The position numbers and the translations under genes were made by a program. DNA of 64,000 nucleotides, taken from Escherichia phage vB_EcoM_JNE01. The notes below the pieces were generated by a model that did not search any database, was not told the origin of the DNA, and saw only the letters and a program-made list of their open reading frames with translations. This document shows, piece by piece, positions 1-64,000 of the stretch. Numbering within the stretch: the stretch's first letter is position 1; each line of letters opens with the position of its first letter. The stretch lies in sequence record OR670491, one strand, 5' to 3'.

Positions 1-15
1 ATAACTAATGAAGAG

Positions 16-750
16 GTGAATAATCGAATTTCAGAAAAAATGAAAAAACTAAATATCAATGAATATGAAATTGTAGAATATAACAGTACTAGGAGCATGG
101 TTGAATATACAGTTGATGATATTTCATATACAACTAGTTACGATAAGATTATGCATCCAACTTGGAAAGGTAATCCAAGATATACAAAAGAAAGAATAAT
201 AAAATTGTCGAAAAAATATTGCAAGGGTAAAAAATTTCAATTTAATAAAATAATTGGTAATGTTAAAGGAATTAATACTATCATTGAATTAGAACTTGAA
301 AATGGTATGTTTATATATCCAAAATTTATACAATTAAAAGGAGGTTCTGACTTTAATACATCCACTGATGGTAAGATTTTAACAGAAATAATTTATCCTT
401 TGTTCGACAATTATATCACACAAAAACGTTTTGAAAATTGTAGAAATCCTGAAACTGGATACTTGTTGCCATATGATTTGTATGTTCCAGAATTTAATTT
501 ATTATTAGAAAAAGATGGAGTGCAACATTACAATCCAACAGCATATTTTAATAAAACATATGAATCATATTTGAAATTGAGAGAGAGAGATGAATTTAAA
601 AACAAATATGCCATATCAAATGGTTATAATTTCATGCGAATAGCAGATTATGAAGATCATGAAAAAATATTGAAATCTTTCCTTAAACTCATTGAAGAGA
701 ATCCAGGAAAGCAAATCGTGCAGATCTATGGTGAAGTACAAATTATCTAA
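16..750 (+). CDS. hypothetical protein (frame open to window start; may be 5' partial)
   Basis: 244-aa ORF from GTG; no in-frame stop upstream to position 1; followed by terminator/promoter hairpin at 757-790. Confidence 0.5.
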   Translation: MNNRISEKMKKLNINEYEIVEYNSTRSMVEYTVDDISYTTSYDKIMHPTWKGNPRYTKERIIKLSKKYCKGKKFQFNKIIGNVKGINTIIELELENGMFIYPKFIQLKGGSDFNTSTDGKILTEIIYPLFDNYITQKRFENCRNPETGYLLPYDLYVPEFNLLLEKDGVQHYNPTAYFNKTYESYLKLRERDEFKNKYAISNGYNFMRIADYEDHEKILKSFLKLIEENPGKQIVQIYGEVQII

Positions 751-760
751 AACAAAAGGG

Positions 761-790
761 TTGACACTAGTCAGCCCTTTTTGCTATAAT
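761..790 (+). promoter_or_regulatory. sigma70-like promoter (TTGACA-18-TATAAT) with -35 inside an inverted repeat
   Basis: TTGACA 761-766, TATAAT 785-790; AGGGTTGAC/GTCAGCCCT dyad; same module recurs at 31033, 35061, 38336, 41086. Confidence 0.55.
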
Positions 791-818
791 CATTTCATCA
801 ACTCAAGAGGATAAAGAC

Positions 819-1592
819 ATGACCCGTACAGAGAAAGCAATCCAAATCGAAAAGAACTTCAACAGCATGATGGCAGCTTTGGAATGTTTACTTGATACCC
901 AAGCTAATTCAATCAATTCCCTGATTGTATCTGGTAAAGGTGGTGTTGGTAAAACTTACAACGTTGACCAGCGTTTACAGAAAGCTGATGATAACTTTGA
1001 AATCGACTACAAAAAGATCAGCGGTAAAGTAACCACTATGGGTTTGTACGAAGCACTGTATCGTTCACGTCATGCCGCTTCAGTACTGTTACTTGATGAC
1101 GTTGATATCTTCAGTGATGAAACTAACATTGACTTGCTCAAAGCAGTGTTGGACACGTCGGAGAAGCGGGTTGTATCTTATGCAACTTCTGGTAAGTACC
1201 TGGAGCAGCAGGGTATTCCTAAGCAGTTTGAATTCCGTGGGAAGGTAATCTTCCTGACGAACAAAAACCTGTCACAGATTGCTAAAGGTAAAAGCAGTTT
1301 AGCACCACACATTGATGCACTGATTACTCGTAGTATCTTTGTTGACCTACAACTGTTCACCAACGAAGAAGTCATGATTCACATTGAGAACATCATGAAC
1401 AAGACTAACATTCTTGAGAACAATGGTGTTAATAAAAATGGTTGTAAAGCAATCCTGAACTGGATGCTGAACAACGAAGAAAACCTGCGTTCACCTTCAC
1501 TGCGTATGCCGTGCCTGATTGCTGGTTTGTACAACAAATTCCCGTATGATTGGGAATCAATGGCAGAAAACATGTTCCTGGAAAAGAACTAA
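819..1592 (+). CDS. P-loop NTPase (Walker A GKGGVGKT, Walker B LLLDDVD)
   Basis: 257-aa ORF, SD AGAGGA before ATG; Walker A/B motifs read directly in the translation. Confidence 0.7.
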   Translation: MTRTEKAIQIEKNFNSMMAALECLLDTQANSINSLIVSGKGGVGKTYNVDQRLQKADDNFEIDYKKISGKVTTMGLYEALYRSRHAASVLLLDDVDIFSDETNIDLLKAVLDTSEKRVVSYATSGKYLEQQGIPKQFEFRGKVIFLTNKNLSQIAKGKSSLAPHIDALITRSIFVDLQLFTNEEVMIHIENIMNKTNILENNGVNKNGCKAILNWMLNNEENLRSPSLRMPCLIAGLYNKFPYDWESMAENMFLEKN

Positions 1593-1595
1593 TAC

Positions 1596-1624
1596 TTGAC
1601 AGTACTACCAATGTACAGTACAAT
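1596..1624 (+). promoter_or_regulatory. sigma70-like promoter (TTGACA-17-TACAAT) for the membrane-protein array
   Basis: TTGACA 1596-1601, TACAAT 1619-1624, directly after stop of the ATPase gene. Confidence 0.5.
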
Positions 1625-1651
1625 ACCTGTATTGAAAAGCGAGGAAACGAT

Positions 1652-1981
1652 ATGCAAGAATTTATAACACAAGATTGGGTACGAAGTTTGACATTCTTCT
1701 ATATGTTGGGGTTCGTATATTATCATGTACTGGTTGGTATACTATGGTACTTTAAGAAGCGAGCGTGTTTAACTCTGTATCCAGAATGGATGATTTTATT
1801 TTCTGTCGTACAAGGCGTTGGTGTGTTATTTGGGGCAATAACACATTGGGTGTATGTGACTGACCCTAGATTAATTTATATTGCACCTTACTTTGTATTT
1901 GGATTTGGTATCATATTTTTGTGCATGAGTGCAATATATGGTTTGGTAGTTTATCGTAGAAAAATTGTTGGCGATTTATAA
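1652..1981 (+). CDS. small multi-pass membrane protein (membrane family 1/8)
   Basis: start moved to ATG at 1652 with SD GAGGAAA; hydrophobic segments; WYFKKR motif. Confidence 0.6.
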   Translation: MQEFITQDWVRSLTFFYMLGFVYYHVLVGILWYFKKRACLTLYPEWMILFSVVQGVGVLFGAITHWVYVTDPRLIYIAPYFVFGFGIIFLCMSAIYGLVVYRRKIVGDL

Positions 1982-1993
1982 GGGGATACAAAG

Positions 1994-2344
1994 ATGGGTT
2001 CTGATTACATTGAGTTTATTTTGAATAGCGGCATTGTACAAACTATTTCTATGTGTATCTTTTATCTTTATATTTTTGTTTGTGCATTTTTCTTTATTGG
2101 ATGGTACTTTAAACGTCCTTACTACGAAGTATATGCATACAGTGAAGAACTAAGTATTGCTAATAATATCTTAGCGTACTGTAGTGTAGGAGCATTAATT
2201 ATTGCAGTTGCAAGTGATAAAGGCTTAAATGTTGCATTTGCATTCTCTTATGGTGTCTGTGCATTGCCAGCATTCATTTTCTTTGGTATTATATTAGTAC
2301 TGAAATACCTTAACAAACTACGTAACCACATTCCAGAGGCATAA
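1994..2344 (+). CDS. small multi-pass membrane protein (family 2/8)
   Basis: hydrophobic ORF, GWYFKRPY motif, basic C-tail. Confidence 0.6.
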   Translation: MGSDYIEFILNSGIVQTISMCIFYLYIFVCAFFFIGWYFKRPYYEVYAYSEELSIANNILAYCSVGALIIAVASDKGLNVAFAFSYGVCALPAFIFFGIILVLKYLNKLRNHIPEA

Positions 2345-2345
2345 T

Positions 2346-2684
2346 ATGGAGTACTTTCTGAGTTTATTACCAATGCACATTCTAATCGCTACAGGTTATT
2401 ATGTATTCTTTGCAGTATTCTTTTTCCTGATGTGGTTCTTCAAACGACCCATTTCAGTCGTGATTGACCGTAACTACTGGCCTCCTATGTTACACGTTTG
2501 GTACTGGTTTTCGTGCTTTATGTCTATTATTCACTACGCTTTGATTAGTACTGGTCAACGTTCAAATGGGGAAGGTATTTGTACTGTGTTTTTTATATTA
2601 GGAACAGCGGTATATATATTTCTTCTAGTAACACCACTGATTCAGAAGTTACGTTCTAAGATTCCTGACGTGAGAGGTCACTAA
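2346..2684 (+). CDS. small multi-pass membrane protein (family 3/8)
   Basis: hydrophobic ORF, MWFFKRP motif; 1-nt gap to previous gene. Confidence 0.6.
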   Translation: MEYFLSLLPMHILIATGYYVFFAVFFFLMWFFKRPISVVIDRNYWPPMLHVWYWFSCFMSIIHYALISTGQRSNGEGICTVFFILGTAVYIFLLVTPLIQKLRSKIPDVRGH

Positions 2685-2686
2685 CA

Positions 2687-2995
2687 ATGTTTGAATTTGT
2701 AATGTTTACAGTAATTTCATTTTACTTTTGTATTTGCTGGGTTGGATTTCTCTTTGCACTGAAATCTTTTATCTTCTTTGAGAAGCAAGCAAAAGAGTTT
2801 TGGTTCCCAATCGCAGTAGTGACAGTAACATCACTGATTTGGGTATGGAAATTGTCATATGGTACATATGATGACATTCAGGTAGCACAATTTCTTCTTG
2901 GCCCTTGTGTAGTTGTATTTGTAGTAAGTTCAATTCCACCATTGTGTCGTGCAGTGAAGTCGTTTCATATGAAACAAAAAGCTAAACGCAGATAA
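2687..2995 (+). CDS. small multi-pass membrane protein (family 4/8)
   Basis: hydrophobic ORF, FFEKQ motif shared with next gene, basic tail KQKAKRR. Confidence 0.6.
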   Translation: MFEFVMFTVISFYFCICWVGFLFALKSFIFFEKQAKEFWFPIAVVTVTSLIWVWKLSYGTYDDIQVAQFLLGPCVVVFVVSSIPPLCRAVKSFHMKQKAKRR

Positions 2996-3006
2996 AGGAT
3001 AATAAC

Positions 3007-3324
3007 ATGCAAATTGAATTGATTCTATTCATCATCTGTGCTGTGTACATGTTATCGTGTTGGGTTGGATACCTGTTCGCAATCCCTGTATTTGACTTTT
3101 TTGAGAAACAATGCAAGAATGGTTTTATATGGGCGTGGGGTGCAACATTCAACAGTGTAATATGGACAGTACTACTTATATTCCATCCTCCTGAAGATAT
3201 GTACGGTGTGAGGATAGTACTGGTTATGACGCTTATATTAGTTGGATTATCAGCCTGTGAAGCACTATACAAAGTATTCACTTCCGTTCGTTTGAAGTAC
3301 TTGAATAAGAGGAAAGATGTATGA
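3007..3324 (+). CDS. small multi-pass membrane protein (family 5/8)
   Basis: hydrophobic ORF, CWVGYLFA...FFEKQ motif. Confidence 0.6.
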   Translation: MQIELILFIICAVYMLSCWVGYLFAIPVFDFFEKQCKNGFIWAWGATFNSVIWTVLLIFHPPEDMYGVRIVLVMTLILVGLSACEALYKVFTSVRLKYLNKRKDV

Positions 3325-3698
3325 TTACATTTACATTAAATGCATTGACAGTAATTCTATGCTATAGTACACTAGTCTACATTGGTAAATTCTTTTGTGT
3401 AAGATTCTTTGAAGCACAATACGATGCAGCGGCTGAAGACGATATTGATAATGTTGCTATCAGTGCTATGTGTTATTGTTTTGGTTTATTCTTCACTGTA
3501 TGTGCATGGTTAACGTACTATTATGATTTTGGATACCTAGAGGGTGACAGATTCTTACTAGTGTTGTTATTGGTATTCGGTTCATTTTGTGTCGTGATAC
3601 ACTTTTTTATTCTTGTGTGTACTAGTGTAGTATATAAGTTAGTTCCGTTCTTTAAAGATTTGCACAGTAAAATCCGTGCTAAGAAGAGAGGTGAGTGA
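3321..3698 (+). CDS. small multi-pass membrane protein (family 6/8)
   Basis: hydrophobic ORF; ATGA start/stop overlap. Confidence 0.6.
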   Translation: MITFTLNALTVILCYSTLVYIGKFFCVRFFEAQYDAAAEDDIDNVAISAMCYCFGLFFTVCAWLTYYYDFGYLEGDRFLLVLLLVFGSFCVVIHFFILVCTSVVYKLVPFFKDLHSKIRAKKRGE

Positions 3699-4051
3699 TG
3701 TTATCATTTGCGGGTCAGATTATCGTCATGGGTATTACATTATTATTCACGGTGAATAGTATTATTTTACTCGGTAAGTACTTTAATATTCGTCCAATGA
3801 ATAAGTTGTACGATAAATTAAAAGAAGATAATCCATTCTATGTATTTTTATCTGTAGCAATTGGCATAGGTTTCGTTTTAGAAGTTATTGGTTTAATTGC
3901 ATCTGCACCAGTTGTGATTGTTTTTGGAATCTTTTCTGCTACATGTGGGTTATTATTATTTTCTTTAGGTTTAATACTCGACCTATCGATTAACATTGGT
4001 ATTAAACTTAAGAAGTTTCATGAAAAGCAACTTCAGAGGGACGTAAAATGA
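3695..4051 (+). CDS. small multi-pass membrane protein (family 7/8)
   Basis: hydrophobic ORF; ATGA overlap. Confidence 0.6.
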   Translation: MMLSFAGQIIVMGITLLFTVNSIILLGKYFNIRPMNKLYDKLKEDNPFYVFLSVAIGIGFVLEVIGLIASAPVVIVFGIFSATCGLLLFSLGLILDLSINIGIKLKKFHEKQLQRDVK

Positions 4052-4419
4052 CATACCGTGAGTACTTCCTAATTGTTCATATCTTATTTTTTACCGTATT
4101 TTCTGTTGTAGGGTTGATGTATTATTTTTGTATTCAACCAGTGTACAATTACTTCCAGAAGACTACTGACACAAAGGTTGTTGGTACAATTGCTGCAATC
4201 CTATTATATATGTTGAGTATCCTTCTTATAATTGGTGAAGTATTTTTTGATGGTATGCCAAATTCAGACGGTTTGCTTATTCATGAGTTTATAACTGGTT
4301 TATATTGTTTAGTTGGGTTTATTGCATTTGTGATTTTTACAGTGTACAGGATCTATAAATTTTTCATGTATCTTGGTGGACTACACGATTCTATTCGTCA
4401 GAAACGTATGGGGGAATAA
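4048..4419 (+). CDS. small multi-pass membrane protein (family 8/8)
   Basis: hydrophobic ORF; ATGA overlap; followed by terminator. Confidence 0.6.
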   Translation: MTYREYFLIVHILFFTVFSVVGLMYYFCIQPVYNYFQKTTDTKVVGTIAAILLYMLSILLIIGEVFFDGMPNSDGLLIHEFITGLYCLVGFIAFVIFTVYRIYKFFMYLGGLHDSIRQKRMGE

Positions 4420-4424
4420 AAAAA

Positions 4425-4460
4425 TACCCAGTACTGAAATATTGTACTGGGTATTTTAAT
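4425..4460 (+). terminator. rho-independent terminator
   Basis: ACCCAGTAC-loop-GTACTGGGT hairpin followed by T-run. Confidence 0.6.
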
Positions 4461-4465
4461 ATATT

Positions 4466-4819
4466 ATGAGATTCATTAAAGCGAGCTTGCAATCACAAAA
4501 GAAATGTCAAATTATAATTGAACACGATGGTTTGAAGATATCAGCATTTGATTTTGGAAGTACTAAACATTCTATTTGCTTTAATGATCCTGACAACGCA
4601 GTGTATTGTCTTATGATTAAAGTAAACTACTTACATAAACTTATAACAGAACCTGAATATTTTGTTCGTTTCAAAAACTTTAGTACAGAGAAACTACATG
4701 AGATATATAGAATTTCAATGATTGCATATACATTTTTGGGAATACCTGATGATGAACTTGATGTGACATTCCCTGGTGAAGCTAAAATACCTAAAGAATC
4801 ATTTTGGAAGGATTTATGA
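4466..4819 (+). CDS. hypothetical protein
   Basis: 117-aa ORF after terminator. Confidence 0.5.
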   Translation: MRFIKASLQSQKKCQIIIEHDGLKISAFDFGSTKHSICFNDPDNAVYCLMIKVNYLHKLITEPEYFVRFKNFSTEKLHEIYRISMIAYTFLGIPDDELDVTFPGEAKIPKESFWKDL

Positions 4820-5457
4820 AACACAGACTTAATAAGTTTTACACTGACTATTTCAAAGATGTAAATGCATTCTTTAAAAAATACAAGATGCATACTAAAA
4901 ATGCACAGAACAGACGAAACCCAGCATTTGCCAGACCAAGTAGAAATATTACTTCATGTACACCTACGTGCTCAACGAAAAAGATGTTAAGTGCCAAAGG
5001 TATAAAGATAGCTTATATTGAAGCATATAAAGATAATGCACGTTTGAATAGTACTGATGATATTAAATTCAGTTCTGTTAAAATGAAAATTGGTGATATT
5101 CAGTGTGAAATGGCTGTTGATTTGGAATACAATCTGGAAATCAGAATGTATGTAGCTCACGATAGTTCACGAAAAGTGGAATTAATGGGAATAACATCTT
5201 ATATTTGTAAAGATACAGATGGATTTGCATTGAAAACTTCAACGTTCAACGTTGATTCGGTAGATGATCTCGATGGTGCATTAAATCATCTGATGAGTTC
5301 TGAATGTACAGACGAACTAATGTTCCAGTACTCACTGTTGTATAAAGATATTGACCAGTACATTGAAATGTGCAAAGTACTACAACGTGTATATGATATG
5401 TACATGAAGACTGGAAAACTAACTGCATTTATTTTATATAACGCAGTAGAGGTATGA
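4816..5457 (+). CDS. FQ-S family protein (outlying member)
   Basis: ATG at 4816 with SD GGAAGGA; motif DELMFQYSLLYKD shared with the 48-64 kb array. Confidence 0.55.
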   Translation: MKHRLNKFYTDYFKDVNAFFKKYKMHTKNAQNRRNPAFARPSRNITSCTPTCSTKKMLSAKGIKIAYIEAYKDNARLNSTDDIKFSSVKMKIGDIQCEMAVDLEYNLEIRMYVAHDSSRKVELMGITSYICKDTDGFALKTSTFNVDSVDDLDGALNHLMSSECTDELMFQYSLLYKDIDQYIEMCKVLQRVYDMYMKTGKLTAFILYNAVEV

Positions 5458-5458
5458 T

Positions 5459-5668
5459 ATGGAAAAGTTTTATAGTTCACTACTTCTATCTACTGAACTT
5501 GTATCATTTATGGTGTGCAAGACTAAGAAAGATTATTACATTAATAATCCAAATCCTTTAAATGATATAGAGCTATCACTTAAATTTGTAAATTGTACTG
5601 AAAATATATTAAAGTACAACAATAAAGTTTATTTTAATGTATTGAAATTGATATTTGTATATAACTAA
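5459..5668 (+). CDS. YY-family small protein (outlying member)
   Basis: C-terminus VYFNVLKLIFVY matches the 17-21 kb family. Confidence 0.5.
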   Translation: MEKFYSSLLLSTELVSFMVCKTKKDYYINNPNPLNDIELSLKFVNCTENILKYNNKVYFNVLKLIFVYN

Positions 5669-5670
5669 AA

Positions 5671-5698
5671 AGCCAGTACAAAGTACTGGCTTTATTTT
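5671..5698. terminator. bidirectional terminator between convergent genes
   Basis: AGCCAGTAC-AA-AGTACTGGCT hairpin flanked by A/T runs. Confidence 0.6.
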
Positions 5699-6902
5699 AT
5701 ATACCACGACTGGGTATTTGATATAATTGGAATTTAGTGTAGTAATCAGAAACTGTTGTCCCGGCTGCTTGTGGGATATAGCCACTCAAATACACATCCC
5801 CTTGATTATCCATATACACTGTTGTACATTCACTTGAACAGAATAACTCGGTGTTAGATACTTTAGGAGCATCAACTGGTGTTACAAATGTAGTACTTGA
5901 TGTTGTATTACCGCGACCGAGCTTACCATACGTGTTTATACCACACATATAAAGTGAATCGGCAGTTTTAACCGTAAGCCCACCATATGTTAATGAATTT
6001 GATTTCATTTCCATATCATCTGATATTGGTAGAGTGGAGATAGTGGATAATACTGTCCAAGAATTAGCGGATGAACCATTACCCAAGTTACCATCGGACT
6101 GAATCCCACTTGCACGAACTGTATATGTATTATTCGTGTTGTGTTTATATACAACCCATGATGCACTCCCACCGAGTTCATAATGTATAACAGTATTGTT
6201 GGCGAATGCACCCATTTGTGTCCATACTCTAATGTTAGTTGCATTATTACTTATACCAAGCGAACCCCATGTGTTTTGACCAGTGACCCAAAGTGTTTTA
6301 TCAATTTTCTGCACAATCACTGCACTTGAACCTGTTTTAACACTATCAACATTCGTATTAATTGACGTAAAAGTTGATAATCTAGTGGTTGTGTTATTAC
6401 CAAAATATCCCTGTGTATTCGTCCCCATTCCATATAGCGTACCATTTTCAAGTAAAACAAAAATACCCTCACCTACAAGTTGAATGTCCTTAATTTGGGA
6501 CAATTGTGTAGCATTGAATACTGATGTAAAATATGAAGTACAATCAGTATAAGTACTGGCAGTACTTAAACCTGCACCAATAGCTTTACCAACCCCACTG
6601 TAATAAAATTTATTATCTTCAGTTTGGATTAAATTAAAAGTACCTTGGGCTGTTCTGAAACGTTTTACATTTTGGTATATTAAAGTCCATTCTTTTACTT
6701 TCGCATTATGTACACCATTCCCGAATCCATAGTTTTGTGAAGTAGTTCCACCTATACCCATTAAGTCTCCATTTTTATATAATAGTAAGAGTGCTGTTGC
6801 TGGAATTACTGACGCACTATAACCATTGTACATAAAGATTTCTTTCACTTCAGGAACTTTCATTTTATTAGCGTATTTAACCATTCTTGCAAAAGGTAAC
6901 AT
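5697..6902 (-). CDS. RCC1-like beta-propeller repeat protein (paralog 1/9)
   Basis: 401 aa; N-terminus MLPFARMVKYAN; Gly/Ser/Thr-rich with G-x-N-x-x-G-[QK]-LG repeats (e.g. INTYGKLGRGN). Confidence 0.7.
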   Translation of the reverse strand: MLPFARMVKYANKMKVPEVKEIFMYNGYSASVIPATALLLLYKNGDLMGIGGTTSQNYGFGNGVHNAKVKEWTLIYQNVKRFRTAQGTFNLIQTEDNKFYYSGVGKAIGAGLSTASTYTDCTSYFTSVFNATQLSQIKDIQLVGEGIFVLLENGTLYGMGTNTQGYFGNNTTTRLSTFTSINTNVDSVKTGSSAVIVQKIDKTLWVTGQNTWGSLGISNNATNIRVWTQMGAFANNTVIHYELGGSASWVVYKHNTNNTYTVRASGIQSDGNLGNGSSANSWTVLSTISTLPISDDMEMKSNSLTYGGLTVKTADSLYMCGINTYGKLGRGNTTSSTTFVTPVDAPKVSNTELFCSSECTTVYMDNQGDVYLSGYIPQAAGTTVSDYYTKFQLYQIPSRGI

Positions 6903-6907
6903 AAAAT

Positions 6908-6930
6908 CCTCCTTTATTCATTATACTATA
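6908..6930 (-). promoter_or_regulatory. conserved upstream motif TATAGTATAATGAATAAAGGAGG (candidate promoter -10 plus SD)
   Basis: near-identical copy upstream of every RCC1-like gene. Confidence 0.4.
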
Positions 6931-6934
6931 TTTA

Positions 6935-6968
6935 GCCAAAAAGGAAAAGCCAGTACTTGAGTACTGGC
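6935..6968 (-). terminator. rho-independent terminator
   Basis: GCCAGTACTCAAGTACTGGC hairpin plus T-run on minus strand. Confidence 0.6.
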
Positions 6969-6979
6969 ATTATAAAGAA

Positions 6980-8155
6980 TCAAATTGTAGGAAGTAGGAA
7001 TTCTTTCATAACAGATGAACTACTCGCACTGACATTATCTGGTGATTTCCCTGCGTAGTATAATTTATTATTAATGAACATATATAATGTTGCATCATTC
7101 CCTGCAACAAGAGAAACCTCTTTATTAAAAACAACACCACTAGGTAAAATTGCTTCAACGAATGAACCTGATTCGCGTGTGGTATTATTTGCTAATTGAC
7201 CATTGTTATTATAACCAGTACTATAAATTTTACCTGAACTATAATACACAAGCCCACGTGTACTAGTGTTTTCTATACGAAGGAATTCACTATCATCTGG
7301 AACTGAAGTTGATAAAGTTGCATTTAACTTATAAGCGGATGTTGTATTATTATTACCCAACTGACCATAACCTTGATATCCTAGTGTATACATAGGACAT
7401 GATTCTGGTGTACCTTTAGTTATAACACCAAAATAATTCGAACTACAAAAAGCGTCTATAACTTCTGTAACAGGTGTACCCTTATATTGAACCCAAGGGA
7501 ATACATATGATTGTTGTTTGCCATTCCCTAAAGTACCAGAGCTTGTTGTTCCGGTACGCCATATTGTATCATCAAGTTTAATAATCCAGTTAGCAGATGT
7601 TATAGATGAACAGAATTTTTTAACATTATCAATTAAGTATGTAAATTTATTATAATATGATGCAGTGTTTAGCCCAAACTTAGCACCAGTATTATCACCT
7701 AACAAATATAAACTATTATCAGTACCTAAAATGACAGCATAATCATAACCTACATATATCTCTTTTATTTTTGAAATACCAAATTGTGTAAAATAGCTTG
7801 TACATTCAGTGAATGTTGTTACTGTATTTGTTGTATTATTACCTAACCATTTATCAAAACCACTAAAAAAGAATCTATCATCATTTGTGCGTATTAGACA
7901 AAAAGCGTTCCCTGTACTACACCAGAAATCTTTAACATTGCTATATATTTTTGTCCATTCCTGTACCTGTGTCGTATTACCTAGACCAAAAATACCACCA
8001 TTTTGAAGACCGATGGCCCATACTGAACCATTTTTATCAAGTAGCATTGTAGTTGTAAATGAGTATCCAGATGATGGTGTAACCAATTTAACAAAATTTG
8101 GGATATATGGCACGACCTTATTTCCGTACTTAGCCATCCTTGCAAAAGGTAACAT
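6980..8155 (-). CDS. RCC1-like beta-propeller repeat protein (paralog 2/9)
   Basis: 391 aa; N-terminus MLPFARMAKYGN; motifs YQGYGQLGNNN, YNNNGQLANN. Confidence 0.7.
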   Translation of the reverse strand: MLPFARMAKYGNKVVPYIPNFVKLVTPSSGYSFTTTMLLDKNGSVWAIGLQNGGIFGLGNTTQVQEWTKIYSNVKDFWCSTGNAFCLIRTNDDRFFFSGFDKWLGNNTTNTVTTFTECTSYFTQFGISKIKEIYVGYDYAVILGTDNSLYLLGDNTGAKFGLNTASYYNKFTYLIDNVKKFCSSITSANWIIKLDDTIWRTGTTSSGTLGNGKQQSYVFPWVQYKGTPVTEVIDAFCSSNYFGVITKGTPESCPMYTLGYQGYGQLGNNNTTSAYKLNATLSTSVPDDSEFLRIENTSTRGLVYYSSGKIYSTGYNNNGQLANNTTRESGSFVEAILPSGVVFNKEVSLVAGNDATLYMFINNKLYYAGKSPDNVSASSSSVMKEFLLPTI

Positions 8156-8190
8156 AATTTCTCTCCTTTATTCATTATAATGTATTTACC

Positions 8191-8223
8191 CAAAAAAAGA
8201 AATGCCAGTACTGGAGTACTGGC
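8191..8223 (-). terminator. rho-independent terminator
   Basis: GCCAGTACTCCAGTACTGGC hairpin plus T-run. Confidence 0.6.
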
Positions 8224-8229
8224 ATTATA

Positions 8230-18315: not shown

Positions 18316-18990
18316 ATGAAACTCAATAATTACAGTAAACAATACCTAAAGCATTTTAAGTACCTCAAAAGCATTAAGGCTGAATCTATCACCAGCAGCT
18401 ACGTTTACAGCCCTAATGTACTAAAACAATTAAAGTACAAGAAAGAAAAAGTATCAAAGAACCTCAAAAAGTTTCTTAAGCACAAAGACGCAAAGATTCA
18501 GTACTTGAACATTAAAAACGATCATCCAGTACTAAGCCTCAATACAAGTCTAAAGAATCTGGATAACTCTTCATTTATGCTTGAGTTCAATATAAATGAA
18601 AATACTCCAGCGGTTTTTACAATTGCGTATAATAAAGCACAAATCTTTTTAGGTGCAAAAACCGCACTTAAACTCAGTAAAGCACAATTCTGTTTAGGTG
18701 ACCAGTACTACGTAGGTAGTGTACATATTGAACTCGAAAAAGATATGTACTTCGGTAGTACCCACGATAATCCAGAACATAAAGATACTATTGACTTCTT
18801 CAGGAATCTCCCTAAAGAGTATTCAGAAGATGAAATGTTCCAGTGGAGTACTATTATTAAAGACCCACATCTTTGCTACGAAGTGTATAAGAAAGTACAA
18901 GGGATTAAACAAATGATTAAAGAAAATAAAAAAATGTACCAACTCTTGCAGTTCTTAACCGGAGAAAATCTAATTGTTCAAAGACCATAA
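18316..18990 (+). CDS. hypothetical protein with FQ-S motif (EDEMFQWSTIIKD)
   Basis: 224-aa ORF inserted in the YY array. Confidence 0.55.
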   Translation: MKLNNYSKQYLKHFKYLKSIKAESITSSYVYSPNVLKQLKYKKEKVSKNLKKFLKHKDAKIQYLNIKNDHPVLSLNTSLKNLDNSSFMLEFNINENTPAVFTIAYNKAQIFLGAKTALKLSKAQFCLGDQYYVGSVHIELEKDMYFGSTHDNPEHKDTIDFFRNLPKEYSEDEMFQWSTIIKDPHLCYEVYKKVQGIKQMIKENKKMYQLLQFLTGENLIVQRP

Positions 18991-19168
18991 AGAGTACTAC
19001 AGAAATCAACTCCCAAAGGAATGGCAAATAACATTAGAAACTAACCTAGCACAGATATATACCCAGAAGTTTCTTGCTATGACATGGGAGCACTGCATTG
19101 AGTCAGTACTGAATTCTTCAAATGAATCACAATATCTCAATACTCTTTTACTTGTATATAAATTCTAA
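18974..19168 (+). CDS. YY-family small protein (TTG start)
   Basis: TTG directly after in-frame TAA, SD GGAGAA 8 nt upstream; HKEYY ... QYLNTLLLVYKF. Confidence 0.45.
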   Translation: MFKDHKEYYRNQLPKEWQITLETNLAQIYTQKFLAMTWEHCIESVLNSSNESQYLNTLLLVYKF

Positions 19169-19181
19169 AAAGGAATAACAA

Positions 19182-19388
19182 ATGCAATTCCATGAACATA
19201 TGGAGTACTACAGAAAACAACTACCAGAACCTTTATCGATGATAATCGGTTCCAGAAGTTTAATAAGTAATCCCAATTTTCATATGCGTAGTCACTATAA
19301 ATGTACTGCTTCAATTTGTAATGGAACTGCTCACAATGAACCGCACCAGCATCTATACCAAATCCTTAAACTAATATATCAGTACTAA
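19182..19388 (+). CDS. YY-family small protein
   Basis: HMEYY ... LYQILKLIYQY. Confidence 0.55.
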   Translation: MQFHEHMEYYRKQLPEPLSMIIGSRSLISNPNFHMRSHYKCTASICNGTAHNEPHQHLYQILKLIYQY

Positions 19389-19391
19389 ATT

Positions 19392-19583
19392 ATGCACGAA
19401 TATAAAGAGTACTACAAAGATAAAATCCCAAAGTTTCTACAATACCAAATACCAGATGCTGCACTAGGAATAAATGATGTGCACACCTGTACAAGATTCT
19501 ATCAATGCACTGAAAGTTTTCTGGTAGATGATTATGACCAATGCAAGGTGTACTATGTTATTTCACTAATATATAGGTACTAA
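19392..19583 (+). CDS. YY-family small protein
   Basis: MHEYKEYY ... VYYVISLIYRY. Confidence 0.55.
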   Translation: MHEYKEYYKDKIPKFLQYQIPDAALGINDVHTCTRFYQCTESFLVDDYDQCKVYYVISLIYRY

Positions 19584-19586
19584 ATC

Positions 19587-19766
19587 ATGCACAACGATTT
19601 CTATATACAAAAACTTATCGACGCTGGCCTGGAAAGCTTCCCGATAAATCCTGTACAAACAAAAGGATTGCACTGGTACTTCATCCCCTGTACTAAAGCA
19701 TGTATAAACCCCAGCAATTACAAGGATCTATACCACAATATATTAATACTCGCATTGAGGTACTAA
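19587..19766 (+). CDS. YY-family small protein (59 aa, absent from ORF track)
   Basis: hand-translated MHNDFYIQK...LYHNILILALRY. Confidence 0.45.
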   Translation: MHNDFYIQKLIDAGLESFPINPVQTKGLHWYFIPCTKACINPSNYKDLYHNILILALRY

Positions 19767-19769
19767 ATT

Positions 19770-19952
19770 ATGCAAGAACACTTGGAGTACTACAGAAGCC
19801 ATCTCCCAAAGAAGGCACAAAGAAACTTCGACCAACAATATATAAACCAAAAGAATCAGTTCTATAATGCATTCTATTCGTCTATGAAAACTATTGCTAT
19901 ACAAGGCAAAGACCCGTACTATAGCATCCTGAACATCATCTTCAAGTACTAA
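19770..19952 (+). CDS. YY-family small protein
   Basis: MQEHLEYY ... YYSILNIIFKY. Confidence 0.55.
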   Translation: MQEHLEYYRSHLPKKAQRNFDQQYINQKNQFYNAFYSSMKTIAIQGKDPYYSILNIIFKY

Positions 19953-19955
19953 AGC

Positions 19956-20141
19956 ATGTACAGAGACTTCTATATAAGTAAACTTAATCCTGTACTACAA
20001 ACTCGTATTCCTCCAGCGAAATTTATCCTCAAAACAAAAGCACAAAGGTATGAGTTCAAAAAGTGTACAAAAGAAATACTCAGTACTAAAAGTAATAAGA
20101 ACATATACTATCAAGTACTCGTCCTTATATTCAAGTACTAA
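19956..20141 (+). CDS. YY-family small protein
   Basis: MYRDFY ... YYQVLVLIFKY. Confidence 0.55.
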   Translation: MYRDFYISKLNPVLQTRIPPAKFILKTKAQRYEFKKCTKEILSTKSNKNIYYQVLVLIFKY

Positions 20142-20161
20142 AGTACTAAAGGAATAAACAT

Positions 20162-20356
20162 ATGCAACACCAGCACAAATTGTACTACACGCAATTTCTT
20201 AATCAGCAACTACAACAATTTATACCTAATGAACCATTACCATATGATCATCCCCTGGGTGCACGCGTTTTCAAAAGAACTATTAATGAACTATTGAGTA
20301 CTACCGACGACGATTCCCTGTACTACTGCTTAATTAAACTTATATATAGGCACTAA
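20162..20356 (+). CDS. YY-family small protein
   Basis: KLYY ... YYCLIKLIYRH; SD AAGGA. Confidence 0.55.
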   Translation: MQHQHKLYYTQFLNQQLQQFIPNEPLPYDHPLGARVFKRTINELLSTTDDDSLYYCLIKLIYRH

Positions 20357-20357
20357 T

Positions 20358-20552
20358 ATGCAACTCCTGCACAGAGAATACTACACACAATTCCTTAAAG
20401 AGAACTACAGAGATTCAGTCCCCGTAACTCCTTTTGACCCAAATAACCCAAGTTCAATCTTCCTCTTTAACGACGCAACACGTACTGCACTCTGTACTAC
20501 CAATAAACATTGGCACTACGCATTTGTACTTATACTTATATACAGACACTAA
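20358..20552 (+). CDS. YY-family small protein
   Basis: REYY ... HYAFVLILIYRH. Confidence 0.55.
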   Translation: MQLLHREYYTQFLKENYRDSVPVTPFDPNNPSSIFLFNDATRTALCTTNKHWHYAFVLILIYRH

Positions 20553-20561
20553 GGCACTAAC

Positions 20562-20747
20562 ATGAATGAGCACAGAGAGTACTACATAAAGAGACTTCAC
20601 CCCGACCTACGAGATACTATACCATTCGTTCCACATAATATACATGAACCCGTAGTGCAGTACTACTTTAATATAACAGTACAAGCCGCATTAAGTGAAT
20701 ATAGACTTGAGTACTTCACTGTACTAAAACTTATATATAAGTACTAA
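20562..20747 (+). CDS. YY-family small protein
   Basis: HREYY ... YFTVLKLIYKY. Confidence 0.55.
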   Translation: MNEHREYYIKRLHPDLRDTIPFVPHNIHEPVVQYYFNITVQAALSEYRLEYFTVLKLIYKY

Positions 20748-20812
20748 CCCCTTGACATATACTCCAAGAATGATATACTACTTTCTATATAGAAACAATA
20801 CAGAGATAACAT

Positions 20813-21022
20813 ATGCACGAACATAAAGATTTCTATGTAAGCCAACTCCCCGTAATAGACCAATTCTGGTTAGCTGATGCAGCACCGTGTAATACAGATA
20901 CTAAGTACGGACAATTGTGCTTTGTTGAATCTATAAAGAAAGTACTACAACAAGATAAAACTAAGTACCGTAAAGAAAAAGACTTGTACTTTAATATAGT
21001 AGAACTTACCTTTATGTTCTAG
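20813..21022 (+). CDS. YY-family small protein
   Basis: HKDFY ... LYFNIVELTFMF. Confidence 0.5.
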   Translation: MHEHKDFYVSQLPVIDQFWLADAAPCNTDTKYGQLCFVESIKKVLQQDKTKYRKEKDLYFNIVELTFMF

Positions 21023-21080
21023 TATAGAGAATAGTACAGGATACTAAGGTCTAGATGTGTTCCTAGGGAAGCATTATAAC

Positions 21081-21190
21081 AGGCTTTAACATCTCGTAAA
21101 GATGTTAAAATTCAGCCTGCTCGACGTCTGAATTGTTAAAATTCAGCCTGGACAAATGCGATCACTAGGATTCTATCTAGGCTGAATCCC
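21081..21190. repeat. direct and inverted copies of GTTAAAATTCAGCCTG
   Basis: two direct copies (about 21104 and 21134) and inverted partial copies, in non-coding DNA. Confidence 0.5.
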
Positions 21191-21928
21191 GTAATCACAA
21201 GTACGCATATGTAATCATATATAAACATTTCCGTGAGAAGTTTTGAGTACTGTATAGTATTAAGAATCACCGTAGGAGCACAGAATGATTAAGAATGCAC
21301 GGGAATGATTCAGAATGATTCAGTACTGATATGTCACTAAGTAGGCAGAGGAAGTCTGCCGTACTTTTTAGTTTCCAAGCTCCTTTTCCATTTTTCAAAT
21401 TACATCAAATGCAATCAAAAGTAATCACGCAATGATTAGTACTGAATTATTACTTTCACCTTAATTTCAAATACCCGTTGACCCTTCGGGGTAAAATTCC
21501 ATTACCCCTTGAGGCTCCAGCAAAAAGTTGGTTAGTACTCCATCCTAAATCTCGATCCTAAAAATTTTGGAGTACCTATGAAATAAAAGTTGGATCTTCG
21601 AAAGTTGAAATTTACGTTGGGATGATTAGGATTTGTGAACTATAATGTAGTTCAAGTTGGAGTACAGAGTGAGAACAATCTAGAGTACTGAAAGATGAAA
21701 TAACATCTTGACAATACAATTCAGTACTGTATAATGTTGTACATAGGGTGAGGGAACGGCGGCAACTGTTCCTTAATCTCAGTATCATGTCGTGAGACAT
21801 TACGCAAGTTATATCCTCCTGTGCATAGTGCTGGTGGTTATCTCTTGAACCTCATTTTTTCTCGTGAACTAAACAGTACTGATATTAACAGAATGGTAGC
21901 AGTACTGATATTAATCTAATGCATTATG

Positions 21929-21948
21929 CCACCAGCTTGTGCTGGTGG
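21929..21948. repeat. perfect hairpin CCACCAGC-TTGT-GCTGGTGG (Chi octamer in both orientations)
   Basis: read directly; GCTGGTGG is the E. coli Chi sequence. Confidence 0.6.
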
Positions 21949-22162
21949 ATTCCCTCTAACAGTATTCAGTACTACATGATGGTCTTCATCCTCCTGGGGT
22001 AACATAGTGAAGGTTATGATGGCAGTACTGAATACTCCAAACTCAAGATGGATTAAGGGTGTAGTACTGACGGATTTTGGGTGTAGTTACCCTGGATGGA
22101 TTTTGGACGTAGATATGTCTAGCCCTCCAGAAGTCTGGAAGTAAAGATGGCTATCCATCTAG

Positions 22163-22238
22163 ACGGCTAAACGGCTAGATTTCTGGATGGCTGGACGTTT
22201 GGACGGCTAAACGGCTAAACGGCTAAACGGCTAAACGT
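22163..22238. repeat. tandem 8-mer ACGGCTAA (iteron-like) with GGATGG/GGACG satellites
   Basis: four perfect tandem copies at 22203-22234 plus two copies at 22163-22178. Confidence 0.6.
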
Positions 22239-22878
22239 CTGGATGTATGGATGGCTAAATCAAAATTTTATTTTGTTTTTTCCAATAGTTCCCCTACCGC
22301 GTGGGGATAGTTTCCCCGCAGTATCTGGTGTTAGATTTTTCTGAATCTGGAATCATTATCTTATAAACTGGGGGCAATGTCAACGGCCTGGACGGATATT
22401 TTTAAAAATTTTTTCAGTACTGAATTTTGGGCGTAACTATGCACCCGGTGGGCTTGAGTCTTTCTCGACTTGATGGAACTATTATACAGTACTGAAAAAA
22501 TAAAGCAATACCCTGGAAGCAAAAAAGTTTTAATTAATTTGCTTGCTATCCTGGGCCGGACTATGGTACTATATTTCAGTACTGAGAAAGTGCGTTTACC
22601 TGCTAGGGTGCGGGAGTGTATCCTTTTTTTATATCTTGAATTTTGGACGGATCTTCCCACCCCCTGGGGTATCCGCTTTCTCGCGTCTATGTAGTAATTA
22701 TACGCTTTTTCAGGATCAAGTCAATACCTAAAAACAAAATAATTGAAAATAATTTAACGCGTTTAAACGGCCCGTAACGCCCTGGAATGATTAGAATGGT
22801 GCAAATGTATAGCTTAGGTGTATTAATGCGTTAGAATGCGTCTGAGGCCGTTTTATGGGGTGTAGTAGTGATTTGGTT

Positions 22879-23045
22879 GATTCAGTACTGAATAATAGTA
22901 CTCCTATATAGAAAGATAGTTCCCCTGGATTGATTCAGTACTGAATGATAGTACTGAATAATAGTACTCCTATATAGAAAGATAGTTCCCCTGGATTGAT
23001 TCAGTACTGAATGATAGTACTGAATAATAGTTCCCCTATATAGAA
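22879..23045. repeat. direct repeat of a roughly 66-bp unit, about 2.7 copies
   Basis: unit GATTCAGTACTGAATGATAGTACTGAATAATAGTACTCCTATATAGAAAGATAGTTCCCCTGGATT; abuts first early promoter. Confidence 0.6.
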
Positions 23046-23077
23046 AGAAAACTATTTTAAAAGTATTTGTAGAAAGT

Positions 23078-23138
23078 ACTTGCACAGTACTGATAAAAGC
23101 GTATAATGTTTTACATCGAGAGCGGGAACTCTTCCCGC
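23078..23138 (+). promoter_or_regulatory. early-type promoter (TTGCAC-16-TATAAT, extended -10 TG) plus 5' stem-loop GCGGGAA-CTC-TTCCCGC
   Basis: consensus AGTACTTGCA...AGTACTG-TATAAT-GTTTTACATC then GC hairpin then SD. Confidence 0.55.
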
Positions 23139-23162
23139 TACACTTTAAGAGAGATTAATACG

Positions 23163-23525
23163 ATGGCGACTCAAATCACTAAAATCATTGCTAACCTGGT
23201 TAACTTCCGCGACGATATGAAAGATCTTCCGGCGGCAACGGTTAAAACTCACATTGACGCATACCGCGAACTGATTAAAATGCTGCCGCTTAAGCGTGAA
23301 CAATACGCCGCCACCGTGATGCTTGATGCGATGATCCATAAGATGATCGCCAGTGATTTAACGATGGCTTATCAGTATATGGGTGAATTGTTCGCGGTGT
23401 ATAGTAAACCAGTACCAGGAATGGAAAGTACAGAAGTATTACACGGTTTAAATTTAAAACAAGATGCATGGGATAATATGCCTCGTTTCCTGGTATGGGC
23501 TGACAGTGGCAAAATTTACGAATAA
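23163..23525 (+). CDS. hypothetical protein
   Basis: start moved to ATG at 23163 (MATQITKII) downstream of promoter hairpin; SD AAGAGAG. Confidence 0.6.
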   Translation: MATQITKIIANLVNFRDDMKDLPAATVKTHIDAYRELIKMLPLKREQYAATVMLDAMIHKMIASDLTMAYQYMGELFAVYSKPVPGMESTEVLHGLNLKQDAWDNMPRFLVWADSGKIYE

Positions 23526-23538
23526 GTTAAAAATTAGT

Positions 23539-23595
23539 TTGACAGTACTGAATAAAAGCGTATAATGTTTTACATCAGGTGGGGAATAGTTCCCC
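23539..23595 (+). promoter_or_regulatory. early-type promoter (TTGACA-16-TATAAT) plus 5' stem-loop GGGGAA-TAG-TTCCCC
   Basis: read directly. Confidence 0.55.
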
Positions 23596-23617
23596 ACTAT
23601 ATAAGAGGATTAAAAAA

Positions 23618-23857
23618 ATGGCTAAATCAAAAATGTTCTTAGGTCACAAAAATAAAACTCATTGGAATGTAAGCCTTTGGATTAATAACGATGAGGGATT
23701 GTATCGGTTGGCCCAGGACTTTATTAACGATAGCACTAATCGCAATGATGCGGCCCGTCATATGATGTTATTTTTAGAACAGACTGGACAAGATAAAACA
23801 CCGGACGGATTCAAATATAGCACTACTGCGATCCGTGCGGCAATGGTAGGAATGTAA
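23618..23857 (+). CDS. hypothetical small protein (paralog of 25659..25898)
   Basis: MAKSKMFLGHKNKTHWNVSLWINN...PDGFKYSTTAIRAAMVGM; SD AAGAGGA. Confidence 0.6.
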   Translation: MAKSKMFLGHKNKTHWNVSLWINNDEGLYRLAQDFINDSTNRNDAARHMMLFLEQTGQDKTPDGFKYSTTAIRAAMVGM

Positions 23858-23869
23858 TAGAATATATTT

Positions 23870-23906
23870 AAAGTACTATCATTTTTTTGCGATAGTACTT
23901 TATAAT
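23870..23906 (+). promoter_or_regulatory. dyad AAAGTACTATC-N10-GATAGTACTTT abutting TATAAT (operator-like)
   Basis: same dyad plus promoter upstream of the paralog at 36326-36364. Confidence 0.4.
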
Positions 23907-23943
23907 AGTGTTTTATTCATACACCAACGATAAGGGCAACAGC

Positions 23944-24210
23944 ATGAATATTAAGTATTTTGCGACGCGTGAACAAGCTCGGATCGCCGCTCGCCAGGAC
24001 GGGGCAACGTTTAAAGATATGGGCGTACAATCGGAACGTGGTAAACGTTGGGCCATTGTAAAGCGTAGTACCGCCAGATCATTACAGTACTGGTTAGCGG
24101 CCTTAAAAAGTCCCGATAGTGTATCGCGTCGAGTGGTAGAAATAAAGCTCGACCGAAAGGGCAACCGCGTGACCGTGTACCGTACTAAAAAGATAGCAGT
24201 ACTTGAATAA
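23944..24210 (+). CDS. hypothetical small protein (paralog of 36413..36808)
   Basis: MNIKYFATREQARIAARQDG...DRKGNRVTVYRTKK. Confidence 0.6.
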   Translation: MNIKYFATREQARIAARQDGATFKDMGVQSERGKRWAIVKRSTARSLQYWLAALKSPDSVSRRVVEIKLDRKGNRVTVYRTKKIAVLE

Positions 24211-24217
24211 AAAGTAC

Positions 24218-24276
24218 TTGCAAACTATGTTTAATGGCGTATAATGTTTTACATCGAGAGCGGGAACTCTTCCCGC
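24218..24276 (+). promoter_or_regulatory. early-type promoter (TTGCAA-16-TATAAT) plus 5' stem-loop GCGGGAA-CTC-TTCCCGC
   Basis: read directly. Confidence 0.55.
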
Positions 24277-24297
24277 CTATAACCTGGAGTAATAAAA

Positions 24298-24528
24298 ATG
24301 ACTAATATGTATATGACTGAAGTTAAAACCGTAAAAGATACTACCACGAATAAAACTACTTACTTACAGCGGATCTGCGGTGTATGGCAACGTATCAGCA
24401 AATCAAAGTACTTTAAATTAACATCATATGCAAATCGTTCGGATTCATTCAGTACTGAAATAAAAGGTAATAAAGTACACCAATACGGCACTTATTATTA
24501 TTACAGCCTGGACGCGATTGCAGTATAA
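24298..24528 (+). CDS. hypothetical small protein
   Basis: 76-aa ORF, SD GGAG. Confidence 0.6.
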   Translation: MTNMYMTEVKTVKDTTTNKTTYLQRICGVWQRISKSKYFKLTSYANRSDSFSTEIKGNKVHQYGTYYYYSLDAIAV

Positions 24529-24558
24529 GCAGTTTACAAATCTTTACAATTGCCGGTA

Positions 24559-24640
24559 TTGACTTATTTTGTCAGTACTGGCATAATGTATTCATTGGCA
24601 GATAAGCCGTAGCCCATAGGGTGCGGGAGTGTATCTATAG
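24559..24640 (+). promoter_or_regulatory. promoter (TTGACT/CATAAT) followed by conserved element AGCCCATAGGGTGCGGGAGTGTATCTAT
   Basis: seven copies of this element in the window, always downstream of a promoter. Confidence 0.45.
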
Positions 24641-24812
24641 AAAAATTAGTTTAGTATAGTTACAATTGTGCACCCGGTGGGTTAGCTGTTGTCATGGGGT
24701 ATATTATGCCAGTACTTGATAATTCTGTCAATACTTTTTTTTTACTATTCAGTACTGAAAACTATTTTTAAAAAGTACTTGCAAACTATGTTTAAAGGCG
24801 TATAATGTTTTA

Positions 24813-24895
24813 CATCAGGACGGGGAACGAAATAAGTAACTTCCCGTTAAGTAGCCCAGGAGTAAGGCACACGAAAAACTCCCCTGATAAAATAG
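24813..24895 (+). ncRNA. candidate structured leader / small RNA (about 80 nt)
   Basis: promoter-driven, no ORF, two hairpins; near-identical copy at 35214-35295. Confidence 0.3.
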
Positions 24896-24956
24896 TTTGA
24901 CAAATGTTTTTAAAAGCGTATAATACTTACATCAACTACTGAATGAGGGTTACAAA

Positions 24957-25568
24957 ATGAAAACTATCACTACTACTACTTTCGTTATGGATTTTTCTGA
25001 ATTGAACGCAGAACAACAAACGTCAGCTATCGAACTGGTTCGGGATCGTGAGCGTTCATGTGAGGATAATTTCTTTGCTGAGGGCGTTATCGAGTACTAT
25101 AAAGAAACAGTACTACCAGAATACGGCATAGATGAAGCTGAATTGCAATACAGTGGTTTTTGGTCGCAAGGTGACGGTGCATCAATCAGTACTGACAGCG
25201 TGGACGCAGTGAAGTTTTTACGCAAGATTAAAGCGTTAACGAAATATCGTTCTATCCGTCACTTGTTGAATGAAGATGATTTGGCAATGAGTGTAGAACG
25301 TTCACACTCTCGCTACGCACACGAAAACACGGTAAGCGGGTACATTGAATCGGCTTACACTGATTTAACCGCAAAACAAGAAACGTTAGTTAATGAGCTT
25401 GAGGAACTACTCACTGATACTATTCGTGAATTGTCCCGCAAGTTGTACCGTGATTTAGAGAATGCATATGAGGATCAATTCACTACTGAAAACATTACGG
25501 CACTGATTGAGGGTAACGAATATCAATTCAATGTTATTGATGGCGTAGTGGAATCAATCGAATATTAA
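24957..25568 (+). CDS. hypothetical protein
   Basis: 203-aa acidic ORF with its own promoter (TTGACA...TATAAT) and SD. Confidence 0.65.
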   Translation: MKTITTTTFVMDFSELNAEQQTSAIELVRDRERSCEDNFFAEGVIEYYKETVLPEYGIDEAELQYSGFWSQGDGASISTDSVDAVKFLRKIKALTKYRSIRHLLNEDDLAMSVERSHSRYAHENTVSGYIESAYTDLTAKQETLVNELEELLTDTIRELSRKLYRDLENAYEDQFTTENITALIEGNEYQFNVIDGVVESIEY

Positions 25569-25580
25569 TTTAAAAAGTAC

Positions 25581-25640
25581 TTGCAAACTAAGTTTAAAAG
25601 CGTATAATACTTTATATCGAGGCGGGGAGTGGTTCCCCGC
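25581..25640 (+). promoter_or_regulatory. early-type promoter plus 5' stem-loop GCGGGGA-GTGG-TTCCCCGC
   Basis: TTGCAA 25581-25586, TATAAT 25603-25608. Confidence 0.55.
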
Positions 25641-25658
25641 TCAAACGAGGATTTAAAA

Positions 25659-25898
25659 ATGGCTAGTACTAAAACTTACAACGGACACAAAAACAAAACT
25701 CATTGGAATGTAAGCCTTTGGATTAATAACGGTGAGTCATTGTATCGGCTTGCTCAAAGTTGCATCGCACAAAGTAGAACTAAAGATATTGCTGCGGAAT
25801 GTATGTACCGCAGATTAAAAGCCAACGGTACTACTACAACGCCGGACGGCTTTAAGTATAGCACTACTGCGATCCGTGCTGCAATGGTTGGAATGTAA
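25659..25898 (+). CDS. hypothetical small protein (paralog of 23618..23857)
   Basis: MASTKTYNGHKNKTHWNVSLWINN...PDGFKYSTTAIRAAMVGM. Confidence 0.6.
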   Translation: MASTKTYNGHKNKTHWNVSLWINNGESLYRLAQSCIAQSRTKDIAAECMYRRLKANGTTTTPDGFKYSTTAIRAAMVGM

Positions 25899-25955
25899 TA
25901 TTCAGTACTGAGATAATGGCGGGTAATAGTTCCCGCCTTTACTGAGGGTTATCTA

Positions 25956-26216
25956 ATGAGTAAAGTAATTAGCTATACAGCACTAAGCAAGACATTATCT
26001 ATTAGCCAGTGCACCGATGGTTATTGGCTATTTGATGAAACGCGTGGCATGAATTTAGCGATGCGTGCAAAAACTGCTGAGGCGGCGTATATTCAAGCAC
26101 TGGAATACTACCAGGAACGTTTAAAGGAAGTAGAAGAAGATTATAAAAGCCTCAAAGCGAAAGTAGATCATTTCGTCGGTCAATTCAACGAGGAAGACGA
26201 CGACAAACAATATTGA
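25956..26216 (+). CDS. hypothetical small protein
   Basis: 86-aa ORF preceded by hairpin GGCGGGTAATAGTTCCCGCC. Confidence 0.55.
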   Translation: MSKVISYTALSKTLSISQCTDGYWLFDETRGMNLAMRAKTAEAAYIQALEYYQERLKEVEEDYKSLKAKVDHFVGQFNEEDDDKQY

Positions 26217-26224
26217 AAAAGTAC

Positions 26225-26283
26225 TTGCAATTAGTTTTCAGTACTGTATAATGGTTTACATCAAAGGGAGAAATGGTTCTCCC
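26225..26283 (+). promoter_or_regulatory. early-type promoter plus 5' stem-loop GGGAGAA-ATGG-TTCTCCC
   Basis: TTGCAA 26225-26230, TATAAT 26247-26252. Confidence 0.55.
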
Positions 26284-26302
26284 TGGTAATGAGGAAAATA
26301 AA

Positions 26303-26524
26303 ATGGCTAATATCACTACTCTTTCCCAACTGGAAGCACTGGTGAAATCTATGCGGGAACATGCCGACAAAATCGGCGTACAAGATCCAGCCGTTTGCTT
26401 CTGCGACGAATTGAATGATGATACCCTGGTAATAGCAGAAGTCCAGGACGTTTCTAACTATTCCTCGCGTTACACTGGCGGCGTAGCAAATAAAGGCGAC
26501 TTCTGTTTATACCTTACAAAATAA
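26303..26524 (+). CDS. hypothetical small protein
   Basis: start moved to MANITTLSQ with SD GAGGAAA. Confidence 0.6.
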   Translation: MANITTLSQLEALVKSMREHADKIGVQDPAVCFCDELNDDTLVIAEVQDVSNYSSRYTGGVANKGDFCLYLTK

Positions 26525-26529
26525 CAACG

Positions 26530-26559
26530 CGGGGAGATAATAACTCCCCGTTACTTTTT
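26530..26559 (+). terminator. rho-independent terminator
   Basis: CGGGGAG-loop-CTCCCCG hairpin plus T-run. Confidence 0.6.
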
Positions 26560-26767
26560 CAGTACTGAATCATTTAATAGACGGATCTCGGCACCCGGTG
26601 GGTTAGTGACTGTTTCGTCTTGATGTAGTAATTATGCCAGTACTGGATGCACTTGTCAACAACTATTTTTCAAATACTTTTTATTAAAATACTTGCAATT
26701 AGTTTTTAAACGCGTATAATGTTTTGCATAGGGGGAGCGGTTCCCCTGGTAACTAAGGAATAATAAA

Positions 26768-27004
26768 ATGCTTGAACAAATCAAATCAACGTCTGCGAAT
26801 GTAACGGGAACGGTATCACACTTTACTAGTGATGAATCGCGTGGTGTTCCTTATTGTGCTGTACATGTAAACACTGATGGCAACTACTGGTTTACGGTTT
26901 ACGGATCATATTCATTTGGACGGCCAGGGCATCAAAAAATTCTGGATAAAGTACAACCAACGGGTAAAAATATCACTGCCGAAATGTTTTATAAAAAATC
27001 ATAA
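26768..27004 (+). CDS. hypothetical small protein
   Basis: 78-aa ORF with promoter, hairpin and SD upstream. Confidence 0.6.
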   Translation: MLEQIKSTSANVTGTVSHFTSDESRGVPYCAVHVNTDGNYWFTVYGSYSFGRPGHQKILDKVQPTGKNITAEMFYKKS

Positions 27005-27009
27005 AGTAC

Positions 27010-27068
27010 TTGCAATTAGTTTTTAGTACTGTATAATATTTTACATCGCAAGGGGAAACGGTTTCCCC
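27010..27068 (+). promoter_or_regulatory. early-type promoter plus 5' stem-loop GGGGAAA-CGG-TTTCCCC
   Basis: TTGCAA 27010-27015, TATAAT 27032-27037. Confidence 0.55.
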
Positions 27069-27088
27069 TGGTAACTAAGGATAATCAA

Positions 27089-27388
27089 ATGAAAGTTGCA
27101 ATCATCGCCCTGGCTTTATCTGTATCGTCTTTCGCTGTTAACGCTTCCGTTGATGTACCGCGTGAAAAATTCATTCAGTGCACTGTTGCAATGACTAACG
27201 AGGAAACGGCTGAGATTGTTACCAAATCCCTGGAACTGGCCCCTGCAATGTTTGCTAATGGCCCGTACCATGAAGAAGATGATCAGGGTAGCACGACCAT
27301 CTATTACGATGCAAAAAGTAAACGCGGTTCAGTTACTGTAATGGATACTGAGAAAGTTACATTCACGGGAGTAATTAATTGTTTTTAA
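27089..27388 (+). CDS. small secreted/periplasmic protein (Sec signal peptide)
   Basis: MKVAIIALALSVSSFAVNA/SVD: hydrophobic N-region with AxA cleavage motif. Confidence 0.65.
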   Translation: MKVAIIALALSVSSFAVNASVDVPREKFIQCTVAMTNEETAEIVTKSLELAPAMFANGPYHEEDDQGSTTIYYDAKSKRGSVTVMDTEKVTFTGVINCF

Positions 27389-27404
27389 TGAAGTACTGAA
27401 TCAT

Positions 27405-27434
27405 AAGCCCACTATAAGAAGTGGGCTTTTTTTA
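27405..27434 (+). terminator. rho-independent terminator
   Basis: AAGCCCACT-loop-AGTGGGCTT plus T-run. Confidence 0.65.
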
Positions 27435-27518
27435 TTGTAGTACTGAATACTTTAAAAATAGTTTTGAAATAGTAGTTGACATTACCAGGGAAAGGCGTAG
27501 AATGTATTACATCAGGAC

Positions 27519-27600
27519 GGGGAACACTAAGTAGACCGCCAGTAAGTCGAACGAAAAACTGGACACGACCTGGAAACTTTGATAAACTAACTTACACTTT
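27519..27600 (+). ncRNA. candidate structured 5' leader (diverged copy of the 80-nt element)
   Basis: begins CATCAGGACGGGGAAC like copies at 24813 and 35214. Confidence 0.25.
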
Positions 27601-27618
27601 AATTGAGGAATTAAAAAA

Positions 27619-28098
27619 ATGGCAAATGTAAAATCATTCTTTAAAGCACTGGTATCTTCTGACGTATCTATCGCCGCTGAATTGCTGGCTGACCTGGATA
27701 ATGATACCATGAAAGCAGTACGCAATAATTTTAATATGGCGTACAGTGCAGCAAAAGAACTGCAAGCCAAAAAGGTAGCAGAACTGGAAGCGGCAAAGGC
27801 AGAACGTGAAGCAGAACTGCAAGCAACAATCGAAAGCATCCAGGCGGCGGTAAGTGGATTGGATATCGAGATCGTAACCGATATGGCACATAAAGCCCTA
27901 GCTGCAAAATACGGTGAAGTAAAAGCGGTTAAAGAAAAGAAATGGATTCAGGACCGCGTTAACGTAGTACTTGACAACGGGGAAGAATATCTTATTCCTG
28001 TACGCGGTAACTGCATTGCCGTAGTACTGGACGCGATTAACTCCAGTGGTATGACACGCGAGGAATGGATCGAAGCTCATCGCAAAGTTGAAGCATAA
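27619..28098 (+). CDS. hypothetical protein with central coiled-coil-like segment
   Basis: 159 aa; AKKVAELEAAKAEREAELQATIESIQAAV. Confidence 0.65.
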   Translation: MANVKSFFKALVSSDVSIAAELLADLDNDTMKAVRNNFNMAYSAAKELQAKKVAELEAAKAEREAELQATIESIQAAVSGLDIEIVTDMAHKALAAKYGEVKAVKEKKWIQDRVNVVLDNGEEYLIPVRGNCIAVVLDAINSSGMTREEWIEAHRKVEA

Positions 28099-28119
28099 CA
28101 ATAAAAGTACTGAATCACT

Positions 28120-28147
28120 AGCCCACCTTAAACGGTGGGCTTTTTTG
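28120..28147 (+). terminator. rho-independent terminator
   Basis: AGCCCACC-TTAAAC-GGTGGGCT plus T-run. Confidence 0.65.
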
Positions 28148-28373
28148 TGTTTATCGTTTACCAGGCCACCAGCACCGCCTAGAAACGATTCTAACGCATT
28201 AAACTGATTATCTGATGCATTGCCCTAGCTGGTGGCGTTAAGGCTGTAAGAACGCGATTGAGAGCGTTTAAAGTATTTTGCAAAAAGTAATAAAAAGTAC
28301 TTGCACGATTAAGAGATTAGCGTATAATTAATTACATCAAGGCAAGACACCTTAACTAACTGAGGATATAAAG

Positions 28374-28526
28374 ATGAATACTTATGACCTGGATTGTTTT
28401 ACTTTACAAGTAATGTCAGTATGCAGTAAGAAAGATTGGTCATCAAAGGAATTTAAAGCAGTTATCGCGTGTGCAAAACACGGCAAGACTATCAATGAAA
28501 CGGCATCAATCATTGATAAACTTTAA
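28374..28526 (+). CDS. hypothetical small protein (50 aa, not in ORF track)
   Basis: hand-translated; promoter and SD GAGGA upstream. Confidence 0.45.
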   Translation: MNTYDLDCFTLQVMSVCSKKDWSSKEFKAVIACAKHGKTINETASIIDKL

Positions 28527-28595
28527 AAAATAGTTTGACAATAGTTTTAAGTACTGGCATAATACATACATCAACTACTGAATAGGAATTAAAAA

Positions 28596-28823
28596 ATGGC
28601 TATTATCATTACTCGCGTATCTGGTACTACTGGCAACGAACAAGTAGTTGCAGTCATTACCAACAAGGAAGGTGCGGAATTGCAAAATGCAATGAATACC
28701 TGGGCCGTTAATGAGTTCGGTCAGTGGGCAAGTGTAGCATACATTGAAACCTATCAAGTGCCGTCGATTAGTTTAACTGATTTGGGCGTTGAGCGTATCC
28801 TTTGCCTGGATGAATTAAATTAA
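28596..28823 (+). CDS. hypothetical small protein
   Basis: 75-aa ORF with promoter and SD. Confidence 0.6.
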   Translation: MAIIITRVSGTTGNEQVVAVITNKEGAELQNAMNTWAVNEFGQWASVAYIETYQVPSISLTDLGVERILCLDELN

Positions 28824-28908
28824 AAAAGTACTTGCAAAGTAAATCGAATAAAGTATAATACATTACATCAAGGGGAGAAATGGTTCTCCCCACTACAAGG
28901 AAACTAAA

Positions 28909-29052
28909 ATGAAAACTTGTCAATGTGGTCATAAATCTATTACGGGTTTTAAGCGGGGCGTTGCTCTTTGCCAGTACCATTATAATTTACAAGTATGGGG
29001 TAAAGAATGGGCCGACCAGGTGGAAGCAGCAAAGAAAGCAAAAAGTAAGTAA
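28909..29052 (+). CDS. hypothetical small protein (47 aa, not in ORF track)
   Basis: hand-translated MKTCQCGHKS...; promoter, hairpin and SD upstream. Confidence 0.45.
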   Translation: MKTCQCGHKSITGFKRGVALCQYHYNLQVWGKEWADQVEAAKKAKSK

Positions 29053-29140
29053 AATATTATCACAGTACTATTGACATAGTTTGATAGTACTGGCATAATA
29101 GATTTTATCAAGACAACATATTAATTTAAGGAATACAAAA

Positions 29141-29464
29141 ATGGCTAAAACTATCATTAACACCGTTTCCCTGGCTGCAATCCGTGCAATCAATGTTGAC
29201 GGTAAACGTTGGACTGATACATATGGCAATACTTATCATTCTTGTCATGTAAGCGTTGAACTGGATAACGGTTTGAATGATCTGGCGGTTGAATCATTTA
29301 CTTATGGCTATGAAGATGCATATCAACAAACGGCGTTAGATCTATTAAAGGAATCAGTAGACGGGCTTAATACTGATGAAACCTCCCTTACTCGTTTGTG
29401 CAATGATCTTAATATCCCGTTGCATTGTACTGTACAGAATGTTAAACGCAAAAAAGATCTTTAA
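29141..29464 (+). CDS. hypothetical protein (paralog of 35990..36313)
   Basis: shared RWTD..GNTYHSC.VS and C-terminal KRKKD. Confidence 0.6.
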   Translation: MAKTIINTVSLAAIRAINVDGKRWTDTYGNTYHSCHVSVELDNGLNDLAVESFTYGYEDAYQQTALDLLKESVDGLNTDETSLTRLCNDLNIPLHCTVQNVKRKKDL

Positions 29465-29544
29465 TTAGCTTTACTTTATGCAGATACTTTGATATAGTGT
29501 CTGCATAGGGGAAAGAAATTAAATTAACTTAAGAGGATCGTATA

Positions 29545-29814
29545 ATGAAAAATATCAGTACTTTAATCGATACAGGTACTCATGTTCGTCGGTCTATGGT
29601 TGCAACCAGTACTACAAAACAAGTACCAAGCGGTTATCTTGTATTTGTGCACGATGGTAAACTCCTGGAACGTTCAATCAATTTTGATGTTAAAAACAAT
29701 TGCCGTTTTATTATCTTTAAGCGTGAGCAATATAAAATTGATTTACCAGCAAAGCCCATAAGCGGGGCGTACAACGTGCAATCATTGTTTGAACGTCAAC
29801 CATACACCTATTAA
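29545..29814 (+). CDS. hypothetical small protein
   Basis: 89-aa ORF, SD GAGGA. Confidence 0.55.
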   Translation: MKNISTLIDTGTHVRRSMVATSTTKQVPSGYLVFVHDGKLLERSINFDVKNNCRFIIFKREQYKIDLPAKPISGAYNVQSLFERQPYTY

Positions 29815-29865
29815 TCAAAACATCGTTAGCGGTCGATTTAGGCCGCGTATATTGGGGATTATACC

Positions 29866-30138
29866 ATGAACGTTAATCAAGTACTGAATGAGATCGAAAG
29901 CATCATTAAACCAATGAAACGCATTGATGCTATGTTAACACCGGAAGAATGCCGCCTTTATGAGCGTTACAGCGTCGAACAAGTCCAGGCAATGGCTATG
30001 GCTACCCCAGCCGTTAAACCGCCTGAGAATGCGTTACAGGACGTTACAGGGGATTATATCATCAATCCAGTACTAGGGAAGATGGCTGCAATCACCGAAG
30101 ATCAACAAGATTACTTAAGTCAGTACTTAAAAGGTTAA
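29866..30138 (+). CDS. hypothetical small protein
   Basis: 90-aa ORF. Confidence 0.55.
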   Translation: MNVNQVLNEIESIIKPMKRIDAMLTPEECRLYERYSVEQVQAMAMATPAVKPPENALQDVTGDYIINPVLGKMAAITEDQQDYLSQYLKG

Positions 30139-30143
30139 TTAAT

Positions 30144-30353
30144 ATGCTTACTGTACAGGATAAGATCGACATCTTAAAGGTTAATATGTATGTGATTGAT
30201 GCAGTACCTGGTAAAGTATTTGCATACGATGACAGTACTGTAAGCGATTTCTACTATAGCCAGGACGTGGGGGATCTTTCTGTACAGTCGGTTATTGAAA
30301 ACGTAGTTAATGCAGCGTATGAGCATTTACTTTCAAATAGTACTTGCAATTAG
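30144..30353 (+). CDS. hypothetical small protein
   Basis: 69-aa ORF; 3' end runs into next promoter. Confidence 0.5.
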   Translation: MLTVQDKIDILKVNMYVIDAVPGKVFAYDDSTVSDFYYSQDVGDLSVQSVIENVVNAAYEHLLSNSTCN

Positions 30354-30422
30354 TTTTTAAACGCGTATAATGTTTTACATGAAGGGGAGAAATGATTCTC
30401 CCCACTAATTAAGGAATATGAA

Positions 30423-30569
30423 ATGAAAGCATCAAAAAAGAGTAATACTAAGAAAGCACGTTCAACCTTAGATGGGGTATTCCCTTTACGTTTCGTTGAT
30501 GAAGTGGTGTCCTACCCGCCGGGCCTTACTCCTGAGATGGTAGAAAGTTTGCGTAAATCTAAAAAATAG
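30423..30569 (+). CDS. hypothetical small basic protein (48 aa, not in ORF track)
   Basis: hand-translated; promoter, hairpin and SD upstream. Confidence 0.45.
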   Translation: MKASKKSNTKKARSTLDGVFPLRFVDEVVSYPPGLTPEMVESLRKSKK

Positions 30570-30650
30570 TACTTGCAATTAGTTTTTAGTACTGTATAAT
30601 AGTTTACATGAAGGGGAGAAATGATTCTCCCCAATAACAGGAGAATCAAA

Positions 30651-30803
30651 ATGAAACAATACAACGCTCGGTTTGATGTTACTATCGGTAACGGCAAAGG
30701 TCAATTCTCTTTCAGTACTCGCAAAAGTTATACAGAAAACTTCCTGCGTAATTGTGCACTGACCGCCGCTCAAATTAAACATTACTTTCAGGCTAAAAAA
30801 TGA
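30651..30803 (+). CDS. hypothetical small protein
   Basis: start moved to MKQYNARF downstream of promoter hairpin; SD AGGAGAA. Confidence 0.5.
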   Translation: MKQYNARFDVTIGNGKGQFSFSTRKSYTENFLRNCALTAAQIKHYFQAKK

Positions 30804-30889
30804 AAACATTAGCTTACTATAGTTCGGCCCTGGTCGGTGCATTGATCGCGGCGTTGTTAGTAACCTATCTATTCTTTATGGTGATTTAA
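30800..30889 (+). CDS. candidate 29-aa single-TM peptide
   Basis: ATGA overlap with previous gene; hydrophobic MKTLAYYSSALVGALIAALLVTYLFFMVI. Confidence 0.3.
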   Translation: MKTLAYYSSALVGALIAALLVTYLFFMVI

Positions 30890-31033
30890 ATGAATCCAAC
30901 AGGTTTAAACTATAAAAGTTGTTCGGCGTTTACGAAAGCAAATAAAGCGAATGCACGTAAAGCGAAAGTACAAGAATACATCAAGCAAGGCATGACGCGA
31001 AAGGCGGCGATTCTAAAAGCTAAAAATAAATGA
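30890..31033 (+). CDS. candidate 47-aa basic protein
   Basis: TAA-ATG abutting start; hand-translated. Confidence 0.3.
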   Translation: MNPTGLNYKSCSAFTKANKANARKAKVQEYIKQGMTRKAAILKAKNK

Positions 31034-31113
31034 AAAAAGTGGTTGACTCCGGTCAGCCATTTTGCTATTATATATTCATTGAGAGATAGCTCACTAGCCC
31101 ACAGGGTGCATAA
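31033..31113 (+). promoter_or_regulatory. terminator/promoter hairpin plus conserved element AGCCCACAGGGTGCATAAGTGTATCTAT
   Basis: TTGACT inside inverted repeat, TATTAT -10, then conserved element. Confidence 0.45.
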
Positions 31114-31254
31114 GTGTATCTATTATATGAGTATTGAGTACTGAAAACTATTTTAAAAGTATTTGTAGAAAGTACTTGCAAACTATCTCAATAAGCGTAT
31201 AATGTTTTACATCGAAAGGGGAAACGGTTTCCCCTGATAATAAGGAAACAAATC

Positions 31255-31596
31255 ATGACTATCTCAATTGCTCAATCTAACTTTGAAAACGAAATCATCG
31301 CCCAGGCACTGCGTTTAAATGATGGTCGGGCCGAAATTAATTACGGTTTCAATTCAGGCGGTTGTGAAAAATATCAGTACTTTGTAACGGCTGATGGCGG
31401 TGTCCTGGGTATCAATACAGTTATTGTAAACATCCAAAAAATTAATTTCAATGATCCAGACGATAGCCAGTTTTACATCACTGGCGTAGACGTGAACTAT
31501 GAGGATGACTCACTAACTGATGATCACACTGGTGAGAAGTTAGAGAGTGCATACGGTGAAGATGATTATCAGTCAGTACCGGAAGATTTTGAATAA
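31255..31596 (+). CDS. hypothetical acidic protein
   Basis: 113-aa ORF; second promoter, hairpin and SD upstream. Confidence 0.6.
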   Translation: MTISIAQSNFENEIIAQALRLNDGRAEINYGFNSGGCEKYQYFVTADGGVLGINTVIVNIQKINFNDPDDSQFYITGVDVNYEDDSLTDDHTGEKLESAYGEDDYQSVPEDFE

Positions 31597-31693
31597 TATT
31601 AAAAAAATAGTTTGACAATAGATTATAGTACTGTATAATAGTTTACATCAAGGGGAGAAAAACTTCTCCCCACTAACAGAGAGAGAAAACAAA

Positions 31694-31906
31694 ATGGCTA
31701 ATATCTGCACTGTACTGAAAAATGCAAAACAAGTTTTATTTTCTGATCACGATCATTTAAACAAGGATATTACTGGCGTTCGGAATATCAAAGATGTAAA
31801 AAGTGTTATGGGTATCTATTGCAATATGAAACGTGTTGGAACGTTCGGCGACAAAGTACTATACCAGGCAGGGGATTACAATTTTACACTGACTATCATT
31901 AACTAA
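31694..31906 (+). CDS. hypothetical small protein
   Basis: 70-aa ORF with promoter, hairpin and SD. Confidence 0.6.
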   Translation: MANICTVLKNAKQVLFSDHDHLNKDITGVRNIKDVKSVMGIYCNMKRVGTFGDKVLYQAGDYNFTLTIIN

Positions 31907-31998
31907 AAATATATTACCAGTACTATTAAATCTATTGACAACGTTTGATAGTACTGACATAATAACTTTTATCAACTACACTACTAAGGAATTAAAAA

Positions 31999-32178
31999 AT
32001 GGCTATCATCGCAAAAACTGAAATCGTTGGTCTGGATTCTATCATCATGACGTTTGAAGATCAAAAAGGTATGTATGTAGTTTCATATGGTGATTATGTT
32101 CGGGAGTATGAAACGGTAGACGAAGCCTTTGAAAGTTATATTCGCCAGGTGAATAAAGCATACGACGACTACCGCTAA
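31999..32178 (+). CDS. hypothetical small protein (59 aa, not in ORF track)
   Basis: hand-translated MAIIAKTEIVG...; promoter and SD AAGGAA. Confidence 0.45.
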   Translation: MAIIAKTEIVGLDSIIMTFEDQKGMYVVSYGDYVREYETVDEAFESYIRQVNKAYDDYR

Positions 32179-32268
32179 AATATATTACCAGTGCTATTGA
32201 CAAAGTTTGATAGTACTGTATAATAAGTTTTATAAACAGTAGTTAACTTAACCTAAGAGAGAAATAAA

Positions 32269-32412
32269 ATGATCGCACTGGATTCATTCATCGACGCAGT
32301 ACTGGCAAAAACTGGCGAGGATCTGACCGCAGAACAATACGCGATGATCGAGCAATGTCAGCAAAACGGTAAATCGGTGAAAGATACTGTTAAGATTATC
32401 CGCAAGATGTAA
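32269..32412 (+). CDS. hypothetical small protein (47 aa, not in ORF track)
   Basis: hand-translated; promoter TTGACA...TATAAT and SD upstream; terminator downstream. Confidence 0.45.
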   Translation: MIALDSFIDAVLAKTGEDLTAEQYAMIEQCQQNGKSVKDTVKIIRKM

Positions 32413-32418
32413 GATTAT

Positions 32419-32447
32419 AGCCCACTGGTTAACGCTGGTGGGCTTTA
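32419..32447 (+). terminator. terminator hairpin containing a Chi octamer
   Basis: AGCCCAC-loop-GTGGGCT; loop/stem contains GCTGGTGG. Confidence 0.5.
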
Positions 32448-32517
32448 ATCCTTTACCCTATACAATGCCAGTACTCAACCGTTTATCTCGTTAGAATGCG
32501 TTACAGGACGTTTGACA

Positions 32518-32715
32518 ATGATTAGCATGAAATCAGTACAAAAACAAATAGAAACATTATCAAAAATTAAACGTAAACAGTACTCGTTAGAATATACAAT
32601 CAATGGTAACTATCATCTAATGAAAGAGAATAATTTTATCGTCATTGATGAATCATTGCAAGTTATTAGTATAGTACTGAAAGCATTAATCAATGACAGA
32701 AAAAAATTAAAATAA
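32518..32715 (+). CDS. hypothetical small protein
   Basis: ORF; weak SD; start uncertain. Confidence 0.35.
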   Translation: MISMKSVQKQIETLSKIKRKQYSLEYTINGNYHLMKENNFIVIDESLQVISIVLKALINDRKKLK

Positions 32716-32804
32716 TCTATTGACAATATCCTCCAGTACTGGCATAATACTTACATCAAGACGAGAACGTCGCTAACCCATAGGGTGCACAAATGTAACT
32801 ATAT

Positions 32805-32895
32805 AATATCGATCAATAAATGATCAAAAAAGTACTGGATCAATTTAGCATAAGGCGTATAATTCTGATCAATTCTTGATCAAAGGCAATATACG
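32805..32895 (+). promoter_or_regulatory. GATC-rich palindromic cluster (five GATC sites, TGATCAA repeats)
   Basis: ATCGATCAATAAATGATCAA...GGATCAAT...TGATCAATTCTTGATCAA, upstream of the TraR-like gene. Confidence 0.35.
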
Positions 32896-33044
32896 CAGTT
32901 GAATTTATATAGACAGTACAAAGGCGTTACTATCCGTGGTAATGCTGGTGGATATGTAGTATCATATGGTTTGAATAAGATAAACACTAGTAGTATTATT
33001 GTAGCATTACAGTACTATAGTATTTTTATAATGAGGTTAAAATA

Positions 33045-33302
33045 ATGGCAGTAGGATACGCGAAAGACGGGGCCGAACAAGACGAGATTCACGCAGTGAT
33101 TCAGGCCGCCGTTAACCACGCTAGAAAGCAAATTAACGCACAAAGAGAATCACTGGTACATTGCCTCGACTGCGGCGATAAAATCCCTGAGAATCGACGC
33201 CAGGCCGTTATAGGGTGCATGTATTGTATTACTTGCCAGGAGGATCATGATAGTACTTTTAAAAGAGATCCGCGTAATTGTTGGCATAGATCTATGAGAT
33301 AA
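33045..33302 (+). CDS. TraR/DksA-family C4 zinc-finger protein
   Basis: CLDCGDKIPENRRQAVIGCMYCITCQ matches the CxxCGxxIPExRR...CxxCQ signature. Confidence 0.7.
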   Translation: MAVGYAKDGAEQDEIHAVIQAAVNHARKQINAQRESLVHCLDCGDKIPENRRQAVIGCMYCITCQEDHDSTFKRDPRNCWHRSMR

Positions 33303-33365
33303 AAAGTATTGACAGTACTGAAAGATAGTGTATAATGTTTTATATCTTAACTGAGGATAGTAATC

Positions 33366-33722
33366 ATGGGAATACAACATATCACGCGTACTACTGACAA
33401 TGGCGAGATCACTGGTTATCAGGTACAGGGCAAAGTAGCACAATTGCAGTACTGGTTTGTTAAACGTGGAATCATTGCACCGGATCTTGATTATGACCGT
33501 GTAGCGTTTATTGATTCTCTTTATGTTGATCCTGATAGTCGGGGCAATGGTGAAGGTAACGAATTAATGAATGCCTTTATTGATGCCGCCGATGATTCAG
33601 ATTGTATCATCTTAGAATGCGATACGGGAGAAGATAACGCCTTTAATCTTAAAGAATGGTACGAAGGTTTCGGATTCGAGGTACTGATCGATAGTGAATA
33701 TCCTATCATGATTTTATCATAG
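33366..33722 (+). CDS. possible GNAT-like acetyltransferase domain protein
   Basis: VAFIDSLYV...RGNGEGNELMNAF resembles the R-x-x-G-x-G CoA-binding motif; weak. Confidence 0.4.
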   Translation: MGIQHITRTTDNGEITGYQVQGKVAQLQYWFVKRGIIAPDLDYDRVAFIDSLYVDPDSRGNGEGNELMNAFIDAADDSDCIILECDTGEDNAFNLKEWYEGFGFEVLIDSEYPIMILS

Positions 33723-33800
33723 TACTTGCATTTAGTTTTCAGTACTGTTATAGTACTTGCATCAAGGGGAAACATCTTCCCCTACTAAGAGGAAATAAAA

Positions 33801-33989
33801 ATGGAAAACTTATCAAGTATTTTAGTACAAGATGATTTCGGTAATCCTGGAAGTGCTATCATTGTTCGGGGCAATAAAGCAACGTTTGTTATTGCTGGTG
33901 GACCCGTACAGCGTAGCATTAAAAATAATGCTGTTACCATTAATAATGTACGCTATCGCTTAGATAAAGAATTAATTCATAAACTGTAA
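33801..33989 (+). CDS. hypothetical small protein
   Basis: 62-aa ORF with promoter, hairpin and SD. Confidence 0.55.
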   Translation: MENLSSILVQDDFGNPGSAIIVRGNKATFVIAGGPVQRSIKNNAVTINNVRYRLDKELIHKL

Positions 33990-34016
33990 TATTAATTTAA
34001 TAGAGGATAACAATAA

Positions 34017-34340
34017 ATGTACATTCATACTACTATCACAAAGGAAGTCCGTTGCCAGTTCGAAAGTATTCCGGGCGTATGTTTCATCACTGGTACGTTT
34101 TCCCCTGGTGATCGTGATAATCCAGTACTGTTACAATTACGCCATCCATCATGGGATAAAGCATTTGATCTACCGTTGAATGAATTCGCAACTACTGCTG
34201 AAAAGTACATTAAAAATATTCGCGAGAATGATCGACTATTCATTAATGCTTTTAGTGATGCCGCGTTAAGTGAGATCCATGCTGTATTGGTTGCAATCAT
34301 GGAATCAATGGAGAAAACTATATTCAAACAAGGTGAATAA
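34017..34340 (+). CDS. hypothetical protein
   Basis: 107-aa ORF, SD GAGGA. Confidence 0.55.
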   Translation: MYIHTTITKEVRCQFESIPGVCFITGTFSPGDRDNPVLLQLRHPSWDKAFDLPLNEFATTAEKYIKNIRENDRLFINAFSDAALSEIHAVLVAIMESMEKTIFKQGE

Positions 34341-34423
34341 AAACTATTGACAATGCAATCCAGTACTGTATAATAGTTTACATGAAGGAGAGAAATGATT
34401 CTCCCCACTAAGAGGAAAGAAAA

Positions 34424-34636
34424 ATGCAAGGTCAACTAATCGTTCGTAAATGGTCTGATACTAACGAAAAACCGTGGGATGTACAATACATCGCCCCAAA
34501 TGGTGAATCCAGATATCAACCAGGTGTAACGCATAGTACTGAGCAATTCGCCGCCGCTCATCGCGAACGTCTGTTACAATCAATGCAGCAAGGTTCCGGT
34601 GAAAAATTCATTCAGGATCATTGGCTGAAAGATTAA
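34424..34636 (+). CDS. hypothetical small protein
   Basis: 70-aa ORF with promoter, hairpin and SD. Confidence 0.6.
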   Translation: MQGQLIVRKWSDTNEKPWDVQYIAPNGESRYQPGVTHSTEQFAAAHRERLLQSMQQGSGEKFIQDHWLKD

Positions 34637-34722
34637 AAAGTACTTGCACAGTACTGAATAAAGTGTATAATGTTTTATATCGGAAGGGGAATAGTTCCCC
34701 TCCGAACAAAGAGGAAAGTATA

Positions 34723-34896
34723 ATGGTCCAGGTAGAATTAACAGTACTGAAAGATCTGTTTTATCGGATTGGTACTACTGGCGAATATCCGAAGGGTGAT
34801 AATGCAAAACTTTACGTATCACTCGACTTATGGCAACGCGAACAATTAGCAACGGCCTGGCGTAAAGGCAAAGCAGATAGCGAGGTGAAAGCATGA
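34723..34896 (+). CDS. hypothetical small protein
   Basis: start moved to MVQVELTVLK downstream of promoter hairpin; SD AGAGGAAA. Confidence 0.5.
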   Translation: MVQVELTVLKDLFYRIGTTGEYPKGDNAKLYVSLDLWQREQLATAWRKGKADSEVKA

Positions 34897-35042
34897 AAGA
34901 ATTCTTATTTGAAGTAGTGTTTCAAGGTGTCGGTAATAACCAACTGATTCGATCAAGTGGTTATAATGTTAACCAGGCATGGAATAACATTAAACAAATG
35001 TACCCGAACGCTATCACATATCGCAACCCGAAAGAAGTTTAA
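34893..35042 (+). CDS. hypothetical small protein (49 aa, not in ORF track)
   Basis: ATGA overlap; hand-translated. Confidence 0.4.
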   Translation: MKEFLFEVVFQGVGNNQLIRSSGYNVNQAWNNIKQMYPNAITYRNPKEV

Positions 35043-35060
35043 AAATAATTGAAAAAGGGA

Positions 35061-35136
35061 TTGACTCCGGTCAGTCCCTTTGTTATTATATACGCATAGA
35101 AACAAATTAGCCCACCGGGTGCATAAATGTATCTAT
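35061..35136 (+). promoter_or_regulatory. terminator/promoter hairpin GGGATTGACTCCGGTCAGTCCC plus conserved element AGCCCACCGGGTGCATAAATGTATCTAT
   Basis: near-identical copies at 38336 and 41086. Confidence 0.45.
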
Positions 35137-35213
35137 TGTTTGCTGGTGGCTAGTACTGAAAACTATTTTTAAAAAGTACTTGCATTGTACTTAGAATCAA
35201 GTATAATGTTTTA

Positions 35214-35295
35214 CATCAGGACGGGGAACGAAATAAGTAACCCCGTTAAGTAGTCCAGGAGTAAGACATACGAAAAACTCCCCTGATAAAATAGT
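35214..35295 (+). ncRNA. candidate structured leader / small RNA (about 80 nt)
   Basis: second copy of the 24813-24895 element; differences preserve hairpin pairing. Confidence 0.3.
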
Positions 35296-35356
35296 TTGAC
35301 AATAGAAAGTAAACGAGTATAATACTTACATCAACCACTGATAAGGAAACATAAAA

Positions 35357-35632
35357 ATGCGGATTCTACTGACAGCTAACGAAATCGAACAAGTACTGAC
35401 TACTAATCTGGAACAATGGAAACGTGAAGCAGATATCCAGGCGGTTCAATGCCTTAACGATAAGTTAACGCCAGATGACTTAAGCACGATTGTTGATCCA
35501 CAATTTTATGAAGATATTCACGACACGTCTTTAAGCGTCGAGGATGTACTTGATAAGCACTACATTGATACTGATTTACATGTTTACGGTCGTAAAAACT
35601 TTATCACTATTCACGACATTTACAATACTTAA
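35357..35632 (+). CDS. hypothetical protein
   Basis: 91-aa ORF with third promoter and SD. Confidence 0.6.
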   Translation: MRILLTANEIEQVLTTNLEQWKREADIQAVQCLNDKLTPDDLSTIVDPQFYEDIHDTSLSVEDVLDKHYIDTDLHVYGRKNFITIHDIYNT

Positions 35633-35718
35633 GTATTGACAAAGTATCTTAGTACTGTATAATAGTTTACATCAAGGGGGGGAATGGTTCCCCTCCTAAC
35701 TAAAAGAGAGAAATAAAA

Positions 35719-35901
35719 ATGGCTAAGTGCACTATCTGTAATAAAGAAATAGTATTAGTTCCAAGTGCCCGTGAACGTGCCGCTCGGTTCGGTGGCAAAG
35801 CGTCAGACTATACAAAAATGTTTACTACCCATACAGCTTGCCAGGTAGCAAAACGTTCACAAGAAAGCGTAGAATTAATGCGTAAACTTTCCAAAAAATA
35901 A
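35719..35901 (+). CDS. hypothetical small protein
   Basis: 60-aa ORF with promoter, hairpin and SD. Confidence 0.55.
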   Translation: MAKCTICNKEIVLVPSARERAARFGGKASDYTKMFTTHTACQVAKRSQESVELMRKLSKK

Positions 35902-35989
35902 GTATTGACAAAGTATCTTAGTACTGTATAATAGTTTACATCAAGGGGGGGGGAATGGTTCCCCTCCTAACAAAGAGAGAGAAATAAAA

Positions 35990-36313
35990 ATGGCTATGAT
36001 CCTTACCCAGAAAGTAGAACTGAAAATTGTAACCTCCTTTGACATTAAAGTTAATCGGTGGACTGATAGCCACGGCAATACTTACCACTCCTGCTACGTG
36101 TCCGCATTGATTGGTGATCGCTGGGAAGACCTGGGACACGAAACCTTTACATACGGTTACGGCACACAAGGCGAGTACACGGGTTTAGAAATCATTAAGG
36201 AAACTGTAATAGGTTTCAACCCGAAAGAGAAAGTACTACACAGAATTGAGAAAGAGATCAACAAAGAAATTACAGTTCGCTACTACGATGTAAAACGTAA
36301 GAAAGACATGTAA
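35990..36313 (+). CDS. hypothetical protein (paralog of 29141..29464)
   Basis: shared RWTD.HGNTYHSCYVS and C-terminal KRKKDM. Confidence 0.6.
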   Translation: MAMILTQKVELKIVTSFDIKVNRWTDSHGNTYHSCYVSALIGDRWEDLGHETFTYGYGTQGEYTGLEIIKETVIGFNPKEKVLHRIEKEINKEITVRYYDVKRKKDM

Positions 36314-36325
36314 TAGAATCCATTT

Positions 36326-36364
36326 AAAGTACTATTTGACATTGCCCAGATAGTACTTTATAAT
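36326..36364 (+). promoter_or_regulatory. dyad AAAGTACTAT-N-ATAGTACTTT enclosing TTGACA, abutting TATAAT (operator-like)
   Basis: TTGACA 36337-36342, TATAAT 36359-36364; dyad arms on both sides of -35. Confidence 0.45.
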
Positions 36365-36412
36365 AGACTCTAACTTGTAGTACTAATTAACTTAACTAAT
36401 AGGATGTACACC

Positions 36413-36808
36413 ATGATTACTAAATTCTTCGCTACCCGTGAACAAGCTCGCATCGTTGCCCGTGAGGAAGGTGAAACATTTAAAGACATGGGTAAAGATT
36501 CTCCTACTGGTAAACGCTGGGCGGTACAGTTCAAAGAGATCTCTGATATTGTGAATTCACCTGAGCCTGTACTTACAGCAGCAGAACTAAAGCAAGCTCA
36601 AGAACTGGCTGAAGTACTGAACGCTCAAGATGACTTCTTGAAAGGTTCTGATATTGAAGTTACAGTTAACGCAAATGCATGGACTCACGCGGATCACCTG
36701 GCAAACCTTAAGCGTCCAAGTGAACTGATTCGTAACCAGAAAGAGATCCGTCATGACCGTAAAGGAAACCGTGTTACCGTATACAGTAAACGCCGCCAGG
36801 TTATCTAA
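36413..36808 (+). CDS. hypothetical protein (paralog of 23944..24210 with insertion)
   Basis: FATREQARIVAREEGETFKDMG...HDRKGNRVTVYSKRR. Confidence 0.6.
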   Translation: MITKFFATREQARIVAREEGETFKDMGKDSPTGKRWAVQFKEISDIVNSPEPVLTAAELKQAQELAEVLNAQDDFLKGSDIEVTVNANAWTHADHLANLKRPSELIRNQKEIRHDRKGNRVTVYSKRRQVI

Positions 36809-36831
36809 TACCTTGCAGTACTAACCAACAC

Positions 36832-36859
36832 GGCGGGAAGACAGTTCCCGCCTTTTTTA
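36832..36859 (+). terminator. rho-independent terminator
   Basis: GGCGGGAA-GACAG-TTCCCGCC plus TTTTTT. Confidence 0.65.
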
Positions 36860-36872
36860 TAGGACAAACAAA

Positions 36873-37127
36873 ATGATTAAGGTTCAACTATATAAAGATA
36901 ACATCTTACGGGTACACTATAAAGCACCTCAGAGAATCATCACAAAGGCCGTACAGCTTGCTAATGAGTTTATTAATGGTAACCTATTACCTAGGAAGTT
37001 AAGCAACGGGAAACTGCGTGTAATCGACGTGGACACTAACAACAGGATAGTAATCGAGAACACAGGAAAGATAAACCTTTATGAGCATCAACAATACAAT
37101 AAGAAAATAAAACTAATATCACGTTGA
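36873..37127 (+). CDS. hypothetical small protein
   Basis: 84-aa ORF. Confidence 0.55.
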   Translation: MIKVQLYKDNILRVHYKAPQRIITKAVQLANEFINGNLLPRKLSNGKLRVIDVDTNNRIVIENTGKINLYEHQQYNKKIKLISR

Positions 37128-37180
37128 CAGTACTCAATTGTTTTAGTACTATGTACACATACCAACACGGGAGAAACAAA

Positions 37181-37399
37181 ATGAAATTATCTAAAATCGA
37201 AAAGAAAACTATTGATGAAGCAGTTAAGCACGGTTATACCTTTCGTAATGATTCACATTTTACCAATTTTCAACAAGGGTATCGTACTATTAAAAAACTA
37301 ATTGACAAAGGTTTATTAGTTGAAGTCAATAACGGTAACGGTATCGAGTATCAACCAACACAGGACGCATTTTATTTTAAGAAATATAATATTATCTAA
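37181..37399 (+). CDS. hypothetical small protein
   Basis: start moved to MKLSKIEKK; promoter TTGACA...TACTAT and SD GGGAGAAA. Confidence 0.55.
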   Translation: MKLSKIEKKTIDEAVKHGYTFRNDSHFTNFQQGYRTIKKLIDKGLLVEVNNGNGIEYQPTQDAFYFKKYNII

Positions 37400-37457
37400 T
37401 TGACAGTACTCAAATGTTTTAGTACTATATGTACATACCAACACGGGGGGAAACAAA

Positions 37458-37700
37458 ATGATTACTTTAGAAAAACGTATCAAAGAAACTACATCGCTGG
37501 TGGAACTGTTAACAGTACTCAAATGTAAAACAGCACCATTCAGCACGCCGGACTTTATTAATATGGTTGATGTTAATGGTCGCTATCGTATCACGGTCGA
37601 ACAAGGAGCGGCGAAAGTATTCAGTACTAAAAACACGAAGGAAGTGATCCACGCCGTTAATGTTAAAAAAGTAGTTGCCATTGATAGTAAAGTACTGTAA
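37458..37700 (+). CDS. hypothetical small protein
   Basis: 80-aa ORF; promoter nearly identical to that of 37181. Confidence 0.55.
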   Translation: MITLEKRIKETTSLVELLTVLKCKTAPFSTPDFINMVDVNGRYRITVEQGAAKVFSTKNTKEVIHAVNVKKVVAIDSKVL

Positions 37701-37731
37701 TATAGTTTCATTAACTCAAGGAGATCATGCA

Positions 37732-38316
37732 ATGCGTAATTATACAAAATTCATCCGTACACTGTCAGAAATGGAAACCAACAAAGAGATCCTTTCAGCT
37801 TGTCGGTTAGCTGACCTGGAGATCATCGGTGCTGGTTCTTCCCGTATAGTTTTCGCTTTAAATGATCGGTTAGTGATTAAGGTCGCGAATTGTGATGCGG
37901 GTGTAGAACAAAATGAAACTGAATGTAAGGTATGGAATTTTTTAGACTATGACCGCCCTCAGTTGAAACAGTACTTTGCAAAGGTGCATATGCATTTATG
38001 CGATCCTGATAATATGTTTATCGTTATGGATCGGTTGAGTACTGCAAGCAAAGGCAGTGTGAAGCACGTAAACGCGTGCAATGAATTAAAGTACAATATT
38101 AAACGTAATGCAATCGAACGCCAGCACCGCTTTGCTGATGCACTACAACACGTTGATGATACATTATCAACACTAACGATAAGAGATATCAGAAAACAGA
38201 ATATCGGCCAGGATCGTAATGGACTTATTAAAGTACTTGATTACGGTTTAACCAGCAATATCTGGAATCAGTACTATAAAAAGCGTGATGTGGCAGCAAG
38301 TAAGGTAACACGATAA
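37732..38316 (+). CDS. protein-kinase-like protein (candidate phage Ser/Thr kinase)
   Basis: start moved to MRNYTKF; Gly-loop IGAGSSRIVF, VIKV lysine, catalytic-loop-like IRDIRKQNIG, DFG-like LDYGLT. Confidence 0.55.
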   Translation: MRNYTKFIRTLSEMETNKEILSACRLADLEIIGAGSSRIVFALNDRLVIKVANCDAGVEQNETECKVWNFLDYDRPQLKQYFAKVHMHLCDPDNMFIVMDRLSTASKGSVKHVNACNELKYNIKRNAIERQHRFADALQHVDDTLSTLTIRDIRKQNIGQDRNGLIKVLDYGLTSNIWNQYYKKRDVAASKVTR

Positions 38317-38335
38317 AAAAGATTAAAAAAAGGGA

Positions 38336-38416
38336 TTGACTCCGGTCAGTCCCTTTGCTATTATATATCCATTGAGAGATAACTCACTGACCCATAGGGT
38401 GCGGAAGTGTATCTAT
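38336..38416 (+). promoter_or_regulatory. terminator/promoter hairpin plus conserved element GACCCATAGGGTGCGGAAGTGTATCTAT
   Basis: copy of the module at 35061 and 41086. Confidence 0.45.
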
Positions 38417-38538
38417 TATATAAGTATTCAGTACTGAAAACTATTTTTAAAAAAGTACTTGCATTGTACTTAGAATCAAGTATAATGTTTTATATCGAGA
38501 GGGGGAAATGGTTCTCCCTGGCAATAAGGAATAAAATC

Positions 38539-38760
38539 ATGACTACAATGACTTGCATTTACGCTTCCAATCGTCTGAATGATGCGGCCTTTAATGTTGA
38601 TTCAGAATATCAATGTTATCGGGATGAAAATAAAAAAGTTTTTGTAGTTGATAATAATGGTTTCCATATTGAATTACAATCCGGCTTCACTGGTGTTGAT
38701 GGTAAATCAGTATGGGGCGTACAGGATGATAAAGGCACATATCATTTTAAACGTAATTAA
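38539..38760 (+). CDS. hypothetical small protein
   Basis: start moved to MTTMTCIYAS downstream of promoter hairpin. Confidence 0.55.
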   Translation: MTTMTCIYASNRLNDAAFNVDSEYQCYRDENKKVFVVDNNGFHIELQSGFTGVDGKSVWGVQDDKGTYHFKRN

Positions 38761-38843
38761 GTATTGACAAAGTATATCAGTACTGTATAATAGTTTACAT
38801 CAAGGGGAGAATAGTTCTCCCCGATACTAAAAGGAATAAAATC

Positions 38844-39248
38844 ATGACTACTACTAATCTTGCTCGGAATATCGCCAACGATAAAAATCATGCTGCAATG
38901 GTTGTTGGTTACATTGAAGCTATGCAATTCAGTACTGTACACAATGAGAACGGCGATTACCTGGAAGATTATGAATTATCAGAGCAAGCCCATCAAGCGG
39001 CAGTGATTGCATGTTCTCGCTTCATTGAGAAACACGGTAATGATCTGGAAGTAGTTCGCGGTATGTTTATTGATTACGGTTATGAGCAAGCTGGTCATGA
39101 TCTGTTCCTTACCCGCGAAGGTCACGGAACTGGTTTTTGGGATCGTGGTTTAGGTCACTATGGCGATGTATTCACGAAGTACTGCGAAGAAATCAACGTT
39201 TGCGATCCCTATGTAGGCGATGATAATCTAATCTATATGGGCGAATAA
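38844..39248 (+). CDS. hypothetical protein
   Basis: 134-aa ORF with promoter, hairpin and SD. Confidence 0.65.
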   Translation: MTTTNLARNIANDKNHAAMVVGYIEAMQFSTVHNENGDYLEDYELSEQAHQAAVIACSRFIEKHGNDLEVVRGMFIDYGYEQAGHDLFLTREGHGTGFWDRGLGHYGDVFTKYCEEINVCDPYVGDDNLIYMGE

Positions 39249-39335
39249 AAGTATTTGACAAAGTATATCAGTACTGTATAATAGTTTACATCAAGGGGAG
39301 AATAGTTCTCCCCGATACTAAAAGGAAACAAAATT

Positions 39336-39608
39336 ATGTCCAGCTACTCCGCTACTATGATCATTAAAGATATGAACGGTAATCCTACTTCTGCTGGTGG
39401 ATCATTTGGAAACATTAATTTAGATGGTCGGTTATCCATGCAATCAGCAATCGATGCAGCGAAAGAAGTTTTTAAGAATGAATGTACTGTTAGTAAGCTG
39501 GATTATATGGGATTTGCTATCGAAAAAACTAATCGTTTTGTGGACTACAAAAAACCACTGATGATTGATACTAACCTGAAAGCAAACGAAGTGGAGTACT
39601 TATTATGA
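39336..39608 (+). CDS. hypothetical small protein
   Basis: 90-aa ORF; promoter identical to that of 38844. Confidence 0.6.
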   Translation: MSSYSATMIIKDMNGNPTSAGGSFGNINLDGRLSMQSAIDAAKEVFKNECTVSKLDYMGFAIEKTNRFVDYKKPLMIDTNLKANEVEYLL

Positions 39609-39796
39609 CAGTTGAAGAAGTTAAAAAAGTACTGGCAGTACTACGCTATCATAATCATTGTAAGGTGAAGAATGATCCTGATTATCTTGATTCATCCCTG
39701 GAAGAGGATACACTACAAGCAATAAGCCATATGCAAACATTAGCAAAGCGTATGACCGAAAAGAATAGACCGGACTATATCGGAAATAAAATTTAA
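39605..39796 (+). CDS. hypothetical small protein
   Basis: ATGA overlap with previous gene. Confidence 0.55.
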   Translation: MTVEEVKKVLAVLRYHNHCKVKNDPDYLDSSLEEDTLQAISHMQTLAKRMTEKNRPDYIGNKI

Positions 39797-39882
39797 AAAG
39801 TACTTGCATTGTAGTTAGATTAACGTATAATGTTTTACATAGAGCGGGGGAATAGTTCTCCCGCCAGTCCAGGAGATACACC

Positions 39883-40146
39883 ATGAACACTATCGAAATC
39901 ACTATCAATGCACACGTATACGACAACGTAATCATGCAAACTACTATGACCGCTAATGATACCAGTACTTTGCGGAATACTGTTATTAGTGCTGTATGTG
40001 CCGCTATCGGTGATGTCGCCCTGGAAAATGCAAAACACGTAAACGATGGTTTCACTATGTGCAAACGTGATAACGCAAAACATATCATCGTGGAAGGTTA
40101 CGGCGGTGTAGAATTTAATGTTTATATGAAAAAAGTACTTGCATAA
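39883..40146 (+). CDS. hypothetical small protein
   Basis: 87-aa ORF with promoter, hairpin and SD. Confidence 0.6.
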   Translation: MNTIEITINAHVYDNVIMQTTMTANDTSTLRNTVISAVCAAIGDVALENAKHVNDGFTMCKRDNAKHIIVEGYGGVEFNVYMKKVLA

Positions 40147-40213
40147 TAACTAAAACAAAGTATAATGTTTTGCATAGGGGGAGATATCCTCCCCCACTAA
40201 AAGGAGTAATAAA

Positions 40214-40438
40214 ATGGCTAACTTTGATGAACTGATGCGGGAAGTAGCTAACCTGGCAGAAGAGAAGAAATCATTCGATTCTATCTATAACACCGCTCAC
40301 CGTGATTCAGTACTGGCATGTAACCAGGATCAAAAAGATGAACTAATCGCCACCTATCATGAAGCATGGAAGTACTACCGACAATGGGAGAAAGAAGAAA
40401 GTGAGTCTACCATTGACGGCCTCAATAATCTAATCTAA
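40214..40438 (+). CDS. hypothetical small acidic protein
   Basis: 74-aa ORF with promoter, hairpin and SD. Confidence 0.6.
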   Translation: MANFDELMREVANLAEEKKSFDSIYNTAHRDSVLACNQDQKDELIATYHEAWKYYRQWEKEESESTIDGLNNLI

Positions 40439-40514
40439 AAGTTTTATTTCAGTACTATTGACATAGCTTGATAGTACTGATGTAATAACTTTACTAACTA
40501 CAAGGGGAAACATA

Positions 40515-40772
40515 ATGGATCAGTTCACACAATATCGGGTAAATCATCAAGCTATGGCCTACGTAGAAGACCATAAAACGTTACCAGTACTGCAACCAGT
40601 TAAAGGCCATATCTATCGTGCAATGTCGTGGTGTACGGCCCAGGATGGCTATAAAACCGTAGCCGTTGGTATGTATTGCGGTAATGGTGAATGGTTTGAT
40701 CCAAATAATCCGGTAGCCATTGACAGTACTGAAAAAATGAAATGGGCCGACTACATCGAAGATATTTCATAA
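40515..40772 (+). CDS. hypothetical small protein
   Basis: 85-aa ORF with promoter. Confidence 0.6.
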   Translation: MDQFTQYRVNHQAMAYVEDHKTLPVLQPVKGHIYRAMSWCTAQDGYKTVAVGMYCGNGEWFDPNNPVAIDSTEKMKWADYIEDIS

Positions 40773-40861
40773 AAACTATTTGACAGTACTAACCAGTAAT
40801 GTATAATGTTTTACATAGAGCGGGGAATAGTTCTCCCGCCAATAGTTTGGAGTAAAACATT

Positions 40862-41062
40862 ATGTCTATCGCTATCGCCCTGGTTGAAGTACTGAAAGAA
40901 GCTAAAGCCAACCAGATCGACGTAAAGATCCAGGAACTACAAAACGGCTTAATCGGCTGTACTTGTACCGCTGGTGGAGCGGCAGACTATCGAGAACACG
41001 AATCACTCGAATCACTGGTTCGGTATCTTACCATGATCGTTGATGATTGGAGAATCATCTAA
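40862..41062 (+). CDS. hypothetical small protein
   Basis: 66-aa ORF with promoter and hairpin; contains in-frame Chi octamer. Confidence 0.55.
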   Translation: MSIAIALVEVLKEAKANQIDVKIQELQNGLIGCTCTAGGAADYREHESLESLVRYLTMIVDDWRII

Positions 41063-41085
41063 CAAAAAAAGAATAAAAAAAGGGA

Positions 41086-41159
41086 TTGACTCCGGTCAGT
41101 CCCTTTGCTATTATATACGCATAGACAAAAACTAGCCCACAGGGTGCATAGGTGTATCC
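41086..41159 (+). promoter_or_regulatory. terminator/promoter hairpin plus conserved element AGCCCACAGGGTGCATAGGTGTATCC
   Basis: copy of the module at 35061 and 38336. Confidence 0.45.
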
Positions 41160-41308
41160 AAAATATATAGTTAATAACGGTGAGTAACTATCTGCTGGTG
41201 GAACTAAAACTATTAATAAAAAAGTATTGACAAAGTATATCAGTACTGCAATAATGTATCTCGTAGGGCGGCAATGGTGCGACGGCCCACAAAGTTAGGA
41301 GATTCAAA

Positions 41309-41641
41309 ATGACTACTTCAATCGCTATCGTTAAAGCTTTCATCCGTACTAATGTTTCCTCTGTATTCATCGACGGCCTCGACCGTAACGTAGAATACTC
41401 AATCATTATCGCACAAACGGCAAACGGTTCTCGGTACATCCTGAATGATAGTGAAGCAAATCACTACTACTTCACTAAAGCCACTGGCTTTAAACGCATC
41501 GATGCTGATGTAGTATACGCTAAGATGAATAAGCTGGTAGACAAGATTAACGCTAAAGGTACTATAGATTTACAGTACTGGACCGAAACCGATCCAGAAT
41601 ATGGATCTCACCGCTACCTGAATCCAGGTATCAAAATGTAA
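41309..41641 (+). CDS. hypothetical protein
   Basis: 110-aa ORF with promoter and SD. Confidence 0.6.
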   Translation: MTTSIAIVKAFIRTNVSSVFIDGLDRNVEYSIIIAQTANGSRYILNDSEANHYYFTKATGFKRIDADVVYAKMNKLVDKINAKGTIDLQYWTETDPEYGSHRYLNPGIKM

Positions 41642-41730
41642 AAAGTACTTGCATAGTACTTAGATTCATGTATAATGTTTTACATAGAGAGGGGGAAATG
41701 GTTCTCCCTCCTAAATTAAGGAGTATTGTC

Positions 41731-42132
41731 ATGACTTTTTCTATCAATTCTTATGCTGACGTTTTAGTACTGGCTCGGACTTTTGGTAAAGATGCACTGG
41801 AGTACGCTGTAAGTAATGGCACTATCCAACCGGAACAGTGCCGCATCATTGGAAACTGCAAACGTTGGGCGGTTTCCAATACTATTGCACTGGAAAACTT
41901 CCACGATGGCAACAATGAATATTCTGTTGATGTAGTATTCGAAGCCGTTGATCTCGGCGGTATCTATAATACTAACCTGAATGATGTGCGTATCGTTCGC
42001 ACTGGGTTCGGTGCTTATGATGTATCTATTCGTGAAGCTATGAACACCGGATACATTAGCAAGGACTTACTTGCTCACATCATGCAGCTGTGTACGGAAC
42101 GTAACGAAGCACGCACTATCTTAGGACTGTAA
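41731..42132 (+). CDS. hypothetical protein
   Basis: start moved to MTFSINSYADV downstream of promoter hairpin; SD AAGGAG. Confidence 0.6.
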   Translation: MTFSINSYADVLVLARTFGKDALEYAVSNGTIQPEQCRIIGNCKRWAVSNTIALENFHDGNNEYSVDVVFEAVDLGGIYNTNLNDVRIVRTGFGAYDVSIREAMNTGYISKDLLAHIMQLCTERNEARTILGL

Positions 42133-42200
42133 GCGTTACACATCACCAAACATCATAGGCCGCCTTGTAGCGGCCTTAACTATATCAGGAGTACATACAC

Positions 42201-42410
42201 ATGATCTATACAGTATACAGCGTTCTAGGCACTATTGCAGGCGTACATGATAACGTCGATAGTGCTATGCGTACAGTACTGCAACAGGTTCCACTAAAGC
42301 CTAAGACCATTAAGCAGATGACAGCACGACTAACCAGGGCGACGGCTGGCGTGGAAGTATGGCAGGACTATGGGGATACACAGATAATCGTAAGCGTAAC
42401 GAAGGATTAA
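42201..42410 (+). CDS. hypothetical small protein
   Basis: 69-aa ORF, SD AGGAG. Confidence 0.55.
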   Translation: MIYTVYSVLGTIAGVHDNVDSAMRTVLQQVPLKPKTIKQMTARLTRATAGVEVWQDYGDTQIIVSVTKD

Positions 42411-42585
42411 TGCGTAAAAGGATTTAGTACTGATGCATTTTAAATTTTAGTCATTTTTTAAAAACTACGCAAAAAAACTAAACCAATACCTTAGCGTAAT
42501 AGTTTAGGGATTGGACTATGTTTTTATGCGTGGGGGGGCTAGTATGGGGTAACCTTAGCTCGATCGTGAAGTAGCCCATAGGGTA

Positions 42586-42613
42586 TTGACTTTTTATATG
42601 GAACGTGTAAAAT
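42586..42613 (+). promoter_or_regulatory. sigma70-like promoter (TTGACT-16-TAAAAT) for the LGT-family array
   Basis: preceded by truncated conserved element AGCCCATAGGGTAT. Confidence 0.45.
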
Positions 42614-42643
42614 CTGAATGATATAAATTATCAAGGAGTCCCC

Positions 42644-42874
42644 GTGAAAAACTTAAGTAAAGATGAATACGATGAGTTACTTATACGAACTGTTAATAAA
42701 GCCTTTGGAGCCGCTACACCGTTGATACGTTTGGATTACTTCCTTTCGGCTACTCTAGGAACTAACTATCAGGATTTTTGGATAGATAAGTATATTGCAC
42801 AACTAAAAGAAGATATAACTTACAAGGTAGTCAATTACACTATACAAAACGCTATTACTAAAGGTAACAAATGA
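42644..42874 (+). CDS. LGT-family small protein
   Basis: GTG start with SD AAGGAG; motif LGTNYQDF. Confidence 0.6.
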   Translation: MKNLSKDEYDELLIRTVNKAFGAATPLIRLDYFLSATLGTNYQDFWIDKYIAQLKEDITYKVVNYTIQNAITKGNK

Positions 42875-43098
42875 AAGTCATAACACAAACACAAGCGTAT
42901 TCACTTATGCTGCTTTACATGGATGACTTAACCAGTATCTCCCGTGACCTCAATCCTTTGATTAGGGGTCATCTGCAATGTGAGATTCGCATGTTGGCTG
43001 TACTGGGGACCAACTTTCAACTGGAGTACGTTGAAGAATATCTTTACGCACTGAAGAGGTATATTGCACATGAAGCACATCTCGCCGGACGAACATGA
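42871..43098 (+). CDS. LGT-family small protein
   Basis: ATGA overlap; motif LGTNFQLEY. Confidence 0.6.
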   Translation: MKVITQTQAYSLMLLYMDDLTSISRDLNPLIRGHLQCEIRMLAVLGTNFQLEYVEEYLYALKRYIAHEAHLAGRT

Positions 43099-43288
43099 AG
43101 AAATCATTAGAAAACTCACACAGCAAGCATTAAATCTGTATAACGATCCATCTAAAACATGGTATGAAAATAGAATCGCAGTGAGTGACTTATGGGTTCT
43201 GCACTTTATCGGGACACAGTATCAAGAAAGGTATCTGGATCACTTGATTGGACATTTACTGCAAGGAATTATAATTAAATGCGAATGA
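43070..43288 (+). CDS. LGT-family small protein
   Basis: start at ATG 43070 (29-nt overlap); motif IGTQYQERY. Confidence 0.55.
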   Translation: MKHISPDEHEEIIRKLTQQALNLYNDPSKTWYENRIAVSDLWVLHFIGTQYQERYLDHLIGHLLQGIIIKCE

Positions 43289-43527
43289 AAATCCTAAGCG
43301 AAGTAGAATTTTCTGAAAGAATGAAACTAGGAAGAAACGCCAGATTAAAAGTCTACGATGAAGTGGAGTTAACTAACACACAAAGAGCCGTAAAGCGTAT
43401 GGAAATAACATTACCTTACTTCCTTGGGACGAACTATCAGGAAACGATGATAATGAACTATATAAATGAACTTAAAATTCATATCCATGAAACATATCAA
43501 GGTGTACTGAATGAAAAAACTAAGTAA
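43279..43527 (+). CDS. LGT-family small protein
   Basis: motif LGTNYQETM. Confidence 0.55.
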   Translation: MRMKILSEVEFSERMKLGRNARLKVYDEVELTNTQRAVKRMEITLPYFLGTNYQETMIMNYINELKIHIHETYQGVLNEKTK

Positions 43528-43753
43528 TTACGATTACTTCAAACTATTGGACGGCATCAAAGGTGACATACGTTTAATTCATCAAACTGAATACATTCCA
43601 AGGGACGATAGGATTATTATTGTATCAGAAATGAAACTCAAACTCCTTGTGGGAACCGATAGACAGAATATCGCGGTGGACTTACTTATATCATCCTTAC
43701 GCAATAAGATATGGAACCAATATAATGAAGACAATCGACATAAAGGAATTTAA
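43511..43753 (+). CDS. LGT-family small protein
   Basis: motif VGTDRQNIA. Confidence 0.55.
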   Translation: MKKLSNYDYFKLLDGIKGDIRLIHQTEYIPRDDRIIIVSEMKLKLLVGTDRQNIAVDLLISSLRNKIWNQYNEDNRHKGI

Positions 43754-43952
43754 CATTAGACTGGCTCGAACTCGTGCACTAAGACAACAGATTTTCTACG
43801 ATACAAACACACCACAAACCAAAAAGGATGTTGCAATATCAGAGATTAACATGTATAGTACCTTGGGAACGCAATACCAAGAGATGTACGTCCAAGAGCA
43901 TGTACTGAACTTAAAAAAGGAAATCCAACATGAAATACATCGATGCCGCTGA
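43725..43952 (+). CDS. LGT-family small protein
   Basis: start moved to MKTIDIKEF; motif LGTQYQEMY. Confidence 0.55.
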   Translation: MKTIDIKEFNIRLARTRALRQQIFYDTNTPQTKKDVAISEINMYSTLGTQYQEMYVQEHVLNLKKEIQHEIHRCR

Positions 43953-44169
43953 AAAACAACGTAGATTAATGGAATCGCTTAAAGCATGTAAAAAGATTTT
44001 CAATGACTATACGATTACACATGAAGAACGAATGGTGCTAATCGCTGAAACCCGCGTTCTGGTTATGCTGGGAACATCTGAACAGGAAGGTGCAGTTGAA
44101 ATCTTACTTAAGGAAATGCAATTCCACTTAAAACGAAGAGGCAAAGATGAAACACTTGACAAGCGATGA
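43930..44169 (+). CDS. LGT-family small protein
   Basis: motif LGTSEQEGA. Confidence 0.55.
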   Translation: MKYIDAAEKQRRLMESLKACKKIFNDYTITHEERMVLIAETRVLVMLGTSEQEGAVEILLKEMQFHLKRRGKDETLDKR

Positions 44170-44434
44170 ATTGAATGCTAAATTAAACCATGCGTTCACA
44201 GTAAGAACCAGAATTATGATGAACAAGAATTACAGCATAAACGAAAAACGTATCCTCTGTGTAGAAGCTACGATGGGTGTACTGTTGGGAACCACTAAGC
44301 AAGAGCATCACGTTAATCTTGTTATCTCGGAGTTACTCCAGGAAATCAAAGGTAAAATCTATATTCAAAATATGAGTAAAGCTATCCACAGAAAGGATAT
44401 TGACTCTATCGTATCTTTAAACAGAGAAATTTAA
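44147..44434 (+). CDS. LGT-family small protein
   Basis: motif LGTTKQEHH. Confidence 0.55.
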   Translation: MKHLTSDELNAKLNHAFTVRTRIMMNKNYSINEKRILCVEATMGVLLGTTKQEHHVNLVISELLQEIKGKIYIQNMSKAIHRKDIDSIVSLNREI

Positions 44435-44688
44435 TGCAAAATGAAATGATATACTTAACGAACGATGAACTAAAAGTAAGGCTCGTTAAATCCAGAAGAG
44501 ATACCAATAACATCCCAAAAGACCCTATGCAATCACCCGCAGAAAGGAGTGCTGAAGTATTATATGCACAACTCTTGTACTTTCTAGGAACTGATAGACA
44601 AGAACATTACGTTCAATCCTGGCTTAGATACACTAAAATTACTATTCAAGAAAAGCTACATGAACAAGAATTTCCTAAGTCGGAGTAA
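44434..44688 (+). CDS. LGT-family small protein
   Basis: motif LGTDRQEHY. Confidence 0.55.
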   Translation: MQNEMIYLTNDELKVRLVKSRRDTNNIPKDPMQSPAERSAEVLYAQLLYFLGTDRQEHYVQSWLRYTKITIQEKLHEQEFPKSE

Positions 44689-44692
44689 TAGA

Positions 44693-44917
44693 ATGCAAAA
44701 ACCTAAACCACTAGGAACAGCAGAATACATTGAACTAATGGCAGTGAACTTCTCTGCATTTAAGAAACTGCTACAAGAATCAAAGAATGATTTAGAGTAT
44801 AAGATTAAGGGTTCTGATTTAAGATTGTTACTTACTCTAGGAACAGACATTCAGGATAAATCTGTTCAAGAGCATATCAGAGCACTTACACATAGCATCT
44901 GTCATAAACATTCCTAA
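44693..44917 (+). CDS. LGT-family small protein
   Basis: start moved to MQKPKPLG; motif LGTDIQDKS. Confidence 0.55.
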   Translation: MQKPKPLGTAEYIELMAVNFSAFKKLLQESKNDLEYKIKGSDLRLLLTLGTDIQDKSVQEHIRALTHSICHKHS

Positions 44918-44931
44918 ATCGGAGAAATACA

Positions 44932-45159
44932 ATGCAAGCCCAAATCAAAACTCTAACATCTAAAATGTATCACGATGGTTTAATGAAGAGATCACCACAG
45001 CTACTGGAAATTTCCTCAAGCGATAAAAGTGATGAAGAGATTGAAATGCTCATGCAGGAAGTCAGACTAGATATCACGATAGGCACTGATGCACAATCAG
45101 AATACATTGGTTATTATATTGATTGTACTAAAGATTACATCAAGAGCCTATGCCAATGA
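44932..45159 (+). CDS. LGT-family small protein
   Basis: motif IGTDAQSEY. Confidence 0.55.
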   Translation: MQAQIKTLTSKMYHDGLMKRSPQLLEISSSDKSDEEIEMLMQEVRLDITIGTDAQSEYIGYYIDCTKDYIKSLCQ

Positions 45160-45207
45160 CATATTAGTACTGAATACTTAGTACTAAATTTTAATTAGGA
45201 AAATAAA

Positions 45208-45561
45208 ATGAAAAACATTTGGGGAATTGAAAGTACTAGTACTAAACAAAATGATTTAGCACTTTCAGCGATTGGAGTGGAGTTTATTAATCTACAAGGA
45301 AAGACATTCTTTTTATCGTGTTCTTCTGATGATGACATTAATATGTGTTTTGAATTAGATAAACATAACATTTCTTTATCGTACATTAAAAGTGAAGGAT
45401 TATTATTATATAGAGTGTATGACACTTGTAGTACTATCAGTACTGTTTATTACATCCAGAATAATACTGGAATGATATTAGATCAAAATGGAAATGAACA
45501 CAATCTATTTGGTTTATCTTATAGGGATAGTTCTTATTTAATTTCAAAGATTATGGAGTAA
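45208..45561 (+). CDS. hypothetical protein (non-family insert in LGT array)
   Basis: 117-aa ORF, SD AGGAAAA. Confidence 0.55.
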   Translation: MKNIWGIESTSTKQNDLALSAIGVEFINLQGKTFFLSCSSDDDINMCFELDKHNISLSYIKSEGLLLYRVYDTCSTISTVYYIQNNTGMILDQNGNEHNLFGLSYRDSSYLISKIME

Positions 45562-45564
45562 TTA

Positions 45565-45789
45565 ATGCACACAATAACACCAAAAGAACTATGGCGTAGG
45601 CTAGGACTAACTGCTACTAACTCTAGTCCAATCAGGACTGACCCAAATCTGACTGTCCTAGAGAAGCGTGTTTTAATGCATGAATTACAATTGCACAAAA
45701 CCATAGGAACAAACTACCAGGAACAGTTCGTTGGAATTTACCTTAAGAGTTTACAAGATTTAATTAAACAGAATAAAAGGACATTATGA
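45565..45789 (+). CDS. LGT-family small protein
   Basis: motif IGTNYQEQF. Confidence 0.6.
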   Translation: MHTITPKELWRRLGLTATNSSPIRTDPNLTVLEKRVLMHELQLHKTIGTNYQEQFVGIYLKSLQDLIKQNKRTL

Positions 45790-46025
45790 GCATCATCTCA
45801 ATAACCCAAGATGAACTATTACGTAGGATAGGACTAACAACTGCCAGTGCTATTGCAATTCGTAATAATCCAAACTTTACAGTACTAGAAAAGTACGCTC
45901 TAATGTACGAAGTAAAATTGAATGCTATTTTAGGAACAAACTACCAAGAACAGTTCATTGAAAGTTACGTAAATGCCTTAAAAGATTTAATTGAACATAA
46001 TAAAAAGGAATATACCAGAATATGA
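45786..46025 (+). CDS. LGT-family small protein
   Basis: ATGA overlap; motif LGTNYQEQF. Confidence 0.6.
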   Translation: MSIISITQDELLRRIGLTTASAIAIRNNPNFTVLEKYALMYEVKLNAILGTNYQEQFIESYVNALKDLIEHNKKEYTRI

Positions 46026-46267
46026 GAATCATTACATCTCAACAGTACAGAAACATTATGCTCAATACTATCCCTGATTGCAGGGCAATAGATAAACTAA
46101 CCTTAAGACCTGATGAGCGAAAGTGCAAGTACTATGAACTTATGTACTTTAACTTACTGGGTACTAACTATCAAGAGCATCATATTAAAGCGTACTTAAA
46201 TGTTTTAAAGGAGAGCACTGAATACCTTATTGAACAATCTAAGAAAGCTAAAAAGAGACAGAAATGA
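46022..46267 (+). CDS. LGT-family small protein
   Basis: ATGA overlap; motif LGTNYQEHH. Confidence 0.6.
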   Translation: MRIITSQQYRNIMLNTIPDCRAIDKLTLRPDERKCKYYELMYFNLLGTNYQEHHIKAYLNVLKESTEYLIEQSKKAKKRQK

Positions 46268-46524
46268 CAGCAATGAAAGAATTAAGACACGAAGATTACT
46301 TTACTTTTATTTCAAAGCACAACCAACAGTACAAAGAATTTAAAGAGCAGAGTACTTCCCATTATGAGTACTGTGTATTAAGTACTGATTATACTTTAGG
46401 TTTTACAGTAGGAACTACATTACAGGAATACTCTATTGGTTTGCACTTAAATGCTTTAGAAAGATTAATTCAAAGTAAAGTCCTAGAACATGAACAAGAA
46501 AATAAAAATACTAACAAAAAGTGA
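46264..46524 (+). CDS. LGT-family small protein
   Basis: ATGA overlap; motif VGTTLQEYS. Confidence 0.55.
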   Translation: MTAMKELRHEDYFTFISKHNQQYKEFKEQSTSHYEYCVLSTDYTLGFTVGTTLQEYSIGLHLNALERLIQSKVLEHEQENKNTNKK

Positions 46525-46729
46525 ATACGCAGATATCATTTTCAATACTATGCACAAATACCAGTACTTAAAAGATAATTACGATTCTATAGAGTTAGAA
46601 GTTAAAAAAGCAGACTTAGATGTATTAATAGCTTTAGGTACTAATTATCAAAAGTACAGTACTCCAAGATTAATAGAAGCATTACTACAAGAGGTCCAAA
46701 GTAAATGCAATGACAATGACAATGAATAA
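46490..46729 (+). CDS. LGT-family small protein
   Basis: motif LGTNYQKYS; 35-nt overlap. Confidence 0.5.
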   Translation: MNKKIKILTKSEYADIIFNTMHKYQYLKDNYDSIELEVKKADLDVLIALGTNYQKYSTPRLIEALLQEVQSKCNDNDNE

Positions 46730-46976
46730 GAACATAGTAGTAATACAGTACATGAGTTCTGTGCAGTACAAAAATGAAATTGCTAAAATGCAGAGCAATA
46801 GTACAGAAGACCGTTCTAAGTACTTGTGGTTAGTACAATCCAGAGAAATCGTTTTAAATAAATTTATAGGGACAGATGCACAAGAGTATTGCTTAGAGCA
46901 GTACATTGAAGCGTTGATGATGCACATCAGAGGTCTTAAGAAATTACGTTACAGTATTGACAGTACCAGAAAGTAG
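46722..46976 (+). CDS. LGT-family small protein
   Basis: start moved to MNKNIVV; motif IGTDAQEYC. Confidence 0.5.
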   Translation: MNKNIVVIQYMSSVQYKNEIAKMQSNSTEDRSKYLWLVQSREIVLNKFIGTDAQEYCLEQYIEALMMHIRGLKKLRYSIDSTRK

Positions 46977-47025
46977 TGCTATAGTACCTGTACATTCAAG
47001 GTACGTTCAATAAAGGGTAGAGGTT

Positions 47026-47262
47026 ATGATTAAATTAGCATTCGGTATTGTAGTACTGGCACTTGCAATCAGCTTAGGTCTAGCTGCACTGGAAGTTAAT
47101 GAATTAGAAGAGATGCATTGCACAAAGACAGGACAGAGTAGAGTTGAAACGGTTTTGATTCCCGTAACGGTTATTGTGAATAATATGCCCATCACGAATC
47201 TGATTCCTACCCTAACGACAACGTATCAGTACACTTGCGATGACGGAGAGCGATGGAGATAA
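47026..47262 (+). CDS. small protein with N-terminal signal peptide or membrane anchor
   Basis: MIKLAFGIVVLALAISLGLAA hydrophobic N-terminus; SD GGTAGAGG. Confidence 0.55.
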   Translation: MIKLAFGIVVLALAISLGLAALEVNELEEMHCTKTGQSRVETVLIPVTVIVNNMPITNLIPTLTTTYQYTCDDGERWR

Positions 47263-47504
47263 TGCATTACAAACATCTTCCAGAAATGGAATTCAGACGC
47301 ATGTCCAAGTCAATCAGACAAAAATACATTGCAACACAAAGGTACAACCTAAAGTACAAGCACAATATTCATGACGAACGATTGCTGTACGTAGTAGGGA
47401 CAGAGTATCAGGATAGGGTTGTTAATTCATATTTGTACGCCCTAAAAGAGTACATCCTATATCTTTGTAATAACAACAATAACAGTACAAAGGACATAAA
47501 ATGA
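47253..47504 (+). CDS. LGT-family small protein
   Basis: motif VGTEYQDRV. Confidence 0.55.
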   Translation: MEIMHYKHLPEMEFRRMSKSIRQKYIATQRYNLKYKHNIHDERLLYVVGTEYQDRVVNSYLYALKEYILYLCNNNNNSTKDIK

Positions 47505-47821
47505 AATTTAATATCCTAAGAGTATCAAAAAGAGCGATTTATGCATATGAGTTTAATTATGATCAATTTGATGTAGATATCATTTTGTACAAGAACAGCC
47601 AAGGTGAAATGCTTTTTAAGTACCAAAATAGTGAAGCAGATAATATTCCTTTACCGGATTTAACCAAAATGCAAGAGGATGAATTCTTTCAGCAGAGCTT
47701 AGTATATGATATTGATTTTTATAGTATAGATATTCTTTTAGCTTTACAGAAAAAGATGCACGAAATCTTTAATGATTTAGTCCAGGGTGATGATAGCACA
47801 AGGTTCGTATTCTATGTTTAG
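47501..47821 (+). CDS. FQ-S family protein (short type A)
   Basis: ATGA overlap; motif EFFQQSLVYD. Confidence 0.55.
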   Translation: MKFNILRVSKRAIYAYEFNYDQFDVDIILYKNSQGEMLFKYQNSEADNIPLPDLTKMQEDEFFQQSLVYDIDFYSIDILLALQKKMHEIFNDLVQGDDSTRFVFYV

Positions 47822-48017
47822 AAACATAGATCCCAATCAGTACGCAACAATGTACAGAGATTATTGGATGCAAAGTTCCAGTACCAAGTCCCTTGCGGAA
47901 TTTCGTATGATATATTTTCTTGGTACAGAGAATCAAGAAGAAACGATGCTGGACTATATTGAAGTACTAAAGGTTGAAGTACAAGATGAATACATATTAG
48001 GGGTTATGGAGCAGTGA
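47814..48017 (+). CDS. LGT-family small protein
   Basis: start moved to MFRNIDPNQY; motif LGTENQEET. Confidence 0.5.
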   Translation: MFRNIDPNQYATMYRDYWMQSSSTKSLAEFRMIYFLGTENQEETMLDYIEVLKVEVQDEYILGVMEQ

Positions 48018-48508
48018 AATCGAGATTCGTTTCAGAGTTCAGTACAGACACGGTGTACGCTAAGGATTTAGTACAGTTATTAATTTCATTGCTCAAGGCT
48101 AAGGATAATTCAGAAGTTCAAGATTTGTGTAGTTCTTGTATCCGATATGCAGGTGGTAATTTGTATATTAATATAGATGGATTAGATCGTCCTATATATA
48201 AACAATCAAAATTCATCCAAAGTTGGACATACATTGATTTTGATAGTACATATTCGGCGTACACAAAAAGAAGTACAAAAACCTTTTTTACAATCCAGGG
48301 TAAAACGTATAATTTATTAAAAGAGCCATTAACAGAAGAAATGTATTTCCAGATGCAATGCTTAGGATTAAGTACAGAAGCGTTAAATGCTTATGTGCTT
48401 ATTGATGCTATGGATTATTTAGATTTAGATAAGTACGTTCCAGACGGATGGAGAATGTCTTTACCTTCGTTATTTGCAGTGTACAATACAATACATGGGG
48501 AACCTTAA
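48014..48508 (+). CDS. FQ-S family protein
   Basis: GTG start overlapping stop; motif MYFQMQCLGL. Confidence 0.5.
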   Translation: MKSRFVSEFSTDTVYAKDLVQLLISLLKAKDNSEVQDLCSSCIRYAGGNLYINIDGLDRPIYKQSKFIQSWTYIDFDSTYSAYTKRSTKTFFTIQGKTYNLLKEPLTEEMYFQMQCLGLSTEALNAYVLIDAMDYLDLDKYVPDGWRMSLPSLFAVYNTIHGEP

Positions 48509-49019
48509 AGTGAATTTTAATGTAATTGATGTTCCTGAATTAGCAAAGAAGATTCAAACAATCCTGTACATAGGTAGTTCAATACGAAGTACAGGTGATT
48601 TCATCAGGACAGATAAAGTAAGAATGCAAGGTATGCGTTCATCATATGATGTTAAAGGTATGTGTACATTTGATATGGTCTATACAAAATACGGAAAGGA
48701 AAAGAATGCAGTATGTTTATTATCGTTTCCACCGAACCCTATAGCACCGAGAAATCCTAACAATACATTATGGTACGAGCAAGGTGCAGATACAGTAGAG
48801 TTCAAGGGTGTATTTTATGATGTAGAAGATATTCCAGCAACAGAAGAAGGAGCATTCCAGTACAGCTTATTATATCCAGATGATGTAATATTTTATAAGA
48901 AGTTATTTTGGGAGTTAAACAATTTACCTCATTACACCCCTAATTTTTCAATAGATCTGGAGTGCATTGATACCGTATACGAAAGTTTAATGGAGTTCAT
49001 TAGTTATGAAGTACAGTAA
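48495..49019 (+). CDS. FQ-S family protein
   Basis: motif GAFQYSLLYP; start ambiguous (48474/48495/48510). Confidence 0.5.
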   Translation: MGNLKVNFNVIDVPELAKKIQTILYIGSSIRSTGDFIRTDKVRMQGMRSSYDVKGMCTFDMVYTKYGKEKNAVCLLSFPPNPIAPRNPNNTLWYEQGADTVEFKGVFYDVEDIPATEEGAFQYSLLYPDDVIFYKKLFWELNNLPHYTPNFSIDLECIDTVYESLMEFISYEVQ

Positions 49020-49587
49020 CCCAGAAGAGACAGTATTTGAGTACACATATGAAAATGCTGTAGAGCTTTGTACAAAATTAAAAGAAGTCCTTCAAATTTA
49101 CAATTCCATTGTAAATGACCCAAAGAATAAAGATAAAAATGTAATCCAATTAAATGCATTTTGTTCCATAAACATAGCAAAAGACCATTCAGAATTACAG
49201 GTCCGTAAAACACAAGATAACGAGGACAAATTCAGATTCATCAGGAATTATCCAATATCAGATGTATTATCATATCTTAGTTTTCCACCTGGTCCTTGTT
49301 TGAGTAAAGAAGATACGGATTCATTTTGGTATAATAGTACATTCCAGTACATGGGTATTAATAACAAGGGTTCAGATGCAACGGACAGGATTGAAGTGAA
49401 TCAAAGTCCTAAAAGTGCAGAGGAATTCTTTCAGTACAGTACCCTTATGCATCCAAGAACAATTTTTTATTCATGCGTTTTAGATGCTTTGAAGAGTTCA
49501 GGTTTAGATTTACCGCATTTACGTTTCAACCCACAGAGCATTCCTAGTGTGTGGGAAATGTTAAAGAACGAGCCGCCTGTGTCGTAA
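49006..49587 (+). CDS. FQ-S family protein
   Basis: motif EFFQYSTLMH. Confidence 0.55.
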   Translation: MKYSNPEETVFEYTYENAVELCTKLKEVLQIYNSIVNDPKNKDKNVIQLNAFCSINIAKDHSELQVRKTQDNEDKFRFIRNYPISDVLSYLSFPPGPCLSKEDTDSFWYNSTFQYMGINNKGSDATDRIEVNQSPKSAEEFFQYSTLMHPRTIFYSCVLDALKSSGLDLPHLRFNPQSIPSVWEMLKNEPPVS

Positions 49588-49606
49588 GATACGGGCTTTT
49601 TTTGTA

Positions 49607-49635
49607 TTGACAAAAGCAAAAGTACCAAGTACAAT
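49607..49635 (+). promoter_or_regulatory. sigma70-like promoter (TTGACA-17-TACAAT) preceded by T-run terminator
   Basis: TTGACA 49607-49612, TACAAT 49630-49635, SD AAAGGAA, ATG 49664. Confidence 0.5.
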
Positions 49636-49663
49636 ACAGATATATTAATAAAAGGAACATACC

Positions 49664-50230
49664 ATGCAACCAGTACAACCAGTACAACCAGTACCTAAAG
49701 TGCCTAAAGTGCATCTAGTAGCCGATTTCGAAGTACCACAAACGTTCGAAGAGTGCAATGCGTACATCGACAAGGTGCTTTGTATTTTCAAGGCATTCAT
49801 TGAAGATGACATTCCATCCTTTGATTACGAACATCCCAGCCAAGGGTACGCAAACATGTACACAAGGAATAACATGAGTGGTATTATTCCTCACATCACG
49901 AGTACAACGTTTTGGTACACAGATAGTTCAAAGAAATCAAAAGATTTCCTTGTACGCGATTTGAATTTAAACGAACCTTCATCAGTACCTATGCTGTTTG
50001 AGCCTATTCAATCCAAAGAAGAGTATTTTCAGTACAGCACCTTGTATACAGCATTTGAGTTATTTTGTATTCAGATGTACGCAAGAACAAATGCTTATAT
50101 TAAAGATAATCCAATCAATTTCAAAAGTGCCAAGATTGTCCATCCTGTATTTGCTGATTTATATGATTCAGTGTATTCAGGTAAAAAGCCAAAGTACACC
50201 ACAACAGCGTATAGAGCGTTTCGTCCTTAA
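49664..50230 (+). CDS. FQ-S family protein with N-terminal QPV/KVP short repeats
   Basis: MQPVQPVQPVPKVPKV...; motif EYFQYSTLYT. Confidence 0.6.
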   Translation: MQPVQPVQPVPKVPKVHLVADFEVPQTFEECNAYIDKVLCIFKAFIEDDIPSFDYEHPSQGYANMYTRNNMSGIIPHITSTTFWYTDSSKKSKDFLVRDLNLNEPSSVPMLFEPIQSKEEYFQYSTLYTAFELFCIQMYARTNAYIKDNPINFKSAKIVHPVFADLYDSVYSGKKPKYTTTAYRAFRP

Positions 50231-50239
50231 GGAGCTATA

Positions 50240-50851
50240 ATGAGTTACATGAGTTCGCACAGATTATTAGATGTGTTAAAGGAGCATCTTGTTTTCCTTC
50301 AGGACAAGTTACGTTCCTTTTCAGAGACATTCCCGGAGGGTAGTAAGTTGGTAGTTCCTTTTCGTGCACCCAATGTGAATGACCAGTTCATAGTACACAT
50401 CAGTACAGATAATATTTCGTTGCGTATTATCAATTCAGATTTAGATTTATTCGGTGTAAGATTCAATACAAAACAAACGGTATCGAGTTCGTCCCTGAAC
50501 AAATGGGATTTTTGTATTGCTCACCCTAATAAAGCTGAAGAGATTTGGATACAAATCAGTGCAGATGGTCATGAGAGATCGCATTTTGCGTATTATCCTA
50601 AAACAGATAAGTTCCCAGAATCAGTGTATTACAAGAGAACAGATTATGAAACATTGGATTCATTTTTGTTCCAGCAGCAGATGTTTGAAGGCGTAAGAAA
50701 TCAAGATGAAATCCAGAAGGACATTGATACAATCCTTGATATCCAAAGTTATCTTGATGAAGACATGTACGTATATCATGGTAATTCAGTTATTTTTGAA
50801 AATGTATTACCGTCCTTTATCAATGCATTACAAGATATTAAGGTGTTTTAA
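50240..50851 (+). CDS. hypothetical protein (FQ-S-like)
   Basis: 203-aa ORF, SD AAGGAG; weak motif FLFQQQMF. Confidence 0.55.
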   Translation: MSYMSSHRLLDVLKEHLVFLQDKLRSFSETFPEGSKLVVPFRAPNVNDQFIVHISTDNISLRIINSDLDLFGVRFNTKQTVSSSSLNKWDFCIAHPNKAEEIWIQISADGHERSHFAYYPKTDKFPESVYYKRTDYETLDSFLFQQQMFEGVRNQDEIQKDIDTILDIQSYLDEDMYVYHGNSVIFENVLPSFINALQDIKVF

Positions 50852-51084
50852 TGATTTTATTCAATACAGGTCCGTGTTCCTTAGAAGTGATGTTTTCAAG
50901 AAATCGTTTATGGAATCAAAAATTCAGGGACGATACGTTGTTTCACAGGATGGTACAAACCTTCGAAAACGAGAAAGAAGAAGAATACATACACAGAATC
51001 ATGTACATAGCAGTCCTCAGTACACCTGAATATTACGAGCGTTTGAGAGCGTTCAATTCCACAATACCAAAGGAGCCTAAGTGA
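50851..51084 (+). CDS. hypothetical small protein
   Basis: 77-aa ORF; TAATG overlap. Confidence 0.5.
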   Translation: MILFNTGPCSLEVMFSRNRLWNQKFRDDTLFHRMVQTFENEKEEEYIHRIMYIAVLSTPEYYERLRAFNSTIPKEPK

Positions 51085-51482
51085 CAACCATGAAACCAGT
51101 ACCGTTAAGATATCAATTTTGTGCTTACGCAGTGCAAATGTACAGTTCAGAAGGTATATGTCAATACGAGTTTGATATTGAGTCACAGGAGACGAATGAA
51201 GAGGTGTACACGGTACGTTACCTTTACGGGAAGTACACCTTCGCTATCAAAGACAAGCACAGAAACATATCCCCTGTTCCTAATTTTGTACACGAACCGG
51301 AGTTGGAGTTCCAGTACAGCACCTTAAGAGATGACATTCCTGTGCACAAGAAGATGCAGGATGTGCTGATAAAGTTCGTAGAATGTGTTATGGCGGTTGA
51401 CAATTACCCGAATATCCTGTACATTACCTTTGATAGTTACGAAATCTTAGAAGATATGTTCGAGGGATGGGAATTATGTTAA
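51081..51482 (+). CDS. FQ-S family protein
   Basis: GTGA overlap; motif LEFQYSTLRD. Confidence 0.55.
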   Translation: MTTMKPVPLRYQFCAYAVQMYSSEGICQYEFDIESQETNEEVYTVRYLYGKYTFAIKDKHRNISPVPNFVHEPELEFQYSTLRDDIPVHKKMQDVLIKFVECVMAVDNYPNILYITFDSYEILEDMFEGWELC

Positions 51483-51670
51483 GTGAAAATCAGACCAAAA
51501 TAATTGACAGGATGGTATCCCTGCATATCAGTCAGTACCTTTATGATTCCAGAAGAGGTATTGATACATGGGACATTACAATGCAATGCATCAGGCTTTT
51601 TTATTCGGATTTTAATAATGGATTAAAATGGCTCCAAGAGAGAAAAGATGAGAAAGTACACCAGACATGA
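51476..51670 (+). CDS. hypothetical small protein
   Basis: ORF, 7-nt overlap. Confidence 0.45.
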   Translation: MLSENQTKIIDRMVSLHISQYLYDSRRGIDTWDITMQCIRLFYSDFNNGLKWLQERKDEKVHQT

Positions 51671-51848
51671 GTTTATAGTAGAAATTCAGGAAGTATTTCA
51701 GAGGTGGAAAGCCTTGGGTTTAGAGAATTTTCCGTATCAGGATTTTAAATTATTACATTTTTGGGGTAGTAATATGCAGGACGCTGTATTAAAAGAGTAC
51801 CTAAAAGAGATGCAGTACAAGATACAGTACAAGAAGGAACAACAATGA
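51648..51848 (+). CDS. LGT-family-like small protein
   Basis: motif FWGSNMQDAVLKEYL. Confidence 0.5.
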   Translation: MRKYTRHEFIVEIQEVFQRWKALGLENFPYQDFKLLHFWGSNMQDAVLKEYLKEMQYKIQYKKEQQ

Positions 51849-52069
51849 GTCCAAATCCAAGTCATGAAGTTGCATTTGATTCGAGTATAGTACATTTAGT
51901 TGTAGAAATGGTTAATGAAGATTTCAAACATGAAATTAACAAAGACCGATGGGAAATGCTTTTGGAGTTCATATTACAAAACATCAGGTCGTATTGGACG
52001 GAGGCAGTACGAGAAGAGATGTTTTGGAGGGGTGAAATTCAAATGATAAATAACGGCATTTTGGAATAA
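51845..52069 (+). CDS. hypothetical small protein
   Basis: ATGA overlap. Confidence 0.5.
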   Translation: MSPNPSHEVAFDSSIVHLVVEMVNEDFKHEINKDRWEMLLEFILQNIRSYWTEAVREEMFWRGEIQMINNGILE

Positions 52070-52273
52070 CATGAGGGGGCGGTTTTACAGGCCGATGTTT
52101 TAGGGGTCAAAAAAATTTCCGCTTTAACAAGGTGGAGATTATCTTTTATATATCCTGTTAGAATTGTGCATAAGCGTAGAAGGAATTTTCGAAAAAGAAA
52201 AAAAGACGCGACGCAGGCACGATTCGGGCTGGGAATATATTTCTTTATCTTGTATTTTAATTTGGAGTTCATT

Positions 52274-52618
52274 ATGGATTTTGATTATTCGATTTACAGT
52301 ATAAAGTACCATGATTCTTTTGAATTGTATTGTAATCTTGTAAAGGGTGATAGCAAGCACGATTGTGAGCAATTCCTGCGATACGATGGGAAACAATTTC
52401 ATTTCTATGATTACTGTACTGGAGATAAAGAAGAAGTACCAGATTATACGGGGCTGGATGATGCAGAACTATTTCAGGCTAGACTTGTATTTGATTCGAG
52501 ATTAGTTTGCAGTATTGAAGAGATGATTCCTTTACAACAGGAATTAAAAGAACATTCCGAAAAGAAAGTCCAGTACGGATATGATCATCGTTATTACTTT
52601 AATCTAGAGGATAAGTAA
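52274..52618 (+). CDS. FQ-S family protein, type A (ends YYFNLEDK)
   Basis: start moved to MDFDYSIY with SD GGAG; motif ELFQARLVFD. Confidence 0.6.
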   Translation: MDFDYSIYSIKYHDSFELYCNLVKGDSKHDCEQFLRYDGKQFHFYDYCTGDKEEVPDYTGLDDAELFQARLVFDSRLVCSIEEMIPLQQELKEHSEKKVQYGYDHRYYFNLEDK

Positions 52619-53094
52619 TGAGTTTAGAAAGTGCACTGGAATTAGGTCGAAGGATAGTTCCTATTATTAATTTCTACCAAAAGAATTTATATAAGCTAGG
52701 ATACTTCAATGATGAAATCCTGACTCCAGAAGAACTGGAGTTGGGATACATGTGTATGTTAGCCTTTGGTCAGTATCATACTAGTGGTGATTGTGATATG
52801 AACCTTAGTGGTGGATATCTTGATTTCGAAAGGAATAGTGCACTCCAATTCGTAGACAGAAATGGTTCAGTACAACGTATTGAACCGGAAGAGTTTAAAG
52901 AATTTAGTACTATGACAGAGGATATGTATTTCCAGTTAAGTACTCTTTACAGTTCAGAAGCACTTGATGCAATGATACTTTTTGATTACTTATATGGCAG
53001 TGATGTTCCTAACTTCGTGTATCTAAGTCTTACTCGCTTGGATATTCTGGAAGAATTATATGAACAGGATTTATTAAAACAGGTACATATGTAA
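52618..53094 (+). CDS. FQ-S family protein, type B (starts MSLESALE)
   Basis: TAATG overlap; motif MYFQLSTLYS. Confidence 0.6.
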   Translation: MSLESALELGRRIVPIINFYQKNLYKLGYFNDEILTPEELELGYMCMLAFGQYHTSGDCDMNLSGGYLDFERNSALQFVDRNGSVQRIEPEEFKEFSTMTEDMYFQLSTLYSSEALDAMILFDYLYGSDVPNFVYLSLTRLDILEELYEQDLLKQVHM

Positions 53095-53447
53095 TGGAAT
53101 TTGAATTTGTAATATCGACACATAGTTTCAAGTTACAGCGTCAGTACTTTTGTAATTTAAACAAAGGTGATATGATACACGCAGGGAATGAATATCTTCA
53201 TTACAGTAGTGGTAAATTTACATTTGTTAATTACGATAATTATCTTAATCCACATGAAGAGATGCTGGATTATACAGTACTACCAGATGGTGAACTATTT
53301 CAGCAGTCCCTGGTATTTGATAAGAAGTACATTTGTTCTTTTGAGGATGTTTGTGCTTTGCAGAAGATCATAAAAGAATACGACAAGAGTATTTCTGGGC
53401 GTGATATAATAATTAAGGAATATAAGTTCAACCTAGAGGATATGTAA
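53094..53447 (+). CDS. FQ-S family protein, type A (ends KFNLEDM)
   Basis: TAATG overlap; motif ELFQQSLVFD. Confidence 0.6.
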   Translation: MEFEFVISTHSFKLQRQYFCNLNKGDMIHAGNEYLHYSSGKFTFVNYDNYLNPHEEMLDYTVLPDGELFQQSLVFDKKYICSFEDVCALQKIIKEYDKSISGRDIIIKEYKFNLEDM

Positions 53448-53884
53448 TGAGTTTAGAAAGAGCATTAGAAATTGCTGAGTTGATTGATTTGTGCAGAACT
53501 AAAATCAAAACTGACTGCCTCAATGGATATCTATACCAGGAAGGCAATTCATATTTCCGAAGTTTATTTGATGAAAGTTCTGATAGTATTGAAATGTATG
53601 ATGATAAGTTAGATACCAGATATACTGTTGAATGCGATGTTAGTTTAGAAGATAATTACATATTCTTTTGTAAGAACTCTAGTATTGCATTAAGTTATAA
53701 TGAGCTTCTCCCTTATTCAGTACTTGAAGGTAATTGGGGTAGTCCAGAATATTACTTCCAGCAAAGTACTATCTACAGTGAAGAAGTTCTTGATAAACTA
53801 GTCATTTTGTGGTACTTTAATAACACTAGTCCCAATAACTTCTACATGGACTTGGACATATTAGATGTAATGAAAGGGGGATAA
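53447..53884 (+). CDS. FQ-S family protein, type B (starts MSLERALE)
   Basis: TAATG overlap; motif YYFQQSTIYS. Confidence 0.6.
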   Translation: MSLERALEIAELIDLCRTKIKTDCLNGYLYQEGNSYFRSLFDESSDSIEMYDDKLDTRYTVECDVSLEDNYIFFCKNSSIALSYNELLPYSVLEGNWGSPEYYFQQSTIYSEEVLDKLVILWYFNNTSPNNFYMDLDILDVMKGG

Positions 53885-53886
53885 AC

Positions 53887-54366
53887 GTGTCATTTGAAAG
53901 TGCCTTTATGGAAGCCCAACGAATCCATGAGTACATGATTCGTATTATTAATGATGATAATCCAAATATAACAAAGTACTGTGATGCATCATGGACTGAG
54001 TACTACCTATGTACACCAGCACAAAAAAATTACATGTTGGATTCAAATACTCGTATTCTACATTTATGCCCTGGTAGTAATCACTTCTACTGTTGTCGTA
54101 CAGCAGAGCACAGTACTATGGAGTTCAGTAGGAGTAGTCCTATTATTTTTTATAACTGGAATGTAGAGGGTTCTAACTATACTGACTGTACACACCAGAT
54201 AGATGCAGAAGTACTGGATGAGCCGTGGGATTCTTCTGATTATTATTTTCAGATGAGCACTGTGTACGAAGAAGATGTACTTGACACTTTAGTACTGATG
54301 TGGTACTTTAAGCACAGAACAGATTATCCAGATTTCTATCTGGAGTACTTCCACGACATAGGCTAA
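53887..54366 (+). CDS. FQ-S family protein, type B (starts MSFESAFM)
   Basis: GTG start; motif YYFQMSTVYE. Confidence 0.55.
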   Translation: MSFESAFMEAQRIHEYMIRIINDDNPNITKYCDASWTEYYLCTPAQKNYMLDSNTRILHLCPGSNHFYCCRTAEHSTMEFSRSSPIIFYNWNVEGSNYTDCTHQIDAEVLDEPWDSSDYYFQMSTVYEEDVLDTLVLMWYFKHRTDYPDFYLEYFHDIG

Positions 54367-54375
54367 GAGGATTAT

Positions 54376-54924
54376 ATGGATTACACATTTAATGGTTTAG
54401 AGTACAGGCACTGTATTGCAATGGCTAAAGTACTGGAGTACGTTGTTACCAGATTGCAATGCAATGAATTTCTTAAGCGAAATATCTTATATCTAAATTC
54501 CGATGGTTACTTGTGCCATATTAATGATTTTGTTGACTTTGGTTGGGGCGTTCGTATTGACAAAGATACCATATCAAGAGCCGGATGCAGGGGTGCAGTT
54601 CTTACGCACTGTATTTGTTTTTCTCCTGATAGTAGATCTGTTATTATCAATCACGACAGTCAAAAATATTTTCTGGGTCTGGACAATGGAGATTTGGAAG
54701 CGTGGTTCTTCCAGAACATTTTAGTACTTGAACCTATGAAAGTACTATATATGGTAGTGTTTAATTATTTGTACAACATTAAATGCATAGATTCATTTGA
54801 TATAGAAATGAGTCTTATGCGTATTATCAATCAAATACCTGAACTCCAGCGTATTACAGAAGAACCGTACTTCAACGATTTCACAGAATTATATCGTATG
54901 CACAGCTTTGAAGGAGATGAATAA
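54376..54924 (+). CDS. FQ-S family protein (divergent)
   Basis: SD AGAGGA; motif AWFFQNILVL. Confidence 0.55.
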   Translation: MDYTFNGLEYRHCIAMAKVLEYVVTRLQCNEFLKRNILYLNSDGYLCHINDFVDFGWGVRIDKDTISRAGCRGAVLTHCICFSPDSRSVIINHDSQKYFLGLDNGDLEAWFFQNILVLEPMKVLYMVVFNYLYNIKCIDSFDIEMSLMRIINQIPELQRITEEPYFNDFTELYRMHSFEGDE

Positions 54925-55406
54925 TGTCATTTAAAGGAGCACTTGAAAAAGCTAATACTATTTTCGAGTACTATAAACTATTTCGTAATGGTGACTTGGA
55001 TGATCTTTTTCAATGCAGCGATTTTTCTAATTCATACTTTCATACCAATAGTGATGGTAAGACATGGATAGTATACAGTACTAGTGGATCACGTGAAACT
55101 ATTGAGTACTGCTGCAATCCAGACAGGGATTATATCTCGTACTGTCATAATTCTGAATATATTAATCTTGAGTTATGGACACATGATGACAGTACTTACA
55201 TGAAGACAACTGTTGATGGTGATGAGTTAAATGCCATGTACCAAGATTGGTTATCAGAAGATTATTACTTCCAGCAAAGTACTTTGCACAAGGAAATGTA
55301 TCTTGATGCTATGGTAGTTCTTTCTTATCTTCGTTCTAAGAATTTAAGTCCTTTTTATTTGAATTTAGGTTATCTTGAAGAAATCAAGAAGTCAATGCAA
55401 GGGTAA
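54924..55406 (+). CDS. FQ-S family protein, type B (starts MSFKGALE)
   Basis: TAATG overlap; motif YYFQQSTLHK. Confidence 0.6.
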   Translation: MSFKGALEKANTIFEYYKLFRNGDLDDLFQCSDFSNSYFHTNSDGKTWIVYSTSGSRETIEYCCNPDRDYISYCHNSEYINLELWTHDDSTYMKTTVDGDELNAMYQDWLSEDYYFQQSTLHKEMYLDAMVVLSYLRSKNLSPFYLNLGYLEEIKKSMQG

Positions 55407-55409
55407 TCA

Positions 55410-55757
55410 ATGAAAACTGAAATAGATGTAACTAACTTTTCGTACCACGGTACACTGTATTGTATTTTTAAACTCAAGAACAAAGATGTATCAATTCGTG
55501 CTCTTTATAATATTTGTACTACCGAAACTGAATACGATTTGTACATAGTTAAAGATGAACGTGGTGAGCGTGGTAGGATTCCTAATTACGCTGAATGTTC
55601 ATACAGGGATGAATATGAAGCTTTTATGTTCCAGGAATCATTAGTATGGGAGAAGGATGTTGATTTCTTCTTAGTAAAAGAAATCCAAGAGTACTTCCAA
55701 CGTAATCACGAAAAGTTTATAAATGATGATTCCAAATTTACTTTAACACTAGGATAA
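55410..55757 (+). CDS. FQ-S family protein, type A
   Basis: motif FMFQESLVWE. Confidence 0.6.
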   Translation: MKTEIDVTNFSYHGTLYCIFKLKNKDVSIRALYNICTTETEYDLYIVKDERGERGRIPNYAECSYRDEYEAFMFQESLVWEKDVDFFLVKEIQEYFQRNHEKFINDDSKFTLTLG

Positions 55758-55760
55758 TTT

Positions 55761-56153
55761 ATGACATTCGAAGATTCACAAAGAATTGTAAGTAAATGTA
55801 TGGAATTAATAAAAGAATTAAAAGAAGTAACAGAATATGATCTATCATTTGCTGAACAAAATGAATTCAAGATTGATGGTTCTTTTTACTACAATCCCCT
55901 TTGGGATAAAAAAATCACATTCTTCTCAAAAGAGGGTTATAAAACAGATTATCCCCTAGAGCCAGAGCACGATCCTAGTACTGAAGAAGGTTTCTTTCAG
56001 TTGAGTTTACTTTACAATGATGATATAGTTCTAATGTACGCGATGTTCGATGCGTTCAAAAAGAGCGATTACGAAGAAATTTTCTTCCCTAATTATCGTT
56101 ACCGTGTTGAACTAACTGGGATGGTGAAATGCAAAGTCAAAGTGGAGGAATAG
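55761..56153 (+). CDS. FQ-S family protein, type B-like
   Basis: motif GFFQLSLLYN. Confidence 0.6.
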   Translation: MTFEDSQRIVSKCMELIKELKEVTEYDLSFAEQNEFKIDGSFYYNPLWDKKITFFSKEGYKTDYPLEPEHDPSTEEGFFQLSLLYNDDIVLMYAMFDAFKKSDYEEIFFPNYRYRVELTGMVKCKVKVEE

Positions 56154-56154
56154 T

Positions 56155-56466
56155 GTGACACACGATGAATATAAAAGAGTCATTACTGTGCAGAGTTCAC
56201 TCCTTGATATAACTAAGGAGGATGCTGCATATGCACTTGTTTGTAAGAATATTCTTTCTGATTACCAAGATTTCTTTACGAAGAAATACACTGCTCGTTC
56301 TGTTTTGTTCACGGTGTACTTGGTAGGGGAAGAACAAATCCAAGAAATGAAAATAAACGAGTACTGTATAAATTTACACGCGATATTCTTCAGAGTAGGT
56401 AAAAACGGTTCTAACTCATACGCTGCCAGATGTTTCAGTACTGGATACGTTGAATTACTCCCATAG
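56155..56466 (+). CDS. hypothetical protein
   Basis: GTG start; 3' end contains promoter 56469-56496. Confidence 0.45.
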   Translation: MTHDEYKRVITVQSSLLDITKEDAAYALVCKNILSDYQDFFTKKYTARSVLFTVYLVGEEQIQEMKINEYCINLHAIFFRVGKNGSNSYAARCFSTGYVELLP

Positions 56467-56468
56467 GA

Positions 56469-56496
56469 TTGACACTTGGGAGTTTTGTGCTATAAT
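56469..56496 (+). promoter_or_regulatory. sigma70-like promoter (TTGACA-16-TATAAT)
   Basis: TTGACA 56469-56474, TATAAT 56491-56496, SD AGAGG, ATG 56513. Confidence 0.5.
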
Positions 56497-56512
56497 ATTT
56501 TTAGAGGTACTT

Positions 56513-56824
56513 ATGACAACATATACAGTTGAGGTTAGCAGTTACGGGACGTACACGTACAGGGCAGGTGTAGTAGGTAAATTAGATCAGATCCTTGCAT
56601 ACGATGCATTTGAAGATTTCTGGTACATTCCATATCCTAATGAACGCAAATACGCTGATATCAGTGAAATCTTTAAGATGAATGAAGAAGAGTTGTTTCA
56701 ATTCTCATTAGTATGGGAACATAAAATCCCAATGGAAGTCGTTCTTGCACTGAATCCTATCATCATGAATTTAGTACTGAATTGTGAAACGCCCCGCAAC
56801 ATGAAGATTACATTTGAGGTGTAA
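56513..56824 (+). CDS. FQ-S family protein, type A
   Basis: start moved to MTTYTVEV; motif ELFQFSLVWE. Confidence 0.55.
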   Translation: MTTYTVEVSSYGTYTYRAGVVGKLDQILAYDAFEDFWYIPYPNERKYADISEIFKMNEEELFQFSLVWEHKIPMEVVLALNPIIMNLVLNCETPRNMKITFEV

Positions 56825-57295
56825 ATGATTAATTTAGAGAATAGCAGGACTTTAGCGAATAAGGTTATTACAATTGTTCAGTACTACCATACAAACAGGC
56901 ATCTTCTTACTGAGAATGTTCTGGTAGTTAGTAGGAGTGAAGATTTCGATGTAGATGCCTTAAAGGTATGTGAATGTATTTCTGAAGATAATTTAACAGA
57001 ATACAGTGCTCGTTATCAGTACATGTGCTACAATAAGATGAGACGCTTGCACATTTCGAGTGACATGTACCCAACTAAAGATGAATTCGAAGAATTTGAT
57101 ATCACCAAAGATGAGTGCATGTATGCCTGTACTGAAGAAGGTTTCTTTCAATTAGAGACAATGTATTACCCTGAAGTTGTTGAAATTATTGCAGCTTTTG
57201 GTTTCATTTATAATAGCGATATTAACGTTGACTTCTATCTGGACTTAGATTATCTGGATTATCTTTATGCTGAGGCTACTAAAAATGAACATTAA
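56825..57295 (+). CDS. FQ-S family protein, type B
   Basis: TAA-ATG abutting; motif GFFQLETMYY. Confidence 0.6.
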   Translation: MINLENSRTLANKVITIVQYYHTNRHLLTENVLVVSRSEDFDVDALKVCECISEDNLTEYSARYQYMCYNKMRRLHISSDMYPTKDEFEEFDITKDECMYACTEEGFFQLETMYYPEVVEIIAAFGFIYNSDINVDFYLDLDYLDYLYAEATKNEH

Positions 57296-57821
57296 TATTA
57301 ACAATCCAGAATCACTTGAGTACTTTTATTCTTTTATTACTAAAGCAGTTCCTTTGATCAAACAATCATTTCTCGAAGGTACTGAAGATAAACTTCTGAA
57401 TTCTAAGTACACTATTGATGGCACAGTCCAAGAAAAATCTTCAGCGTTTCAGTCATGTGAAGTGCGTAATGTATTTTGTAAAAGCGAAGTGCCTGTTATC
57501 ATTGGGACAAGTGTGTCTAATTCTTTTATGACAGTAGATGATGATGGTAAAATTCTACGTTTCGAGTACACAAGAAAAAGTAATGTCTTTGAGTTATTCA
57601 CTAATACAAAATACAAGTTCAGTTCTTCGTGTAACGCATTTCTTATTCCTGAATATAATTACACAGAATTTGAAGAACAATGTTTCCAGTTGCGTTGTAC
57701 CGATGAGAACTGTGAACTAATGATTTTCTTAATGAAACTAAGAATGGTTATGAATAATACATTTGCAATGTACTTACCGTTCTTAAAAGTAAATGAAGTA
57801 TTCAATGAAGGTGTACTGTGA
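57285..57821 (+). CDS. FQ-S family protein (divergent)
   Basis: start moved to MNININNPESLEY; motif QCFQLRCTDE. Confidence 0.5.
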   Translation: MNININNPESLEYFYSFITKAVPLIKQSFLEGTEDKLLNSKYTIDGTVQEKSSAFQSCEVRNVFCKSEVPVIIGTSVSNSFMTVDDDGKILRFEYTRKSNVFELFTNTKYKFSSSCNAFLIPEYNYTEFEEQCFQLRCTDENCELMIFLMKLRMVMNNTFAMYLPFLKVNEVFNEGVL

Positions 57822-58027
57822 GTAAAATAAAGTACATCAATGATGATTACATTATGAAGAACGCTATTAAGTACTTCAGTAATTCTGCCAATCAGGGTGA
57901 CAATCTTAAGATGGTGGAGATTCGTGTACTCATATACTTAGGAACACAACACCAGGAAAAATTGATTGCAGAATATCTTGATTCACTAAAACGACATGTA
58001 GAGAAAATTTATTATGGAATACAATGA
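57818..58027 (+). CDS. LGT-family small protein
   Basis: GTGA overlap; motif LGTQHQEKL. Confidence 0.5.
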   Translation: MSKIKYINDDYIMKNAIKYFSNSANQGDNLKMVEIRVLIYLGTQHQEKLIAEYLDSLKRHVEKIYYGIQ

Positions 58028-58514
58028 AGTTTTGAAGTTATACGAAGATATTTGTACTGCAATTAAAGTTGTGGAACTTGATACAAAGAATCCAAATCCC
58101 AAGTTACATACACAGATAGTTAGTCCAGTAGCTTCCTTCCGTAAGATATTAATAAAATCAGACTACGAGATGGAACACTTAATGTTTGTACATGATGAGA
58201 AGTTGACTAATATTGTACCGAACTCTCATTTCGAACAAGCAATGCATACGTTCATGTCATTCCACAAGGACAGTACTAAAATCATGTTACACAGTGATAT
58301 ATACACTGAGTATGATATTGTTCCTGTGGAGTTGAATGCTGACAGTTATTTTCAGTACAGTTTTGTGTACGACGAGACGCTACTGATGATGCAGTTTCTT
58401 TCTAATCTATACATGCAGAACGATGACCTTCCGAACTTCATTAAGATTAATATTTCATATCTCAAGATGCCACAGTACTTAAAGATTAAGGAATACTACA
58501 GTGATTTACTCTGA
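58014..58514 (+). CDS. FQ-S family protein
   Basis: motif SYFQYSFVYD. Confidence 0.55.
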   Translation: MEYNEVLKLYEDICTAIKVVELDTKNPNPKLHTQIVSPVASFRKILIKSDYEMEHLMFVHDEKLTNIVPNSHFEQAMHTFMSFHKDSTKIMLHSDIYTEYDIVPVELNADSYFQYSFVYDETLLMMQFLSNLYMQNDDLPNFIKINISYLKMPQYLKIKEYYSDLL

Positions 58515-59043
58515 ATACAATTCGTTAATTGAAACTATTGAAAAGTCCAGACGTGCTCATACGTTAATGGTTAAGTACGATATTAATAAGTATAAGAAAT
58601 TTAGTATTCAAGAACTTGAACTCGGTGAAAATACAAGGAAATTTCTTTCTTATAGTGGTAGAATGTTTATCTCTCTTAATTTCTTTGAGAATCCAGATTT
58701 GGAATTGATGCGTTCTATGGTTACATCAATGGACGATAAAATACAAAGTATCTATTTCCGTAATGGCAAGAAGATGGAAATCCATGTGTACTATCAGTGT
58801 GATGACCGTTTATCATATGATATTACAAACTATCCACAATTCAGTACTTCAGACGATGCAGCTTTATTCCAGTACAGTACTCTGTACAGTAATTTTGATT
58901 TCATGTGCTTGTACATAATCAATGCCCTACGAGAACTGGACTATAACAATTACAACATCAACTGCTCTGTAATGCAGGACGATGGTTTCGATGAAGGTAT
59001 TGATGAGTTACTTACATATCTAAATGAGTACATTAATGAATAA
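58501..59043 (+). CDS. FQ-S family protein
   Basis: GTG start; motif ALFQYSTLYS. Confidence 0.5.
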   Translation: MIYSEYNSLIETIEKSRRAHTLMVKYDINKYKKFSIQELELGENTRKFLSYSGRMFISLNFFENPDLELMRSMVTSMDDKIQSIYFRNGKKMEIHVYYQCDDRLSYDITNYPQFSTSDDAALFQYSTLYSNFDFMCLYIINALRELDYNNYNINCSVMQDDGFDEGIDELLTYLNEYINE

Positions 59044-59096
59044 AATAGAAATAAAATCTTTTTGTAATAGTTTTATAAAAGATCTGGAGTACTAAT

Positions 59097-59465
59097 ATGA
59101 AACAGGTATTTCGTTATACGTATTACACTACAAAAAAGCAATTGGTTTCTTTATTTGGTTTCAAGACTTTGAAGACAAATGCATATCAAAGGGTATTCAT
59201 TGGCATTGATGATAATGGTTTCTTTCAATTACTGTCCAATGAAAGTGATAAGTCCTATACTATCCCTGACACTACTGTACTGGGAGAAGGTGAATTATTC
59301 CAGTTGAGTACTGTATGGGATGATTCAGAATATGCATGTAATTTTGAGAATTTTGTTCAGTACCAGAAAATATTACGAACTGATTTTGAGAACTACCCAG
59401 TGAAAGTATTAAGTACTGGAAACGAACAATACAGACAAAAAGTGGTTGAACTTGATGCGTATTGA
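59097..59465 (+). CDS. FQ-S family protein, type A
   Basis: SD GGAG; motif ELFQLSTVWD. Confidence 0.6.
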   Translation: MKQVFRYTYYTTKKQLVSLFGFKTLKTNAYQRVFIGIDDNGFFQLLSNESDKSYTIPDTTVLGEGELFQLSTVWDDSEYACNFENFVQYQKILRTDFENYPVKVLSTGNEQYRQKVVELDAY

Positions 59466-59988
59466 AACAATAAGAACACACAGTGCAGAAACATTCTTTG
59501 ATATTTGGCTTGTCCAGGAGCTAATGACTATTGGTTCTATTCCTACGAAATTATTAAATTACACACATAACAATAGTAATTCTGTACCACACCAATCAAT
59601 TACCGATAGTAGTGGTGTGGTGTACATGCGTAGTAGTACTAATATTAATAATATAAAAAGTGCATACAATAATTCATGTGGCTTCTTTACTTATAAATCC
59701 GATACTCACCCATCATTCAGTACTATATTACAGGGGAATGTAATTTATCTTGACATGTTGAAACCACAAGAGTATACTGACGATGTAATTAATGAAATTA
59801 GTACTGCAACAGATCCGAATCTGGTAATTGCTTCTATGGTATTCTCTTACATGAGATACAGTGCTATGCCGTGTACGTGGGCTTCAGCACCTGATCTCAG
59901 GAGATATTTAAATTCACTCCTAGGCACAAACTTCAGAGAACATTTAAATGCACGACGATTTATACAAAATAAACTACAGATTGAGTAG
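59455..59988 (+). CDS. hypothetical protein with C-terminal LGT-like motif
   Basis: start moved to MRIETIRT; C-terminal LGTNFREH. Confidence 0.5.
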   Translation: MRIETIRTHSAETFFDIWLVQELMTIGSIPTKLLNYTHNNSNSVPHQSITDSSGVVYMRSSTNINNIKSAYNNSCGFFTYKSDTHPSFSTILQGNVIYLDMLKPQEYTDDVINEISTATDPNLVIASMVFSYMRYSAMPCTWASAPDLRRYLNSLLGTNFREHLNARRFIQNKLQIE

Positions 59989-60301
59989 AAAAGAACTTAT
60001 ACTCAGGATTGGTTATGATGCACGTAAAAAATGTCACAATAATATCATGTACAACAGTACTGAACGTTTTCTTTTTTGTGTTGGATTTACAAGGTACTTC
60101 ATTGATGACTTTACGGAGTTAGGTGAAGGGGAACTATTCCAGAACATGTGTGTTCTTCCTGATTACATTAATGTAGATATATATGACTTAGTAAAGTATC
60201 AGAAAGCATTAAAGTACTTATACAATAACTATCCATGTACACCAGATCCTAAAACTATAGGTTATGAGGTTTATCACTTACCAGGAAATCTAATATGTTA
60301 G
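59948..60301 (+). CDS. FQ-S family protein, type A
   Basis: motif ELFQNMCVLP; start uncertain (41-nt overlap). Confidence 0.45.
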   Translation: MHDDLYKINYRLSRKELILRIGYDARKKCHNNIMYNSTERFLFCVGFTRYFIDDFTELGEGELFQNMCVLPDYINVDIYDLVKYQKALKYLYNNYPCTPDPKTIGYEVYHLPGNLIC

Positions 60302-60879
60302 ATAAAGATAAAAAACTACTGTCCCCAAGAAATAATCATTTAAAATTAGATACATTAGAAGAAGCTATCCAATGCGGTAAACAGTTAGTTGAACTAATCA
60401 ATGCAATTGAAAATGATGAAATACCACAGATTCAACGCTGTGAAGAAGAATTTGAGGGTGATGGCGATCCTTACTATTACAATTTTAGAAAGGAAGATGC
60501 TAGAACATCTGAATACGAAAGTGCACTATATACAGTACAAGGTGATTACGACACAAGTGAATACGATCCATGTTTTCAGGGTGGATTCCTCAGTACTAGT
60601 TTAAAATCAGATATAATTGTAGTTGACTGGTATGTACACAGAGATGGTAGTTTAGAGGATAATAATGAACTTCGTCTCGATGCATCAGGTATTGAATTTA
60701 CTGAAGAGTCATTCTTCATGCACAGTACATTGTACTCTCAGTACTGCACTGGTGTTATGGTACTGGCGAAGTACTTAAACCAAGAACTCAAAAAACCTAT
60801 CTATCTGGACTTAGATATGCTAGAACAAGCATACAAGTACCACCTTCAAGCCAAATCAAAAAAGGCATCTAAAAAATAG
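60295..60879 (+). CDS. FQ-S family protein (divergent)
   Basis: motif SFFMHSTLYS. Confidence 0.55.
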   Translation: MLDKDKKLLSPRNNHLKLDTLEEAIQCGKQLVELINAIENDEIPQIQRCEEEFEGDGDPYYYNFRKEDARTSEYESALYTVQGDYDTSEYDPCFQGGFLSTSLKSDIIVVDWYVHRDGSLEDNNELRLDASGIEFTEESFFMHSTLYSQYCTGVMVLAKYLNQELKKPIYLDLDMLEQAYKYHLQAKSKKASKK

Positions 60880-60909
60880 TTGACCTTCCTCCTTCTCTTG
60901 TGATATAAT
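60880..60909 (+). promoter_or_regulatory. sigma70-like promoter (TTGACC-18-TATAAT)
   Basis: TTGACC 60880-60885, TATAAT 60904-60909, SD GGAG, ATG 60944. Confidence 0.5.
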
Positions 60910-60943
60910 TCTTTTAATATCTTTTTAATGGAGTTATATCACA

Positions 60944-61417
60944 ATGAGCACTCATTTTCTTTGCACTTATCAATCAGCATTTGCTTTAGCTCAAAAAATC
61001 GAATTCCTTTACCATACATTCATTTCCTTCGAGGATGATGAACACATCCAAGTAGGTTCAGAAAGACTTGATTTCAAGGAAAGTCATAACCAAATTATAT
61101 ATAAAAAATGTTTGTTATTCAGTGTAAATGAAAATTCAGTGAATATCAGGACAAATATAGACCCTTATGTTTGTTATTCCCCAACAATAAAGAGATATAA
61201 ATTATCTACTGCAAGGGGTTATTCAAATGATTATGAAGCTGTTGACATTTTCAGTGAAGAAGATTACTTCATGAATTTGTGTTTGTTCCCTGAACTGGAC
61301 GTATATAATCTTACTATCATTTCATACTTCAAGTTAAAGGGCATGGGTTCATTCTATATGGATCTGGATTGCGTTAATGAATTGTATGAGCATTTTTCTG
61401 GAGTACATAATGTATAA
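60944..61417 (+). CDS. FQ-S family protein (divergent)
   Basis: motif DYFMNLCLFP. Confidence 0.55.
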   Translation: MSTHFLCTYQSAFALAQKIEFLYHTFISFEDDEHIQVGSERLDFKESHNQIIYKKCLLFSVNENSVNIRTNIDPYVCYSPTIKRYKLSTARGYSNDYEAVDIFSEEDYFMNLCLFPELDVYNLTIISYFKLKGMGSFYMDLDCVNELYEHFSGVHNV

Positions 61418-61898
61418 GAATGTAATGATGACCGACTACGATTCAGTACTGAAATTTGCAGAAATCGTAACCAAAATACACTTTGAAGCTTACACTGATA
61501 ATCCATTCGGTGGTTTATTTTATAAGAAATTCGACTCATACGAACGACCAATCCTCGCTGATCTAAATTATGTAAATGATGAGAATGCAATGGAACGATA
61601 TTGTGAGTACTTCAAAGATAGTGATTTCAGTTTAAAAAGTGCATATATGTCATACGCACCTGGAACTGATATATCCATTAATGATGGCTATGATAAAGTC
61701 CTATACAAATCTGAAGATTTACCAAAGGATTATAGTGAGGATTCATATTTTCAGTACTTATGTATACATGATATCAATACTGTGAATGTATTATTCTTCT
61801 ATACTATTCTTCGTAAGAAATATCAGTTGACTAAATGTTTCTTTTTGGATTTTGAATTAATGTCCGATGCAGTACTGGAGTATCTCAATGCCGATTGA
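61410..61898 (+). CDS. FQ-S family protein
   Basis: start moved to MYKNVMMTDY; motif SYFQYLCIHD. Confidence 0.5.
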   Translation: MYKNVMMTDYDSVLKFAEIVTKIHFEAYTDNPFGGLFYKKFDSYERPILADLNYVNDENAMERYCEYFKDSDFSLKSAYMSYAPGTDISINDGYDKVLYKSEDLPKDYSEDSYFQYLCIHDINTVNVLFFYTILRKKYQLTKCFFLDFELMSDAVLEYLNAD

Positions 61899-62229
61899 AA
61901 TCGAGTTCATGGTTGATTCGGATTATGATTGTTTTATTATCCAGACTAAGTACAAAGATGACTTGTACTTAGTTTATATTCACGATAATTCACAGTTCTA
62001 TATGCATAGAAAAGTATCCAAAACATACACACAAGAAAAGAAAATCAAAAACTATACCAAACTAAGTACAGAAGAACTATTCCAAATGAGTTGTTCTGAC
62101 GACTATGATGTGCATTTGATAAAAGAATTACAATTACCGCTTCTTAAATTCCAAAAAGAATGTAATCCTGTATTTGCAAAGCACTTTGGTATCCCGTGGG
62201 ATTATACAACATTTATGTACGAAGGATAA
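61888..62229 (+). CDS. FQ-S family protein, type A
   Basis: start moved to MPIEIEF with SD GGAG; motif ELFQMSCSDD. Confidence 0.5.
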   Translation: MPIEIEFMVDSDYDCFIIQTKYKDDLYLVYIHDNSQFYMHRKVSKTYTQEKKIKNYTKLSTEELFQMSCSDDYDVHLIKELQLPLLKFQKECNPVFAKHFGIPWDYTTFMYEG

Positions 62230-62232
62230 GAT

Positions 62233-62628
62233 ATGAAAACAATGCATGTAATTTTACGTGTTGAAACTGCTTTACGTGTTGATACTTCTCTTAAATATGC
62301 CAATAATTCATATGATTCAGTAGTATATGAACGTTGGGTTAAGCTTGACAAGACGAACACTTTACGCTATATTTCTAATACAAATAAATTCGATGTGAAC
62401 TCCGAGAACGTTCCTAGGCTCGCTCACATGAGTTCTGAAGAGGTATTTCAGTACTCCTTAGTGCACAAGCATAGTGCTGATTTGAAGGTTCTGAAGGCCG
62501 TTCAGGAGGCTCTATTGGAGAATAACAGGACTCGTTACGTTACAATTGAGGTGGATGCACCGGATTATATGTTAGATGATGACGAATTCTATGAGAAACA
62601 TTTCCCTAAGAAACAATGGAGGGATTAA
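62233..62628 (+). CDS. FQ-S family protein
   Basis: motif EVFQYSLVHK. Confidence 0.6.
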   Translation: MKTMHVILRVETALRVDTSLKYANNSYDSVVYERWVKLDKTNTLRYISNTNKFDVNSENVPRLAHMSSEEVFQYSLVHKHSADLKVLKAVQEALLENNRTRYVTIEVDAPDYMLDDDEFYEKHFPKKQWRD

Positions 62629-63096
62629 ATGCGAAAGTACAATGATGCTATGCGTTTCGCACGTGATAGTCTAAATGCACTCACGTACCTTGTACTGAAC
62701 GAAGATAAACTACCAAAAGAGTTTGACGTTCGTTATCCAGCCCGTAACGTTATGGTTACATGGCACGGTGCTTATAGTGTTAGTGTTTCGTCGGCAGGAG
62801 ATCCATCACCTTATGTAGCTTCCATATTTGAAAAAGCCAGAACAAACTATGTGTACTTCGCTAAGAACACTAATACTGTTAATTTCATCGCTAAAGACCG
62901 TAACTTGTGCAAGATGCAAGTACTGACAGAATTAAGTCCAGAGAATTTCTTTCAACAGAGTCTTCTTTATCCAGAAGATGCAGTACTTGCATTGTTTATG
63001 ATTTCGTACTATAATTTGAACAGTACTATCGGTTCGTTCTCCTACGAGGTTGCTGACATGAAGCACTTCATTAAAACACTGAAGGGATTAAAATGA
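62629..63096 (+). CDS. FQ-S family protein
   Basis: TAA-ATG abutting; motif NFFQQSLLYP. Confidence 0.6.
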   Translation: MRKYNDAMRFARDSLNALTYLVLNEDKLPKEFDVRYPARNVMVTWHGAYSVSVSSAGDPSPYVASIFEKARTNYVYFAKNTNTVNFIAKDRNLCKMQVLTELSPENFFQQSLLYPEDAVLALFMISYYNLNSTIGSFSYEVADMKHFIKTLKGLK

Positions 63097-63638
63097 ATAT
63101 TGAAGGTATAGATAAAATTGTCCAAATGTACAAGTTCTTATTATATGCTCGTAAGAATATGGAAGCACATAAAATTTGGTTTGATGCACCTGATGATGAA
63201 TATATGTTGATTAGAAATATCGCTGCGGGTACTGATTTTTATGGAAAGGGTGATGGACTAATATTTACAATTCGCCCTGAAGTTCAGGGTGATCATAACC
63301 GACGAAACCCCAATAGTGCTTCACATTACAAGCACATACTACGCGATGATAATTTCTTCATTAGCTCAAGTGAAAGTGATTTATGTGATGATATTTTCAT
63401 TAGTTATTTGGATGAACCTGTTATAATCAAAATGCCAAGTACTGAAGAAGAGGAATTTCAGTTCTCATTAATTCATGATGACAAGACTATGTTTATATAT
63501 TATCTACAGAAAGCATTGAAAGGTATTATACCAAATGATGTATGGGTTGGTGGTTATTATGATAGAATCATAAACTACGATTTCAGTACTGTACTAAGTC
63601 TCATTAACACTGATAAGATGAAATATGGAAAATATTAA
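63093..63638 (+). CDS. FQ-S family protein
   Basis: ATGA overlap; motif EEFQFSLIHD. Confidence 0.6.
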   Translation: MNIEGIDKIVQMYKFLLYARKNMEAHKIWFDAPDDEYMLIRNIAAGTDFYGKGDGLIFTIRPEVQGDHNRRNPNSASHYKHILRDDNFFISSSESDLCDDIFISYLDEPVIIKMPSTEEEEFQFSLIHDDKTMFIYYLQKALKGIIPNDVWVGGYYDRIINYDFSTVLSLINTDKMKYGKY

Positions 63639-64000
63639 AACACCTAAGCATATTATTAAAGTACTTGAATTCATGTTAACTAAAGTACAAAAAACAATAG
63701 AGAATGGTATTAAAAAATCTATATACGTTAATGGAAAAGATTCTCTACTTATTATCCATCCTGATGGTCAATGCACTTTGCAGTACAATACTGACCGTAA
63801 AATCACTATGTTAAATGAAAACCTTCAGTACGTAAGTGATAGTGTTTCAAGGATTATCATCAGGGGTGATACATTCTTCCTATCTTCACCGAACTCAATG
63901 AAGTTGTATCCAGTCAACGATGTTATTGAATATGAGGATGCAGAAAAATATGATTTGACTGGTTTCAAGACCGAAGAAGGTCGCTTCATGTTAAGTACAC
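63625..64000 (+). CDS. hypothetical protein, 3' partial (runs off window end)
   Basis: ATG at 63625, frame open to position 64000; not in ORF track because no stop. Confidence 0.45.
   Translation, partial: MENIKTPKHIIKVLEFMLTKVQKTIENGIKKSIYVNGKDSLLIIHPDGQCTLQYNTDRKITMLNENLQYVSDSVSRIIIRGDTFFLSSPNSMKLYPVNDVIEYEDAEKYDLTGFKTEEGRFMLST

What the first reader, a model, noticed from the sequence alone, without database searches (positions are those of the whole stretch)
37732..38316. Phage-encoded protein-kinase-like gene
The 194-aa product has, in the correct order, a glycine-rich loop (IGAGSSRIVF), a VIKV lysine, a catalytic-loop-like IRDIRKQNIG (D-x-K-x-x-N) and a DFG-like LDYGLT. That is the minimal signature of a protein-kinase-like fold. 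Phage kinases such as T7 gp0.7 are used to reprogram the host, so this is a plausible host-takeover effector.
Basis: partly seen in the sequence, partly recalled or inferred. Interest (0 to 1): 0.6.

Follow-up and report, generated by a model that had tools for sequence, protein, structure and literature searches.

The report
Truncated mini-kinase of a jumbo phage
This gene of a giant E. coli phage encodes a stripped-down protein-kinase-like enzyme that keeps its catalytic residues but lacks the usual substrate-binding half; it lies in the promoter-rich repeated end of the genome, so it is probably an early host-modifying effector, but its activity and target have not been tested.

Summary

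The window is an Asteriusvirus jumbo coliphage. The gene lies inside the ~21-kb direct terminal repeat, among consensus sigma70 promoters, and is followed by a terminator, which suggests early expression.

It is not new as an annotation. Several GenBank records call it a putative protein kinase, and the Sharanji paper calls it "another protein kinase, function unknown". It is distinct from the T7-kinase homolog these phages also carry. The family (phrog_4301, at least 2,000 clusters, no Pfam model) is uncharacterised. Relatives are fused to ART-PolyVal, GNAT and tape-measure domains.

The most likely role is a constitutive early effector kinase acting on host proteins. This is inferred, not shown.

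The parts
37732..38316 (+). CDS of the 194-aa truncated protein-kinase-like enzyme (ortholog of Sharanji gp063 WNN14351.1, ph0011 WAE76904.1, fEgEco12 g044; phrog_4301)
   Evidence: pN/pS 0.05-0.13. AF2 pLDDT 93.
37718..37723 (+). Shine-Dalgarno AAGGAG, 8 nt before the ATG
   Evidence: Read directly from the sequence.
37828..37851 (+). Codons for the Gly-rich loop and beta2, G33-A-G35-S-S-R38-I-V40. G35 and R38 are invariant.
37879..37881 (+). Codon for K50, the beta3 ATP-binding lysine (VIKV)
   Evidence: 100% K in 242 domains. Aligns to the VAIK Lys of MKK7.
37900..37923 (+). Codons for G57-x-x-Q60-N61-x-x-E64: the family-specific start of alphaC and the invariant alphaC glutamate
   Evidence: Helix 55-73 in the model.
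38185..38202 (+). Codons for the catalytic loop D152-I-R154-K155-Q-N157
   Evidence: D152 is 98.8% conserved. N157 is kept in the RaK2-like clade only. D+2 is R/K in 65% of domains. Aligns to HRDxKxxN of MKK4.
38239..38247 (+). Codons for D170-Y171-G172, the DFG-equivalent metal-binding motif. Only 22 residues follow it.
   Evidence: D170 100% and G172 99.6% conserved. Median tail after this motif is 12 residues across the family.
37675..37703 (+). Degenerate copy of the region's promoter cassette (TTGCCA-17-TAATAT) immediately upstream of the gene; a possible own promoter
   Evidence: 9/12 match. family D5, copy at 37668-37707. Function not shown.
37400..37428 (+). Upstream sigma70-like promoter (TTGACA-17-TACTAT) of the same transcription unit. 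A twin copy lies at 37124-37152.
   Evidence: (D16).
36832..36852 (+). Terminator-like hairpin with a T-run, marking the upstream end of the four-gene unit that ends with the kinase gene
38329..38356 (+). Terminator-like hairpin 13 nt after the stop codon. It is part of a repeated terminator/promoter element.
   Evidence: D8 and D10.
21340..42433 (+). Stretch collinear with the ~21-kb direct terminal repeat of related phages. The kinase gene lies ~16.4 kb from the physical left end and is transcribed inward.
   Evidence: blastn to vB_Ec-M-J positions 1-21396. DTR annotations. fEgEco12 DTR confirmed by restriction digests (PMC13070987).

Best explanation
The gene encodes a catalytically competent, minimal protein-kinase-like phosphotransferase.

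The protein has a two-helix N-terminal extension, a complete N-lobe (Gly-loop, K50-E64 pair), alphaD and alphaE, the catalytic loop (D152...N157) and the metal-binding DYG. It ends one short helix later. It therefore has no activation segment, APE motif or alphaF-alphaI substrate-docking subdomain. With nothing to regulate it, it is probably constitutively active.

The gene sits in the ~21-kb direct terminal repeat. That region is present at both genome ends and is packed with consensus host sigma70 promoters. The gene is therefore most likely transcribed by host RNA polymerase soon after DNA entry. The product then most likely phosphorylates host Ser/Thr (possibly Tyr) residues to help takeover or blunt defences. 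This is functionally analogous to T7 gp0.7, but the protein belongs to a separate family.

Shown here: the gene is real, the fold, conservation of the catalytic residues, the truncation, the DTR location and promoter context, and its distinctness from T7K.

Inferred: catalytic activity, early timing, protein (rather than other) substrates, and the host-takeover or anti-defence role.
For: Fold:
- AF2 model with pLDDT 93 and pTM 0.90.
- Foldseek against the PDB returns PKL-type folds: kinases, APH and the related SAICAR synthase.
- The profile search against the PDB returns only eukaryotic-like protein kinases (ePKs); MKK4/MKK7 score E=2e-5 over Gly-loop to DFG.
- The Muenster GenBank record carries an annotator note of HHpred 99.9% to 6J5T_M.

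Active site:
- K50, E64 and D170 are 100% conserved, D152 98.8% and G172 99.6% in 242 domains.
- D+2 is Arg/Lys in 65% of domains, as in Ser/Thr kinases.
- pN/pS is 0.05-0.13.

Truncation:
- The median tail after DYG is 12 residues. CBB/GAP32-type members end 3-4 residues after it.

Early context:
- Nine 12/12 TTGACA-N16/17-TATAAT promoters on the + strand within 10 kb, and a repeated promoter-leader cassette.
- A terminator directly after the gene.
- The gene is inside the DTR in vB_Ec-M-J, Muenster and fENko-Kae01, mapped onto the window. The fEgEco12 DTR was confirmed experimentally.

Effector role:
- T7K-type phage kinases match the model at TMq 0.55-0.58, against 0.48 or less for cellular kinases.
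- Relatives are fused to ART-PolyVal and GNAT.
- One copy is embedded in a tape-measure-type protein and keeps its catalytic residues.
- Precedents: T7K as a broad anti-defence kinase (PMC13645617) and C-lobe-less kinases in polyvalent proteins (PMC5512222).
Against: - No biochemical or expression data exist for any member.
- The Pfam Pkinase score is 17.3 bits against a cut-off of 31.7.
- APH(2'') small-molecule kinases and archaeal RNA kinases score about as well as protein kinases.
- The whole protein-substrate docking platform of ePKs is missing.
- The catalytic-loop Asn is not conserved outside the RaK2-like clade (17% overall).
- The gene's own promoter is a degraded 9/12 copy.
- The same genome already has a T7K-like kinase, so the role may differ.
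- The S/T/Y depletion of neighbouring early proteins is small and confounded.
Confidence: 0.55

Rival explanations
1. It is an active phosphotransferase with a non-protein substrate. The missing C-lobe means it does not dock proteins. Candidates are RNA or tRNA (as for the 173-216-aa archaeal RNA kinase ArkI/Ark1), a nucleotide or immune signalling molecule, an antibiotic-like small molecule (as for APH), or a sugar or lipid.
For: - A 2,130-aa relative (P0133) combines the domain with 2H phosphoesterase and CCA-adding/poly(A) polymerase domains.
- A CCA-adding enzyme gene lies near the homolog in a 286-kb metagenomic phage contig.
- There is no P+1, APE or alphaF-alphaG platform.
Against: - Sequence profiles hit Ser/Thr protein kinases (MKK4/7, PAK, MST), not APH, choline kinase or ArkI, at the top.
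- The D-[YF]-G motif with invariant Gly, and Arg/Lys at D+2, are ePK-like.
- Fusion partners ART-PolyVal and GNAT are typically protein-modifying.
- T7K, the closest characterised phage analogue in size and structure, is a protein kinase.
- P0133 may be a read-through fusion of neighbouring genes.
Confidence: 0.17
2. It is an active protein kinase whose main targets are phage proteins, or whose role is phage-phage competition (regulating its own early-to-middle switch, or superinfection exclusion), rather than host takeover or anti-defence.
For: - The genome already encodes a T7K-like kinase that could cover the anti-host role.
- The 80-aa gene immediately upstream is conserved next to the kinase in three lineages.
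- Weak generic similarity to the PD-T4-6 defence kinase models.
Against: - The neighbourhood conservation looks like general synteny, not a dedicated two-gene module.
- Copies inside tape-measure and polyvalent-type proteins point to action on the host at entry.
- The PADLOC hits (E about 7e-4 to 4e-3) are ordinary kinase-core similarity.
Confidence: 0.15
3. It is a pseudokinase or repurposed PKL domain. It either binds ATP or a host protein without phosphotransfer, or catalyses other chemistry such as AMPylation or glutamylation, as in SelO or SidJ.
For: - Unusual family-specific invariants: R38 in the G-loop, Q60-N61 and G159.
- The catalytic-loop Asn is replaced by S, H or T in most of the family.
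- The C-lobe is absent.
Against: The Lys-Glu pair, the catalytic Asp and the metal-binding Asp are retained in 239 of 242 domains. That is the pattern of active kinases, not pseudokinases. The window protein also keeps N157.
Confidence: 0.08
4. The motifs are a chance resemblance in a small hypothetical ORF.
For: The single-sequence Pfam hit is below threshold.
Against: Profile E-values, invariant catalytic columns, a high-confidence kinase-fold model and purifying selection all contradict this.
Confidence: 0.01

Closest known systems
Phage T7 gp0.7 protein kinase (T7K; phrog_2828) and its jumbophage homologs (phrog_15752, e.g. Sharanji gp144)
   Same: - Both are phage-encoded, small PKL domains that end shortly after the metal-binding Asp, with no activation segment.
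- Both lie in a host-RNAP-transcribed early region near the genome end.
- T7K-type proteins in BFVD match the model at TMq 0.55-0.58, rmsd about 4 A.
- The weak hhalign alignment puts the Gly-loop, Lys, D...N and Asp in register.
   Different: - Separate family. The window protein hits only phrog_4301, not phrog_2828 or phrog_15752.
- hhalign probability is only 11%.
- Canonical D-Y-G instead of T7K's D-P-V, no shutoff/DNA-binding domain, and its own invariants R38, Q60 and N61.
- The same phage genomes carry a true T7K homolog elsewhere.
Kinase-PolyVal (PF18762), the C-lobe-less S/T/Y kinase domains of phage polyvalent proteins (Iyer et al. 2017, PMC5512222)
   Same: [quoted passage not shown]
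- Phage context.
- Relatives of the window protein are fused to ART-PolyVal, GNAT and tape-measure domains.
   Different: - Only 2 of 114 family members touch PF18762, at E about 0.03.
- The published diagnostic features were not evident: a Glu before strand 2, a Gln in the last N-lobe strand, and an insert between the catalytic His and Asp. No catalytic His is present here.
- Different host range: Enterobacteria jumbo phages, versus Verrucomicrobia/Chlamydia/Bacteroidetes.
Eukaryotic-like Ser/Thr protein kinases (Pfam Pkinase PF00069), e.g. MKK4/MKK7, PknB
   Same: - Gly-loop, VAIK Lys, alphaC Glu, D-x-x-x-x-N catalytic loop and D-[FY]-G are all in order.
- Profile E=2e-5 to MKK4.
   Different: - Below the Pfam gathering score: 17.3 against 31.7 bits.
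- Matches only Pkinase profile positions 6-152 of 263.
- No HRD His/Arg, and no subdomains VIII-XI (activation segment, APE, alphaF-alphaI).
Minimal bacterial effector kinases: SteC (8jbi), and by recollection OspG/NleH and HopBF1
   Same: - Small, atypical kinase cores used as injected effectors.
- SteC is the top PDB sequence hit of the broad family profile (E=4.8e-4). The match covers the N-terminal helix, Gly-loop and Lys.
   Different: - The SteC match covers the N-lobe only.
- None of these effectors appears in the top 50-60 structural hits.
- The resemblance to OspG/NleH and HopBF1 is from memory and was not tested.
Archaeal RNA kinases ArkI/Ark1 (7vnx, 8yv5), aminoglycoside phosphotransferases APH(2''), and YrbL (PF10707)
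   Same: - A relative (P0049) matches the YrbL model over its G-loop-to-Lys region (NCBIfam E=2e-5). From my recollection of the E. coli YrbL sequence, it shares the G-x-G-x-x-R G-loop.
   Different: - No significant sequence-profile match for the window protein.
- These enzymes retain larger C-terminal helical lobes, or act on non-protein substrates.
- Similarity does not exceed that to ordinary protein kinases.

Membership tests
Protein-kinase-like (PKL) fold superfamily | Bilobal fold: five-stranded N-lobe with alphaC, hinge, and catalytic plus metal-binding loops on a helical base | tested here: met
   [not shown]
Protein-kinase-like (PKL) fold superfamily | Conserved ATP-binding Lys, alphaC Glu, catalytic Asp and metal-binding Asp | tested here: met
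   K50, E64 and D170 are 100% conserved and D152 98.8% in 242 domains. All four are present together in 239 of 242.
Protein-kinase-like (PKL) fold superfamily | Phosphotransfer activity | not testable with these tools
   Needs an in vitro assay.
Canonical eukaryotic-like protein kinase domain (Pfam PF00069) | Score at or above the Pfam gathering threshold | tested here: not met
   17.3 bits against 31.7. Only 8 of 114 family members hit at E<0.1.
Canonical eukaryotic-like protein kinase domain (Pfam PF00069) | Activation segment, APE motif and alphaF-alphaI (subdomains VIII-XI) | tested here: not met
   The protein ends 22 residues after DYG, and the family median is 12. The Pkinase match stops at profile position 152 of 263.
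T7 gp0.7 kinase family (phrog_2828 / phrog_15752) | Significant match to the T7K family profile | tested here: not met
   The window protein hits phrog_4301 only. Sharanji gp144 hits phrog_15752 at 1e-97 and phrog_2828 at 7e-16. hhalign of A1 against T7K gives probability 11%.
T7 gp0.7 kinase family (phrog_2828 / phrog_15752) | D-P-V (D-P-x) motif in place of DFG (PMC13645617) | tested here: not met
   The motif is D-Y-G, with Y or F in 224 of 242 domains and G in 241 of 242.
T7 gp0.7 kinase family (phrog_2828 / phrog_15752) | C-terminal shutoff/DNA-binding domain (Autographiviridae members) | tested here: not met
   The 194-aa protein has no extra domain.
Kinase-PolyVal (PF18762) | Match to the Pfam model | tested here: not met
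   No hit for the window protein. Two of 114 relatives hit at E about 0.03.
Kinase-PolyVal (PF18762) | Loss of the C-terminal kinase subdomain with the active site intact | tested here: met
   Description in PMC5512222.
Kinase-PolyVal (PF18762) | Insert between the catalytic-loop His and Asp, and a conserved Gln in the last N-lobe strand | tested here: inconclusive
   No catalytic-loop His is present (T-I-R-D), and Gln in strand 96-100 appears in only a few members. The published alignment was not available for a direct comparison.
phrog_4301 (uncharacterised phage family) | Significant full-length match to the PHROG profile | tested here: met
   E=1.1e-41, residues 2-188.
Early (host-RNAP-transcribed) gene class | Sigma70-type promoters upstream and location in first-entering DNA | tested here: met
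   These are promoter consensus matches and DTR location only.
Early (host-RNAP-transcribed) gene class | Transcript detected early in infection | not testable with these tools
   No transcriptome for this phage group was found.

The most novel reading that the evidence does not exclude
The family (at least 2,000 sequence clusters, nearly all unannotated) may not consist of protein kinases at all. It may be a phage-specific class of C-lobe-less phosphotransferases that act on a non-protein target at the very start of infection. Candidate targets are host or phage tRNA/RNA (as for the archaeal ArkI enzymes) or a nucleotide immune signal. That would explain why jumbo phages keep it alongside a separate T7K-like protein kinase.
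Probability: 0.15. Interest if true: 0.75.

Novelty: new member of a known kind. Interest (0 to 1): 0.42.

Why it matters
T7's kinase was shown in 2026 to be a broad anti-defence weapon (PMC13645617). That paper noted that jumbophage kinases remain uncharacterised.

This gene defines a second, unrelated mini-kinase family in the same jumbo phages. It sits in the terminal repeat and keeps a fully conserved active site, but it has no regulatory segment and no substrate-docking lobe. The family has at least 2,000 clusters in metagenomes and no Pfam model, and PHROGs lists it as 'unknown function'.

If it is active, it would be one of the smallest known kinase cores, and a tractable model for how substrate choice works without a C-lobe. 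It is also a candidate host-takeover or anti-defence factor relevant to using Asteriusvirus phages in therapy.

If experiments show ordinary Ser/Thr phosphorylation, it is a routine addition to the list of phage kinases.

Tried and rejected
1. The first AF2 run used a 14-sequence MSA and gave pLDDT 59.9 with an unreliable C-terminal half. I did not use it for fold searches. The 114-sequence MSA fixed this.
2. P0182's 286,785-bp contig looked like PA5oct, which has RNA-seq data. It is a freshwater metagenomic contig, so it gave no timing data.
3. I tried to identify which jumbophage gene is the 'T7K homologue' of the Nature paper from its Supplementary Table 8, but the file is not held. I resolved it indirectly through the Sharanji accessions and PHROG hits.
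4. S/T/Y depletion of DTR-encoded proteins, as a signature of a promiscuous kinase: 17.3% against 19.4% and 22.9% in the flanks, p=0.027 and 0.008. The effect is small and confounded by GC content and by the repeat-protein array, so I give it no weight.
5. NCBIfam gave nothing for the window protein. PADLOC gave only generic kinase-core similarity to PD-T4-6. Rfam found nothing in the DTR region.
6. I looked for a paralog or a T7K-like gene in the window and found none. The 224-aa ORF at 18316-18990 only coincidentally has the same length as gp144.
7. A conserved two-gene module with the upstream 80-aa ORF is present in three lineages, but it cannot be distinguished from general synteny.
8. 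Literature searches for functional or expression data on this family found only the one-line mention in the Sharanji paper.

Full report
**1. Observation**

The ORF is exactly where stated: ATG at 37732, stop at 38314-38316, 194 aa, with AAGGAG 8 nt upstream. The longer TTG-initiated reading (213 aa) is not used by any ortholog.

The four motifs sit at residues 32-41 (IGAGSSRIVF), 48-51 (VIKV), 150-159 (IRDIRKQNIG) and 169-174 (LDYGLT). One detail needs correcting. The catalytic loop is D152-I-R154-K155-Q-N157, so the Asp-to-Asn spacing is canonical but the D+2 residue is Arg, not Lys.

**2. Source of the window**

Megablast places the window in the Asteriusvirus jumbo coliphages (121Q, PBECO4, G17, phAPEC6 and Sharanji; 348-386 kb) at 90-97% identity. 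The gene is present in all of them at 90-99.5% protein identity. It is also present at 27-41% identity in RaK2/K64-1, Munch/SE_PL/fENko-Kae01, Erwinia, Xanthomonas, Yersinia fHe-Yen9-04 and Pectobacterium CBB jumbo phages.

Most records call it hypothetical. A minority call it 'protein kinase domain-containing protein', 'putative protein kinase', 'PknA' or 'PRP4'. It is Sharanji gp063, WNN14351.1. The Sharanji paper describes it as 'another protein kinase ... function unknown', separate from a T7-kinase homolog, WNN14432.1. The kinase idea therefore already exists at annotation level.

**3. Is it really a kinase fold?**

Single-sequence evidence is weak. Pfam Pkinase scores 17.3 bits against a cut-off of 31.7. 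The best PDB hit by phmmer is E=0.004, although all 17 weak hits are protein kinases. PHROGs places it in phrog_4301, 'unknown function'.

Profile evidence is much stronger.
- A 16-sequence family profile hits 747 PDB sequences at E<1. The top 60 are all eukaryotic-like kinases, and the alignments run from the Gly-loop to the DFG (MKK4/MKK7, E=2e-5 to 4e-5).
- An exhaustive HMM search of 1.84 billion cluster representatives found 2,071 relatives at E<=1e-3 and 244 at E<=1e-10. A word-index search found more than 1,138. Almost none has a Pfam assignment.
- In 242 near-full-length domains, K50, E64, D170, R38 and Q60 are 100% conserved. D152 is 98.8% conserved, G172 99.6%, and G35, G57 and G159 at least 99%.
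- The gene is under strong purifying selection, pN/pS 0.05-0.13.

A first AF2 model from 14 sequences was poor, pLDDT 59.9. With a 114-sequence alignment the model reached mean pLDDT 93.0 and pTM 0.90, and all five models scored above 90.
- Foldseek agrees, with Lpg2603, APH(2''), MEK1, NEK7, IRAK4 and DYRK1A.

**4. Anatomy**

The model has these elements, in order:
- two N-terminal helices (4-12, 17-26)
- beta1, G-loop and beta2 (30-42)
- beta3 with K50
- alphaC (55-73) with Q60, N61 and E64
- beta5 and the hinge (96-103)
- two helices equivalent to alphaD and alphaE (109-120, 130-145)
- the catalytic loop (150-157)
- two short strands
- D170-Y-G172
- one last helix (175-182)

There is no activation segment, APE motif or alphaF-alphaI. 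This truncation is a family trait. The median tail after DYG is 12 residues, and CBB/GAP32-type members stop 3-4 residues after it.

The catalytic-loop Asn is retained in the RaK2-like clade, which includes the window protein. It is S, H or T in most of the wider family. The D+2 residue is Arg/Lys in 65% of domains.

**5. Genomic context**

The region is an array of small + strand genes. Many of them are preceded by a repeated cassette with a perfect TTGACA-N16/17-TATAAT promoter and a leader hairpin. There are nine 12/12 promoter matches within 10 kb and at least 15 cassette copies.

The kinase gene closes a four-gene unit. A terminator hairpin at 36832-36852 lies upstream of the unit. Promoters sit at 37124 and 37400, and a degraded cassette copy at 37675 lies just upstream of the gene. 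A terminator hairpin follows at 38329-38356.

In three relatives with determined termini, the ortholog lies inside the direct terminal repeat:

| Phage | DTR | Ortholog position |
|---|---|---|
| vB_Ec-M-J | 1-21,525 | 16,690-17,274 |
| Muenster | 1-20,030 | 17,325-17,909 |
| fENko-Kae01 | 1-19,736 | 16,233-16,823 |

The 20,993-bp DTR of fEgEco12 was confirmed by restriction digestion (PMC13070987). That phage is 96% identical to the window here. The left end of vB_Ec-M-J maps to window position 21,340 and collinearity runs to 42,433.

The gene is therefore present at both genome ends, about 16 kb from the terminus, and is transcribed inward from host-type promoters. This is the classic signature of an early gene, but no transcriptome exists for this group. 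The fENko-Kae01 ortholog's record lacks the LC-MS/MS virion note that its neighbour carries, so there is no evidence the protein is packaged.

**6. Relation to known phage kinases**

These phages carry two mini-kinases.

The first is Sharanji gp144 (224 aa). It is the T7K homolog: phrog_15752 at 1e-97, phrog_2828 at 7e-16, BLASTP to T7 gp0.7 at 4e-8, and an 'ITDP' motif. It maps about 8 kb left of the window, and no copy is in the window. It is most likely the 'jumbophage T7K homologue (Munch, G17)' of Bartolec et al. 2026. This is an inference, because the supplementary table was not available.

The second is the window protein, which belongs to a different family. It hits phrog_4301 only, carries D-Y-G rather than D-P-V, and gives an hhalign probability to T7K of only 11%. 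Even so, the Gly-loop, Lys, D...N and Asp align in register.

In the viral structure library, the best matches outside its own family are many small uncharacterised phage proteins and T7K-type kinases (TMq 0.55-0.58). These are closer than any cellular kinase.

Iyer et al. 2017 described a C-lobe-less kinase clade in phage polyvalent proteins and proposed T7-like protein phosphorylation. The present family barely touches that Pfam model, with 2 of 114 members at E about 0.03. It does share the architecture and the company it keeps:
- Relatives are fused to ART-PolyVal and GNAT domains.
- Relatives occur as 2-4 tandem copies in one polypeptide.
- One copy sits inside a 3,248-aa tape-measure-type protein with its catalytic residues intact.

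**7. Mechanism**

The best-supported reading is a constitutively active, unregulated mini-kinase made early from the terminal repeat. It would phosphorylate host proteins to aid takeover or counter defence (confidence about 0.55).

The fold, the active-site conservation, the truncation and the context are shown. Activity, timing, substrate class and biological role are inferred.

The main rival is a non-protein substrate (about 0.17). APH and ArkI score as well structurally as protein kinases, the substrate-docking lobe is gone, and some relatives sit beside or are fused to RNA-end-processing domains. Against that, sequence profiles favour Ser/Thr kinases, the DFG Gly and the basic D+2 residue are ePK-like, and the fusion partners are protein modifiers.

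A phage-directed or exclusion role (about 0.15) and a pseudokinase or altered chemistry (about 0.08) are less likely. Chance resemblance is excluded.

**8. Verdict**

It is not a discovery as such, because the gene is already annotated and mentioned as a kinase of unknown function, and truncated phage kinases are a known kind.

This analysis adds four things:
- The gene belongs to a very large, uncatalogued family with an invariant active site.
- It is distinct from the T7K homolog in the same genomes.
- The C-lobe loss is universal in the family.
- The gene sits in the terminal repeat among consensus early promoters.

Interest is moderate. It is a good experimental target after the 2026 T7K work, but not surprising to a specialist.

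Noticed in passing
window 21340-42433: This stretch is collinear with the ~21-kb left direct terminal repeat of vB_Ec-M-J. The physical genome end maps to about 21,340. Right of about 42.5 kb the window no longer matches that phage's post-DTR sequence, so that part appears variable.
   Followed up: partly
window 30335-41713 (e.g. 35636-35713, 38764-38841, 39255-39332): At least 15 copies of a promoter cassette: a perfect TTGACA-N16-TATAAT promoter followed by a conserved leader hairpin (ACATCAAGGGGAGAA...TTCTCCCC), in front of small + strand ORFs. Nine promoters in 33-43 kb are 12/12 consensus matches.
   Followed up: partly
window 35041-35133, 38316-38451, 41066-41158, 31021-31158: A repeated 90-140-nt intergenic element. 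It combines a terminator hairpin (AAAGGGATTGACTCCGGTCAGTCCCTTT) that overlaps a TTGACT-17-TATTAT promoter, followed by a conserved CCCAcAGGGTGCAtAaGTGTATC box. It matches no Rfam family.
   Followed up: partly
window 5697-16965 (- strand): A head-to-tail array of ten paralogous ORFs of 358-447 aa. One Sharanji counterpart is annotated as an RCC1-repeat protein.
   Followed up: no
outside the window, about 8 kb left of position 1 (Sharanji gp144, L010:21186-21857, - strand): The same phages encode a second, unrelated mini-kinase of 224 aa. It is a true T7 gp0.7 homolog (phrog_15752, ITDP motif) and also ends shortly after its metal-binding Asp.
   Followed up: yes
metagenomic relatives P0041, P0048, P0039, P0045, P0049; Pectobacterium phage CBB L007:2374-3483: Some relatives carry 2-4 full-length mini-kinase domains in tandem in one predicted polypeptide, and CBB has two adjacent paralogous genes. 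Some of the tandem forms could be gene-calling read-through.
   Followed up: partly
metagenomic relative P0149 (3,248 aa), residues 850-1031: A catalytically intact copy of the mini-kinase domain is embedded in a protein that has a phage minor-tail/tape-measure domain (PF10145, E=6e-30). That protein type is ejected into the host at infection.
   Followed up: partly
window 37458-37700 (+): An 80-aa ORF immediately upstream of the kinase gene is conserved in the same position in Salmonella phage Munch and Erwinia phage Hallingskeid, where it is annotated 'virion structural protein'. It may be a partner or may reflect synteny only.
   Followed up: partly
family-wide (alignment A4; window residues 38, 57, 60, 61, 159): R38 (at the third-Gly position of the G-loop), G57, Q60, N61 and G159 are 99-100% invariant and have no counterpart in canonical kinases. 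The catalytic-loop Asn is S, H or T in most of the family.
   Followed up: no

Follow-up and report, generated by a model that had tools for sequence, protein, structure and literature searches.

The ASFV MGF110/360/505 and poxvirus host-range families are diverged paralogs arranged in tandem where the genome varies most; their copy number depends on the isolate, and the families are tied to host range or immune evasion. Bacillus phage G carries a lineage-specific expansion of a zinc ribbon (ZnR) with about 35 copies (Iyer et al. 2021, PMC7824862), and about 10% of RaK2 proteins are paralogues (PMC3622015). The counter-defence genes of phage accessory regions are small, uncharacterised, fast-turnover early genes between conserved flanks (bioRxiv 10.1101/2023.04.06.535777), and amplification of anti-defence genes has been described in T4/T6 (PMC9391042, PMC13096335). 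Polyimmunity loci of polymorphic toxin systems, of the SUKH/Imm type, are built from head-to-tail, small, diversified paralogs of one fold (PMC3113570, PMC3482391).

We analysed a 64-kb stretch of DNA (the window) from an Asteriusvirus-type jumbo coliphage, the nearest relative of which is phage Turkey5. The array of small genes at 42644-48017, here called the LGT array, represents the lineage-specific expansion of a single orphan gene in jumbo phages of the RaK2/PBECO4 type. It shows the descriptive features of a viral multigene family, with many diverged, clustered paralogs and a copy number that varies among related genomes. The ASFV and poxvirus families differ in the domain of life of their hosts and bear no sequence relation to it, and a role in host interaction is for the LGT array a proposal made here. 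As with the phage G ZnR, dozens of copies of one small domain occur per genome; the LGT family differs in being all-helical, in lacking metal ligands and in its packing into one overlapping, translationally coupled operon. It is not described in PMC7824862 or PMC3622015. Small, probably early genes and a gene number that seems to change by recombination are shared with accessory and counter-defence regions. In contrast to the T4/T6 amplifications, the copies are ancient (mean identity about 23%) rather than recent and identical, and match no known counter-defence protein. The array resembles polyimmunity loci in its head-to-tail arrangement of small one-fold paralogs, but has no Imm/SUKH match and no recognisable toxin domain beside it, and resides in a lytic phage. 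PHROG 4148, a phage orthologous group of unknown function with a 74-position profile, is the same family: it was matched by all ten members tested (E about 1e-6 to 3e-17, profile positions about 1-72). The tandem organisation, confident four-helix model, restricted distribution and selection pattern are new beyond that entry.

An HMM made from the motif-bearing ORFs identifies 19 family ORFs of 67-95 aa on the + strand at 42644-48017 (E 8e-17 to 1.6e-26). The paralogous array proposed in an earlier sequence-only reading is thus real, far beyond chance, with all members fitting one HMM, and its main run of 18 ORFs is corrected to 19. The outlying members proposed at 51648 and 57818 are also recovered (E 8e-8 and 3e-11), both diverged. 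A further proposed C-terminal copy within 59455-59988 is not supported: its HMM match covers 12 positions at E 3.7, and R stands in place of the invariant Q (LLGTNFREH). Across the whole window, the best ORF beyond the 21 members reaches only E 0.065. The features are listed below; E values are from the family HMM unless stated.

42586..42613, +, sigma-70-like promoter TTGACT-16-TAAAAT (promoter scan, 10/12 matches), within a 233-nt leader 5' of the array
42644..42874, +, member 1, 76 aa, GTG start; E 6e-20; PHROG 4148 E 6e-13; strong SD AAGGAG, -8.0 kcal/mol
42871..43098, +, member 2, 75 aa, ATGA overlap; E 3.7e-23; PHROG 4148
43070..43288, +, member 3, 72 aa from ATG 43070 (ORF opens at TTG 43064); E 7.8e-25; SD -7.1; orthologue left unannotated in Turkey5
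43279..43527, +, member 4, 82 aa; E 4e-26; PHROG 4148 E 3e-17
43511..43753, +, member 5, 80 aa; E 1.4e-22
43725..43952, +, member 6, 75 aa from ATG 43725 (ORF opens at TTG 43647; HMM domain begins at residue 27 of the long ORF); E 6.4e-25
43930..44169, +, member 7, 79 aa; E 6.3e-24
44147..44434, +, member 8, 95 aa, long tail; E 2.1e-24
44434..44688, +, member 9, 84 aa; E 1.6e-26
44693..44917, +, member 10, 74 aa from ATG 44693 (SD -6.1, vs -0.7 at 44660); E 2.2e-22
44932..45159, +, member 11, 75 aa, pI 4.6; E 1e-23
45208..45561, +, non-member gene within the operon, 117 aa; no HMM, Pfam or PHROG match
45565..45789, +, member 12, 74 aa; E 7.5e-26
45786..46025, +, member 13, 79 aa, structure modelled (AF2 pLDDT 97.2); E 1.5e-25
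46022..46267, +, member 14, 81 aa; E 1.2e-25
46264..46524, +, member 15, 86 aa; E 4e-25
46490..46729, +, member 16, 79 aa; E 6.3e-23
46710..46976, +, member 17, 88 aa; E 1.7e-20
47026..47262, +, non-member, small protein of 78 aa with a hydrophobic N-terminal segment; PHROG 8826
47253..47504, +, member 18, 83 aa; E 2.4e-23
47501..47821, +, non-member, short form of a second paralog family, 106 aa, 'EDEFFQQSL'; family-2 HMM E 6.8e-16; PHROG 13866
47814..48017, +, member 19, 67 aa from ATG 47814 by start choice (ORF opens at GTG 47787); E 8.3e-17
49575..49596, +, first intrinsic-terminator-like hairpin 3' of the array, followed by a promoter-like site at 49607-49635
51648..51848, +, outlying member, diverged, 66 aa, WGSNMQD; E 8.4e-8
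57818..58027, +, outlying member, 69 aa, LGTQHQE, inside the second family's array; E 3e-11

The main run is interrupted by three non-members, at 45208-45561, 47026-47262 (membrane-anchored) and 47501-47821. Counted with preferred starts, which are not always the ORF-opening codon, 16 of the 22 junctions within 42644-48017 overlap (six ATGA, one TAATG and nine of 8-35 nt). This refines the first description, of mostly ATGA or larger overlaps. Taken together, the analysis bears out a single paralogous family with a conserved scaffold, variable surfaces and polycistronic packing.

The array follows a host-type early-promoter region and lies behind a conserved promoter and leader. Thirteen perfect TTGACA-16/17-TATAAT sites lie upstream on the same strand, at 22-41 kb. 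The -35, -10 and SD blocks of the leader are conserved in the window, Turkey5, fEgEco12 and locus L005, despite a different downstream coding array. No terminator-like site is present on the + strand from 42644 to 49575, and the hairpin at 49575-49596 is likely the end of the array's transcription unit. The promoter scan also places a promoter-like site (46957-46985) before the non-member at 47026-47262. Early timing of the array is suggested solely by these promoter-like sequences.

The motif [LIV]GT[NDQ][YF]QE-x-[YHF], initially ascribed to all members, fits only 5 of the 21 when the motifs are read one by one. The truly common core is h-G-[TS]-x-x-Q, in which G and Q are invariant among the window members; among 150 distinct family sequences, G is present in 139, T/S in 150 and Q in 148. 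Both ends had been called highly variable. The C-terminal tail is indeed free to vary, but the N-terminus is conserved as M-K-x-[LI]-[TS]-x-x-E-[YF], and the only freely varying parts are this tail and the middle, which comprises helix 2 and the loop behind it. The family has no conserved Cys or His and its pI ranges from 4.2 to 10, which makes an enzyme or a uniform nucleic-acid binder unlikely.

Structure prediction for member 13 gives a confident four-helix fold (AF2 pLDDT 97.2, pTM 0.82) with helices at residues 8-16, 19-26, 33-47 and 54-78. The first two helices are joined by a two-residue turn, and residue 4 is bridged to about residue 51. Each member is a soluble protein of 67-95 aa that shares this compact fold. 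In the model, the G-T-x-x-Q motif would form a T-x-x-Q capping box where helix 4 begins, with a bridge to the conserved N-terminal strand. Because it resembles a helix cap, the motif is probably structural. The position of this conserved core in the model and its conservation in the 150 sequences fit a structural element and not a demonstrable binding site. Two helix-capping boxes, one preceding helix 1 ([ST]-x-x-E) and one preceding helix 4 (G-T-x-x-Q), would hold the fold in place together with a hydrophobic core, and the differences between paralogs would fall in helix 2, in the loop that follows it and at most of the exposed positions.

The two-residue turn between helices 8-16 and 19-26 is also what would be expected if the proteins were degenerate XRE/Cro-C1-type HTH domains without helix 1, acting as sequence-specific DNA-binding regulators or nucleoid-associated proteins. 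Members 12 and 13 (45565 and 45786) give sub-threshold HTH_26 matches (E 0.02-0.04), and member 13 aligns to HTH helices 2-4 of HipB (E 0.3; NCBIfam HipB E 0.0035, cut-off 79 bits). In this one member pair, LGT helices 1-3 correspond in the alignment to XRE helices 2-4. Alignment with hhalign sets K-x-L-T-x-x-E-Y in register with the XRE 'g-h-T-Q-x-E-L-A', and 'LG[TS]xx[QE]' is, to our own reading, reminiscent of the XRE 'LGVSxxEL' turn. The approximately 35 ZnR copies of phage G, proposed to be transcription factors (PMC7824862), provide a precedent. At the level of the family the resemblance is nevertheless not significant (hhalign P 0.04-0.09, probability about 1%). Against the XRE HTH profiles (PF13443 HTH_26, PF01381 HTH_3) the best score is 15.4 bits, with a gathering cut-off of 22, and only 3 of 139 members match HTH_26, all below threshold. 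Compared with XRE domains, the fold lacks helix 1 and has a long helix 4, and conservation is lowest in the helix that would serve for recognition, a region in which some members have deletions. The pI falls as low as 4.2, and K2 and K69 are the only conserved basic positions. We consider a DNA-binding role unlikely.

SD-like sites, purifying selection and the confident fold all agree that these are real genes, and the LGT family is kept by selection and limited to this phage group. SD-like sites at family starts average -4.65 kcal/mol, compared with -1.39 kcal/mol at other ATGs in the region, and strong SD sites precede 57% of family starts compared with 7% of the other ATGs. Omega is 0.34 between the window array and that of Turkey5, 0.40 between fEgEco12 and L005, and 0.34 when 367 members in 40 orthogroups are pooled (470 synonymous and 666 nonsynonymous changes). 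By site, the motif's G, T and Q hardly change at all: the pooled members show 12.5 synonymous and 1.5 nonsynonymous changes at G47, 12 and 0 at T48, 4 and 0 at Q51, and 10 and 0 at L62. The C-terminal tails evolve neutrally. That the array might be evolutionary debris, duplicated ORFs retained by chance or hitch-hiking with no present function, would fit these tails, the want of a known function or homologue and the many copies left unannotated in public genomes. It is contradicted by the selection data, with an omega of 0.34 and an invariant G/T/Q despite many synonymous changes, and further opposed by intact reading frames in 367 copies at 14 loci, SD sites embedded in upstream genes and the very confident fold; we regard it as extremely improbable. 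No domain site among the 367 members in 40 orthogroups has an omega above about 0.8, which gives no sign of an arms race in progress. The paralogs are also old: the youngest duplicate pair, members 12 and 13 (53% aa identity), is the sole pair that keeps 72% nt identity. Accordingly, neither positive selection nor recent amplification, the two classic marks of an arms race, is present.

Members occur only in Asteriusvirus and, in smaller numbers, in Alcyoneusvirus. At the same site, every relative has 21-29+ copies per genome (14 related loci) and the window carries 21; Klebsiella RaK2-like phages have at least 9. Of the orthogroups, only about one third occur in 10 or more of the 12 PBECO4-type loci, and array genes are gained, lost and reordered between close relatives. 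The long tail of member 8, for example, arose when a deletion, 176 bp long by comparison with Turkey5, took out the greater part of another member (gap in the alignment to L001 at 8475-8650; additional member at L001 8479-8697). Array content differs sharply among phages that are otherwise 95% identical. fEgEco12 and the window share 95% nt identity up to 42642, and beyond this point the best orthologues are mostly 24-50% identical in aa sequence. Two array members match fEgEco12 DNA at 75-83%; a close fEgEco12 orthologue was found for only two members, one being member 9 (70%). The last fEgEco12 DNA match in the region (47111-47265, 82% nt) covers the 3' part of the non-member at 47026-47262.

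This turnover bears on whether the proteins serve the phage itself, as chaperones or adaptors for paralogous structural or replication parts, or as a common-partner binding module that docks through K2/T5/E8/E39/T48/Q51 onto a single machine of the phage or the host. These polar residues are strictly conserved and may, judging from the model, cluster at one end of the bundle; such a cluster, if a common functional site, would argue for one shared partner and not many. Every paralog is under purifying selection, and further large sets of paralogs are found in these phages, among them the nine RCC1-like proteins encoded at 5697-16965. However, the site is a presumably early, accessory, lineage-variable part of the genome, and copy number and content vary among near-identical phages, which would be unusual if the proteins were parts of a conserved machine. 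One passage on the JP4 virion proteome lists four different hypothetical proteins among the structural components. We judge a phage-serving role to be quite unlikely.

Database searches bear on the suggestion that the array is an immunity- or antidote-like family, which found no backing in Pfam, NCBIfam, PADLOC, PDB or BFVD. Neither the 21 nor the 139 members gave a consistent Pfam or NCBIfam match to immunity or antitoxin families, and PADLOC-DB defence proteins gave two single-member chance matches only. For characterised phage anti-defence proteins (Acr, Ocr/Ard, Tad, Apyc and others), the PDB sequence search returned nothing real, and in BFVD the only matches were members of the family itself. 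Outside these phages the searches turned up no specific relative, by structure or by sequence, and no resemblance to a known host-takeover protein. Tandem arrays of small, diversified, non-enzymatic paralogs are a hallmark of polyimmunity loci (PMC3113570), and each member could in principle neutralise a different polymorphic toxin of a host or competitor, or a protein of the second family. This second family follows and interleaves with the LGT array (at 47253/47501/47814/48014, 51648 and 57818), and in P0081 an LGT domain is naturally fused to an unknown domain of 200 aa. The two families nonetheless lie mostly in separate blocks and not as cognate pairs, with 21 LGT and about 29 second-family members in the window. 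The neighbours of the array belong to this second orphan family, in which no toxin fold is recognisable. Imm/SUKH and antitoxin matches are lacking, and a poly-immunity locus seems very unlikely.

The most plausible reading, on grounds of context, is that of diversified binding proteins, and the LGT set most likely consists of early host-manipulating proteins. We give a probability of roughly 0.4 to an early operon of scaffold-sharing small binding proteins directed against different host or competitor targets. The 19 (+2) genes are translationally coupled and follow one conserved sigma-70-type promoter and leader, and host RNA polymerase would transcribe them early, with or just after the promoter-dense region upstream. 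The products would form a panel of small non-enzymatic binding proteins, each retaining a separate target in the host or a competitor, such as variants of a defence factor or of another polymorphic host factor. Lineages would alter the panel by gain, loss or swap of single genes or the whole array through recombination and not by rapid point mutation. A bolder version, possible though doubtful, is that the array and the second family together form a recombination-exchangeable repertoire, with over 20 mini-proteins on one ultra-stable four-helix scaffold expressed from a single promoter, in which each mini-protein inhibits or decoys a different component of host immunity or a polymorphic surface or toxin component. 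If so, the cassette content of the operon would set the host range of these broad-range jumbo phages, and the locus would be a phage counterpart of the ASFV and poxvirus multigene families, built on a previously undescribed protein fold family.

The mini-genes at 42644-48017 form a genuine paralogous array. In the ORF list, + strand ORFs of ~75-95 aa with 'LGTNYQE'-like strings follow one another. When the motif is relaxed, 20 + strand ORFs here carry it, compared with two occurrences in the rest of the 64 kb, both in unrelated contexts. An HMM built from 19 motif-bearing ORFs between 42644 and 48017 identifies members of the array with E values of 8e-17 to 1.6e-26. The sequence-only reading placed 18 members here, where we count 19, and its further members at 57818-58027 (E 3e-11) and 51648-51848 (E 8e-8) are both recovered. 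The next-best ORF after these 21 scores E 0.065. A C-terminal copy proposed in 59446-59988 is not counted because the HMM matches it at E 3.7 over 12 positions and it carries R in place of the invariant Q. All ten of the ten members compared match PHROG 4148, where function is unassigned, and a Pfam scan of the members gave no hit above threshold. Three unrelated genes interrupt the main run:

45208-45561, unrelated gene
47026-47262, + strand, unrelated gene
47501-47821, unrelated gene

The second of these encodes a small protein (78 aa, PHROG 8826) that has two Cys and a hydrophobic segment at its N-terminal end.

The genes are tightly packed and carry clear translation signals. With best-supported starts, 16 of 22 junctions overlap, in the form of 6 ATGA, 1 TAATG and 9 overlaps of 8-35 nt. 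Shine-Dalgarno (SD)-like complementarity averages -4.65 kcal/mol at family starts versus -1.39 at other ATGs in the same stretch, and strong sites precede 57% of family starts versus 7% of other ATGs. The signal persists though many sites fall within the preceding gene. Annotation of the family in public genomes is systematically incomplete, apparently owing to overlaps of up to 35 nt between its genes. Many members are absent or start-truncated, as in PBECO4 (NC_027364; L002 21147-29246) and Turkey5 (PQ471516; L001 7139-7363, 7722-8027 and 10767-11003). Given the conserved G-T-x-x-Q signature and the HMM, the family should be easy to annotate.

Mean pairwise identity among the 21 window members is ~23%. 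G and Q are invariant and T nearly so, while the strict motif [LIV]GT[NDQ][YF]QE-x-[YHF], initially ascribed to all members, matches 5 of 21. Across 150 distinct sequences from several phages, conservation extends over L-x-x-x-L-G-T-[ND]-[YF]-Q-[ED]-x-x-[VI]-x-x-[YH]-[IL]-x-x-L-x-x-x-I-x-x-K, and helix 3 has a conserved E/D. The N-terminus, described at first as highly variable, is conserved in the same set as M-K-x-[LI]-[TS]-x-x-E-[YF]. AlphaFold2, given the paralog alignment, produced a model with pLDDT 97.2 and pTM 0.82, comprising four helices (8-16, 19-26, 33-47 and 54-78) and a one-residue bridge from an N-terminal strand (residue 4) to the G-T segment (residue ~51). The conserved polar motifs [ST]-x-x-E and T-x-x-Q both lie exactly at helix N-termini and are therefore read as capping boxes, in which case the 'core motif' may be mainly a structural clasp. 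No Cys or His position is conserved, pI spans 4.2 to 10.0, GRAVY is negative in 20 of 21 members, and the conserved positions include no hydrophobic segment. The members are predicted to be soluble, non-enzymatic proteins of no common charge character.

Selection on the family is predominantly purifying. Compared with Turkey5, the family has an omega of 0.34 (41 differences synonymous, 58 nonsynonymous), against 0.23 for neighbouring genes; fEgEco12 compared with another PBECO4-type phage gives 0.40. We pooled 367 members from 14 loci in 40 orthogroups (at least 80% identity) and counted changes along minimum spanning trees, which gave 470 synonymous and 666 nonsynonymous changes and again an omega of 0.34. 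Synonymous and nonsynonymous changes per site are 12.5 and 1.5 at G47, 12 and 0 at T48, 4 and 0 at Q51, and 10 and 0 at L62. Omega never exceeds about 0.8 in any domain column and is near 1.0-1.3 only in columns 71-76, where the C-terminal tail overlaps the following gene. The motif is therefore no compositional artefact, a possibility raised at the outset, and the genes are maintained; a 'junk' array is likewise contradicted. Positive selection is rejected at the available resolution, with no sign of it in pervasive form.

The family has a narrow distribution. Foldseek against BFVD matched uncharacterised Asteriusvirus phage proteins only, and a sequence-profile search of the PDB gave a single chance hit and nothing else. 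An XRE-type helix-turn-helix identity, for which one gene pair provided a lead, did not reach significance at the family level. Among 1.84 billion representative proteins, a profile search returned just 87 clusters, all of 44-96 aa but two (122 and 269 aa). The 269-aa protein, from other Asteriusvirus genomes, joins an LGT domain at its N-terminus to ~200 aa of unknown character, and its gene lies just after the array:

8001-8810 of one Asteriusvirus locus (L005), gene for the 269-aa fusion protein; also present in L006 and L007
11836-12645 of the phage UB locus (L016), gene for the 269-aa fusion protein

Using the HMM consensus, tblastn matched 45 phage records. In those of Escherichia (31) and Salmonella (4) phages it found 13-21 places each, and in those of Klebsiella RaK2-like phages (10) it found 1-3. 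An HMM scan of Klebsiella phage Muenster found at least 9 shorter members (58-73 aa) in small clusters. On these results, the family is confined to the RaK2/PBECO4 clade, with its greatest expansion in Asteriusvirus. We found no paper describing it; the RaK2 paper states that ~10% of RaK2 proteins are paralogues and says no more than that.

In a Megablast of 42000-48500, only Escherichia phage Turkey5 (351 kb) matches nearly throughout, at 96% identity. For some 34 further jumbo phages of Asteriusvirus type that infect E. coli or Salmonella, including PBECO4, 121Q, G17, phAPEC6 and fEgEco12, the match is limited to the first ~438 bases, and every gene in the matched region is annotated 'hypothetical protein'. 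These matches place the window in a rare sub-lineage of PBECO4/121Q-like jumbo myoviruses. Up to 42642, two bases 5' of the array start codon, the window and fEgEco12 share 95% nucleotide identity; beyond this point hardly any DNA similarity remains, through the two paralog arrays and as far as the end of the window. This sharp mosaic boundary at 42642/42644 corresponds to 2090/2092 of the fEgEco12 locus (L004), and the start codon is GTG in the window and ATG in fEgEco12; the right-hand limit of the differing block falls outside the window. Array members with a DNA match lie at 44424-44673 (75%) and 44705-44909 (83%), and the last match in the region, 47111-47265 (82%), covers the 3' part of the 47026-47262 gene. 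The best fEgEco12 protein counterparts are 24-50% identical, with two at 70-79%, and are collinear over about the first ten genes. We favour replacement of a block of >21 kb through recombination with a more distant relative over hypermutation, because dS between the window and Turkey5 is no greater within the array than in neighbouring genes; the same comparison rejects an elevated mutation rate as the source of the difference between lineages.

Within the PBECO4-type group, each locus has 24-29 HMM-detectable copies, members are 51 to 100% identical, and there are order swaps, gains and losses, with only about a third of orthogroups occurring in 10 or more of the 12 loci examined. In the window, a 176-bp deletion relative to Turkey5 (L001 8475-8650) removed most of one member and left a fusion of two members, the 95-aa protein encoded at 44147-44434. 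A phage-internal docking role, suggested by the strictly conserved polar cluster, fits poorly with such turnover between near-identical phages. One pair retains DNA-level similarity (45572-45778 and 45799-46005, 72%), and the only other repeated DNA is a ~25-nt motif-coding stretch, so the duplications are old and a recent 'accordion' amplification is rejected.

The DNA preceding the array has the pattern of a putative host-polymerase early region. Between 22 and 41 kb (22000-41000, + strand) lie many small genes and hairpins, 13 perfect TTGACA-16/17-TATAAT sites, and 98 promoter-like sites where 64 +/- 7 are expected. A further set, TTGCAA-16-TATAAT, occurs roughly once per small gene. One 28-nt hairpin, AAAGGGATTGACTCCGGTCAGTCCCTTT, is repeated:

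31036-31063, + strand, 28-nt hairpin
35054-35081, + strand, 28-nt hairpin
38329-38356, + strand, 28-nt hairpin
41079-41106, + strand, 28-nt hairpin

Its stem holds a TTGACT -35 hexamer, and a TATTAT -10 comes after it; this reused cassette thus superimposes a promoter on a terminator-like stem. The counterpart of the ORF at 37675-38316 (+) is annotated 'serine/threonine-protein kinase' in Turkey5 and fEgEco12; the ORF has no Pfam hit at E <0.001 and shares the early region with the LGT family, which has an invariant Thr. Before the array, a 233-nt leader (42411-42643) contains TTGACT-16-TAAAAT and a strong AAGGAG SD. Promoter, SD and several leader blocks are conserved in the window, Turkey5, fEgEco12 and another relative, and the leader DNA pattern matches only 121Q in IMG/VR. 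Blocks kept across lineages upstream of the promoter are AGGGATTGGACTATG, ATGCGTxGGGGG and GGGTAACCTTAGC, none with an Rfam match. From the array start, no + strand terminator-like hairpin occurs before 49575-49596, and the region has no Rfam families or tRNAs.

The best-supported reading, to which we assign a probability of roughly 0.4, is an early operon for a panel of small binding proteins sharing one scaffold. Each protein would be conserved in its own right, and recombination would reshuffle the panel from phage to phage, with host or competitor factors as the probable targets. Behind this reading stand observations on paralogy, the predicted fold, selection, signals for translation, distribution and variability; we infer the early timing, that the products bind proteins, and what kind of targets they have. 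A poly-immunity or antidote locus would have the right architecture, but no recognisable toxin is present, and the interleaved second family has no recognisable fold. Modelling of that 'EE.FQ.S' family reached only moderate confidence (pLDDT 73.6) and no fold match emerged, so it offers no functional anchor; kinship with the LGT family is rejected (hhalign probability 0.3%).

Asteriusvirus and RaK2-type jumbo phages are therapy candidates in development, and most of their genes (>80%) lack a known function. In the window, ~21 kb (42.6-63.6 kb) is taken up by the pair of orphan paralog arrays, the block most different between phages that are near-identical elsewhere. Should the mini-proteins prove to be host-targeted binders, they would constitute a ready-made library of small, well-folded inhibitors and could help explain host-range differences between isolates. 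Databases already list the sequences, as hypothetical proteins and as PHROG 4148, and expansion of paralogs is familiar from jumbo phages. The new points are that the family forms a >20-copy array in a single operon, that its confidently predicted fold has no specific relatives, how selection is spread over its sites, how restricted its occurrence is, and that the array has a sharp, cassette-like boundary. A third paralog array lies at 5697-16965 on the - strand, with nine consecutive ORFs of 358-447 aa, and three of the four ORFs scanned contain RCC1-like beta-propeller repeats (PF25390, PF00415).
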